Positions 1 to 64,000 of a stretch of 64,000 nt of DNA are shown here, in pieces. The position numbers and the translations under genes are program-made. This DNA is from Octopus bimaculoides (lineage: Eukaryota). Position 1 is the stretch's first letter; the number at the start of each line of letters is the position of its first letter. Where the stretch lies: assembly GCF_001194135.2 (NCBI RefSeq), contig NC_069004.1, positions 2,289,058 through 2,353,057 on the forward strand, given 5' to 3'. The notes below the pieces were generated by a model. The model worked only from the letters and a program-made list of their open reading frames with translations. It had not been told where the DNA came from and searched no databases.

Positions 1-36
<36 letters not shown>

Positions 37-465
37 TATAAAGGGAGAGAGAGATGATTCAAATCAAAACTATTCTACGTATTCCTCTCTCGTCTTTTTT
101 GTCTGCACAGTCCATCCAAAAAGACGTTAATCAATGTGTCTTCATCTTCTGGTTCAGTATTGTGAGATTTGTTTTCTATTTCTAGCAGGCAGAATGATCT
201 CTAGGCGTAGAACCCATCCCCCACACCACCACCACCACCATAAAACTGTTCCCATCCTTCCGTCCAATGTTTTTCTTCGTTTAGAGTTACCTACCCTTGG
301 ATTTGAATATAAAAACTGACTTCCGTTGGCACAATCGATAGGTTTCACTTCCTGTTGAAATCCCTTTTTCTTATTTTCAGTCTTCTCTTAAATGTTCTCG
401 TTAGTGAACCTTTAGTTGACCTCTGTCTTGCGCTGTTAGCCGTTGTCGTCCCGCTTCACAGCACC

Positions 466-2305
466 ATGCAGTTCCTCCCAAATTGTCCCGCATGCAACGA
501 CAGTTACTGCATCCAAGGTAAACACTTTTATCATTTCATAACAAACTTCTTTCGAAGTTGAAATCTGATTTCACTTTGTAAACTCTGACCAAATACAATT
601 ATCAAACTAACAGTAAAATCAACGAAACTTACCTACATCACATTTAATTGACTGTGTGTTTCGTTTCATTACTGTAAGAATAGAAAACCTAGACGCATAC
701 ATTAAGTATAACGTGTCTTGCAAACATGGGATGGTCACGGTTGGAATATCGGTTCTTTTTTTCGGCCGGAGGTGATCTGCTACTAAACAACAGTAACAGC
801 CGCCAAATATTTAAAAAATGTTGATCATTGCATCTCTTTTCTCTGCAGATTTCTTTATATGTGCGCGGTAAATCAAACTTAGATGCGCAGTTTAAATTTC
901 TGCGAATGTCGCCAATATTTAAGAGAAAAATGAAAATTCGAACGTACTTCTTTTGTCTCTTTCAAGCTTCATACCTTATTCAATCAAAGGAGGATGGGGA
1001 CATGTACTCATTTCGCTCTTTATATTTACATACATACAAACGTGGGTCGCACATTACATTAGCTGGCATGTTCGACCGCGTACAAACAGATGTTTAGTAA
1101 ACATACAAATCTCTCAAGATATCCGTAGCTATACTGACTTCATTTCTACGAACCCTACGAAAAAGACTGTAATATAGACTCAAAAAGAATCTATAAACAA
1201 ATTAATGAAACTAAAATGTTCATCTCCGTGATATCTTATCTATAAAAGGCAGATTTTCTCTGTGTGTGTATGTTTAAAATTCATACATTTACACAATTCC
1301 AAATTTCTAGCATTAAAGAATCGCAATTAATATTCTAAATACAATTTGTTAGGTCACTGCGTCATTTTTTCATTCAAAATAATTCCTAATAGCAAATAAA
1401 ATCCATAAAACTTCACAAGTAAATATTTTCCCCCCTAATAAAATCTAATTTCCTCTTTCTACAAATCCTTTCAACTCCTACTTTCTCTTATGAACCTTTA
1501 CCAACCATCCAACAACAAATACAAAAAGAAAAGAAGGAGAAACACTGACAGTAACAGAAAACCATTTCAGTATCAAAACTGAAACAATCACATTTTGATA
1601 CTGTAATGACAGTTTCACTTTAATGGTTTCATTTTAATACTCATTCTAATTTCTAATTGGCAGGAATTGTAAGTTTTATTTCTAACTCGTCCTTCACCAT
1701 GATAACAACAGAAAAAAAAAAAAAATAGTCACACATCTTTTTTAAATACGATCGACAAACATTTATTCCCTACAAACTGTGACTTTTTAAAAAAATCTTT
1801 TAGTAAATCTTGAGATTAACACCTGCACGATTACCTACCTAACCCTAACCCTAACCCCAACTCTAACACTAGTGAAAATCGTGCAGCCCATGCCAACATG
1901 GAAAACGGATGTTAAACGATGGTGATGACATATATGTATATACTTGTGTGCCTGTGTTTGTCTCCCCACCATCGCTTGAGAACCGATGTTGGTGTGTTTA
2001 TGTCCCTGTACCCTAGCGGTTTGGCAAAAGAGACTGAAAGAATAAGTACTAGGCTTACAGAGAATAAGTTCTGGGGTTGATTCGTTCAACTAGAGGTGGT
2101 GCTCCAGTATGGCTGCAGTCAAATGACTGAAACAAGTAAAAGAATATATATTTATATAAACATGTATGTTTTTCTGATATTTCTGTCCTTAGGTTCCACC
2201 TTGAATACCCATCGTCCAATGTTGCTTTGCTGTGGCCATACATTTTGTGAATCCTGTATAAACAAGTGGAAGGTCAAGAATAAACTCAAGTGTCCAAAGT
2301 GTAAG
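466..2305 (+). other. RNF17: RING-HC (C3HC4) finger of RNF17, split over coding exons 1-2
   Basis: MQFLPNCPACNDSYCIQ-G-STLNTHRPMLLCCGHTFCESCINKWKVKNKLKCPKCK; phase-1 intron 518-2192 with GT...AG ends. Confidence 0.9.
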
Positions 2306-5300
2306 GTCAGTCTGATTTTTTTTTTGTTTCTTTTTTGTCTGTATTTTTCACAGTTGTGGCTCTAATTATTGGAACAATAGAATGGCTGAGATGGATGCCA
2401 TTATTGTTCCTCTTGAGCTTCTGCAAGTCAATGCCTGTGGGAAAGACATTACCAAAGACCAATTTTAGAGGTTTGACATACTGGAAAGGAAGGGCTGTCG
2501 AAATTTGTAAAGCTTTTCATTACCACCCACATCTGCATTGAAAGGCAGATTTTGTTGAGGGTCTAAAGTCTCCCTTGGGTTTTGCTACTAAATCATGTAT
2601 ACCAAAGGTTCTCAATGAGGGCCATATGGCTCCTTGGTGGAGGCATTTTGGAGAAAAGGGACTCTCTTGTACCAAAGAGCACTCTTTCAATAGACAAGAC
2701 GTTGATCTCATAAGTGTCGCATGGTGGAAATAAATGCAATTACCAAACTTTCAATTTATCATTTCATTTTTTTTTTGCATTTCAATTTGTACATCTGTAC
2801 AAGCACATATGTAAAACAACGTCCTTTATTTTTTAATCATTATCTGCTGATATCAAAATAAGTAGTATATTGAAAAATGAAAATATTTTCTAGGAGGGCC
2901 ATTTGTGACTCCAAGGGTCAAAAGGAGGCCTTTGGTCAAAATGGGTTGAGCACCTTTGATATATACCATTAAACAATATGTTACATGTTCACTCTTGGAA
3001 GTAAAACAAGAAACGAACTTTAAAAATAACTGCAAGAGTTTACTCCTCCACAAGGAAGTAAGTACGGTGGATGAAGTAAAAATCCTCACAAATTCTGGTG
3101 GTTGTAATTCATCCATTGTTTGGATATTTCAGCTCAGGTCATCATTGGTTTCATGGGCTCTATTATATTAATTTTGCTCTGGTGAATAATGGCAGGAAAT
3201 CAACATGACTTGACTTCATGAAAATCACTCACCCCTCTGCTTGTCAACTCGTCTTTCATCCTTTTGAGGGCAATAAAATAAGTACCAATTGGGTGCTGGG
3301 GTGAGTGCTATTGACTGACTTCCACTACCCCAAATTTTCAAGCCTCTTGACTATAATGGAAAGAGTTATAAAATCAATTTTTTTCAAAAATTCTCCTTGC
3401 TCTCTTTGCAGCAAAGCACAAATTTTACGAGAAACAGAGGAAGTGTGAAAGCCCTGCCACAGGATATTTATGTATCTGGTTTGTTGGCCCTCAATCAGCA
3501 GACTCTGTTCCACCGGTAAGACAGTTCTTCTGATTCTTCGCTTAGAGGCAGATAATCTTTGACTTTTGTCTATTTTTTTCAGAAGGAATGTGTTTGTTAC
3601 AGGCATAGGCATGGCTTTGTGGTTAAGAAGCTTGCTTCCCAACCGTGTTGTCTTGGGTTCAATCCCACTGCACAAAACCTTGCCTTGGGCAAGTCTCTTC
3701 TAATTTAGCCCTGGGCTGATCTATACAAGCATGGAGGAGTTGAATGCTAAATGATGATGATATCATTAACCCTTTTGCTACTGTATTTCAGTTGAGATGC
3801 TCTGTGTTTCTTTCAATTAATTTTAAATATAACAAAGAATGGAGGAAAATAACTTAGGTGCTGTTAGGAACATAAATTGTGACTAAGGTTTGGTGGAAGA
3901 TTTTAATTCAAAACTGGTGCTGGCTGCTGGAGCCTACCGGTGAGAATTTAAATGGAAATTTGGCAGGATGGTCATTCACCTGCTGACATTCATTGACACT
4001 GCATCAAAGAACAAAGGAAAAAAAATGCACTCAACACTAGATCTGAAGACACCTCTAAAGTGGGGGACACCATGTCGGAAACGGTAGAGAAGTAGGGGCT
4101 GAAACCGGATGTGGTTCTTCCTGATGATGTCTTTAGCCACTGGATCCTGTAAAGGGGCTGTTGAGGTTGCGAATGACGAAATGTAGTTGGAATTCCTGAA
4201 GACAAGACATTTGTACTAGAGAGCCAGAGGTGGTTTCAGCTATGTATTTTGGTTACCAGTCACAGCATTTAATTTATTTAATTAGGATAAAGTTTGGGTT
4301 ATTGCTTTATTTTTCAGGGAGTTTCACAATCCGATCTCTTACTCTCGTGAAAAGGCACCTGTTGTGCAGAAAAACAAAACTGGTAAGTTTGTTTACTTGA
4401 TTAATTTGTTTACGTAAATAGTTTATGTGGCTGGCGCTGTCTAAAAAACACCCAGTGCCCTCTGTAAAGTGGTTGGTATTAGGAAAGGCATCCAGCTAGA
4501 GAAACCTTATCAAAACAAATGATTGTAGCCTAGTGCAGCCCTCTGGCTTGCCAGCTCTTGTCAAACCATCCATCCCATACTAACATGGAAAAATGAATGT
4601 TAAATGATGATGGTGATGGTGATGAATTAATTCATTTATCTAATTAACATGTTTATATAGTCACCAGAACATTGATTCTCAGTTTTCTACACACAAGGCA
4701 GGGTTGTCAGACATAACTTTGTGGAACTAAATTTTTAATTTCCCCCAGCTGTTAAGTTTATCTAATGGCAGTAGTCTAACCAATCGAAATGTGTATGTGG
4801 CTTTGTGTTTCAGCTGTTAGGCTCAAACTGGCCAGATCTGGTCTCTTAAACCTACCCTACGATATCATTTTAAAAACGAACAGTTACCTCATCAAAATCT
4901 CAAAGCTACAAAATAATGCATGATTAGGAAGTGGAGAGACAAGTTACTGAAGAGATTGCAAGAGTGCAATGAAATGATTTAATTTAAAAAAAACCAAAAA
5001 AAAAAACCTATATACTGTTTATAAATTTATCTAAGGACTGAACCAGTGCGTGTGTTTATTACCGGCATAATGCCTCTCCCAAGGTTTAATTGTAAATAAA
5101 CCTTACTCTTGACAGAATAATGTGAATGTTAAAAGGTTAAATGTGTGTGTGTGTGTGAGTGTGAGAAAGAAACTTGTGTCTTCTAGTCTTGGCATCTTGT
5201 GATACAGTCCCAGCTGGAGCACTTTTGATCATAGGCTTGGCCAATCAGAACTGGACGTAGGATGAAACACCAACTACAACTTGAACAACAACCTGTTACC

Positions 5301-8300
5301 TTCTTGTGGTTAATCTGACTGTTTTGTTACCTGTCTTCTCTTTGTAGTTTTCTGTTTTGAATGTCATCAGGTGTCCGCTGACATTGAATGCCTCCAGTGT
5401 GACGTAGCAATGTGCAATCAATGTTTCAAAAAGGTCAGTGCCATCCACCACTACTACTACCACTGCCACCACCACCATCACCACCACCTCTGCCATTATC
5501 ACTACTACTGCCACCACCACCGCTATTTTGTTGCTTAATCATAGGTTTAACCCTTCAGCATTTAACGGGCTAAATCCAGCCAAAATACCCCACCTGTTTG
5601 ATGTTCAAGCCAGCCCTATCCAGCTTCTCATACCTACCTCTCAATGTTATTCTTGAACTAAACAATCACATCACTGAAGTCTTGAATCTACAAAATATCT
5701 ATGATTAATTCAAAATCACGTGACCACACGACTGACCAGACTATCAGATGTTACACATCACTAGCCACAATGCACTTTACGTCGTTTTAGCCATCAAATG
5801 ACACCACCCTGCTGGCTAGGTGAACAGGCCAACAGTCCCCCTTGATCAAGAGGGGGACTGGAGCAATGTAAAATGAAGAGCACAACGTACCGCCTGGTCT
5901 GGGAATCGAACTCACAGTCTAGCAATCGTGAGTGCAACAGCCTAACCACTAGGCCGCATGCCTTCACTAATTGAAAATATTTATTTCTTTATTTCCTACA
6001 AGGGGCTAAACATAGAGGGGACAAAGGGATTAAGTCGATTACATCAACTTCAGTGCGTAACTGGTACTTATTTAATCGACCCCAAAAGGATGAAAAGCAA
6101 AGTCGACTTTGGTGGAATTTGAACTCACACTGAAATACTGGCAGACGAATTACCGCTCAGCATTTTGTCTGGCGTGCTAACGATTCGGCCAGCTCGCCAC
6201 CCTTGTTGGAAATATTGTGAATAAATAATTACATGTGGCAGAGTAATCTGAATGCTGACGGGTTAAACCAAATATTTGTTCTTTACAATAATCTCTGACT
6301 ATGGCATTTATTTCTCACTTCTGTCTATGTTGTTGTTCTTGTTGATGTTATTGTCGATGTACCTGTATTTTCCAGGTTCACACCAATTCTGTTGCTCTCA
6401 AAATGCATCAGTCTGTCCCCCTAGGTTCAGAGATGACTGCAATGTAAGTTCACAGACTTTTCCATCTTGAAAGTGAAGAAATAGAAATAATTCAGTTTGG
6501 ATGGTTAGACTCAAATTAAAAAAAGAAATAAATAATGACATGTAAATATTGGGTTGAAAATCCCTTTTTGACAGAAAAAGTTGAAGGCTGCCTTGGGACT
6601 TGAACCCACATCCTTTGAAAATATGACAGATGTTCCACCATTGGACTAAAGCAATCCTTTGAATTTCTTTATTTTGCTATCCATGTGCAGCCTTCAGCTT
6701 TTTTATCCAAAGGGTTTTTTTAACCTAATATGTACATGTTATTATTTAAAGCTCTCTGTATTTCAAGTTCAACCATTAAAAAGGGATTATTTCATGTTCT
6801 CTCGAAGTTTCTAAATTCTTTTGATGTGAAGAAATACAATTATAATTTTTTAGAGTTTTATCCTCATTTTTAATGGTGACAGGGTTTTTTTTCTTTAATA
6901 TTCACATGAACACTACATTTTGACAGTTTGCTCTCAATCATCACTAGATACCCTATTCTTTGACATATACAGGGTTGGCCAAAAGTCACCTGACAGTAAA
7001 TCAAAACCATTTAATTCCAAGTTTTATTTATGTTTAACAACTGAATGAATTTAATATACCTCAGTCTAGTCTGGGCACCATATCCTATGCTGGGGCTTAG
7101 AACAAGAATTTTGGTTACATAGATATTCTTACGTTAGCATCATTAATTTATTTCTATTTGTTTAAAGAATTTTGGTTACATACATAGATAGTCTTACATT
7201 AGCATCATTTCAAATTATGCCAGTATATTTCTGCATTATTTTTTTTATTTATTTAACTTTTATTTCCATCTCTTCAAGCAACCAAGAAGTCGACAAGTGC
7301 CTTGTTCATAAGAATCGGATCCTTGAGTATTACTGCCAAGATGACAAAGTGAACATTTGCTCTCGATGTGTGATAATTGGCAAACATAAGGGACATAACA
7401 TTGTCGCTATTGAGAAAAACGTACGTTGTGAATTGTCACATTTTCCTCATTTCTCTGGTCTTCTTATCTAGGATTATTCAATTTTATTGTGTCTTTAGTC
7501 TTTAATCCTTGACTTCAAGAATTACCATTTCAAATTCTATCTTATTGTATAGATGCAGGTATGGTTGTGTGTTAAGAAATTTGCTTCCCGACCACACAGC
7601 TTTGGATTCAGTTCCACTGCGTGGCACCTTAGGCAAGTGTCTTCTACTATGGCTCTAGGCTAACCAAAGCTTTATTTGTGAATTTGGTAGATGGAAACTG
7701 AAAGAAGCCTATCTTATATGTGTGTGTTACAGTTTCCTTGTATTGATGTCATGTGATGTCAATACAAGTGGTGTTGTTTGTGTCCAATCTTCCCTGAAAA
7801 CATATCTGGTCATGTGGAAGCATTACCTTACTTAGAAACAGGTGAGGGTTGGCAACAAGAAAGGTATCCGGTCATAGAAAATCCACCTGAGCAAATTCCA
7901 TCTGACAAGAAAAATCCCACCCTGGGGTCTATTATCTTTGTTTTATTGTCTGTACATCTTAATATCAGGCGGTGCTCCAGCATGGCCGCAGTCAAAGAAC
8001 TGAAACAAATAAAAGAATATTCCCTAATTAATATATGTTTCTATTGCTCTATTGGTTCTTTGTTGATGTTGTTGTTTCAGAATGAGATTTTGTTGGACAG
8101 TTTGAAAGAATCTTTACCAACAGCAAGTATTGTGATAAACAAAATGAAATCATCGTTAAAGGTAACAGCGCTTTGTTCCATTTCACTGGCTCCTTCTTCT
8201 TCTTCTAATTGTTATCATCATTAAGACGGTGAGCTGGCAGAATCATTAGCACGCTGAGCAAAATGCTTCACGATCTGAGTTCAAATTCCACCAAGGTCAA

Positions 8301-11300
8301 CTTTGTCTTTCATCCTTTTTGGGGTCGATAAAATAAGTGACAGTTGAGTACTGAGAAATATGCTTAAACAGAGAGAGTAAGAAATATTAACCCTTTTGTT
8401 ACCGTATTTCTGTTGAGATGCTCTGTGTTTCTTTCAAAGAATTTAGTAAAATGTCAGGAACATAAATTGTGACTAACGTTTGGTGGAAGATTTTAACTTA
8501 AAACTTATGAAAACAAGACATTTGTACTACAGAGCCAGAGATCGTTTCAGCCGGGTTGGTATCAAAAGGGTTAAGAATCATTCCTCTATTATATATTTTA
8601 ACCCTTTCCTTACCGTGTTTCTGTTGAGATGCTTTGTGTTTCTTTCAATTAATTTTAAATATAACAAAGAATTTAGTAAAATAACTTAGTTATCATTAAG
8701 CAAGTGTTAGGAACATAAATTGTGACTAANNNNNNNNNNTTGAGATGCTTTGTGTTTCTTTCAATTAATTTTAAATATAACAAAGAATTTAGTAAAATAA
8801 CTTAGTTATCATTAAGCAAGTGTTAGGAACATAAATTGTGACTAACGTTTGGTGGAAGATTTTAATTCAAAACTTATGAAAACAAGACATTTGTACTACA
8901 GGGCCAGAGGCAGTTTTGGCTGGGTTGGTAACGAAAGGGTTAAAATGTCTGTCAGATATGTTAGTATGAAATCAGCAGCACCAAAATGGCCATGCCAGAA
9001 CGTCTCATACCCAGCATGTTTTTTTTTTTAACTATTTGTCTTGTCTTCAGGGACTATGTACATTGGCATCAAAGGATAAAGAACACCTTGTGACAGTCAG
9101 CAAAGCAATCCATGAATATTTCCATTTCTTACATGCAAAGTTACAAACGAGGTGAGACTAAAGTATTTTCACTCTATTTATGCACCTGCTCTCCACCCTT
9201 TCTGTACCGCTGCTTATCACCTCCTCCTCCTCCTCCTGATCCTATTTCCATCACTCAACCATTCACTGCATTCACCTGTATCTCCCCATCATCCTATCTG
9301 CCTCTTTCCTTTCAAACTCTTGCCAACGTACTCACCTACCCTTCCAGGGTCTCTGTCCCTGTTCTCTCTTCTACTCACTTTGTTCCCTGACACAATTCTC
9401 CAACATCTCACCAACCACCTTCTTTGTCTCTCTTACTAGCTACTCCTGCTTGCCCACCCTTATGTAATGCAGGGTAACCATGTATCTCCACCACTACATC
9501 AAAGACACCTGTTCCTGTCATACTTCAACCCCTCAGCATCGAACATAAAGCCACCTTCTCCTCTCTTATACCCCATACTCAGTCAAAGGGGTATGTCTTT
9601 GCAGTTAGTGACACTGCCATGTGTGGGGTGGAAACAACACTGTTTCCGCAGAAACATTATTAAAGCAAGCATTGGAGTTCAACAGTCCTCCAGCTCATCA
9701 GATACCATTGAACCATTCAACTCATGCCAATATGGAAAAGGGATATTAAATGATGATGATGGTGGTAGCAGTGGCAACACCTACACCGTCATTGTTGTCA
9801 TAAAATATTGTTGACTTTACATCATTTAATGTCCATTTCCCATGCTGGCATGGGTTCGACACTTTGACAGGAACTGGCAAGTCACAAGATGGCACAAAGT
9901 TCTGCTGTCTGCTTTGGTATGGTTTCTATGAGTTGATGCCCTTCCTAACACCAACCACTTTACAAGATGTACCAGGTGCTTTTTATGTGGCACCACCAGC
10001 ACTGGTGATGTTGTCAAGAAACTTGCAAGACAACGATATCCTTTGTTTCCAGTCTTCTGTAATACTATGTCTGATCATGGGGAAATATTACCTTATTTGG
10101 AAACAGGGGAGGTATGGTGACAGGAAGAGCGTCCGGTCATATAAAATGTGCCTCAAAATGTTCTTTCTGACTCATACATGCACGGAAAATTTGACATTAA
10201 AATGATGATGAGGAGGAGGAGGACATGTAACTTAGATGTGGACTCTTTGTTCTATGGCGTCATGCTGTTTACCATTCTGTTTCAGAGAAATGCAGTTAAT
10301 TGAAGAAGCAGTTAAAACATTTGAGGAGAATAAGTTCCAATCTGAGAATTTTGTAAGTAAGATTTCTGTATCGTAATAGCTTTCTTGGCACTATTGAGTC
10401 ACTTGTCTGGTTTGGTTTGTAGAATTGCAGCATCATGATTAATTATGATTGCATGATTATATAGTGTATTACACTGGTTAGTTTAGGATAAGGTGGTTGT
10501 GTGATGTGTGCAGCTATGGGATGTTTGTGAGTAGATGTCTCGTGAAACGTAGATAATTTTAGGGAGATGGGATGGCTTCTGTGAACCAGTCACCTGACTG
10601 CATAAACTCTTCCATTATGGTTTACAAGTAAATTGAATAAAATCATTATTCAGAATATTCCAGGCCATTTTCTTCATTCTGTTACTTTTTTTTTTGTTAC
10701 AGAAAAAACAATTGACTGAAGATTTGAAGAATTTGGAATCTGATTTTAACTGTAAGTCTTTTATAGTTTGTTGTGTTTTTGAGAAAAAGCAGTATTTGCA
10801 TATTTCATTGTATTACTTTATATACTGTAGGTGCATATGGTTGTGTGGTTAAGAAGCCTGCTTTGCAACCATGTGGTTTCTAGTCTGGGTTCAGTCTTTG
10901 AGTAACGGAAACGGAAAGAAGTCTGTTGTATGTATATCATCATTACCATCAATGTCTTGACATCTGCTTTTCCATGCTTACATGAGTCGGACAGCATTTG
11001 TTGAGGAGGAAATTCTACGGCTCGATGCTCTTCTTGTCACCAACCCTCACCTGTTTCCAAGTAAGGTGATATATCCCCATCTCCAGACATCTTTTCACAG
11101 AACATTTGGAATGAAGGATGCCATTTGCATGGTAGTAGCACTCACAGAAACCTAGAACCATGTTGTTGGGAAGCAAGCTTCTTACCACACAGTCACTCCT
11201 GTGCCTGCATATATATATATATATATATATGATCCAGCAAACGGGGCCTCATATCAGTGAGGGTGGCTGGTGCATAATGATGCTGTCGTGAGGTAGGCCC

Positions 11301-13281
11301 TGAAATGGCACACATTCTCTCCTGATGACCCCAAACACTTTGCGGAGCTTTTGACTGGTAGGACTTACTTGTGCAAGTTGTTTGCAAAACATCTGAAAGA
11401 AGGTGATGGCAGTGGGCACTGAAATACAGACCAGTCTACTGCTGTCCCTTCATTAGTTGTGTGTATGTGTAGAAAAAGGGCTGAGTGTGTTGTTTTATGA
11501 TTACGATATCCAGAATTGTATTTATGGTTTAGTTTAGATTAGAAACTTTGACCTCTACCTCTATCTGCAGCTGCTGTTGAGATGTTAAATAACACTGAAG
11601 AAATCCATGGCAATATCTTGAAAGTTATAAACACCATCAAAAATGCAGAAAATATTCCATGTTATCTGAAATTGCCTGAAAATGACAAAGCATCGTTCCA
11701 GTAAGTGTCCATTGAGATTTTTCTCCTCCTTGTTGTTCTGTTCTTCTCATTTAGTTATCTTGTTATTTAGGCCAGCAATTTATGATGCTACAATCTGGTC
11801 AGGGATCTCACCACAGACTAATGAGACATGCTACTGGTACCATGTAAACCACCACACAACATGGACTGGACCCTGTGGTGGGTCCTTAGCGAATAGCAAT
11901 CCTCTAAAGTTTGTTCTGAGTTGTGATGGTTTTTCTTTATTTTTCTTCTTTAGATTTCTTCCAAATGGAGACATTGTTAAACGTATTGGAAGTCTGGGAC
12001 GCATTGAGATGGATGAAAAGCACAAGTAAGTATTTGGAAATTGTGTAAAGGTAAAGGTAAATTTACCTTTGTGAGTCATACTGACTCAAGAGCCAGTTTC
12101 CTGGTTTCAGTAGCATATGTATTCCCCACCTGGACGGGACGCCAGTCCCCTGCAGGGTTACTCATTTTTTTTGCCAGCTGAGTGGACTGGAGCAATGTGA
12201 AATGAAGTGTTTTGCTCAAGAACACAATGTATTGCCCAGTCCAGGGATTGAAACCGCTATCTTACGATCATGACTCGAACACCCTTACCACTAAGCCACC
12301 CGCCTACACATTGTGTATGTGTGTCTGCATATGATGGAAGCAGTTATTTGGTAATGTGTGTGTTCATCTCTCTGATTTTTGTGTGTGTCTGTGCATATGA
12401 TATAAACAAGTATTAGGCAATGTATGTGTGTAGAGCTCCATGTGTGTGTGTGTGTATGTATTTGTGGGTGCGTATGATATAAACACTTATTTGGTATTGT
12501 GTATACATACATACCTCTTTGTAACTTTGTGTGTGTATGTACCCCTGTGTGATTGCATGCGTGTACCCTTGTGTGATTGTGTGTGTCCCTCTATGATTGT
12601 TTATGTGTATATGAAGGCAACAAGTCATTGGCTGTGTGTGGGTATTGTTGTTATTATTATTATTAACTAAAAATGTGTGAGAAATTATTGTAAAGAAGTT
12701 AACTCAAACTTTTGATGTTTCTGATCCTACCACAGGCATTTAATCTCATCACTTGAAGAATTTCCAGAAGCCATCACTAAGGAAGATTTGGAGAGTAGCA
12801 AAGATATCACTCTTAGCTTCCAGTTATTTTCATATCCTAAGGTCTTTGGTAAGTAAGATGATGTCACATGTAGCTTTATGTAGCAGACCATCAAACTACT
12901 GTCTGAAGATTGTGGTTTGATTATATTCCTCACCCAGCCTCATATTGTGTCCATAGAATTGAAAGATGAAATTACAGCTTGTTTGACGATGATGACTAAG
13001 GACCTCATGTAGGAGAAGATGGGGCACAGTGTGTATAATAATAATAATAATAATAATAATGATGATGATGATTACAAATTTTGGCACAGGACTAGCAATT
13101 TTGGGGGAGGAGGTAAGTCGATTACGTTGACCTCAGTGTCCAACTGATACTTATTTTATCGATCCCGAAAGGACAAAAGACAAAGTTGATTTCGGTGGAA
13201 TTTGAACTCAGAATATAGCGATAGACAAAATATTGCTCAGCATTTCGCCTAGCATGCTGATGATTCTGCCAGCTCACCACC

Positions 13282-13315
<34 letters not shown>

Positions 13316-16300
13316 TAACAATAGCGATTGTTATTGCTTAGTCCTAGGTCAACCCTTGTGGAACAGACCCTTGTCAAGCACATTCCAGCTATGACCATCC
13401 TGTCTTTTCAAGTGGTGTGTATATTGATGTGAAAACACAATCAGCAAGTGCTATTAAACAAAAATATCTCACAGAGTATATTGTCACTGAGTTGCACTGA
13501 TACCTGTCTTCCCATTATGTTTGTAAATGTAGGGATCCAGTGATTGTTTCATTATAAACATGTAAAAACAACAATGCTATCGTTTATGAAATGTGTGTAA
13601 AAAAAAAAAACAACAACAATAATTAAATGGTTTCATCTCTTCTGATCTTCTGTATTTTGGTTGTCCATTATAGATAAAGAACCGGAACCAAAACCCTCCT
13701 GTGAGAAGCAAGCACTGAGACGACCCCACCTGCTACAAAGATCAATATCTGGTATGGATTGTTTTCATTTAAGTTTAGTATTTTAAACCTGGTTTTTTTT
13801 TTGGGGGGGGGGGTTGTTCTTTGCTTGAACCCAGCAAAATTAAATACACCATTTGTACACAGAATAATGGTGATTCTGTTTTTTGGATATTTCACTTCAG
13901 GTCAAGTTGAACAAGTGTTGGTGACGCATTTGAGAAACCCTTCTGACTTCATGGTGCAGAAATGTTCAAACATTCAGAAGTTGAAGACATTGATGAAACA
14001 GATAGAGAATTGGTGTTTGGCTGCATCAGGCATTAAAGACAACTTGTTATTAGATGTAAATCTTGGTAAATCAGTTTTTTTTTTATATGTTATCTTCATG
14101 CTCAGGCATAGCTGTGTGGTTAAGAAGCTTGCTGTGCAACCACATGGTTTATAATAAAGTATATATATATATATATATGTATATATATCATCATCCTAGT
14201 GGTTAGGGTGTTGCACTCCTGATCTAGTGATTGTCGGTTCAATTCCCGAACTAAGCAGTGGATTGTGTTTTCTGGGAAAAGCACTTTTCCACATTGCCCC
14301 AGTCCTCTCAGCTGTAAGTGGGTACAACCCTGCAACGGACTAGACTTCTGATCAGGGGAAATGTTGGCCTTCTCACCTGTCATCATTTGAAAGCTAAAGT
14401 GATGCAAAGTGCATTGTGATCAGCGATATTTAACAACATCTGATAGTCTGGACAATCACATGATATACATACATAAACACACACACACGCAGAGTAGACC
14501 TGAACTTTCGACTTATGAGCAAGTTGAGTTTGTCTTCTGAACTGTCTCCTCTCTGCATGGAGAAATGCAAACCAGTGAAAATAAAGTTGTTGTTAATGGG
14601 AGATAAGTACGCATCTGTTAAAATAGGGGTGACCAAAATGGGGCAATGGATGTGAAAAAAATACCCAACAAAATAAAGGGTTAATTAGGTTGAGTTTTAT
14701 TTGTGAAATAGTTTTGAATTTACTGCAGAAAATGATCTACGTCTGTGATGGTGAGTGGGGGTGAGGGACCACTAGGAATGTGGTCTTAGAACCAAGCGGG
14801 TGGCAGGCCTGAAAAAGTCTATGAACCACTCTGTTAAAACATCACGTATATCAGTGATTCTCAACCGGGTTCCATATGGACCTTAGGGATCATATAACCT
14901 TGGTGGGGGGAGGCCCACTGCAATAAATTGCTTAGACTTCTAAATTACGCAAAATATTTTAACAATTTTTTCATAAAATTCCCAATAATATTCTAAAAAT
15001 ATAATAGCTTCTTTTTGAAACATTGAATGGTTATGAGGGCCCACCTGAGTAAAATAGGGGTCATAGAGGGTCCAGGAGCAAAAAATGGTTAAGAAACACT
15101 GACCTGTATGTTCGCTTTTCAGTTTGTCTGTGGAGCGATAACGACCAGTTTTGGTAGCACCTGTCATTTCTGTTGCATTCTCTATCTTTTCTTTATTCTC
15201 AGACGACTTTGTTTTTGCCCAGTATTCCTTGGACAATAACTGGTACCGTGCACGGGTGAAGAGGGTTGAGACTGTCTTTGATGATACACAGAAGGCTTAT
15301 ATCAAAGTAGTAGAGGTTTTCTATGTTGATTATGGAAATTCAGAGATATTACATATGAACAAGTAAGTACCTGGATGTTACCTGCATTTCACCTGGTTGG
15401 TCGTTCCATTGGCCTTTACATTTACCATCCCAACAGACTTCTATTGTTTTGTATTTTACTTGTTTCAGTTATTGGACAGTGGTCAGGCTCAGGCACCACC
15501 TTGAAGGGTGTAGTTTAACAAAATAACCTCAGTATTTTTTTTTTTCATCAGTTTCTTTTGCTGAACTGCTAAGTTACAGGGACTTAACGAAACCAAAATT
15601 GGTTGACAAGCATTAGGAGGACAAACGCAAAGACACACACACACATACAACAGGACTCCATACAATTTTCATCGACCAAATTCACTCACAAAGCATTGGT
15701 CGACCCAGGGCTATAACAAAAGATGCTTACTCAAGGTGCCACACAGTGGAACTGAACACAGAACCACATGATTGCTCAAAATCTCCCTGAATAAGGGTTG
15801 TTTAAGGATGTCAAATAAAACACCCATGTTTCCAGAGGTGAATTATTCAAAACCAAAAAATATTCCTCTCAACACATGGCTATGATGCTCCCCCACTACT
15901 TCTGCTCGTGATCAGAGATGCACATATCGTCAGCCACCAAGGGACATGCTCAGCTGGTTATGGTTAAGCAACTGACAAACAAATCTGTGGTATTGAACAG
16001 AAAATTTGCTGTAGCCCATCTTTTATATCAAGACAAAACAATGTACATGATAACACTTCCAATTAGTTAAGACCAGAAGCCATGAGAGCCACTGCCTGGT
16101 ACTGCATCAGGGCATTCAATATTTCTTCTGACTCTTTACGATCTGAGTTCAAACTCTACTGAGGTCATCATTGCCTTTCATTCTTTGGAGATCAATAAAA
16201 TAAGTATCAATCAATGTACTAGGATTATGTAATCAACTCAACCCCTCCTCTCAAAATTGCTGCCCTTGTGTCAAAATTTTTATTGTTATTATTATTGTCT

Positions 16301-19300
16301 TCTTTAGGTTATTGCTGCCACCAGTGAAGTTCTTCAAAGAACCAGAATATGCCATCAAATGCTGTCTATCAAGCATCACTTCAGTTTCTCAGGTCTGTCT
16401 GTCTCGTCATCTTATTTTCTTGAGGTCTTATTTCTCCACCTCCACCCACACCTATATAATTAAAACTACTTCACAAGTGATTATAATTATATGGGTGATG
16501 GCGTGGTTATGCGGTTAAGAAATTTTCTTCCCATGCCTTCACTTAGCATGATGTCCTGCCCTTGAGTCTAACTCCAAATCAATCATTATTATTATTATTA
16601 TCATTATTATTATTATTATTATTATTAAGGCTGCAAGCTGGCAGAATCGTTAGCACACCAGGTGAAATGCTTAGCGGTATTTTCTCTGCCACTGTTTTGA
16701 GTTCAAATTCCGTTGAGGTCGACCTTGCCTTTCATCCTTTCAGGGTTGATAAATTAAGTACCAGTCAAGTACTGGGGTCGATGTAATTGACTACCCCTCC
16801 CCACAAATTCCAGGCCTTGTGCCTATAATAAAAAGGATTATTACATTTCATATCTGTTAATTTTTCTCTCTTCTTCTTCTCCAGGATGATGTTTGGTCTG
16901 CTGAGGCCATCAAGGTGTTTGCTACAATAGTTCATTCCAAAATACTGACCATGACCGTAAGTCTCATTCTTTTCTCATTTGTTGTTGTCTGTAGTGTTTA
17001 GTTAGCCCAGCTGGAGCAGAGTAAGGGCACTAATATGAGTTACCTCTGCTTTTCATTCTTTCAACAGGTATTGAAAGAGTTACATGGTGTTTGGTACTGC
17101 AATCTATGCACACCTCCTAACAATCATATTCGAGACGACATCCCCACATTCTTGCAAGATGCTCTGGTGTTCCTTGGCTATGCAAAATATGACACCGGTG
17201 AAACTTCGTTGCTTCTTAAAGGTCAATTTTAGTTTTTTATGTACACAACTTTTATTTATGCATGTAGTAGGCTTAGGTTTGGCTGTGTGATTAAGAAGCT
17301 TGCTTCCTAACCGTGCTGTCTTGGGTTCACTCCTACTGCGTGGCACCTTTGGTAAGCCCAGAGCTGTCCTCTATGATAGCTCTGGGCCTGCAAAAGCCTT
17401 ATGAGTGGGTTCGATAGATGGAAACTGAAAGAAGCCCATCATATGTATATATACACACACACACAAAAAAAGCATGGTACTATTTTATTGATCTATTTTG
17501 CTGAACCGCTAAGTTATGGGACATAACCACACCAACACCGGTTGTCAAGTGGTGGATGGAAGACAAACACAGACACACACACAAATACATACATACATAC
17601 ATATATATATGACAAACACAGGGCTTTAGTTGGCCCGAGGCTATAGCAGCAGACACTTTCTCAAGGTGCCATGCCGTGCAGTGGGATTGAACCCAGAGCC
17701 ATGTGGCTTGCAAGGAAACTTCTTACTACACCTGTGCCTATATTTATTCACATTGTTTTGAATTCATCATCATCATCAGCATCATTTAACATCCGTTTTC
17801 CATGCTGGCAATGGTTAGACAGTTTGACAGGAGCTGGTCACCATGGTTCCTGCAGCTTGATGCCCTTCCTAATGCCAACCACTTTAGAGAGGGTACTGGG
17901 TGCTTTTTACGTGGCACCAGCACCTATGAACCCACATGATTAGGGATGCTCAACTGGAGAGAGTTGCAGGGGACGAGCCTGTAAGCAAGAGCAACCATGC
18001 TTTTACTTAGCTTTTGAGGTTACTTTAGTAATTTCAACATTTCGTTGATGTTATTGCTTATTTTTTGAATGACATTGTAGGTTATGTGTGAGAAGTCAGA
18101 TTTGGTCAGTTTGAACATAAGCAAGAATTTTTGGATTTGGATATGGCTGGTTTAAATGCTAAAAGGTTAAACACTTGTCTTTTTGGTTTGGTATCCAAGA
18201 TGGATAATCTGATGAAATCATTTCTCTTTGTGTTTCCCAGATGTAACAAGTCGTGATTACCCTTCCGCTGAACCGAGATACGTTTCAGAGACGCTTGAAG
18301 TGATGGTCACTCATGCAGAAAGTCCTCTGCATTTCTACATTCAAAAAGTAAGTAAAATATCTTTTTCGTTTTTAAACTAATCTCAGATCAATTAGCAGTA
18401 ATTTTACAAGGTTTTTGTTATGTTTCATTTATACTGATCACCTCCTGAATCAGTAAGATTCTACATAGGCCCTGGGTTTATCTCTAACTTCCATAGGACC
18501 TGTAGATAACATTTTCGTATTGGCCCATACTATGCTCTGAAATGACTGTTGGTGTTTTGACACCTTTTGCCAAAAGCAAGAATTTTCTGCATGGTAAACC
18601 AGTGAAAATGGCCCTTTGAACCTATTTGAACTGATCTAAAAGTTTGTTTATAAATTCTTTGCTGTGGCTGGTTATGTTCTCCATTCTCAGCTGAAACACT
18701 AGTAAAGTTGATTTCACCTTTTAACCTTGTCGTGTCAATAGACATCAGTGAAATGCTCAGATTGATTGAATCACCATTGATTAAACCCTCGTTCTCTCCT
18801 TCCTCTACAATGTGAAGCTGATTGTAAGAAATCTTTTGTTATGTTTCATTCTCCACTTTAGATGGGCATTGAATACCAATACTTGGCTGTGTCTATGGAA
18901 GACATGCAGACTGTTTACCAAGCAGACACCAAAGATCTCTGGGTGATTTACTGTCCAGTTAAAGGTAACTGTTCTTTTTAACATCCATTCTTCCTGTATC
19001 GACATAAGCTGGATAACAGTAGATTTAGACATTATTTAATTTTGAGGATGCTAAAGGAAGCAGTCTTTGGGTTTTCTGTAATTCTAGACAGCGTTGAAAG
19101 TAAAAGGCTTCCTGGAAGCCTCTGCAATTCTATAAATTGTCTCCTTTGACATGGAGCTGGCTAGGAGGGAGCTGTCCGGACTCCAACTGTCTATTGAGGC
19201 ATGGTCTCTATGGCTGGATGCCCTTCCTAATGCCAACCACTTTACAGAGTGTGTTGGGTAAGATGGCAGAATCATTAGCAGACCAGGCAAAACGATTAGC

Positions 19301-22300
19301 AGCATTTTGTCCATCTAGACATTCTGAGTTCAAATTCCACCAAGGTTGACTTTGCCTTTCATCCTTCCGAGGTCGATGAAAGAAATACCTGTTGAGTGCT
19401 GGGGGTCAGTGTGATTGACTTACCCCAAAGTCTTCCAAACTTGCTGGCCTTGTGCCAAAATTTGAAATCTTTATTATTATTATTACTATTTACAGATGGT
19501 GGTGGGTAGCCAAGTTGATAAAAGGTTCGACAAAAGACCTGTTATTTAGTTATTTATTTCCTATTCTGAGTTCACATCCTACTGGGACAGTATTGCCTTT
19601 CATTTCTCAAGGGTCAATAAAATCAAATACCAATCAAGTACTTCAATTGATGATTCTCAAATGTCCTTCTTTTTCCCCAACAAATTTGTGACTTTATCTC
19701 TCTCTTTCTCTCTCTCTCTCTCCCTCTCTCTTTCTCTCTTTCTCTCTCTCTCCCTCTCTCTTTCTCTCTCTCTCCCTCTCTCTCTCTGTCTCTTACTCAT
19801 GTTTTTACTTTCTATTCAGACCTGGTGTGTGCTTGTCAATGTCCTAGCGATAACATGTGGTACCGAGCCAAAGTTATTGATGTACCAGGTGAACAAATGG
19901 TCAATGTTTGTTATGTAGACTATGGAAATACAGAGATAGTCTCGTACAGAAATCTCCGCAAGTTACTGGATAAGTTTATTATGTTACCCATTCAGGTAAG
20001 AGAGAACTCCTGTCACGTTCATCTTTCTCATATTGTTATTAATATTACTATCATATTTTACAGCTACTTTATTTTATATCTTAATTTGTTAATAATAATA
20101 ATAACATGGTAACAGGAAAAACATCTGGTTATGGAAAATATACTTCATGAAACTGGAGTTAAATGTTGGTCCTTAAAAGTTTCACAAGACCCGTATTGGC
20201 TTTTACATTTTTATACTTGGTCCCTGATGTCTCAAAATCTCTTCCTCTCATTTTCAATGATTCATTTTATTTATTTTTTTTTTTCTTTGAAGGCGAAACT
20301 TTGTAAATTGGCGTATGTAGAACCACTGGATTCCAAGGAAGACTGGACCATGGTAATGCATTTCTTGTCTGCCTTTTTTCTTCATACATACATACATATC
20401 CCTACATTATACATATATCCACACATACACACACACATAAGGACAATTACCCCTGAGGACAACAGATGATGATTTAAAACTTAATATATTGCAGATGGGG
20501 TAATTAAGGCAGTTAGCAGGCAGAACCATTAGCATGCCAGGCAAAATGCTAAGCAGCATTTTGTCTGCCTTAATGTTCTAAGTTCAAATTGCACCGAGAT
20601 CGTCTTTGTCTTTCATCTTTTCGGGGACACTAAAATAAGTATCAGTTGAATGCTGGGGTCGATATATTCGACTACCCTGCTTCCCTCCAAATTCCAGGCC
20701 TTGCAGAATTGTTAATGCATTGGACAATATTTTTAGCAACATTTTTTTCCTGCTTCACATTCTGAATTCAAATACTGCTGAGACCGACTTTGTCTTTCGT
20801 CCTTTCAGGGTTGATAAAATAAGAACCAGTTGAACGCTGGGGTTCATGTAATCAACTTAACCGTCTCCTAAAATTGCTGGCCTTGTGCTAAAATTTGAAA
20901 TCAATATTCTCAAACTTATTTTCATAATGCCAAACTTAACCTGGTTTGCATAGCTGAGTGTACAAACCCCCTCCCCCCACCTGCTAAACATGACACTGGT
21001 CCCTCACAGGGTTAACTTCTCAGCTCTCGCTGGAACTCAAGTTGAGTGGAGTGCAGCAATGTGAAACAAAAGGTTTTGCTCAAGAAAATGTTGACTGCCT
21101 GGTCCAGGAATTGAAACCACAATCTGACAGTCACAAGTCCAACACCCCTAACCACTAGGCCATGTACCTTCACAGTCAGCATGAATCTTTTGCAAAATAA
21201 ACATATAGATGGGATTATTTTGTTAATTTTTTTTTTTGGTGATATTCCAGGGAACCAATTGGTTAGTTGAAAATTTTCTTCTGAAAGAATGTCTTATCAA
21301 AGTTGTTGGTAAGTTGAACGTTGATGTTTCTTAAAAACTAAAATATTGCTTCTCTGTATCCAGTAAAACTAACGATGTAGCAATTAATTCATTCTTGCTT
21401 CTTATTCACCATCATCATCATTTAGCATCCATCTTTCCGTGCTTGCATGGGTCAGACAGAATTTATCGAGGCAGATTTTCTATGGCTGGAGACCCTTCCT
21501 GTCACTCAATACTCAATCAGGGATGATGACATATGGTTAATCAAGGCTAAACAACAGCAAGAAAAGACATATTGGATGATGTTGTGTTAGAAAGACTCTG
21601 CCTAAATAAACACAGAATGGTCACTACTAGATTCCCTTTGGCCAAAGACATTCTGCCCCATGAGAACTGACCTGGAGCTAAACTACATCATCTGCCCCCT
21701 TTTTTTTCCAGGTTTCAGCAATGTTTATTTTCCATACCGGCTTGTCCTTTATAGGTGCCTGTGCTGTATAAACGCACCCAAGCTGCTGTCACAGAAAAAC
21801 ACCCAGCATTAGGAAGGGCATCCAGCCATAGATACCATGTCACAACAGACAATTGGGGTCTGGACAACTCCCCAGCTGACCAGCTCCATGTCAAACCGTC
21901 CAACCCATGCCAGCATGGAAAATGGACACTAAACACTGATGATGATGATGATGTTGTTAAATGATGAATAAAATCACATTTTTGCTTTCTACACCAACAG
22001 CTGTCCATGATTCCTATACAGAAGTGGTTCTACAGCACACAGAGTCGAATTTGATTGTCAACGAAGCTATCGTAGAATTGGGATATGCTAAGAAGTCTGC
22101 AACAGCGTATGTAACCCTTGAAACAGCATTGTTTTTCTTTCCTTTTGCTGTGTTATAAGAATTCATAAACTTTTGAGAGAGCATGGAATAATTCTCTTTC
22201 GGAACAGTGGTTCTTGAAGCACATAAAGCTTTTAAAATAACGTAGTTATTGGTTTGAAAATCCCTTTTGAATAAAAAAAGAGAAAAGGTTGGAGGCAGCC

Positions 22301-23370
22301 TTTGACTTTTTCTATCCAAAAGGATTTGTCTGCTATTTGGGGTTGACTTAGCCTTCCATCCTTTCGGGGTTGATAAAATAAGTACCAGGTGAGTACTGGG
22401 GGCTGGTGTAATCGACTTAGCCCCTCCCCTCAATTGCTGGTCCAGTGCCACAGTTTCAAACCAATATTTGCAGACTGGAATTTATAGCTTTTGTGTTCTT
22501 TCAGATACATTGTTCCAAAAGAAAGAATTCTTTATAACACTATATAGTGACAGGCTGTAACACTGTATATTGGCAGCTTGTAACATTGTAAGAACCGACT
22601 GTAACATTATATAGTGACAGGTGGTGACACTAGTGGCACACTGTAACATTGTATTGTGACAGTCTGTAGCACTATCTGGAAACAAGCTGTAACACAATGT
22701 AGTGATTTATTATCTCTGTCTATTTTAAGTCTAAAAGTCTGTTTATGAGTTCAATTTTTGTCTTCCTCAGACCTGACAAAATTCCTCTAATCTGCCACAG
22801 AAGTTGCGAAAGTCCCAGTATTAATGGATCCTTATCACCTGAACCCTCCATAGAGAAGGTAATGTTTCCTTTTTGTATTTCTTAAGTGAACTGAAATCGG
22901 TAAATTGATTAACAGGAAACGAAACGAAAATACTGCAAAAAATTGACATATTTATTTTTTTAACGATGTACTAGTTTATAACTCCAAACCCAAACCAAAT
23001 GGTTTTAAGTTCAAATCTTGCTACTGGTACCACCATCACAACCACCTTCACCACCACCATTACTACTACTACTACTACACACACTCATGTGTGCATGTTT
23101 GTCTGCAGGCATGGCTGTGTGGTTAAGAAATTCTGTGTGTCCGAGAGCAGGTGTCTTCTGTTATGGCCTCAGGTTAACTAAATGCCTTGGGAGGTGAAAA
23201 CTGTATGGAAGCTCATTGTGTTTGTGAGTGTGGTTTTATATATGTGTGTTGTTATTTTTAGTGAGACAGAAGTTTGCGTGTGTCTATTGGATGAGAAGCA
23301 CATGTATTGTATATATACAGGCGTTTCTAGTGGAAGAGATGGTTTGTGTGTATTTATATAATCTAAGTGG

Positions 23371-23405
<35 letters not shown>

Positions 23406-26249
23406 ATATGTATTGTGGCAAAGAAATATGGCCAGCAAAACTTATTTCTTTACCTTTCAATCCATTTCATTCTTCATTGATCCATCCCTAATCCCACCAA
23501 TTGATAGCTCAATTACTTTTTTCTTTCCTATCAGAAGAATGACAACCTGTCTAGTACCATTCCAGTACAGCCCCCAGTAGACCACAAGAGTCCTCCCATA
23601 ACACTGTCAGAGTCTCAAATAGAAGTTACCATTAGTGTATTCCATAGTTTGTCAGAGTTTTATCTGCACACAGTAGAAAACCACACGAAACTGACGAGGT
23701 GAGTATCAGCTAAAAACATTTCAGTATTGTTACGGATATAATTCAAGAGCTGCACTAAATTGAAAATAGTGGAAGGATCATTGTAATAGGTGCAGGCATG
23801 GCTGTGAGGTTAAGAAGCTCACTTGGCAACTACAGGGTGCTGGGTTCAGTCCCACTGAACAGTACTTTGAGCAAGTGTCTTTTAGGCCAACCAATGTCAC
23901 TGAATGAATTTGGGAGATAGAAACTGTATGGAAGCCCATCATTGTGGGCTTTATGTATGTATGTGCGTGAGGAGCTGTTGAAAAGTTTCTGGCTTTGGGT
24001 AAAAGAAGATACAGGAGGATCAGTTAATTATGATTTTATTCAACATATTCCCTTCTCAGATTCACACACTTATTGCAGGGGTCCTTCAGTTTGACAAAGC
24101 CTTGAAAAAGAACTTGGAAGGTTAGGCCTCCTACCAGGTCTTTCACAATACCCTTAAAGCCAGAAACTTTTTAGCACCCCTTCATAATACTACATGAAGA
24201 AGCTTGCAAAACAGTCATAATCTTAAGGATGCTACATGGTTAAATAAATACACATTCACCTCTCAAACCACCTGACTTTAGGTTTTTACATATATATATT
24301 TATTTATTTACTTCTCTTTGTTGATCAAGTCTGATGGAATCCTTGGAAGAGTATTATAATAATTCCGAGGCTGAACCTGGCGTCACAGGTACAATAGGTG
24401 GTGATTATGCTATTTATTATCCAGTGGAAGGCAAACCATTCAGCTGGTATCGAGCTAGAGTTAACGACATCCTGCACAGCAATTTAATACAGGTAAATAT
24501 AATGTACTTCACACCTTAATAATAATAATAATTGTTTCTGAATTAGGTAAAGGGTCAGCAATTTTTAAGGGAATAGATTAGATGATGCCATCAACACTAG
24601 TTTTGACTGATATTTTATTTTATTGTCCCTGAAAGGATAAACAGTTAAGTTGAATGTGGTTGGGTTTGAACTCAGAACATAAAGAGCAAGGATGTAATAA
24701 TAATAATAGTAATAATAATAATGGTTTCAAATTTTGCCACAAGGACAGCCATTTTGGGAGAGAGGATGAGTCAATTACATTGACTCCGGTGTTCAACTGG
24801 TACTTAATTTATCGACCCTGAAAGGATGAAAGGCAAAGTCGACCGTGGCGGAATTTGAACTCAGAACATAGCGAAGGGTGAAATACCACTAAGCATTTTG
24901 TCCAGCCAGTGTGCTAACGGTTCTGCTCAACTGTTCATATCACAAGTTTATACTAACATAGATTTGATTTGATTTTTGAACTTAAATATTTTTTTTTTTA
25001 ATTATCAAATTAAAAGAATGTCATTGTTTCAACTTCAGGTTTTCTTCGTAGATTTTGGCAACACGGAAATTGTTCAGGTATCGAGCATCCGTATGTTAGC
25101 TACTAATTTTATGGTGAATTCTTCCTATGCCATGAAGTGCCATCTGTCTGGCTACATCTCAGCTGGTGACAAAAAGGAATGGTCACAGACAGCTTGTGAG
25201 TTTGCTATTGAAGAATTAAAAGACAAACGCTATTATGTCGTTAAGAAGGTAGGTTACCAATGCCTTTTTATATACATATACACACATATATATATATATA
25301 TATANNNNNNNNNNNNNNNNNNNNNNNNNNNNNNNNNNNNNNNNNNNNNNNNNNNNNNNNNNNNNNNNNNNNNNNNNNNNNNNNNNNNNNNNNNNNNNNN
25401 NNNNNNNNNNNNNNNNNNNNNNNNNNNNNNNNNNNNNNNNNNNNNNNNNNNNNNNNNNNNNNNNNNNNNNNNNNNNNNNNNNNNNNNNNNNNNNNNNNNN
25501 NNNNNNNNNNNNNNNNNNNNNNNNNNNNNNNNNNNNNNNNNNNNNNNNNNNNNNNNNNNNNNNNNNNNNNNNNNNNNNNNNNNNNNNNNNNNNNNNNNNN
25601 NNNNNNNNNNNNNNNNNNNNNNNNNNNNNNNNNNNNNNNNNNNNNNNNNNNNNNNNNNNNNNNNNNNNNNNNNNNNNNNNNNNNNNNNNNNNNNNNNNNN
25701 NNNNNNNNNNNNNNNNNNNNNNNNNNNNNNNNNNNNNNNNNNNNNNNNNNNNNNNNNNNNNNNNNNNNNNNNNNNNNNNNNNNNNNNNNNNNNNNNNNNN
25801 NNNNNNNNNNNNNNNNNNNNNNNNNNNNNNNNNNNNNNNNNNNNNNNNNNNNNNNNNNNNNNNNNNNNNNNNNNNNNNNNNNNNNNNNNNNNNNNNNNNN
25901 NNNNNNNNNNNNNNNNNNNNNNNNNNNNNNNNNNNNNNNNNNNNNNNNNNNNNNNNNNNNNNNNNNNNNNNNNNNNNNNNNNNNNNNNNNNNNNNNNNNN
26001 NNNNNNNNNNNNNNNNNNNNNNNNNNNNNNNNNNNNNNNNNNNNNNNNNNNNNNNNNNNNNNNNNNNNNNNNNNNNNNNNNNNNNNNNNNNNNNNNNNNN
26101 NNNNNNNNNNNNNNNNNNNNNNNNNNNNNNNNNNNNNNNNNNNNNNNNNNNNNNNNNNNNNNNNNNNNNNNNNNNNNTTTGTCTTTTATGTTGTATGTCT
26201 TTTAATGTAATTTTATGTAAGCCCTTGTAGCCAATGAGCGAACTAATTA

Positions 26250-26283
<34 letters not shown>

Positions 26284-29200
26284 GGGTGGCAAGCTGCCAG
26301 AGTCGTTAGCATGCTGGGCAAAATGCTTAGTGGTATTTTGTCTGTCTTTATGTTCTGAGTTCAAATTCTACCAAGATCACCTTTGCCTTTTCATCTTTTT
26401 GCAGTCGGTAAATTAAGTACCATTGAAACACCGGGATCATGTAATCGACCAGTGCCCCCCCCCCAAAAAAAAACATTTCAGGCCTTGCGTCTTGAGTAGA
26501 AAGGATTATTATTATTATTATTATTCATTTTGTTCATGTACAAGTATGGGTGTATTCATCATTATTATTTTATTTATTTTATTCAATTTTGGAAAAATGG
26601 AGACAAGTCTTCAACAACCCTGGAGTGTATTTAACTTATCTTTTTGCCTGACTTTTGGCTCACCCTGTATATTCATATCTGTAGATTACAACTAATCCTA
26701 ATTAATCAAAGATATATTTCTTCATTTACAGACCACAAGTGAACACTAGTCCTCCTGTTACTTCAATTAGTGAAGACATGAAATGTCTGAAGCGACCCCC
26801 TGACATTCGCTTCAAGGATTACCCTTTGCCCTCGGAGAACGTAATCTATGTTGTCCCCACTTACATCGATGATGATGGGACTATATTTGCTCATGAATGT
26901 CATAAAGGTAAAAGGGCTTCTTTTGTGAGGCACAGTGTATGAATCTGACTTCAAACTGCACCTCTCTCATAATACACATCTCTTACTTCACCTCTCTCAT
27001 ATTATATCTCTTACTGCATCTCGTACTACACTTTGCTCACTACACCTCTCTCTTATATTAAATCTTACTGCACCTTCCACTGCACCCATCCCTCACATTA
27101 AACATCTCTCATATTACTCTTCTCCTACTACACCTCCCTCTATCATATTACACTTTTCTTACTACCCCCCTCTCTCTCTCATATTAACTCTTCTACTACA
27201 CTACTCTTACTATATCCCTCTCTTTCATGTTATGTCTCTTACTCCATCTTTCATACTATGCACCCTCCACATTAAACATCTCTCATACTGCACCTCTCTC
27301 AATCTGTATTTCCCTCTTCTTGCATCTCTACCACTCTCACTACACCACCTCCCTCAGCATTACCACCACCACCACCACCATGTCCAGTTGATCTTTATAT
27401 TTCTCTCCACTTTCCTAAATGTAACAAGAGAAGGTATTGAAGTGAGACCATTATTCATTCCATTCCAGACGAGACGTCCCCATTGGAAGAACTAAACAAG
27501 TTACTCCTTGCTCACTACCCTAACCACCTTGCTGAGCACATGGAACCGATTTGCTGGGAGATTGGTGATTCCTGCCTATGTTTCTATGAAGCTGAGAAAG
27601 TCTGGGCTCGTGCTACAATATTAGCCGTGCAAGAATTAATCAAGGTAAGGAATAAAGTGCAGATACAATGGTAATTAGAAAGGTCCTTGTCACATTTTTC
27701 TTCCTTTTTCTCTTTTTCTTTATATTTTTGTTTCCCCTAATTCAAAGTCTCTTCATCATCATCATCACCATCACCTTTTAACTTCCATTTTCCTTGCTGG
27801 CATGAATTGGATGGTTTGACATGGTGCTGACTGGCCAGCCGGGAGCTATCCAGACTCCAGTTGTCTGTTCTGGCATCGTTTCCACAGCTTGATGCCCTTC
27901 CTAACGGAATGGTGATGGAAGCGTGTTATTACACATCAAACTATAACAAATGTATCCTACTTTCACATATTTGTCCTCTGGTTCTCATCTAAGCATTACA
28001 CATATCCTCCAGTATTACATGTCTCCGCATTACCCACCCAACCAAACATTAAACATTTACATACAGGTATTACGACTGTTTACATTGTTTCGTTCTACAG
28101 GTTCGTTACATTGACTATGGAAACCACGACATGGTTACACCGAACAAACTGCGACCTGATATTGAACCTGTTGCACATTTACCTCCCCTCTGTCTTCACA
28201 TGAAACTTCATGGCATAGTTCCGGTAAGAAGCATCTGTTGTTATTATTATTATTATTATTATTGTTATTATTAAGGCAGCAAGCTGGCAGAATCGAGTTC
28301 TAACATAGAGGCCTACTCAAAGTATAAGCGTATGCAGGGGGCATTGGAGGAGATGGCATGATATGATACGTAGTCACAGGTATTGTTTTTATTAGTTTAC
28401 AAAAACAGGATAATGCAGTAGATAGGAAAGTGGTGTGGGGTTAAAGGTTGCAAGTGCATGATGGGTAAGGTTGCAGGAAGGAGATAATCATGAGATTGTT
28501 GATGAAATGTCTCCCTGTTTTCTGTAGGTTTCTGGCAAATGGACCTCAAATATCTTGGACATCATGCATGGCATCATTGTTGGGAAACTGTGTGGAATTC
28601 AGCAAATGGTAAGTGATTTCAGTCAGAATTTTTATTTCTTGTAGAATATTTGGCTTTGATAAACCATCTTAATGTTGGCAGTATGAAGAGGCTGATACAT
28701 TAGGTAGGTGCTGGGTTCAAATTCTGGCAGAATAGCCTGGTTGCTATTATTGATTATTTTGGGGCTTTTTTGTGCAAGCTAAATATTGTTGCTTAGCCCT
28801 TGATCAATCCTGTTCCAGCAAATCAAATGATCAAAAATTTTCCAACCTCATTTTATCTTTCATTAAGACATCATATATCTAGAGAATAATTCAGAACATC
28901 CATGCTCACTGGTGGAGAGTCTATTCAAGATCTAAATAGAAATAATTATGCTGCTGAGGTGGGAAAAATATTAGTCATCGACTAATATTTGTTCCTTATT
29001 TTTCAGCAAGTATGGGTGACAACTCCAGACATGTTTCGGTATTCTTCTGACCTCATCAGTGATGAAACAGCCACTGCATAAATGTTAAAGATTGTGTTGT
29101 GTTTGATATAGAAATATAAAATTGTGTAGTAATTAAATGTTTCAGAGAAGCCAGACAATACATAAGTTAGTATTAATGTGTTTAATAAAATGGAGCATTT

Positions 29201-32200
29201 ATCATCATTATCATTTGATGTCTGTTGTCCATGGTGGCATGGGTTGGATGGTTTGACCAGGGCTGGTAAGCTGGAAGGCTGTGCCAGGATCCAGTCTGAT
29301 TTGGCATGGTTTTCTATGGTTGGATGCCTTTCCTAACAATAACTACTCTGAGAGTGTAATGGGTGCCATTTGCGTGACACCAGTATCTGCCATGATTGAT
29401 ATTGTTCTGCTTGATGGGTTTTCTTCTCAAGCATAACATAATGCCAAAGGTCTCGGTCATTGCCTCTGTGAGGCCCGACTCTCGAAAGGAACTCAGCCAA
29501 AAGGTTAATAAAAGGTGCAAGTTTGTGATTTTAATAATGTGTGTGTATTATGTGGATTTTTACATTTCTGTGTTTTATTAATTTCTGTGGATTTTTAGAA
29601 GGACATGATGGTATTTTAAATACCATAGTGATTGAAAATTTAACATTCTTCAAAGCATATGTTATTTGTGTACCATATTATTTCCATTAGTCATCAAGAG
29701 AAAACGGAACATGTGAGGTTCGTTTGATAGATCCAGACGGTCAAGAATTGGGAGAACTTCTCTGTGATAAAAACTACACTTACCAAAAATATAGTCTCAC
29801 TTTCTTAGAAGAACAAAGCGAAAAGATTGCACATATGTTGGAGGTTTGTTTCAAAAGCTTTTTCTCATCATCATCATCATCATTTTAACGTTTGCTTTTC
29901 CATGTTTGCATGAGTTGGAGGGAATTTGTTGAGGCAGTTTTCTATGACTGGACGACTTTCCTGTTGCCAACCCTCACCTGTTTCCAAGTGAGGTAACATT
30001 ACCCTGTAACTGGAGACCAGGTATCTTTCCATAAAACTTTGGAAACGCCAACACCTGTTTACAACTATCATCTTATGTCAAGGCGTAGTGCAAGTAACAT
30101 ATATGCATGTGTGTGTATACATGTTCTTTTATTCTTTTGTTTGTTTCAGTCATTTGACTGTGGCCATGCTGGAGCACTGCCTTTAGTGGAACAAATCGAC
30201 CCTAAGACTTATTCTTTGTAAGCCTAGTACTTATTCTATCGGTCTCTTTTGTTGAAACACTAAGTTATGCAGATGAATTTAGTACACAGAGATAAAAGTA
30301 CACTGTTGCCAATATTTTTTTCCTGTTTTTCAGACATGCAATCCATACAAGAACATGAAGTCCACTTTGAACAAGTCTATTCCTGTTTTAGTGACACATG
30401 TCGAACTACCAAATGTGGTAAGTATTCCTTGACATTAGATGTCCAAATCTATTTTCTCTCATCATCATCATCATCATTTAACATCCACTTTCTATGCTGG
30501 CATAGGTTAGACAGTTTGACATGGACAGATGAATTAGAGGCTCCATCAAATTCTATTTCTGCTTTGGTGTGTTTTCTAAAGCTGGATGCCCTTCTTAACA
30601 CCAATCACTCAACATGTGTCGTGGGTTTAAGAATAGGTATTTGTGTATGAGTGTGTATCTGTGTTCAAGTCCATTTGCCTTGAGATCACACCCTAATTGT
30701 GAACATATTACACATGTACTGTCATTTGTTTGCAGTCTTTCATCAAATGGCAATGGGGGTCCACCAGAATAAAACTCCAATCTAAGGGGTCCACTGATAA
30801 GAAATAGTTGAGAACCCCTACTTTAGATGTATGTGTTGGTATGTATAGCAAGAAACAGCTAGGTTTCTTTCTCTACCATTTTACAGAGTTCATAATAAGT
30901 TAATGTGTGAAAAACAAAATAGGGATTTTGGAAGAAGTGTCTGTAAAACTAGTTTTTAAACATTGAATGGCTATAGGGGTCCACCAGAATAAAATAGTAG
31001 AATCAAAGGGATCTACAGATGAAAAATGGTTGAGAACCTCTGCTTTAGACAAACAAATTGACTTCCAGTACTTTTGTAAGTCTGATATGTACTCTATGGG
31101 TCTCTTTTGCCAAACTGCTGAACTACTGGGATGTAAACAAACTAGCACCAGTTGTCAAGCAAAAAGAGAGAACAAACACAAAGACATACACACGTATTAT
31201 GTATGATGAGCTTCCACACAGTTTCCATCTTCAAAGATCACTTACAGGGTGTTATTTTAGTCCTAGGCTATAGCAGAAGACACTTGCCCAAATAGCCACA
31301 TTGTGGTTGTAAAGTAAGCTCGTTAACCACACAGCCATTATTTAGTTATTCATTTTTTTTTTATATTTCTATTTTCTGTGTCAGATATATTTCCAAAATT
31401 CCCAAAGGTCCAGCAGTGATGAGGAAAGTCATCGGATAAACTCGCAGCTTCTCCAGCTTGAAGAGATGTCAGTTGAACTCAACGAATATGCGGTTTCTGC
31501 TCCTCCGATTAAAAAGACAGTTGTTGGTGAGTTAACAGCTTCTTTGCTAATTCACTAGGTTTTTGGTAAATCACCATCATCATCATCATTTAAAATTTGC
31601 TTGGTTTCTGCGGCTGGATGCCCTTCCTAATGCCAACCACTCTGAGAGTATAGAGGGTGATTTTTACGTGCCACCGGCACAAGGGCCAGTCAGGCTTACT
31701 GGCATTGACCATGCTTGACTAGTGCTTTTTACGTGTTACCAGCACAGGAACCAGTCAAGTGGCACATATATATATATATATTCTTTTATTCTTTTACTTG
31801 TTTCAGTCATTTGACTGTGGCCTTGCTGGAGCACCACCTTTAGTTTCAGCACATGACCTCAGATCAAGACACTTGCTATGCAAGTACATCTCCAGAACAT
31901 ATTCTGTTGCAGGTAAAGCATGTTGCTGTCAGTTTACAGTGGATGACTGTTGGTACCGAAGTGTTATTGCTGATGTTAAACAGACCGATATGTTGGTTCT
32001 CTATGTTGACTATGGGACGTCGGAATATATTGATAGGTCAAGGTAAGAAACTTTTCAAAACATTCTCTTTTATTGGGAGTGGGAAGCAGAAGGCAGATTT
32101 TCTATGGCTTGATACCCTTTCTGTTGCCAAGCTTCACCTGTTTTCAAATAAGGTAATATTTTCTCCATGGATGGGTATGTTTTCAAGAAGATTGGTAATA

Positions 32201-32645
32201 GATGACAATCATACGAGATCAAGGCAAAGAGACACCAACCCATACTTAAGCCTGCATACACACACACACACACACACACACACGTTCATGTACATATATA
32301 TATAGTGTATATAAATTACAGTATGTGTGTGTATAATGACTAATACATTTCCACAATTCTCAACCGATTTTCACCAAACTGTACACACACATCACTCATG
32401 TCCTGCAGATGGTCATGCACTATAACATTTTGCCCAGAGCTCCCACATAAATGGACATAGGTTTTTGTGTGCAAGGTCTTCCATACTTTTTTAATCCCTT
32501 TATAAAAGTGGAAGGATTTTGTCTATTTATTTATTTCAACTGCCACCAGTGACAGTGATTAAATTGACTAGGAATACTGAATGCATACATTTCCAAAATT
32601 CTCATAGATAACATAGATAAACAATGTTGGAAACCAAAACGAAAT

Positions 32646-32686
<41 letters not shown>

Positions 32687-34312
32687 ACCGGTTTTGAACT
32701 TCCATCTACCAAATCAGAAGGCTTTGGTTGGCCCAGAGACACCAAAGTGCCATGGGGTGAGGCTGAACCCAGAACCAAGTGGTTGGGAAGCAAGCTTTTT
32801 AACCACCCAGCCATGCCTGCATAGAGTTTGTAGTATGTGACATGGTTATCCAGTGAGTGAGAACTGCATGGTTTGTGTCCAGTTAGTCTTTTCTTTTTCT
32901 CAAACGAATACTTACAATGTCTAATGTTTCAAGCTCTTAACAGTTAATTATGATGTGGAAATGTTTCAGGATTCGGGAAATCTCACAGAAGTTTCTAAAG
33001 TTACCCTCACAGGCTGTGCGCTGCGTTGTGAAGGGCATGAAGCCCTCAGATGAATCATATCAGTGGACTGAGGAAGCAATGAAGGGTGTTATTGATTCTG
33101 TCGTTAACAAAGAACTTGATGCAGTTTTACAGGTGAGGCTAATATGAAAGAGGGTTTTGCTGTGTGTGTGTGTGTGTGTGATTATGTAAAAGACTGTAAC
33201 TGTTTCAATTTTTGGACCAGATGATGTGTTGTTTTCTTGAGCAAAACACTTCATTTCATGTTGTTCCAGTTCACTCAGCCGGCAAAAATGAGTAATCCTG
33301 CAATGGACCGGCATCCCATTCAGGAATTTATGTGTCATGAAACCAGGGAAACCAGCCCTTATGAGTCTAGCATGGCTCAAGAAGAAAACTTTACCTTACT
33401 TATCTTTTAAGCCCTAACACATCTTTTCTCTCTTTTCCAACTGAGGGCACTATGTATCTCCACTACAAAAGGTATTCATTTCTGTTCTATCATACTTTAG
33501 CCTCTTATCACCTGGCATAGAGACTCCTCCCTCAGTTCTACTTCCCCACTCTGTTGTGAGGTCTTGCAAGTTACTTGGTAACCTCACTGGTGCTGGTGCC
33601 ACATAAAAAGCACCCAGTCTATCAGGTGGTTGGTATTAGGAAGGACATCCAGCCTTAGAAACCATGCCAAAGTAGGCAGTAGAGATTGGTGCAGTCCTCT
33701 GATTTGAAAGCTCCTGTTAAGCTGTCCAACTGGTACCATCATAGGAAATGGTTGTTAATGGTGAAAGAAGCTTTGTGGAATGTGTAATATTAGTATGTAT
33801 GAGTGATGTAATACAGATGAGCTGAGAGAAAAACTGGGTTTAGTAGAAACCAGAAATGGTGTACAAGAGAAGCTGTAGCATGAAAATTGTTGAATAAAGA
33901 AGAACTAGGAGACTTCAGTGGAGGGAAATTTGAGAAAGAGGGGATAAACCAGAAATGGGTGAGAGCTGATCTCATGATGTTGAACTTCATGAAGGAGATG
34001 AAAAAAGGGACACTTCAAATGAAGGCATGGAAAATCAAACAGGAAAACGATGATGTTGATGATGATGATAAATGCACTCAAGACAGTGTATGACTGTCAT
34101 TAACTCTAAATGTGTGGGTGTGTGTATGTGCATACATAATTACAAACGATCGTATGGCTGTTGAATTATCATGCATAATTATTTCTATTTTTCAGAAGAC
34201 TCAACAGCCTTGGCATCAAGTTCAGCTGTTTGACCCAGCTGCAGGATCTACCATTGCTTACCAAAGTGTTATAGATTCTGAACTTGTAAGCTATGAAAGG
34301 GACTCCCCATAA
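466..34312 (+). CDS. RNF17: RING finger protein 17 (TDRD4/qin/kumo-like; RING, 2x B-box, coiled coil, 5x extended Tudor), spliced, about 1500 aa visible
   Basis: Exons with GT-AG ends and consistent phases: 466-517, 2193-2305, 3412-3515, 4318-4382, 5348-5433, 6376-6443, 7279-7420, 8081-8161, 9051-9151, 10286-10352, 10703-10751, 11571-11700, 11954-12025, 12736-12848, 13674-13751, 13901-14065, 15203-15362, 16308-16392, 16885-16956, 17068-17197 (or 17221), 18241-18347, 18862-18964, 19820-19995, 20293-20352, 21251-21308, 22001-22106, 22771-22858, 23535-23698, 24330-24492, 25039-25248, [gap], 26732-26907, 27469-27644, 28101-28223, 28528-28608, 29691-29843, 30334-30417, 31385-31526, 31913-32042, 32970-33132, 34196-34312 (TAA). 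RING: CPAC...CCGHTFCESC...CPKC. B-boxes: CFECHQVSADIECLQCDVAMCNQC and CLVHKNRILEYYCQDDKVNICSRCVIIGKHKGH. Five Tudor cores with W(Y/A)R and (V/I)D(Y/F)G motifs. This architecture is characteristic of RNF17/Qin. Confidence 0.92.
1803..1886. mobile_element. Degenerate, truncated relative of the 55488 MITE containing (CCCTAA)n
   Basis: gtaaatcttgagattaacacctgcacgatt matches the TIR of the 55488 MITE; it is followed by aaccctaaccctaacccc and a partial right TIR agtgaaaatcgtgcag cut by a SINE. Confidence 0.65.
2603..2958. mobile_element. hAT (Charlie-like) MITE
   Basis: Terminal CAAAGGTTCTCAA / TTGAGCACCTTTG; 8-bp flanks ATGTATAC and ATATATAC (7/8 identical). Confidence 0.65.
5348..7420 (+). other. 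RNF17: Two B-box zinc fingers of RNF17 (exons 5-7)
   Basis: Cys/His spacing CxxC...CxxC...CxxC...H...H followed by CxxH...CxxD...CxxC...H..H across exons 5348-5433, 6376-6443 and 7279-7420. Confidence 0.85.
5721..5965. mobile_element. SINE/interspersed repeat family C (GACTGGAGCAA(C/T)GTGAAAT.AAGTG...GCTCAAG)
   Basis: Shared core also at about 12075-12305, 14200-14460, 21000-21175, 33190-33380 and 41860-42170. Confidence 0.65.
8391..8939. mobile_element. Cluster of piggyBac-like MITEs (TTAA-CCC...GGG-TTAA)
   Basis: Copy 8391-8570 is flanked by TTAA on both sides; a second copy at 8602-8939 spans a 10-N gap. The same family occurs at about 3770-4258. Confidence 0.75.
14852..15101. mobile_element. 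hAT (Charlie-like) MITE
   Basis: TIRs CAGTGATTCTCAACC / GGTTAAGAAACACTG; TSD is degenerate. Related ends occur near 30770-31045. Confidence 0.55.
16627..16826 (+). mobile_element. SINE family B (AAGG..GCAAGCTGGCAGAATCGTTAGCAC...), representative copy
   Basis: Recurrent about 200-bp element, usually preceded by (ATT)n. Copies at about 5985-6205(-), 8223-8350, 13090-13282(-), 19260-19460, 20500-20900, 22330-22460(-), 24721-24926(-), 26282-26490, 45605-45790(-), 63800-64000. Confidence 0.8.
22533..22705. repeat. Degenerate minisatellite (about 21-23-bp unit ctgtaacactatatagtgacag)
   Basis: About 8 imperfect copies of tgtaaca(c/t)t.tat..tgaca. Confidence 0.55.
23965..24185. mobile_element. mariner-like MITE
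   Basis: Inverted ends gaggagctgttgaaaagtttctggcttt / aaagccagaaactttttagcaccccttcata, typical of mariner TIRs. Confidence 0.55.
25305..26177. other. Assembly gap (N run). Other gaps: 8730-8739, 35441-35450, 43200-43731, 44460-44674, 46478-47207, 55781-56319, 58898-58935
   Basis: N characters; most gaps abut (TA)n tracts. Confidence 1.
26940..27365. repeat. Degenerate pyrimidine-rich minisatellite (about 21-23-bp unit, tacacctctctcatatta...cttact)
   Basis: Recurring cacctctctc(t/a)tatta..tct(c)ttact units in an RNF17 intron. Confidence 0.6.
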
Positions 34313-34335
34313 GAAATTCTCTCTTGTAGGCGGGG

Positions 34336-34341
34336 AATAAA
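34336..34341 (+). promoter_or_regulatory. Candidate polyadenylation signal of RNF17 (further AATAAA near 34671-34681)
   Basis: AATAAA about 24 nt after the stop codon; which site is used cannot be determined from sequence. Confidence 0.35.
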
Positions 34342-35065
34342 AGTCACATTTGGATTAAAATGTCAAACAGTTCTTCCCTGTAAAGGAAACTTGTTTCAGA
34401 ATTCAAAATACAAAAAATATAACATCAAAAAGTTTCTCGAAAAGTAACTAAAAAGAATTTGAAATGAGAGGGAAAAAAATTTCATTCAATTAGAATGTTT
34501 AACTTTCCCTGACAACATTTCTGGATATAAGCGTTCACTTCTGAACTGGCAAAGAGAATGGTGTTTGTTGTATATTTATTTTTAATTTGATTTTGTTTAA
34601 TTTGGAACATGAAAGTTAAAGATCGTTGCAGTATTATTAAGTTAAGAGGAATTAACCACTAATCTGACATAATAAAATAAAAGAGTTTATTTTATATTGA
34701 AGAGAGGGGGAGACATTGGTGGTTATTCCATCATCCCTTAATGCTAATTCTCAATTTTTAAAAGGGTTCCTTTCTCCTTCCTTTCGAGAAAAGGAACCAC
34801 TTCACAAGTCAAAAACTGGCGTTTCATTACTCGATTACTCTCTGTCTTCCAGATCCTAATATTATTGCATAAACTCATGTTATCCCTAATTGACAAAGCC
34901 TGTGATCAAAGAGGATCTTAAAGAGATTAACACGTAATACGAGAGTAAAACGCAAAGCTTGACCATTGACATTTCAACTTTAAGGGAGATAACTTTGAAT
35001 TTCCTTTTCAAGCAAAAAAGGCATTGCCATATTTTGTGGAATGGTTTTGGTTAAAATGTTTCTTT

Positions 35066-35086
35066 GTGTGTGTGTGTGTGTGTATG

Positions 35087-35130
<44 letters not shown>

Positions 35131-35396
35131 TATGTGTATATAGATATGTGTATGTATATATATACACACATATATATATAGATATATGTATATATATACA
35201 TATATGTATATATATAAATGCATAAATGTATATGTGTGTGTATGTATATATATATATACATATATGTGTATGTATATGTGTGTATGTATATATATATATA
35301 TATATATATGCATATATATATACATGTGTATGTATATGTGTGTATGTATGTATGTATATGTATATATATGTATATGTATATATATGTATATGTATA

Positions 35397-35427
<31 letters not shown>

Positions 35428-35450
35428 GCATATATATATANNNNNNNNNN

Positions 35451-35492
<42 letters not shown>

Positions 35493-35563
35493 TATATATA
35501 TATACATGTGTATGTATATGTGTGTATATATATATGAATGTGTATGTATATATATATATATAA
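35066..35563. repeat. Compound (TG)n/(TA)n/(TATG)n microsatellite, about 500 bp, with a 10-N gap
   Basis: Directly visible; source of the spurious IY/HT-rich ORFs at 34980-35697. Confidence 0.95.
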
Positions 35564-37571
35564 AGAAAGTTATCTGTGAAATTCTTGATTTCTCTATATT
35601 CTAATAAAACAATTCCTGCAAGCCTTTGTGAATAAAAGAAAAAAAAAACTTTTGGAAGGAAAAATAATTTGTTGACTTTATTTGTTGTCATCATCATCTT
35701 ATTGTTGTTGATGTTTATGTTGGCATCATTGTTGCCTCCACTTCGCCATCTTTACAAAGATCAGATGGAATTTATCAAGGTAGGTTTTCTGTGGCCAGAA
35801 GCCCGTCCTGCTGCCAGTCCTCACCTGTTTCCATCATCGTTTAACGTCCGCTTTCCATGCTGGCATGGGTTGGACGATTTGACTGAGGACTGGTGAAACC
35901 GGATGGCTACACCAGGCTCCAATCTGATCTGGCAGAGTTTCTACATCTGGATGCCCTTCCTAACGCCAACCACTCCGAGAGTGTAGTGAGTGCTTTTTAT
36001 GTGCCACCGGCACACACACACACATCGCTTGACAACCGATGCTGGTATGTTTACATCCTCATAACTTAGTGGTTCGGCAAAAGAAACCAATAGAATAAGT
36101 ACTAAAAGGGGGTGCTCCAGCATGGCCGCAGTCAAATGACTGAAACAAAGTAAAAGAGTATATACACATGACAGGTTCCTTTTAGTTTCCGTCTGCCAAA
36201 TCCACTCACAAGGTCTTTGTTGGCCCCTGGGCTACAGTAGAAGACAGTTGCTAAGGTGCCATGCAGTGGGAGTGAACTTGGAACCATCTGGTTGGGAAGC
36301 TAACTTCTTACCATAGTCATGTCTGCACCTAGCCACACACAGATACGCACACACATAGAATGTCATTCTCCATGAATGGACTATCGCATGTTGTCACAAG
36401 GTTAACCCTCTCAGATGTCACTGATGCTTACATACATATATGTGTAAAAATATATAGTGAATAAAAATGACCAAAAGGAATCGAAATCGTTTGGGATATA
36501 TACCAAAAAATCAAAATACAAAAAGTTCCCAAGAAATGGGGACGTTTATCCGTGGAAAGAAAAACCTACGAAAAGACCACGGTAAACTCGGGCAATAATG
36601 TTATATTTTAACAAATTTATTTACAAAAAATGTTGTTTAAGAGGTACCCTTGTTTGCAAAGGGCCCCAAGCCACGCGCATTCACACAACCAATCTTGACC
36701 ATGATCCTATTGAGTTGTGTGCTTTAAAAACACAAACGAAACGAACAGAGAGTTACTGTTCGAAAGTTCAGTTTCCTTCTCTGGTTTGCCACCAAGGAGG
36801 CTACTGTACAGTTTTTTACATAAATATTTTTGACATCCCCCTACCGCATTGGGGTAGAGGGATTTTAGTGTGTGTTACAATGTCGGTGAAATATGGTAAA
36901 TTTTGATGTGTTCTGGCAGTGTTTGTATGGGTGGTTGCTCGTTTATGATTTACTAGAAATATATTTATATAATACACACACACACGTGTGTGTAGGAATA
37001 TATGTGAAATATATATATATATATATATATATAGATAGATATAGATAGATATAGATATAGATATAGATGTATACATTTGAGAAATTTGAAAAGAAAATAC
37101 GAAACTGGTTATTTCTTCTAAAACAATGTCAGTACACACAAAATTTTATAAAATTTTTCAAACATGACGATTTAAATATATTCTTTAACCTTATAATACA
37201 AGTCTTCTGTAGTTTTTTTTTTTTCATTCTATTTTCTCTTTAATACATTTATATATATATATACACATATATATACTTAGTGCGTGTGTGTGTGTACAAA
37301 ATAAGTATAGGTGACAAATCTATGGAAGTTGTCAATTCTTATGGGAGACATTACAAGTCTAGAGTAAACATCAATGATAAACAAATCAAAGATGTAATAT
37401 CACATGGTATCGATTTTTCTTATTTTCAATCACTGGAGAATTCGACAACTCTCATTAACATCCCTTAATTTGTTTGTCCACAAATTAATCAGTATGTAGT
37501 TTCAGAAGTTATTTATTTTTTTAAATTTAGGGATATTTTCTTTGCTGTTTCTTATTTTGGTCTTTTGTTAT

Positions 37572-37612
<41 letters not shown>

Positions 37613-37829
37613 AAAACTTGATATTTCATTTTAATTCTTCGTAAACAATGGTGAAGTCGTTAAACTTTGGAGTGCTGGGTGTGTCTTGGAAAAGGGAATG
37701 TGGAAGCATGACGGAGGTGATGTTGTGTATGGTAAATACATAGATCATGCTGTTCAACAGACAAATACAGTAAAAAATATAGATGCGTACTTGTCTGTCT
37801 GTCCGTCCGTCCATCTGTCTATATGTATG

Positions 37830-38240
37830 TACTCTTTTACTTGTTTCAGTCATTTGACTGTGGCCATGCTGGAGCACCACCTTTAGTCAAGCAAATCGAC
37901 CCCAGGACTTATTCTTTGAAAGCCTAGTACTTATTCTAACGTTCTCTTTTGCCAAACCGCTAAGTTACGGGGGACGTAAACACACCAACATCGGTTGTCA
38001 AGCGATGTTGGGGTGGAGGGACAAACATATACACACACACATACATACATACATACATATATATATATATATGTATGACCGGCTTCTTTCAGTTTCCGTC
38101 TACCAAATCCACTCACAAGGCTTTGGTCAGCCCGAGGCTATAGTAGAAGACACTTGCCCAAGGTGCCACGCAGTGTGACTGAACCCGGAACCATGTGGTT
38201 GGTAAGCAAGCTACTTTACCACACAGCCACTCCTACGCCT
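37830..38240 (-). mobile_element. Near full-length tRNA-derived SINE (family A)
   Basis: Head AGGCGTAGGAGTGGCTGTGTGGTAA...GGTTCCGGGTTCAGTCAC with Pol III A/B-box-like motifs, an internal (TG)/(TA) microsatellite, and a conserved 3' body. More than 15 partial copies, e.g. 3601-3730, 7555-7730, 15470-15775, 17262-17720, 23790-23945, 32690-32822, 44675-44910, 49105-49270, 60100-60250, 62812-63187. Confidence 0.85.
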
Positions 38241-38399
38241 ATGTATGTATGTATGTATACAATCATCTCCATGAATTAATTCTTTTATATATTTCAACAT
38301 CTCTCCTCCATTGTTAAACAAAATTGTTGAGTTTTATGGGATTTCTATCCAATGTGTGTGTGTGTGTATATATATTATATATGTATGTATGTATGTTTG

Positions 38400-38434
<35 letters not shown>

Positions 38435-39014
38435 ATGAATAGCCGCCTGACTGGTGGCATGTAATAAGCGCCATCCAAGCGTGATTGTTGCCAGTTCCGC
38501 CTGACTGGCTCACATGCTGGTGGCACATAAAAAAATGCAATGAAAACGAAAATTAACAATAACAGTGAGAGCGAGAAGCAAACAAGAAAGTTTCATCCAT
38601 CATATCTGGAAAACTCCTCCATCGCAACCACCACCATATCTCTCTCTATATATATATTGTTTTATTCTTTTACTTGTTTCAGTTATTTGACTAGGGCCAT
38701 GCTGGAGCACTGCCTTTAGTCGAACAAATCGGCCCCAGGACTTATTCTTTGTAAGCCTAGTACTTATTCTGTCGGCCAGTCCCTTTTGCTGAACCGCTAA
38801 GTTACGGGGGTGGGGGACGTAAACACACACCAGCATCGGTTGTCAAGAGACACAGACAAATAAATACATACATCCATCCATATATATATCAAATGTATAT
38901 CAAATATATTTATCAAATGGATGTGTTATAAAATTATTCCGCACAACATACAGGAAAAAGGAGAAGGAGAAAGTAGTTTCTGGGACGGGAAAGTAGGAAG
39001 ATGGTCAGTAAAGT

Positions 39015-39140
39015 GTAAAAATTTACCTGGAGGAGTTTTTTTGCAGAGAAGACAAGAAATTCTTTGAGCAAGGAATAATGGATCTGCTTACAAGATGGCA
39101 GAAGATACTGGAACAAAATATTAATTATATCATTGATTGA
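39015..39140 (+). pseudogene. mariner transposase C-terminal remnant
   Basis: Reads ...FFCREDKKFFEQGIMDLLTRWQKILEQNINYIID*, matching the conserved mariner C-terminal GI..L..RW..I.EQNG.Y pattern; frameshifted upstream. Confidence 0.7.
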
Positions 39141-39834
39141 ATTAAATTGGTTTGTACTTAAAACTTGTGGTTTATTGGAGTAAGTAGCAGACTTTGAAAT
39201 AAGTACTAAAGCTAAATTGTTTTACAAAACACTTCATGGCTGTGTTCCAGCATGACAGCAGTCCGGTGACTGAAAATAAATAAATATAACATGAGAAGAA
39301 AGTGAGAAAACGAAAGAAAAGAGAAGAAAAAGAAATATTACCTGAAGAATTGCAATGTGACCTTGTTTGGATGACAGGAATTTTCAGGTGGGAAAACTTA
39401 AATTGTTGATTCTTCAGGTAGGATATCCTACAAGATATTAAATTCCCAGGTATGTAGAGAGAGGTGAAAGGATCCACAGGAGAGCAGGACAGACATATAT
39501 CTCTGATGCATCACCACCAGAGCCATCAACACCACCATCTACCACCACCACACCACCACCACCACCCATTCCACCGCCGCCGCTGCCACCACCGTCACTA
39601 CCACTCACCAGATAGAGAAATAGACAGACAAACTTACAGACAGATGGATAGCTAGATAAATTGGTAGATAGACAGACAGACCGACAGATAGATAAATAGA
39701 TAGATTGACAAATAGACTGACAGATAGACTTACAAAACAGACAGATAGTTAGATAGATAGATAGATAGATTTGTGATCTGACAAGGCTAAAAATGAAGGA
39801 AAACCAAATGAATTGGAATTCAAATAAACAGTAG

Positions 39835-41270
39835 CTGGATGACATGACTCTGGCTGAGTCTGTTTTTAGGGAACTTCAGTAGGTTACTCCATCCTTAAAG
39901 CTTTTGGGGCTGAAAGTGAACCTGTCCAAGTCTGGGGCGATCAATGTGAGCCAAGGTGGGGCCAAATTTCAAGATCCTGTACTCAATATCCTGTCTGTCT
40001 TGGCAGGGGCTCACCTGACCCCTAAGGATGCTGTCTGTGTCCTTGACTTCCCAGTCCTCTTGAAAGCCATAACAGGGTGCCTGGAGGCAAAGCTTACAGA
40101 CTTGTCCAGGATGACTGAGAGACTACTCCTCATTGATGTGCACCCGACTCTTTTTCTCTCGAAGAATTGCTTTGCTCTGCCAAGAATCATTTTCTCACAG
40201 CGCAGTGCACCGTCCCACCCTCGCAGAAACCATCTTTGATGACTTTGATAACACCATCTAGCACTGTGCCAACATGATTTGCAATGTCAGCTGACGAGAG
40301 GCCTAACTGCTTATTAGATTTGGTGTCCTGGGTCTCTGGTCTGCAGTGGACCTGGCTCTGCTGGCCTATTGCTCCTCACTCCCCTTCAGTTGCACCCCTC
40401 CTTGGCAAGATACCCTATGGGATAGCTGAACCTGATGTGGCCTAGGTACTGGAGTCAGCCTTTGCTGATTGGACCACTGATGGGCTTGCTATCCCCCAGA
40501 ATATGGATGACCAATGCAACTGGGACGACATCTGATGTAAGTCCACCCTCAAGCAGTTAGAGGAATTCCTTGCTAAGCAACACCTTGCCTGCCTCCATTC
40601 CACCACGCAGCCACATAGTGGTGCATGGCTCAATTCAGTGCCCTTCTCGTCTACCAGTATCCTTCTAGATAATAAGTGCACCCATATTGGGGTCACCCAA
40701 CTCCTCAGCCTCTGCACAGTAGACAGATTTGGCCTGCTTTCTTTATCCTGCTGCCTAAGCAAGGGCTAATTCCCTGACATGCTACTCTGAATGATATAAT
40801 CAGAAGGGGCCTTGATGTGGTTAGCTTTCTGTCTCAACTTGAGCTTGCAGGTCCCAACCACAGTGATGGTAAGGGCCCTGATGGGATAACCCTCATCCCA
40901 TTCAAGGGAGGCAGATCCCTATTCTGGACATGATCTGCTGAGACACATTCTCCAGCTCCATCTGCCACAAACCCCAGTGATGTCACCCATAACATGGATG
41001 AGAGAAAGATGAATAAGTACAAGAGCCTGGCTGCTATCAATTTGTGCCAGTCGTTATTGAGATGTCAGGGGGTTCTAAGACCCCATACTACCAATTTTCT
41101 CCACAAAATAGGGACAGTGGCAGCCCTTCAGAGAAATGAGCCCACAAGGTAGAGTGGTTCCTGCAGCAAGTGTTGCCGGCCATTTTCTGTGTCAATATCC
41201 TCACGTTCACTACCACAGGACACAGCTGAGCACCCCACTTGTTCAGTGATGTGTAACACTTCGCCCCCCC
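39835..41270 (+). mobile_element. Decayed, 5'-truncated CRE-clade non-LTR retrotransposon (RT end plus restriction-like endonuclease)
   Basis: LDD and GLKVNLSKS (RT); NCFALPRII (thumb); HSGAWLNSVP; LSC...HATLNDIIRRGL (zinc knuckle region); DGKGPDGITLIPF (PD-(D/E)xK RLE). Many stops and frameshifts. Confidence 0.7.
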
Positions 41271-42376
41271 CTCCTCCATCTTCCAATGCTTTACTCCTCC
41301 ACTTTTCTCCTTTTTTTTCTTTCTTTCCTTTTTTTTTTATATCTTTCAATGGTGTTTACTAGGAAATAAAAAGAGAGAGAAAAGAAAAATAAATAAATAA
41401 ACTTGTGTAAAGGATCTGTAAAAAAAAAACTCATCCCACCACACCTTCTCTCTTGCCTAGTCACACAATACCACCACCATCGCCACCATCACCATTCCAA
41501 CCCACTGACAACAAAATATGTGTACCACACCTCACATATATCCTGGACACTCCTTGACAAACAAATGCTGCAGCAGTGGTGGCAGGTGTGGTGGTGTGAA
41601 GGTAGTAGAGGCGACAGCAGCAGCAGCAGTAATTGTAGTAGTAGTTGTAGTAGTAGTAGTAGTAGTAGTAACTTCTTGATCTCTCTTTGAAGGGAGAATC
41701 TAAGGAAATTCAAAAGTAGTTGGGAAAAAAACAAATACAAGAATAAAGCAAAAACGAAAAAGAAAAATGGAAAGGAATAATAACAACAACAATAACAGCC
41801 TGATTAAGGAAACAACTGCCAAGCAGTAAGTTCGACCTGTTAGAAACAGTAGTGAAATCTTCAAAGCGGATTCTACCATCTTCACTGGCATTCCGTCCTG
41901 AACAACGATGAGGGTTCCAGTTATCTGGATCAACCGAACAGTCTGTTTGTAATATTAACGTACAGGTGGCTGAGTACTCCACAGACATGCATACATTAAC
42001 GTAGTTCTCAGGGAGATTCAGCATGACACAGAATGCGACGAGGCTGGTTCTCCCCCCTTTGAATTACAGGTACGTCTCATTTTTGCCCGCTGAGTGAACT
42101 GGAGCAACGTGAAATAAAGTGTCTTGCTCAAGGGAACTGAATGCCGCCGGGATTCTGAGCTGAATACCTCAACCTGCAAAGCCATGCGTTTTTAGCTTTT
42201 TAATAAGTGAAATAGAAAGAGAAACGTGTAGAGATGTTTACTAAATCCAAACCACCACAGCTACAACTAATAACTGCTATTACAGCTGATATTGACAGGA
42301 GAGTAAGGAGCATTTCTTACATGACACCTCAGTTTAGGAGACGACTTACCATAAGGGATATTCAAAAAACAAAACG

Positions 42377-45300
42377 ATGAGCTGTTGTGATGTCCATTAT
42401 GCTTTTAAAAGAATAAAATGTAATAATATAAATAATAGTAACAATAATGATGACGATGATGATGATGACGATGATAATAATAATAATGGTAAAAATGACA
42501 ACAGCAGCAGCAGTACTAACAAGATCTGGACCCTGAAACCCCATGGCTGGACACTGGTGGTTTCTCTCGTTCTGCTTTTAATGGCACAGCTAGGATCAGC
42601 AGGAACTTGTGACAATCATCATAAACGATTTTCTCCGTACCCTTGCAGGCAAATTGTAAGTAGATGAGTAAACAATTAGCTGTATATGCATGAGTGTATA
42701 TAAATGTGTGGGAGTGTATATAAACATGTGTGTGTCTATGTATGTGTGTGTACACGTGTATGTGTTTGTGTGTGTGTATATATACACACTGTGTTGAGTT
42801 TATATAGGAATGTTCTATAAATAATACACTTAATATATACAAACACACACACACAAATACATATGTACATACACATACACACGCATACCAAAACAATCCG
42901 AAACCGGTCCCTGTTTAAGAATGCTTTTTTAGGTGATTTTAAATGTCTTGCCCGCTCACGTTTTTGGTATGCTGCTATATTTCATGTTGAGAACAATTTA
43001 GGTCTTAATAGACACAAGATGTGATCTATTTCTAGCGCATTAATTGTCCACGTTAGTGGTCGACGTTATTTTTTTAAAATGTACCTTAATCCCCTGAGAT
43101 TGCAGATAATATTTCTGAATCTCTTTGATTCTTTAGATGTGCTGGCCTCCTGATAATTAATCGATATTAATTAATATATGAATAATTACCAGATTTTATN
43201 NNNNNNNNNNNNNNNNNNNNNNNNNNNNNNNNNNNNNNNNNNNNNNNNNNNNNNNNNNNNNNNNNNNNNNNNNNNNNNNNNNNNNNNNNNNNNNNNNNNN
43301 NNNNNNNNNNNNNNNNNNNNNNNNNNNNNNNNNNNNNNNNNNNNNNNNNNNNNNNNNNNNNNNNNNNNNNNNNNNNNNNNNNNNNNNNNNNNNNNNNNNN
43401 NNNNNNNNNNNNNNNNNNNNNNNNNNNNNNNNNNNNNNNNNNNNNNNNNNNNNNNNNNNNNNNNNNNNNNNNNNNNNNNNNNNNNNNNNNNNNNNNNNNN
43501 NNNNNNNNNNNNNNNNNNNNNNNNNNNNNNNNNNNNNNNNNNNNNNNNNNNNNNNNNNNNNNNNNNNNNNNNNNNNNNNNNNNNNNNNNNNNNNNNNNNN
43601 NNNNNNNNNNNNNNNNNNNNNNNNNNNNNNNNNNNNNNNNNNNNNNNNNNNNNNNNNNNNNNNNNNNNNNNNNNNNNNNNNNNNNNNNNNNNNNNNNNNN
43701 NNNNNNNNNNNNNNNNNNNNNNNNNNNNNNNATATATATATATATATATACACGTATGTGTGTATATGTTTTTGTGTACCTAATCGTTTAGATCACCTGT
43801 GTTTGTCCCCTCCCCCGTTGACCAATGCTGGTGTGTTTACGTCTCCGTATCATCGATCAGTTCAGAATAATCAAGCTGAGTGCTAAGTTCGTGTTCAATA
43901 GATTTCATAGCCAATCCACAAAGACTGGTTCACGTTCGTGGTACAATGTAGTATTTTTACAAGAACTTTTTCAGGTGCAACGTATTATCGTTTTATTTCT
44001 TGAAATTCTCCGTTAACATAGATAGTTTATTTCTCTTTCAGCATCTTAACCAAAGTAAATAGATGACTCATCTACGTACTTGGATCTTAACATAGGGCCC
44101 CCTCAACCATGGAGGCCCCGTACAACCACAGGGGTTGCAGGGGTAGCAATGGCCCAGCTTTCACTTTATGTGCATTTGCACTGTCTGTTTTAACATTAAC
44201 GAAAACATCTTCCTGTTTTGTTTTTTTTTACTTTCGTTCATACACACTTTCCTTTATCACGCGCACACACACACAAAACAGCAAATTTGTTCATTGTTTT
44301 CTTCTTTTCCATTTTTCACAGAAACGCACCAAAGAAGACCTGACATTCGACTGCACCGTTTGCATCAGACCTTGTATGTTGATTCTTTTTCATTATTCAA
44401 TACAACTTTGCTTCTCTCTTTCTCTTCCACTCTCTGTATATATATATATATATATATATNNNNNNNNNNNNNNNNNNNNNNNNNNNNNNNNNNNNNNNNN
44501 NNNNNNNNNNNNNNNNNNNNNNNNNNNNNNNNNNNNNNNNNNNNNNNNNNNNNNNNNNNNNNNNNNNNNNNNNNNNNNNNNNNNNNNNNNNNNNNNNNNN
44601 NNNNNNNNNNNNNNNNNNNNNNNNNNNNNNNNNNNNNNNNNNNNNNNNNNNNNNNNNNNNNNNNNNNNNNNNNNCTTTTACTTGTTTCAGTCATTTGACT
44701 GCGGCCATGCTGGAGCACCGCCTTTAGTCGAGCAAATCGACCCCAGGACTTATTCTTTGTAAGCCTAGTACTTATTCTATCAGTCTCTTTTGCCCAACCT
44801 CTAAGTTACAGAGGCGTAAACACACCAGCATCGGTTATCAAGCGATGTTGGGGGAACAAACACACACACACACACACACACACGTATATATACATATATA
44901 CGACGGGCTTCTTTCAGTTTCTGTCTACAAATCCACGATAGAATGGGCACCAGGCAAATGGCTGAAACAAGTAAAAGAATAAAAGAATGTATGTGTGTGT
45001 GCATGCGTGTGTGCATATGCATGTATGCATATATACATTTACAAATATACATATCTACACTTCTCTCTCAACTTTACATTCCAGACTGTAACAATTCTAA
45101 AAAACAGAAGAAACTCCAAGAATTTCCAGAATCCAACCTTAAACTCGAAGGCATCAATATTTATGATTATGAATTTAATCCTGAAATCTATGACAGTGAC
45201 TTAATTCCAACTCTCAACTTAACCATTTCTCTGCCAAAAGGAGGTCTGTATATTCTTTCTTCACTTGTTCTTTTGTATTCTTTTATTCTTTTACTTGTTT

Positions 45301-46434
45301 TGGCCAATTGCCTGTAGCCATGCTGGAGCTCTGCCTTTTAGTCTAACAAATCGACCCCCAGGACTTATTCTTGGTAATCTAGTACTAATTCTATCGGTCT
45401 CTTTTGCCGAACCACTATGTGCACTAATATACGTAATATTAGTCTTACTTTTCCATTGTCCATCCATGACTTACAATCTACCCTGAAGATTTATATCAGA
45501 GGAACTGGAAGCAAGAGTTGATGCCAGAGATGCCATGGCAGTGGCGGCATTATCATAAATAACATTTATTTATATACTTCCAGATATATTCATATTCACT
45601 CGACATTTTGGCACAGGGCCAGCAATCTTGGGGGAAGTGGGCAAGTTGATTGCAGTAACCCCCCTCCAACTCAAATGGCACTTATTATATTGACCCCCCC
45701 CCAAAAAAAAGACGACAAACAACGTTGACCTCAGTGAAATATGAATGTTGAATTTAATGACAGACAAAATGCCACTGTGCATTTTGTTGAGCATGTTAAC
45801 CCTTTAGTGTTTAAACCGGCCATATCGGGCCCAATATATTCTACATGTTTTTATATTCAAACTGGTGATATCTAGCCTCTCACACCTGACCTACATTGAC
45901 ATTCTGAAAATAAACAATCACATCATTGAAACCTCAAAGCTATAAGATAATGCATGATTAATTCAAAACAATTTGAGTGAAAAAGTATTACATTTAACAG
46001 AGTAATCTGAACACTAAAGGGTTAATCATTCTGCAAGCCTGTGGCCTTGTCACTTCACTAAAATATTGGTATTTACCCTTACAGAAGCATTACTGCATAC
46101 GAACGGTGTCCGTCTCGATATATGGAGCTTTGCCAATGGTTCACATTACAATTATCCAGGAATTTGCCGTTATTTACGATTTTCAAATGTTCAATTTAAG
46201 CCTGACAGTAAGCTGGTATGTTTCTTTCATTAAATTGTAGTGCCTTTTTTTTGTTTGTTTGTTATTATTGTTTTGTTTTGTTTTCTGGTGACCAATTATG
46301 GTTGTCACAACTCCTCAATAGAACCCCAATCTCCTAATACCACGAAGACTGCCTTGGTGCAATAGGTGAGCTCTTGGGAGAGGCTCTATCCCTTAGAGAA
46401 ACAGGGCAAAAGATATGCAGTGATATATATACAT

Positions 46435-46477
<43 letters not shown>

Positions 46478-49400
46478 NNNNNNNNNNNNNNNNNNNNNNN
46501 NNNNNNNNNNNNNNNNNNNNNNNNNNNNNNNNNNNNNNNNNNNNNNNNNNNNNNNNNNNNNNNNNNNNNNNNNNNNNNNNNNNNNNNNNNNNNNNNNNNN
46601 NNNNNNNNNNNNNNNNNNNNNNNNNNNNNNNNNNNNNNNNNNNNNNNNNNNNNNNNNNNNNNNNNNNNNNNNNNNNNNNNNNNNNNNNNNNNNNNNNNNN
46701 NNNNNNNNNNNNNNNNNNNNNNNNNNNNNNNNNNNNNNNNNNNNNNNNNNNNNNNNNNNNNNNNNNNNNNNNNNNNNNNNNNNNNNNNNNNNNNNNNNNN
46801 NNNNNNNNNNNNNNNNNNNNNNNNNNNNNNNNNNNNNNNNNNNNNNNNNNNNNNNNNNNNNNNNNNNNNNNNNNNNNNNNNNNNNNNNNNNNNNNNNNNN
46901 NNNNNNNNNNNNNNNNNNNNNNNNNNNNNNNNNNNNNNNNNNNNNNNNNNNNNNNNNNNNNNNNNNNNNNNNNNNNNNNNNNNNNNNNNNNNNNNNNNNN
47001 NNNNNNNNNNNNNNNNNNNNNNNNNNNNNNNNNNNNNNNNNNNNNNNNNNNNNNNNNNNNNNNNNNNNNNNNNNNNNNNNNNNNNNNNNNNNNNNNNNNN
47101 NNNNNNNNNNNNNNNNNNNNNNNNNNNNNNNNNNNNNNNNNNNNNNNNNNNNNNNNNNNNNNNNNNNNNNNNNNNNNNNNNNNNNNNNNNNNNNNNNNNN
47201 NNNNNNNCAATGAGGGCAAGAACTATGTGAACTGTGAGGGGCAGTTGACAGTGTTGATCCACCATATTAGTTAGTGTGATGTGTGTTGGTTTATCATTGT
47301 ACTGACATTCGAGCAGGATGGAGTGTGTTCTGTGTGAACATAATAATTCTGCGATAGGTTATCACAGATAACCGCATTCAAATATTTATTTGGATAATAC
47401 TATTTTACACCTGACGTTAAGTTCTTTAATGAGTCCAAATTGGTAAGCTTGAACTGTTTCAGAAATTCTTTTGAAGTTGGACTGATTCCAAGTATTGCAT
47501 GGATTGTTCCCAAAGGAAATATGGCAGCAGTAGCCAGGATTGTCTTTTCATCTGTGTGGAAGTAAGAACAGAGAGCTTTAATAAATGGTTTATGCATATC
47601 TTTGCATGTTTTTTTTTAATTTTATTTTATTTTTCATTTTCTTCGTCAGTTTTGGTTTTTAGGTGGTTTTTAAAATCTCTGTGCTGTGTAAAGTCAGATA
47701 AACCAAATAAAATTAAGATTTATTTTTACAAGAAACAGCATCAAGTCAAAAAAGATTTAGCTCTAAAAAAAAAAACAATGTAAGTTGTGATTTGTCTATC
47801 AATAATTTGTTTGTTTTTTCGTGCAGGCATTGCTGAATCACAATTGCTTCTGGATATCGAAGAATAAAGTAAATATAACATACTTCATAAAAATATCTCT
47901 CTACCCAAGCACTCAGGAAATTGTCTATGATGCAAAGATTATAGGTAAGCCAGATGAGGTTTCAAATCCTTTTGTATTCATACTAGCTATATGAACTGTT
48001 TTGTTTTTAACCCTTTAACATTTAAATCAGCCATATCGGGTCCAAATATTCTTACCTGGTTTATGTTCAAACTGGCCTGATCTGGCCTCTCACACCTACC
48101 CTACAATGTCATTCTAAATATAAACAATCACACCATCGAAATTGCAAAGCTATGAGATAATCCATGATTAATTCAAAACAATGTGAATGCACACACACAC
48201 ACACACACATAATATACAACTCTCTGTTCTTACTTCCACACAGATGAAAAGACAATCCTGGCTACTGCTGCCATATTTCCTTTGGGAACAATCCATGCAA
48301 TACTTGGAATCAGTCCAACTTCAAAAGAATTTCTGAAACAGTTCAAGCTTACCAATTTGGACTCATTAAAGAACTTAACCATATACACAGTATGTCGTTT
48401 TAATTCACTTTATTTGAATAAATCTTTTTATCATTTATCTCTGACTTGCTGAAACCACATGACTAAATTATATCAGCTCCCGACTTACCACTAAATCCAT
48501 ATTTTAAATGTAAGTGCTAAAAGCTTTCCCTGACTCACACACACACACTCACAGGCTACGCTCTTACTACTTGTCAGCTCTCATTAGTTAAAAAATATTT
48601 TTGTATAAAAATTGTCATCTGATATTTTCCCTTTTACCAGCTTTCATACTATAAATTAGATAACACACTCACTAGATTGGTGACCTCTATAAACGGACAC
48701 CACACCACAACCTTATCCACCTGAGCCAGATATAATGTCGTTCAGCACTGAAAGAAATCACAAATTGCTGTTTGGATATGTTCCTTCTACAGATATTCCC
48801 TCTCCATGATGCTTTTTTTTTTGTGTGTGTGTGTATGGATTATGCATGGATTATTTAACAGTATGGATTATAAATTTCTTTATCTTTCTCTTTGTAGACA
48901 CAGAACTCAGTCTTATTCAGTAATCTTGATTCTGGAAAATATCAAATAACTGTAAGTTATCAATCAATCAATCTCTCTCTCTCTCTCTCTTCGGTTCTAC
49001 CATCATCTAACCAGTCTGTAGAGGCTCCAAATGTAAAAGCATGATGGTTTACATATATGGTAAATGATATAAACTTGCGTTTGTCGTAATTTCTTATATA
49101 TAGATGTAGGCATGGCTGTGTGGTAAGAAGCTTGGTTTCCAACCACGTGGTTCCGGGTTCAGTCCCACTGTGTGGCATCTTGATCAAGTATCTTCTACTA
49201 TAACCTCAAGGCGGCCAAAGCCTTGTGAGTAGATATGATAGACGGAAACTGGAAGAAGTCCATCCTATATTTGTGTGTGTGTGTGTGCATGTGCCTTTGT
49301 GTTTGTGAGTCTTTGTGTCATCTCTGTGTTTGTCCCCTACCACCACATGGCAACCTGTGTATGTATTTAATTGTATAATTCATCAATATAAACGTGTTCT

Positions 49401-50704
49401 TTTCAGATCCATTCGAGTCAGATTAATTCCAAAGATGGTCTTCTTTCTGCTATTATTTACATCAAAAGACCCCCTGAAAGTGAGTATGCATTTCATTTCC
49501 TTTCATAGCTTTTCCATTCAATCATATATTTTGTGACTGCTGCCGTTTTTTGCCGCCCTTCCTTTTTATCACCTTTTGGCCAATCTAAAGATTACAATCA
49601 CTGTTAAACAACTTATGTCAGCAAGCTGATAACTAAAATCTTCATGGCATTGTTTATTTTTTCCACTGTGCTCGAAGAACCAAACCAATTTCCCTTGATG
49701 CTTTGCAGACTCACCAACAGTAACAGCAATGCTGTATCAACTCCTTTGCAGGAGTAACAAAATTGCAGGAGTAAAACTCCTTAGAAGGAAAACATGCGTA
49801 CCTGAGTGAGGCAGAAAAACTCCTCAATAGAGGGGATAGGAAGACCAAGCTTGCTATCCCTTCAGATTTGATGGAGAAGACAGCCAGAAGGACCATCGTA
49901 TAATTTCCAGATGTCCTTGGCCTGGTAGTGCTACTGGAGGGTGCTACCGATTCAAGATAAACTCTACAGGGACAGATGTGCTTCTTCAAAGTGTGTGTAG
50001 AGTGACGAAACCATCCTGCATGTCCCCGTTCAGTGTCCGGGCATTACTGACTTGTGGGGTTATGTTGAACAGCTGCTGTCACATGTGAGACGAATCCATC
50101 TGCCAGTTGAGTCTGTAGTGACGATTGCACAGCCATCCTTCTTCAGTTGAGTAGGTAAGGCAGTTTTCCTTTTCCTGGTGGCTGTGGTGAAAGAGGTTGT
50201 TTGGTGGACAAGGCTGAAAGGCGTGAGGAGAGATACATTCCTCTTCAGTAGAACTCGCATTGACTTCTTCAAGTGTCACTCGAAAAGGAAACTGAGAGTG
50301 GAGAGTGAAGTGCTGTCCTTGAGTGAGTTTATTGAAAGGTGAATGAAGGTTGCGAAAATGGCAAGAGTGGATGGTACCTCTCTAAGTGTAGACCTGTGAG
50401 TCAGAGAGAAGGAATTGGAGAGGGCACTTGCTCCTGGGGTTTCAGGGAAATCTCGGACAGTAGGTTTCCTCGATTATCCCTAGAGGCCTTCCTGTATCAG
50501 GAGAGCCACATCTCTGTCATCCTTTCCGCCACTTTTTTTTTAAACCTTTGCATGCTATGAATGTCCCTTCTTTTCCAGTGTATACCCTATATACTTGCTT
50601 TCTTTCTTTCTTTCTTTTTATCATTTCATTATATGTAAACCCCCACATTTCATGTCTGTCTTTGTAGTGTCCCCCTCATCCCTCACCCTTGTGGCAAATA
50701 AATG

Positions 50705-50735
<31 letters not shown>

Positions 50736-51288
50736 TATTATTATTATTATTAATTTAATCTACAGAATTCCCTTCTCTAATTATCCTGCTGTCACTGCTG
50801 CTACTGATAACAATTACATTGCTTGTAATCTGTCTTCTCTCAAGAAAACATATTAAATCCATGCTTGTAGGTAAGTGGTTTATAGTTTTATATCTTAAAT
50901 CCATTTTCAGGGAGAGTAATCACCATGGCCCATGGTAATAATGTGACCACTGACTGGCTGGAGAGAACTGTTCTGTGTCCGTAGAAGGTTAGCTGTGATA
51001 TGTCATGCATGAGTGTCCACAATCGTTTCTTGCTTGAAGTGGTCAGTCTGAATGCTCAGGGTGGCCTGATCTTAGCGATCTGTGTTCTGCAGGTGTCCAA
51101 GGCAGCTTATGAAATCGAACCAAATTCGATGACTGGCACCCGTGCCAGTGGAGCTCTAACATCATCCGAGCGTGATCATTGGATATGACCTTATTTTGTT
51201 CATTTTAAAACAAAACTGTCCGACAAACAGGAGCATGAAACTCTGAGTAACAGTTTTGTGATATTTTTGCTGCTTTTTAATAAAGTAT

Positions 51289-51323
<35 letters not shown>

Positions 51324-51532
51324 TTTGCCTGGTCATTTTTGGTGGTCGTCTCACATCCTCTCCTCTCATTCAGAACCCCTACAACAAAATATAATGATTA
51401 GGTATGGAAATGATTCCAACTAGGCCAATGTTTCATCTGTAAAAAATGCAACGTGAAACATCCACTTATTAAGTTGGCAATTAGTAGAAATTTACAACAG
51501 TTTACAAAAGTGGCCAAAGACTTTTGCACAGT

Positions 51533-51580
<48 letters not shown>

Positions 51581-53922
51581 CATGCAAAGGTGTATGCATA
51601 TTTGTATTCTGGGTATAGAAATGTACTGAAATGATTGTTATTGTACAAAACAAACAATACGACTTTTGCTGTCATAAATCAAATTCATAGTTAACTTCTT
51701 TATTAGAAAATGCTAGTCCTGACGTACAAGATTACTGTTGTGGAACACAATTATTATAAGTAGGTTAGTGACAAAATAAAGAGAAATATTCAGCTAAAAC
51801 CTGTAACACCTTGTGTAAAAAAATTGTGTCAGGCAAATGAATAATTAGCTTACCTTTTGTTGAAAGCCCACTTCCGTTTAAATGAAAGCTGAGTATATCG
51901 AACAGATATGACTAAGTGGTAAGACATTTAATGGCTTAGAGTTAGATTCACCCTCTTCGATACCCTGCAATTTCTGAACCAGGGGCCCTTTACTGGATGC
52001 AGTTTAACCCTTTAGCATTCAGATTATTCTATCAAATGAAATGACCGCAGTAGTTCTCTAACTGAACTGGTTGATCCTGGCCATTGACAGCTTGTATCTG
52101 TTCATCCACTCAGCATTCAGTGAAATTTGTCATTGATTCCAATAAGTCTGTTTGTTGAAATAGTTCACATCCACTATATTGGAATCCCATGATTTCAACA
52201 TATCCTAAATATATATATATATATATTTGTATATACTTGTGAGAGTGTGTGTGTGTGTCTGTGTTTCCTTGTCTTGATATCGTGTGATTGTTGTAAATGA
52301 ATGTTATTATTACCAATCTTCTACAAAAACTTGTCTGCTCATGGGGGAAATATTACCTTTTTTGTATCTACATCATACTTCTTCCTCACTTTTTCGAATT
52401 TCCATTCATTCTTAAGTTCTCCATTTCTTTTCTTGACAAGTATTGACACTAATTGTTCAAGGAGTTTATATCTTCAGAAATTCTCCATTTTTACCACAGT
52501 TGTTTACTACCTCTTCTATCTGCCATTGCTCTGTTCTCAGTACTTCTCAATCCCATCCTTTCCACCACACTCCTACTAGTAGCCTTGATCAGATTGTTTG
52601 TGTGATGTTCTTTGTTTCAATGTGTCTCAATACATTATTGACTTTATTCATCTCTTGATTTAGTCTCCATTGGTTAACCTTCTTAAAGTCACACACAAAT
52701 TTTGTCCCTTCTGTATTTAATAGATCCAAAATTCTTTCTATTATTAATTGATCTTCATTATTTGAGTAGTCACAGATTGCAATTCATGATATTATATTCC
52801 TGCAAACAATTGTCCATTTCCTCCACTGTACCACTTTCACTTCTCACATGTCCAACATCACCCGACATCCTTCTTTTAATAGCTTCTTGCTCCAATTTTG
52901 TTAACCATCCATTCTTTTGTATTGTTCTTGTTTGGTCACATAATCTCTGTTCAGTAATTTCGAACGGTTCCATTGCCTTCCATTCAGTGTGCTTTCATTT
53001 ATTGTACCCTCTGACAGGCATGCCATTGACATCCACTGGCAGTAACACTCCATAACCATCATGTTTACTCCACCTATGCCTTATTATTATTATTATTTAT
53101 TTTTATAACATGCTTTCACTTCACTACCGAGCGCAGCTCTGTTTGCCTTGGTATGTGCTGTGGTTTGCTGTGATGCTCTTATGGTTACTGTATTGAGTGT
53201 TTTGCGTAGGATGTGTGCAGTGCCCAGTAGTGCAATTTTCTGTATGTTATATATATTTGTAAGTCCTGGTGTTTTTGTTATGTATTTGTCTGAATATTTA
53301 TTATTATTATTTTTTTTTTCCAGGTCAAAAGACATCAGGCACTGTACTCTTAGTGACTTTTCACGAAGATTCCCATGATGAACAACTTACCCACATATTG
53401 AAAAATGTTTTTGAAAAGAACTTCAAATGGATTGTAGACACGGTTGATGCAAAAGAACACTCCCGTCTGAACAACTATCCCACTTTCCAAGAGCAAGCTA
53501 TTTTCTTTATCATGCCATCTCATTGGAAATGCGATGCAGATTCAAGAGAAATGACAGCGATATTTGTTTTCAATAGTTTATCTACGAATTCTTCTCTGCC
53601 AGCAGCTGTTATCTACCAACAGGCTAAGACAGATATACCGAAATGCTTACATAAACTACCAAAATTTCATATCATAGAAGACATTATGAAAATATTTAAG
53701 CATGTGTATAAAACATATGATGTACATAGCAAGTGTTTATCTCTTGTCAAACTCATTTTTTCGCCTGTTCATCAAGACCAAATTTATAAATGTTCCACTT
53801 GGAAAAAACTGAAAGAATCCATTGAAGGATTGTCAGACTCTGAATGTTTTTGTGAAGACAAAGCCACACAGGGGTCGACGTTATTGGCTCCCCACACATT
53901 TCAGGCCTTGTTCCTAGAGTAG
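42377..53922 (+). CDS. Interleukin-17-receptor-like / SEFIR-domain type I transmembrane protein, about 498 aa, 8 exons
   Basis: Exons 42377-42655, 46085-46207 (alternative donor at 46216), 47827-47944, 48244-48389, 48898-48951, 49407-49479, 50766-50870, 53324-53922; total 1497 nt, in frame. Hydrophobic signal-like stretch WTLVVSLVLLLMAQLGSAG; beta-rich ectodomain with an FnIII-like motif VLFSNLDSGKYQIT; TM FPSLIILLSLLLLITITLLVICLLS followed by RKH. The last exon aligns by eye to the SEFIR pattern (VLLVTFHEDSH..., AIFFIMPS, AIFVFNSL, AAVIYQ, IPKCLHKLPKFHIIEDIMKIFKHV). Family assignment is by motif recognition, not by HMM. Confidence 0.72.
45800..46021. mobile_element. Second piggyBac-like MITE family (about 220 bp)
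   Basis: TTAA-CCCTTTAGTG...CACTAAAGGG-TTAA; other copies at about 4805-4925, 5550-6263 (interrupted by SINEs) and 48010-48190 (truncated). Confidence 0.75.
47416..48379. repeat. Perfect 160-bp inverted repeat: 47416-47575 is the reverse complement of 48220-48379, spacer 644 bp
   Basis: Base-by-base comparison shows no mismatch. The ORF track shows the same peptide DEKTILATAAIFPLGTIHAILGISPTSKEFLKQFKLTNLDSLKNLT on - at 47400-47597 as in the + exon at 48244-48389. Confidence 0.95.
49700..50710 (+). mobile_element. Decayed L1/Tx1-clade LINE 3' portion
   Basis: ETILHVPVQCP (CCHC remnant), AVVKEVVWWTRLKG...FFKCHSKRKLRVE...FIER*; ends in AATAAATGAAA followed by an (ATC)n tail near 50697-50735. 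Confidence 0.55.
52690..53300 (-). mobile_element. Two R4/Dong-like non-LTR retrotransposon fragments
   Basis: 52770-52973 encodes EITEQRLCDQTRTIQKNGWLTKLE (N-terminal conserved block); about 53140-53290 encodes IQKIALLGTAHILRKTL (C-terminus of the RLE); (TAA)n on both sides of the latter. Confidence 0.65.
53324..53922 (+). other. SEFIR/TIR-like cytoplasmic domain exon (about 199 aa)
   Basis: Long open frame after a strong polypyrimidine acceptor (ttttttttttccAG at 53323); alternating beta/alpha pattern typical of SEFIR/TIR folds. Confidence 0.7.
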
Positions 53923-54121
53923 AATGAAAAAAAAAAACAAAAAAACTCGGTGGCATATTGGCTCCTATTTCTAGCAATCCATGTACTGTCTTTTTCACCG
54001 TAATGATCTCTATCCTTATAAAAAGCAAAGTTTATTATTTGTGTTCGTATGTTGAGCTTTGAAAACACTAAATATAAAAAGGAAAGTTTCTTTGTTTCTA
54101 CATTGACCAATGAAAACACTC

Positions 54122-54127
54122 AATAAA
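54122..54127 (+). promoter_or_regulatory. Candidate polyadenylation signal of the IL17R-like gene
   Basis: AATAAA about 200 nt after the TAG and upstream of the pogo element. Confidence 0.35.
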
Positions 54128-54303
54128 ATTGATGATATTCCAGGTTTTTGACCATTCCACAGATAACTGTGCACTTATTTTCCGAAAACAGAATGGTGAG
54201 AGAGTAAATTGGTGGTGTATTGGCTCCTATTTCTAGCAATCCACGTACTGTATATTTTTTTTAATAGCATGAGTGAGATTATACTATTAATGGAAAGAAA
54301 ATA

Positions 54304-55473
54304 CCGTAAATCCTCGAGTATAACACGCAGGAGATTTTTAGTGGGGGGGAGCTGTACCTCTGAAAAACCTAAACCTTGTGTATAATACGCACCCCTTCTC
54401 TAACTTGAGTCAAGGAGGTCTATATAACATCCTTGGTTTGTAAACATATATACAGTACCGTCCTTTATTATTATTGTATATATAACAATGCAAACGTGTA
54501 GCTTTTTTGTGGACTTTGCTTGCAGAAAATAAATAACAGTAATAACGTCAGTGAAAAATAAATATTAAGTAAATTGGCTTTCACATAATTTATCACTATC
54601 AGTTACAAAAGCAAAAACATTTATTCAAATCCTTCAAATTCAACGTCACTTTCAGCATCAAATAACTGTTCCATTTGTTCCTCCGTAAACATGTCAGCAT
54701 CATTGTTCTGTAAATCTTCGTCATTGTCAGATTCAGAGTCAACATCAGAAGATTCACTTTCATTTATTTCATCTTTCCATACAACGTTATCCTGAGTACC
54801 ATCCAGTGCAGACGATATACATTTGATAAAACTTTTCATAATAATCTGGGGATCAAGTTCATTCCATGCATACACGATCTATTTGCATGTCAAAGTAATG
54901 TACAAGTTTAAGTCCCGCTTATAAAAAACCATAGTAAAGACCCACAGTAGTTCAAATATTTAATACTGGTATTTTTAATTAAGTATCTATTTGTTTGCCA
55001 CGGTAATGATGCAAACTGCCAATACAAAGAGCATGATGAACTACTTAGAGCTTAACTATTAAGCTCAACTAGTGCGTAATTAAGCCAGCAACACCTGGTT
55101 AAACAAACACTCTCGCGCATACGTAATACAATAATGGTGATGATCTTAACTGTTATAGGGGAACGTAAATATGTTTGCAAATTGTCTTTGTTACATGTTA
55201 TTCTGTGTTCTGAATACTTTTGTTTTAATAAATGCTGCTTACTGCAAGTTATGGATGAGTCTTTTATGACTTCATTGCTTTCAGGCTTAGCTCAAGGTAT
55301 TTCCGTGCCCGACATCACAAAATGCGTCTGAATAAACATTGCCGGTCAGCAAATAGAGACTCGGACATTGCTTAGAAAATATTTTTCATTTTTAACCGCA
55401 TGTATAGTACGCACTAGGGATTTTGACCTTTAAATTTTGGGGGAAAATGCAGATTATACTCAAGGATTTACGG
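54304..55473 (-). mobile_element. Non-autonomous pogo/Tigger-like (Tc1/mariner superfamily) DNA transposon, internal deletion derivative
   Basis: TIRs CCGTAAATCCT(C/T)GAGTATAA (19/20 identical) flanked by TA on both sides. It carries a minus-strand remnant at 54621-54875 (AWNELDPQIIMKSFIKCISSALDGTQDNVVW + acidic tail) resembling the C-terminus of pogo DDE transposases. Confidence 0.85.
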
Positions 55474-55487
55474 TAACTACAAATGTG

Positions 55488-55631
55488 GGTAAATTTTCAG
55501 ATTAACACCCGCACGATTTTCACTAGGGTGTTAGGGATAGGGTTTTAAGGTTGGGGTTTTAGGGTTAGGGACGGAATTCCCACCCTAACACCCGAGTGAA
55601 AATCGTGCGGGTGTTAATCTGAAAATTTACC
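55488..55631. mobile_element. 144-bp MITE with 49-bp TIRs, 8-bp TSD and telomere-like core (Merlin-like)
   Basis: TIRs 55488-55536 and 55583-55631 (48/49 identical) begin with GG; perfect CAAATGTG duplication at 55480-55487 and 55632-55639; core contains TTAGGG-like units. Confidence 0.85.
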
Positions 55632-56449
55632 CAAATGTGTACCTCCGCCCCCACCGACTTTGTTTCCTCTGAAAAAAATGGATTTTTCTTCGATAAAATT
55701 TTTAACAAATATATATCAGCTGATATAGCTTACGGTTCTGTCAGAATTGAAAATAAAAAAAAATAAAATGGTGGGGTGGANNNNNNNNNNNNNNNNNNNN
55801 NNNNNNNNNNNNNNNNNNNNNNNNNNNNNNNNNNNNNNNNNNNNNNNNNNNNNNNNNNNNNNNNNNNNNNNNNNNNNNNNNNNNNNNNNNNNNNNNNNNN
55901 NNNNNNNNNNNNNNNNNNNNNNNNNNNNNNNNNNNNNNNNNNNNNNNNNNNNNNNNNNNNNNNNNNNNNNNNNNNNNNNNNNNNNNNNNNNNNNNNNNNN
56001 NNNNNNNNNNNNNNNNNNNNNNNNNNNNNNNNNNNNNNNNNNNNNNNNNNNNNNNNNNNNNNNNNNNNNNNNNNNNNNNNNNNNNNNNNNNNNNNNNNNN
56101 NNNNNNNNNNNNNNNNNNNNNNNNNNNNNNNNNNNNNNNNNNNNNNNNNNNNNNNNNNNNNNNNNNNNNNNNNNNNNNNNNNNNNNNNNNNNNNNNNNNN
56201 NNNNNNNNNNNNNNNNNNNNNNNNNNNNNNNNNNNNNNNNNNNNNNNNNNNNNNNNNNNNNNNNNNNNNNNNNNNNNNNNNNNNNNNNNNNNNNNNNNNN
56301 NNNNNNNNNNNNNNNNNNNCAAACTTCTCATTTATAATAAAAGTGAACATCAAATTAATAACAATTTTAAAACAATCTGAAGAAATAATATATGGGAACA
56401 ATTTATAGAATTAGATACAAACGTAAATATCTCTGTATATTTAAACAGA

Positions 56450-57424
56450 TTAAAATTTGTACCCCAACATATAGACCATCCATGAAGGAATTTTCAAAAA
56501 ACCCGGGATCCATTCAGCTTTACTTCTGGAAATCTTGAAGAAGTGAGTGGCAAGAAACCTCAGTGAGCGCAGGGACCACGGCTTCTTGCCATCAATATCA
56601 ACAAGACTATATTCGTCTGCCAGATCACCTGTCGGTAATATACGCCCGGTTTTCTTCATCAGGTTCGCTTTGTCACTCAAAATTTTAACAATACATTTTC
56701 CACTGAATTCGGTGCTCTCTCCGTTCAGAAACCCTTCTCTGATGTGCTCATACCCCTTTGGTAGATCAGATGGGTCAGATGAGGAGTAAAGGTCCTTTAT
56801 AGTTTCAGTCTGAACAAAGCCTGGCCACAAACTGAAGCAAGCCACGCCGTGTTTTTTAAGTTCGTGAGCTAAATCAACTGCCATTCTGTCGCAAGCTTCT
56901 TTGCCGACACCATAAGCGACATTGAATGTATAGACCAGGCCACCACCCGAAGACACAATGACGATGAGCCCAGATTTGCGAGGAACCATCATTTTAGCAG
57001 CATATACTGAACAGATATAATGGTTACGTAACCCAACGTTATTAATGTCGTCCCAGATACTGATCGGTTGTTCCCAAAATGGTTTGGCAGTCACATCGAT
57101 TAAAGAATTAACAGCTGAATACGCATTGTTTACCAACAGATCCAGCTGTCCGTTTTGTTCGGACTTTATCTTGTCGAACAGTCGTTCAATTTCATCATCT
57201 TTGGTGTGGTCAACCTGTACTGCAACGCCGCGTCCACCCCGTCCGTTTATCTCTTCGACCGTTTCCTCCAGTGACCCAAGGCTTTTTTCAGTTTTGCGTA
57301 ATGTTCGTCCAGTCACATAAACAGTAGCACCAGCTTCACCCAGCTGGACAGCAATACCTTTTCCAATTCCTCTCGTAGCTCCAGTTACAAGACAAACAAG
57401 TCCAGACAAAGGTTTGGCCATCAT
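56450..57424 (-). CDS. DHRS1: Dehydrogenase/reductase SDR family member 1, single coding exon, 324 aa
   Basis: Uninterrupted ORF from ATG 57424 (MMAKPLSGLVCLVTGATRGIGKGIA...) with SDR motifs TGxxxGxG, NNAY and YGVGK (YxxxK). Segments such as GATVYVTGRT, KPFWEQP..IWDDINNVGLRNHYICSVYAA and GESTEFSGKCIV are characteristic of DHRS1. The ORF track start at 57475 is a non-ATG extension. Confidence 0.95.
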   Translation of the reverse strand: MMAKPLSGLVCLVTGATRGIGKGIAVQLGEAGATVYVTGRTLRKTEKSLGSLEETVEEINGRGGRGVAVQVDHTKDDEIERLFDKIKSEQNGQLDLLVNNAYSAVNSLIDVTAKPFWEQPISIWDDINNVGLRNHYICSVYAAKMMVPRKSGLIVIVSSGGGLVYTFNVAYGVGKEACDRMAVDLAHELKKHGVACFSLWPGFVQTETIKDLYSSSDPSDLPKGYEHIREGFLNGESTEFSGKCIVKILSDKANLMKKTGRILPTGDLADEYSLVDIDGKKPWSLRSLRFLATHFFKISRSKAEWIPGFLKIPSWMVYMLGYKF

Positions 57425-58314
57425 GCGAGCTTCGGTGTATATTAGTCGGAACGAATACCTAGACCAGCAAAGCAAACACCCCGGTGTGAACTCAACAGCA
57501 TCCCCACTTTATATTTATATAAAAAGAAAAAAACTATGGAAACCAAACGTTGCAAAAAATGAAAGTAATTTTATTTTTAGTTTCTAAAGTATTCAGAAAT
57601 TAAGCAATAAACCGATAAATATTTCAACATTATTGAGCTGGTATTGTTCATAGACTAATGCTTTTATAATTGATCTAAGCGTGGTCTGTAGTCGACAGGA
57701 GATAATAAAAATAGTGATCGAATTGTTTATTTCCCTTCTACACTGCCTTATTTATTGACTTATATTGCATGGCTGCTGCCTCAGGCCAGATATATGAAGA
57801 TGGGTGTGTAGCAAACTCATAAGAGGCGGAGAGAGAACATAGGTTCGTTTGCCCGAACAGGTGGAATTGTTGATTGCTCATTGGTTAAATTAACAAAATT
57901 TTCACGGAACTGGAAGGCAAAAAAAGTATTTCGAACAGAAAAATTCTTTCAAAGAAGGAAACAAGCATCCAATTCCTTGTTCTATTCCTTCTCCATGTGA
58001 TAGTCATAACCATTACAAAAGTCTGCAAGTAAAATCACTTCGATCTTGAAATGAGAGACCGGCCCTGTTTTCGAGGATCGTTCTATGAAATTACAAGTTC
58101 ATTAATGTTCTAAACACCAGCATAATAAATATTAAGTTGTTTTACTAAATTCTTCATTATTTTCAAAATTAAATTAAACAAAGACAAAGTACTTCGACAG
58201 AAATACTGTGTGAAAAAGCTTAAGTTTATGGACTATTATTTTAGTGTGGACGTTCTACAAGCTACACCGACTAATTGAATTTCTGCGAACTTTTTCATCA
58301 CAAGCTAAAAAGAA
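57425..58314. promoter_or_regulatory. Putative bidirectional promoter / 5' region between DHRS1 and TRMT11
   Basis: Divergent ATGs 890 bp apart; unique, SINE-free and relatively CpG-containing sequence. No TSS can be placed. Confidence 0.55.
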
Positions 58315-61300
58315 ATGAATTCGGCCAGCGTGTCCAGGTGCCGCTTTTTACTACATTTTGCAAACGAACATTTAGATTTCCGTCTACCAGTATGTAATGA
58401 CATCATTTTGTTTCTTCTTAGTCTTCTATATAACGTCTGTATCTCTAATAGTGACTTGAGTTACTTTTGGGGTTGACTTCGTGATTGAAAATGAAACCGG
58501 CAAAAATAGAGAACGGTAACCACTTGGTTTCCTTGGTTTACCGAAACGAATAAATAAATGTGTTTGTATGATGGGGGAGGGCATAGGTTTGGTTGTATGG
58601 ATATGGAATTCGCTTTATAAACATGTGGTTTCGAGTTCTATCACACTCAGTCGCGCCTTGGGCGAGTGTCTTCTTTAGCCTTGGGCCGATCAATTCCTTG
58701 TGAGTAGAATTGGTAGACAGAAACTGCTTGGAAGCCCGTTATATGTGTATATATGAATGTGTGCATACTTGTCTCTCTAAATATTGACATTTCCTGTCAG
58801 CAAATCAGCTTTTTTGCGCTACAGCTTCGAAAACAAGTATAATGATAATAATAATAGTTTCAAATTTTGTCACAAGGGCAGCAGTTAGATATATATANNN
58901 NNNNNNNNNNNNNNNNNNNNNNNNNNNNNNNNNNNATAGATAGATAGATAGATGAAACTTTTTTTAGAGTGACATATTTTCTCTAAGCGATTTATAAATA
59001 TTTTTTTTATTGGTTGTTTTCTTTTTGTTGATTTTTCAAGCTAAAAGTAAAATGCTTTGCCAAAACTTGTCTTGTTCTTGATGTTTTTATATAGGAACTG
59101 CACTCAGTTGCAGAAATTCTGGGAATACCACTAAAGATCAAGGAATATGAAAGACAAACTAAGGTAAGGACTTTATTTAAAAAAAAAAAAAATTCAATTC
59201 AAGTCATCAGTTAATAATCAAGGGGAAATAACAAAGGCTAAAGTTGGTATCGAGACCTCAGGGGCCTACCATAGTTTTGATAAATATCACACCAAAGAAA
59301 AGAATAATAATTAATGAGTATAGTGATGAATTTAGTGTACAGCTAGGTGTTCATCAGGGTTTGGTTCTCAGTCCCCCCTCCTATTTATCATTGTACTCTT
59401 GGCTGTAACAAGAAATTCCAGCTGCCTCTGGTAACTGTTATGTACTGATGATCTTGCTCTTATGACAGATTCTTTTACAGAACTAGAAAAGGAATTCCAG
59501 ATGTAGAGGCAAAACTAGGAACCAAAGGGCCTTAAGGTTAACTTAACAAAGACTAAGGTTCTAGTGTGAAAGAAAATGGACAGGACCCTTCCCTCATCAG
59601 TCATAGAAACCATGCCAAATCAGACTGGAGCCTGGTGCAGCTCTCCAGCTTGCTGACTCTGGTCAAACCATCCAACCCATGCCAGCATAGAAAATGGACA
59701 TTAAATAATAATAATAATAATGATGATGATGAAGAAGAATGTTATACACACCCAGTAATATTTTGATTTAATGCTGATTCAAGTATGTCTACCAAAAGTA
59801 ATATTCTTTTCCTGAAATTTCTTTGTAGAGTCCATTTCTGATAGTCGAGGTACCATCTGAAGATAATGTGAAGCAGTTACTGAAGAGAACCATTTTGGTT
59901 AGGTAAGAGGCTCTTCGGTCATTTTGGTCGGGTGGTGTGTATGTTTGTTTATAACAGGAGGCAACAATAAGTGACCCACGAAGGTGTTCTCTGTAGACTC
60001 TGGGCCTTCTCTGAAAATTCTTTCATATTTAAATTTGTGGGCCATCGAGTAGTTGATGGCTTTCTGAGGGACGAAAGACAGGCAGGGTGAATGGATAGCT
60101 CCACACATGGTTGTGTGGTATGAAGCTTGCTTCCCAACTACATGGTTCCAAGTTCAGTCCCACTGCATGACACCTTGGGCAAGTGTATTTTACTATAGCC
60201 CCAGCCTTGTGAGTGGTTTTGATACATGGACACTGAAAGAAGCCTGTCATGTGTGTGTCTGTGTCTCTTCCCCGATTACTGGTTGAGAGATGGCACAGAG
60301 CAGTGCTTTCATTTCGGTCTGCTTTTTTCTTTTTTCTTTTAGGTCAGCATATGAACTGTGGGCCGAAGGGAAAACTCTAGAAAGCCTTAATGAACGCCTC
60401 GCCAAGCTAAGTCCAGAAATTACAGTACGTTCATATTATAACCATGTGCCCTTTTTTTTTTTTCATTTCTTTTTTCTCTCTTTATTGTTTGTTTTCTTTG
60501 TTCGCCCGGTGTGCTAACATTTCTGCCAGCTTGCCATCTTAAAGAAGTAATATTGAACCAGTGTGTGTGCGCGTGTTTATTAATGGTGTAATGATCCTTC
60601 CAAGACCCAATGATAATAATTATTGGTTTTATGCAGTTTATTTTGCAAAGAGATGATTATACAAAAAATAACATTGTATGTATGAATGCAGCTGTATATA
60701 ACATATTCTGATGTAAAATTTATTTTCTCCATATTAATGCTATATTGTCATCTTGATAAATACTGCATTTGTTTTTTGCAGGAACCATACACATCTGCAG
60801 ACTCTACATTTAAAATTGTGGTAGAAGCATTCAATAAGAAAATTCCTCCAAAAGAAAAGTTAGAGAAGATTGAAGTAAGTTAAATGGTCAAGATAATACC
60901 AGGTATTAACCCATTAACTGCCAAATTCTTTTATTCATATTTTTTGGCTTTGAATGGAAAAAAAAAACAAAACAAAAAAACAAACCTACAAAACAATAAA
61001 AGAGAAATTCATTTGGGATACTAAATAAGTCTAGAAATTATTATTGGGTAAATCAAGTAGAAATTTATCTGGGCTGTTGATAACCGTATCGGAGTGGCAG
61101 GCGTTAGGAATCGGGCATCCAGCTAGATCAAATTGGAGTTATTTCCATTTTTACTATTTAAATTTCATTTCAGAAATCTAATTTTTATTTTCATTATATT
61201 TACCTATTTATCCTCATATTTGTTCACATTAGTCCCTTCCTTGGACGGAATTAGGATTAAAAGGCAAAATACGACTGGAGAATCCTGACCACAGTTTCTA

Positions 61301-63577
61301 CCTGTTGGAATTCTATGAAGATGAAACAGGAAGCCACTCTGCGCTGAAACCATCTTCTCTCTACTTTGGCCGATTCGTATGTATTGTTTGTCTCTGTTCT
61401 CTGCTTTTTACTTTTATCTCTTGTTTTCGCACCTGCCCACCTTCGCCAACACATATGTCTCTCTAACATCAGATACATACCTGAGTATTGAACCCTGCAC
61501 CCATATCTTGTTATTTTGGATTGATTCAAAAGTAAGAAGAATATAAAAGTATGACAGAATTTTGTTGATTTTGGGTTCAGTCCCACTGTGAAGCAGCGTC
61601 TTACAGAATATACTTGGACACATGTATTCTAGAATAACTCCAGACCAACCAAACTTGTGTGAGTTTATTTGGTAGAGGGAAACGGAGAGAAACCCGCTCT
61701 GTGTGTGTGTGTGTGTATGCATGCATGTGCGCATGTGTTTGTGTTTGCTTACATTTGTACTTCTCTGAAAATTGCAGATTGCTGAAGGAAGCCGAGACCA
61801 GATTCGACATTACCACCTGCAGAACAGATGCTTTATAGGTAAAACTTACACGTAACCACTATCATCATCATCATCATCATCACAACCACCACCACCAGCA
61901 GCATCATGATTGTCTTATTTTGAAAAATTGTTTTCAATGTATGTGTTATAATAATAATAATAATAATGAAATTATTGTGTATAGTGCTCAGGTGCACCAA
62001 AACTCATCAAAGGTGCACGTACAGTACATAGAATCATGTAGAAAAGTCAGGAAAGTGAACAGTGGAGGTGGGGTGGGGATATCAGGTGTAGTGTTGGTGA
62101 ATTTCAGGAAGCATGGAGGTTTTAAAGGATGCAATGTCTCTGCAGGTTGTTTGTTCCATGCTTCAGTAACTCTGAGTGTGAAAAAATGACTCTGAAAGTC
62201 ATGGGAGCTGTGCTGTTTTCTGACTTTGTAGCCATGCCTACATGTGTTAGACACATGGAGCTCAAAAAGGTGCTCAAGGAGGTGGTTGGCACAATGGTTA
62301 ATAATTCTGAGAGTGTTTACCAAGTCAGTTGCCAAACGTCTTGCACCAGCTTATCTGGCCTGTGCCATTTTGTAAAATGTTTGAGCTATAATATTCTGTT
62401 TTCTGTAGGTAACACCAGCATGGATGCTGGGTTATCCCTCATAATGGCTAACATGGGGAAGGCTGCCAAAAACAAGCTGGTATTCGATCCTTTTGTTGGA
62501 ACAGGTTGGTCATCTTTCATTCTTCTTCTCTTCCTCCTCCTCCATCAAGATGTATAAAACAAGTTAATAATTTGTTAACTGTCAATCTTAATTAATCACT
62601 CTTTCTAAATTACTGTTATTAATTACTTTTTTTTAAATTACTCTTGTTAATTATTTTTCAGGAAGTTTATTGGTGGCCTGTGCTCACTTTGGCAGTTATG
62701 TGATGGGGGCTGATTTAGACTATCTTCTTTTACATGGCAAAGGTAAGTTACCTGCCAGCCACACACATATTCCCCCTCCCCATTTTTTGTAGTTTTTTTT
62801 AGCTCTTTTGCTTTCTTTTACTTGTTTCAGCCATTGGACTGTGGTCATGCTGGAGCCTGCCCCGAAGGGTTTAGTCAAACAAATCAACCACAGTACTTGT
62901 ATTTTTATCAGCCTGGTACTTATCCTATCACACTCTCTTACTAAACTGCCAGGCTTTGGGGATGTAAATAAACCAACACCAGTTGTCAAGTTGTGTGGAG
63001 GACACAAACAAGCACACACATACACATGACAAGCTTCCACACAGTTTCCATCTACCAAATTCACTCACAAGGTATTGGTCGGCCCAGGGCTATAGTAAAA
63101 GACATTTGCCCAAGGTGCCATGCAGTGGAAGTGAACTCAGAACCACATGGTTGCCAAGTGAGCTTCTTAACTACATAGCCATGTCTCTGTAGCTTTTTTT
63201 TTTTAATCATCACATTTAAGGCCAGGCCAGACTGGAGCATACTTGTAATGTTCTCTGCCCTTCATGTCATCACTGATGTCATGCAAGATGTCATGCAGTG
63301 GGACTGAACCTGGAACCATATAGTTGGGAGGTGAAACTTTTTACCGCACAACCACAATTTTTTTTGTATTTAATTTTTTGTTTTTTTTTTATTTATTTTT
63401 TTTATCCAGCTCGACCATCTCGACATAATCAAAAGACAAGGGATTCAAATGAGAGCATCCGCTCTAATTTGATCCAATATGGTGTCGGCCATTTGTACAT
63501 CGATGCCATTATTGCTGATTCTTCCAAACACAAACTCTGGCGGAAGAACGAAATCTTTGACGCCATCATCACAGACC
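58315..63577 (+). CDS. TRMT11: tRNA (guanine(10)-N2)-methyltransferase TRMT11 homolog; 3' part lies beyond the window
   Basis: In-phase exons 58315-58389, 59095-59163, 59829-59902, 60343-60424, 60782-60874, 61233-61376, 61778-61838, 62409-62504, 62662-62742, 63410-63577. Diagnostic segments: FANEHLDFRLPE, YELWAEG, DSTFKI, LYFGR, FIGNTSMDAGLSLIMAN, VFDPFVGTGSLLVACAHFG, FDAIITD(P). Confidence 0.94.
59305..59580 (+). mobile_element. RTE-like LINE reverse-transcriptase fragment
   Basis: Frameshifted FSVQLGVHQGLVLSP / LFIIVL / (Y)TDDLAL / GLKVNLTKTK. Other RTE-like 3' fragments at about 9170-9460 and 33790-34050. Confidence 0.65.
61985..62390 (-). mobile_element. CR1/L2-like LINE 3' fragment
   Basis: Minus-strand ...SHFFTLRVTEAWNKQP, matching the CR1 FFS.RVV..WN.LP terminal motif. 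Confidence 0.6.
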
Positions 63578-64000
63578 GTAAGCATTTTAATATGTTCTTT
63601 AACTCTTTACTTATCTTGCTGTGCATATTCGCCATCCACCTTACCCTTTCCATACACTACACCTGCCTCTCTCTTCCCCGTCCACTCTTGTAACTCACCT
63701 GAGACTGGAACCTTAAGGTTTAGAAGCAAACTTCTTACTACACAATCACACCTTATATAGTTGCTTTCTCATTATTATTATTATCATTATTATAATCATT
63801 AAGGTGGTGGGCTGGCAGAATCGTTAACACCCCGGGCAAAATGCTCAGTGGTATTTTGTCTGTCCTTACATTCTGAGTTCAAATTCCGCCGGGGTTGACT
63901 TTGCCTTTTCTTCCTTTCGGAGTTGATAAATTAAGTACCAGTTGAATACTGGGGTTGCTGTAATCGATTATCCCCCTCCCCCAAAATTGTAGGCCTTCTC

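What the first reader, a model, noticed from the sequence alone, without database searches (positions are those of the whole stretch)
47416..48379. Perfect antisense copy of a coding exon and its 3' splice site inside the IL17R-like gene: a possible built-in pre-mRNA hairpin
Seen: 47416-47575 is a 100% identical reverse complement of 48220-48379. The duplicated unit is not a transposon; it is 24 nt of intron end (polypyrimidine tract plus AG) and 136 of the 146 nt of coding exon 4. The two arms bracket exon 3 (47827-47944). Inference: the pre-mRNA could fold into a 160-bp perfect duplex with a 644-nt loop. That would hide the exon-4 acceptor, loop out exon 3, and give an ideal ADAR substrate or hairpin endo-siRNA source. 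Established: coleoid cephalopods recode mRNAs heavily by A-to-I editing guided by dsRNA. Skipping exons 3 and 4 together (118+146=264 nt) keeps the frame and would shorten the ectodomain by 88 aa, while skipping either alone shifts the frame. Caveat: perfect identity about 200 bp from a contig end (gap ends at 47207) is also what a misassembly looks like.
Basis: partly seen in the sequence, partly recalled or inferred. Interest (0 to 1): 0.78.

Follow-up and report, generated by a model that had tools for sequence, protein, structure and literature searches.

The report
Unconserved inverted exon copy, possibly misassembled
A perfect 160-base backwards copy of part of an exon does sit in the upstream intron of an octopus membrane-protein gene, but two related octopus species lack it and it lies next to an assembly gap, so it is either an assembly error or a very recent private insertion, not an evolved RNA switch.

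Summary
Window 47416-47575 is the exact reverse complement of 48220-48379: 160 nt, no mismatches, a 644-nt loop holding a 118-nt exon. The right arm is 24 nt of intron end plus 136 of 146 nt of the next exon. RNA folding gives the full stem.

The interpretation as a built-in hairpin is not supported.
- The left arm is missing from the orthologous intron of Octopus vulgaris and O. sinensis (gap-free chromosome assemblies). Homology stops at the arm's outer edge and resumes 20 nt after its inner edge. The sisters have about 515 nt there, mostly one SINE.
- The arm carries all five substitutions specific to this window's exon and has zero divergence, so it is very young or not real.
- It lies 208 nt from a 730-N gap, and the same window holds a clear duplication artefact at another gap.

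Against an artefact: both junctions lie in contiguous sequence, and no shared k-mer explains a false join.

My estimate: misassembly about 0.5, real but very recent template-switch insertion about 0.4, evolved regulator below 0.1. No reads or RNA data for this species could be reached.

Other corrections:
- The "IL17R-like" label found no support in any search.
- The two exons are coding exons 5 and 6, not 3 and 4.
- The upstream donor is 46215, not 46207.

Interest is low.

The parts
47416..47575 (-). Left arm: antisense copy of 24 nt of intron 5 end plus the first 136 nt of coding exon 6, lying inside intron 4
   Evidence: Exact reverse complement of 48220-48379. Absent at the orthologous place in O. 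vulgaris and O. sinensis; it matches only their exon 6, in reverse, at 96.9%. It shares all 5 window-specific substitutions. On the + strand it creates a GGTAAG donor-like site at 47442.
47576..47595 (+). 20-nt spacer CTTTAATAAATGGTTTATGC between the left arm and the point where homology with the sister species resumes
   Evidence: Unique in the window and absent from both sister loci at up to 3 mismatches. Its similarity to the SINE tail is no better than that of random 20-mers.
47208..47415 (+). Unique intron-4 sequence between the assembly gap and the left arm
   Evidence: Collinear and 88-89% identical to O. vulgaris L001 15525-15728 and O. sinensis L002 11046-11251. Homology ends exactly at ...CCTGAC.
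46478..47207 (.). Assembly gap (730 N) in intron 4, 208 nt upstream of the left arm
   Evidence: The matching interval in O. vulgaris is about 967 nt.
47576..48219 (+). Loop of the predicted hairpin (644 nt): end of intron 4, coding exon 5, most of intron 5
   Evidence: It is orthologous and collinear with the sister species from 47596 onwards.
47827..47944 (+).
   Evidence: tblastn with O. sinensis XP_029650504.1 and the spliced model.
48220..48379 (+). Right arm: native 3' end of intron 5 (24 nt, polypyrimidine tract plus AG) and 136 nt of coding exon 6
   Evidence: Conserved in place in both sister species at 96.9%.
48244..48389 (+).
   Evidence: It holds 48 A in the paired exonic part, of which 34 would recode if read as G.
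42377..53922 (+). Host gene: 10 coding exons, 571 aa. It encodes a predicted single-pass membrane protein with a hydrophobic N-terminal segment, an ectodomain, one TM exon (50766-50870) and a 198-aa cytoplasmic tail. It is the ortholog of O. sinensis XP_029650504.1.
   Evidence: Ortholog-guided model with all GT-AG introns and an intact ORF, 450/571 identical residues. No family assignment was possible.

Best explanation
The left arm is most likely not part of the real genome. I think it is a local error of a gapped short-read assembly: a copy of this animal's own exon-6 region was written, inverted, into a 180-nt slot of intron 4 during contig joining or gap closing. In two congeners that slot holds an approximately 515-nt block made mostly of one SINE with internal tandem repeats and an (ATG)n tail. 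On this reading the gene has the ordinary structure seen in O. vulgaris and O. sinensis, no hairpin forms, and nothing is regulated. Shown: the repeat is exact; it is absent from both congeners; it replaces their SINE block to the nucleotide on the left and within 20 nt on the right; it is derived from the window's own allele; the assembly makes duplication errors elsewhere in this window. Inferred: that the window's species also carries a hard-to-assemble element at this site, and that the join was made wrongly.
For: (1) Zero mismatches in 160 nt, and all 5 substitutions that separate this window's exon 6 from the sister species are present in the copy. The copy was therefore taken from this very allele. 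(2) It lies 208 nt from a 730-N gap. The window has 8 gaps in 64 kb. (3) The only other long perfect repeat in the window is a 106-nt 100% direct duplication abutting a 10-N gap (8624-8729 / 8740-8845). That is an unmerged contig overlap, so this assembly does contain false duplications. (4) The arm is absent from the orthologous intron of two gap-free chromosome assemblies, O. vulgaris OX597837.1 and O. sinensis CM016882.1. (5) Homology to the sisters ends exactly at the arm's outer edge (CCTGAC|) and resumes at ATATCTTTGCATG, 20 nt after its inner edge. The sisters have 34 nt plus a full-length high-copy SINE plus an (ATG)n tail there. An independent real insertion landing on the same bonds as a SINE in another lineage would be a coincidence of roughly 1% or less (my estimate). 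An assembly failure at such an element needs no coincidence. (6) False exon gains within genes are a documented class of error in older assemblies (PMC9516828).
Against: (1) Both junctions lie in uninterrupted sequence with no N. Neither shows microhomology or a shared k-mer with the true flanks of exon 6. A k-mer walk could not have jumped there, so reads carrying both junctions should exist. (2) Two concordant inverted junctions plus a 20-nt filler is what an in-vivo template-switch insertion looks like. It is not what a single chimeric read looks like. (3) The gap is not between the two copies, which is the usual signature in PMC9516828. (4) None of the other 5-6 SINE copies in the sister loci is present at the orthologous place in the window. 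Two of those sites are clean, gap-free empty sites (53076-53099 and 51114-51180). The SINE at this site may therefore never have existed in this lineage, which would remove the reason for an assembly failure. (5) I could not reach reads, long reads or any second assembly of this species.
Confidence: 0.5

Rival explanations
1. The left arm is real but very young. It would be a lineage-specific, possibly polymorphic or heterozygous, inverted templated insertion made by replication template switching or error-prone break repair. A fork moving right to left stalls at the repeat-rich SINE or microsatellite in intron 4. The nascent strand switches to the lagging-strand template about 650 nt behind, copies about 160 nt (48220 to 48379), and switches back beyond the obstacle. 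That deletes the obstacle and leaves 20 nt of filler. It has no evolved function. If transcribed, the 160-bp duplex would act as a self-inflicted hypomorph: the exon-6 acceptor is occluded, exon 5 is looped out (skipping or a 118-nt circular RNA), exon 6 is hyper-edited and/or diced.
For: Two clean junctions in contiguous sequence, with orthologous, collinear, correctly oriented flanks on both sides. A 20-nt unique filler. The source lies within 1 kb and is inverted, as expected for intra-fork switching (established models of FoSTeS/MMBIR and quasi-palindrome formation, from my own knowledge). Zero divergence plus the 5 shared derived substitutions fit a recent event. The assembler handled at least 10 other SINE copies and two empty sites in this window without trouble. 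The gene is otherwise intact, as expected if the event is too recent, or heterozygous, to have led to decay.
Against: No microhomology at the X|arm junction. The insertion replaces the sister species' block to the nucleotide, which needs either an ancestral SINE deleted almost exactly or an unlikely site coincidence. It is close to a gap in an assembly with proven duplication errors. No independent data exist for the species.
Confidence: 0.4
2. The hairpin is real, fixed and maintained by selection as a regulatory device of this gene. It would be an exon-complementary sequence that tunes exon 5/6 inclusion, drives ADAR recoding of exon 6, makes a circular RNA, or makes auto-siRNAs.
For: The duplex is thermodynamically dominant in silico. 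The arms flank an exon at 251 and 275 nt, a geometry that supports back-splicing with repeats as short as 30-40 nt (PMC4201285). Skipping exons 5+6 keeps the frame. Coleoids edit heavily (PMC5705066).
Against: It is absent from both congeners, and there is no weaker precursor complement in their introns. Functional editing structures in cephalopods and flies are marked by sequence conservation around the sites (PMC5705066). A perfect 160-bp duplex is expected to give unselective hyper-editing, not site-selective recoding (established ADAR biochemistry, my own knowledge): 34 of the 48 paired exonic A would recode. Perfect identity gives no sign of the mismatches and bulges that tuned substrates carry. 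The 95% upper bound on age is roughly 20-30% of the time since the split from the sister lineage (my calculation).
Confidence: 0.06

Closest known systems
False exon gain / false duplication in draft assemblies (Ko et al. 2022, PMC9516828)
   Same: A near-identical second copy of an exon within the same gene, in a gapped older-technology assembly, absent from better assemblies of relatives. The same window shows a classical gap-flank duplication.
   Different: Here the copy is inverted and partial (it cuts through the exon). It is 208 nt away from the gap, not separated from its twin by a gap. It is joined to unique sequence on both sides without N. Read depth and k-mer multiplicity, the defining diagnostics, could not be tested.
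Inverted repeats flanking an exon that promote back-splicing to circular RNA (ZKSCAN1/HIPK3 Alu pairs, mouse Sry; Liang and Wilusz 2014, PMC4201285)
   Same: Reverse-complementary sequences on both sides of an exon, close to its splice sites (251 and 275 nt). At 160 nt they are far longer than the 30-40 nt shown to be sufficient.
   Different: The repeats are not transposons. The downstream arm is the next exon and its acceptor, so pairing would also disable linear splicing. The loop exon is only 118 nt. No back-splice evidence exists. PMC4201285 also notes that stronger hairpins do not always favour circularisation.
Editing-site complementary sequences (ECS) of ADAR substrates (GluA2 Q/R, Drosophila Syt1; reviewed in PMC5705066)
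   Same: An intronic sequence complementary to a coding exon that would form dsRNA across exonic adenosines.
   Different: A known ECS is imperfect, usually tens of nt long, and conserved between species. This one is perfect, 160 bp long, covers the splice acceptor, and is absent in congeners.
Drosophila hairpin-RNA (hpRNA) endo-siRNA loci derived from inverted duplication of a target gene (my own knowledge: Okamura 2008, Czech 2008, Wen 2015)
   Same: An inverted duplicate of genic sequence able to form a long perfect hairpin that Dicer could process into siRNAs against the parent gene.
   Different: hpRNA loci are separate transcription units with many-hundred-nt arms, and their small RNAs have been documented. 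Here one arm is the target exon itself, within the same pre-mRNA, and no small-RNA data exist.
Replicative template-switch / templated inverted insertions (FoSTeS-MMBIR, quasi-palindrome formation, polymerase-theta templated insertions; my own knowledge)
   Same: A short inverted copy of sequence from less than 1 kb away, inserted with a small filler and loss of the sequence originally at the site.
   Different: Such junctions usually show 2-5 nt of microhomology. None is seen at the outer junction. Polymerase-theta insertions are typically much shorter than 160 nt.

Membership tests
False duplication (assembly artefact) | Copies (nearly) identical in sequence | tested here: met
   160/160 identical.
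False duplication (assembly artefact) | Assembly gap between or abutting the duplicated copies (PMC9516828) | tested here: inconclusive
   A 730-N gap lies 208 nt upstream of the left arm. No gap lies between the arms or at either junction.
False duplication (assembly artefact) | Haploid or lower read depth over each copy, and discordant read pairs | not testable with these tools
   No reads for this species are available. Exact look-ups of window ORFs found nothing.
False duplication (assembly artefact) | Copy absent from an independent, better assembly | tested here: inconclusive
   Absent from the gap-free assemblies of two congeners. No second assembly of the same species could be reached.
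Inverted-repeat-driven circular RNA locus | Base-pairing repeats of at least 30-40 nt in both flanks of the circularised exon | tested here: met
   160-nt arms lie 251 nt upstream and 275 nt downstream of exon 5. The threshold is from PMC4201285. This holds only if the left arm is real.
Inverted-repeat-driven circular RNA locus | Back-splice junction observed in RNA | not testable with these tools
   No RNA-seq access.
ADAR substrate with an evolved ECS | Exon-intron duplex predicted | tested here: met
   The MFE and centroid structures both contain the complete stem.
ADAR substrate with an evolved ECS | Complementary sequence conserved among related species | tested here: not met
   No left arm, and no other exon-6 complement, in introns 4-5 of O. 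vulgaris or O. sinensis.
ADAR substrate with an evolved ECS | Clustered A-to-G differences between RNA and DNA | not testable with these tools
   No RNA data.
hpRNA / endo-siRNA hairpin | 21-22-nt small RNAs from both arms | not testable with these tools
   No small-RNA data.
IL-17 receptor family (host gene label) | Cytoplasmic SEFIR domain | tested here: not met
   No Pfam hit at E<=1 for the O. sinensis ortholog or the window's C-terminal 198 aa. No NCBIfam hit. No SEFIR or IL-17R chain in PDB by phmmer or profile search at E<=10. A profile search of 1.84 billion representatives found no homolog of the cytoplasmic part. The AlphaFold model has mean pLDDT 35 and is unusable. A fold too diverged for sequence methods is not excluded.
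IL-17 receptor family (host gene label) | IL17R-type fibronectin-III-like ectodomain | tested here: not met
   No Pfam or PDB match. The only remote ectodomain relative is an unannotated 189-aa protein (P0125, E=8e-7).
Replicative template-switch insertion | Inverted copy templated from nearby sequence, with two junctions and loss of the original sequence | tested here: met
   The source lies 644-964 nt away. The sister block is missing and a 20-nt filler is present.
Replicative template-switch insertion | Microhomology at the switch points | tested here: not met
   The outer junction reads ...CCTGAC|GTTAAG, against the native flank ...TATATG|GTTAAG, so no shared bases. The inner junction is not assessable because the ancestral sequence is unknown.

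The most novel reading that the evidence does not exclude
The inverted copy is real and fixed in this octopus species. By pairing with exon 6 and its acceptor in the pre-mRNA, it makes the gene self-regulating. The gene would produce a 118-nt exon-5 circular RNA and/or an in-frame isoform lacking exons 5 and 6. Exon 6 would be hyper-edited or diced in ADAR- or Dicer-rich tissues. That would be a newborn, exon-derived cis-regulatory hairpin caught at zero divergence.
Probability: 0.05. Interest if true: 0.6.

Novelty: not a real feature. Interest (0 to 1): 0.2.

Why it matters
If the arm is an artefact, the value is practical. It warns against reading biology such as editing guides, hairpin siRNA sources or exon duplications into perfect repeats near gaps in this assembly. 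It also marks a spot where the reference should be corrected. If the arm is real, it would be a rare snapshot of a brand-new inverted templated insertion inside a functional gene. It would then serve as a natural experiment on what a perfect 160-bp exon-intron duplex does to splicing, circular-RNA formation and editing in an animal with very high ADAR activity. Either way, the comparative data show it is not a conserved part of how this gene works.

Tried and rejected
1. Independent data for the same species. I ran exact look-ups of the 65-aa minus-strand ORF that spans both left-arm junctions, of the neighbouring intronless SDR protein and of the 217-aa last-exon ORF. All found nothing. The best protein match to the SDR is only 89%, so this species is not in the searchable collections. 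The similarity search would also have picked up any predicted ORF containing the exon-6 peptide, and found only O. vulgaris. A scan of metagenome contigs for a conserved 52-nt exon-6 string found nothing.

2. Origin of the 20-nt spacer. There is no other copy in the window or the sister loci at up to 3 mismatches. I tested whether it is a decayed SINE tail. Its alignment score is matched by 25-30% of random 20-mers, so I rejected that idea.

3. Dating the sister SINE at the site, to decide whether it is ancestral. Its divergence from a family consensus is 9.6%, against 5.8-8.4% for other sister copies. No sister copy, even one at 20% divergence, is shared with the window. The consensus clock is therefore not usable here, and this stays inconclusive.

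4. Haplotype-bubble and simple-inversion explanations. I rejected both, because the flanks of the left arm are not allelic to the flanks of exon 6, and because an inversion heterozygote would not produce the arm|spacer|loop junction.

5. Fold-back (palindromic read) artefact. I rejected it because the structure is not symmetrical. The loop is unique, single-copy and in the native orientation.

6. IL17R / SEFIR identity of the host gene. Pfam, NCBIfam, PDB phmmer and profile searches, and HMMER against 1.84 billion representatives were all negative. The AlphaFold2 model of the cytoplasmic domain had pLDDT 35, so I ran no fold search.

7. A transposon origin of the repeat. I rejected it because the arm matches only exon 6, and the SINE family in the region is unrelated to it.
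Full report
**1.

Reading the sequence, the repeat finder and a direct comparison all agree.
- 47416-47575 is the exact reverse complement of 48220-48379: 160 nt with no mismatch.
- The match decays at once at the inner ends (2 mismatches in the next 5 nt). There is none beyond the outer ends.
- The spacer is 644 nt.
- A self-megablast of the whole window finds no other long inverted repeat.
- Folding 47400-48400 as RNA gives an MFE of -407.8 kcal/mol. The complete 160-bp stem is present in both the MFE and the centroid structures.
- The 730-N gap ends at 47207, 208 nt before the left arm.

**2. The gene**

A protein search with the two exons found one cluster. It contains O. vulgaris CAI9739938, O. 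vulgaris CAI9739937 and O. sinensis XP_029650504.1. The O. sinensis protein is 581 aa and NCBI names it "metabotropic glutamate receptor-like protein N".

Guided by that protein, I built a complete model in the window. It has 10 coding exons, all introns are GT-AG, the ORF is intact at 571 aa, and 450 residues are identical to O. sinensis.

| Exon | Coordinates | Note |
|---|---|---|
| e1 | 42377-42655 | |
| e2 | 44322-44373 | |
| e3 | 45085-45243 | |
| e4 | 46085-46215 | |
| e7 | 48898-48951 | |
| e8 | 49407-49479 | |
| e9 | 50766-50870 | transmembrane |
| e10 | 53324-53922 | |

The donor of exon 4 is 46215|GTATGT. Using 46207 puts exon 5 out of frame.

The frame arithmetic is right. Skipping e5 alone gives a stop at codon 238. 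Skipping e6 alone gives a stop at codon 255. Skipping both stays in frame.

The label "IL17R-like" found no support.
- There is no Pfam or NCBIfam family.
- There is no PDB relative by sequence or by profile.
- A profile search of 1.84 billion representative proteins returned only the O. vulgaris fragment, one unannotated 189-aa ectodomain relative and a low-complexity hit.
- A structure model of the cytoplasmic domain was unusable, with pLDDT 35.

By eye, the strand-helix-strand start of the tail (TVLLVTFHEDSHDEQ...) is compatible with a SEFIR/TIR-like fold. That is a lead only, not a result.

**3. Comparison with two congeners is the key evidence**

I fetched the orthologous loci from two chromosome-scale assemblies. 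L001 is O. vulgaris OX597837.1 and L002 is O. sinensis CM016882.1. Neither locus contains any N.

- Intron 4 and intron 5 align collinearly with the window at about 88-93% identity.
- The 208 nt between the gap and the left arm are orthologous and in place: window 47220-47415 matches L001 15525-15728.
- Homology stops exactly at ...TTTTACACCTGAC (47415). It resumes at ATATCTTTGCATG (47596).
- Between those points the window has the 160-nt arm plus a unique 20-mer.
- Between those points the sisters have about 515 nt. This is 34 nt of other sequence, one full-length copy of a high-copy SINE whose first 31 nt are tandemly duplicated, and an (ATG)n tail.
- The left arm's only match in either sister is their exon 6, in reverse, at 96.9%.
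- Neither sister has any other sequence complementary to exon 6 in these introns.
- The five positions at which the window's exon 6 differs from both sisters are all carried by the left arm.

The copy was therefore made from this lineage's own, already diverged, exon.

With no difference in 160 nt, and about 5% per-lineage neutral divergence in the flanking intron, I calculated a 95% upper bound on its age. The bound is roughly a fifth to a third of the time since the split from the sister lineage, barring gene conversion.

This rules out a conserved, built-in regulatory structure for this gene in the genus.

**4. Artefact or young real insertion?**

Arguments for an artefact:
- The identity is perfect.
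- The arm is close to a gap, in an assembly with 8 gaps per 64 kb.
- The same window has a proven false duplication. The segments 8624-8729 and 8740-8845 are 106 nt long and 100% identical, and they abut a 10-N gap.
- The arm occupies, to the nucleotide, the slot where the sisters carry a SINE with internal tandem repeats and a microsatellite tail. Short-read assembly and gap closing commonly fail on such sequence.
- A real, independent insertion on the same bonds would be a coincidence of about 1% or less (my estimate).
- False exon gains in older assemblies are well documented (PMC9516828).

Arguments for a real event:
- Both junctions lie in continuous sequence.
- The junctions share no k-mer or microhomology with the native flanks of exon 6. 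An overlap- or k-mer-based step could not have produced them without reads that carry them.
- Two concordant inverted junctions, a filler and loss of the resident sequence form the classical footprint of replication template switching to a template less than 1 kb away.
- The gap is not between the copies.
- None of the sisters' other SINE copies is present in the window. Two of those sites are clean empty sites. The SINE may therefore be sister-specific, and then there would have been nothing to misassemble.

I could not break this tie. The species is absent from every collection I could query.

| Explanation | My estimate |
|---|---|
| Misassembly | about 0.5 |
| Real, very recent, unselected insertion | about 0.4 |
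| Evolved regulator | about 0.06 |

**5. What it would do if real (inference)**

The left arm is transcribed about 650 nt before the right arm, and intron 4 is still present at that point. The duplex would bury the polypyrimidine tract, the AG and 136 nt of exon 6. It would hold the two splice sites of exon 5 together, at 251 and 275 nt from the stem.

Expected outcomes:
- Loss of exon-6 recognition. That means frameshifting skips, or the in-frame e5+e6 skip.
- Back-splicing of exon 5. Inverted repeats of 30-40 nt are enough in reporter systems (PMC4201285).
- Unselective ADAR hyper-editing. There are 48 paired exonic A, of which 34 would recode.
- Possibly dicing.

All of these lower the output of normal mRNA, so the allele would behave as a hypomorph, not as a tuned switch.

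Functional editing structures in cephalopods and flies are recognised by conservation around the sites (PMC5705066). This one lacks that conservation.

**6. Verdict**

- The physical inference is sound but conditional on the arm being real.
- The functional reading is not supported by comparative data.
- The host-gene label is unsupported.
- The most likely status is "not a real feature", with a substantial chance of a private, newborn structural variant.
- Interest is low unless reads or PCR confirm the junctions.

Noticed in passing
window 8624-8845: A 106-nt segment is repeated with 100% identity, in direct orientation, on both sides of a 10-N gap (8624-8729 = 8740-8845). This is the signature of two overlapping contig ends that were not merged, so it is a false tandem duplication. 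The other 10-N gap (35441-35450) sits in TA/CA microsatellite sequence and has a 35-nt flank repeat.
   Followed up: partly
window 46200-46221: Two donor-like sites lie 8 nt apart at the end of coding exon 4: 46207|GTAAGC and 46215|GTATGT. Only 46215 keeps the frame and matches the O. sinensis protein (..KPDSKL|ALLNHN..).
   Followed up: yes
L001 10001-30130 and L002 5001-27884: Annotation of the ortholog is inconsistent. O. vulgaris splits it into two 'hypothetical' genes (CAI9739938, 271 aa, and CAI9739937, 217 aa). NCBI calls the O. sinensis model 'metabotropic glutamate receptor-like protein N', although it has no detectable domain. That name probably comes from the N/D-rich low-complexity N-terminus.
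   Followed up: partly
window (at least 10 copies, e.g. 35832-36014, 29201-29380, 59604-59738); L001 15763-16243, 22403-22564, 27166-27669: A high-copy SINE is present in all three species. It has tandem ~64-nt units containing GTGCCAGTGGCACGTAAAAAGCACC, a conserved 3' core ending GGACGTTAAA, and an (ATG/GAT)n tail. None of the 5-6 copies in the O. vulgaris locus is present at the orthologous site in the window. Empty sites lie at 53076-53099 and 51114-51180. This suggests activity after the species split.
   Followed up: partly
L001 17811-18153, 17432-17631, 16340-16535; L002 12512-13591: The sister species carry near-perfect palindromic, MITE-like elements in introns 4 and 5 of this gene that are absent from the window. 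One has 171-nt arms, 99% complementary, with a 1-nt spacer. Long intronic hairpins are therefore tolerated in this gene, but none of them involves exon sequence.
   Followed up: no
window 56450-57421 (-): An intronless short-chain dehydrogenase gene (DHRS1-like, 323 aa; Pfam adh_short at 5.7e-33) lies tail-to-tail with the membrane-protein gene, as in O. sinensis. The best database identity is only 88-89%, so the window's own species is not in the protein collection.
   Followed up: yes
window 13759-14154 and 24976-25300 (+): Two ORF fragments match the Pfam Tudor domain: PF00567 N-terminal part at 1.6e-4 and C-terminal part at 2.7e-8. They are probably exons of a Tudor-domain gene upstream of the gene studied. 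The second runs into the 873-N gap at 25305.
   Followed up: partly
window 47442-47447: Read on the gene's sense strand, the antisense exon copy creates a consensus 5' splice site (TTG|GTAAGC) inside intron 4. If the arm is real, this could act as a decoy or cryptic donor.
   Followed up: no
P0125 (189 aa): This is the only remote relative of the ectodomain found among 1.84 billion representatives (E=8e-7, covering profile positions 181-322, i.e. exons 4-7). It is unannotated. It hints at a small, fast-evolving lineage-restricted family.
   Followed up: no
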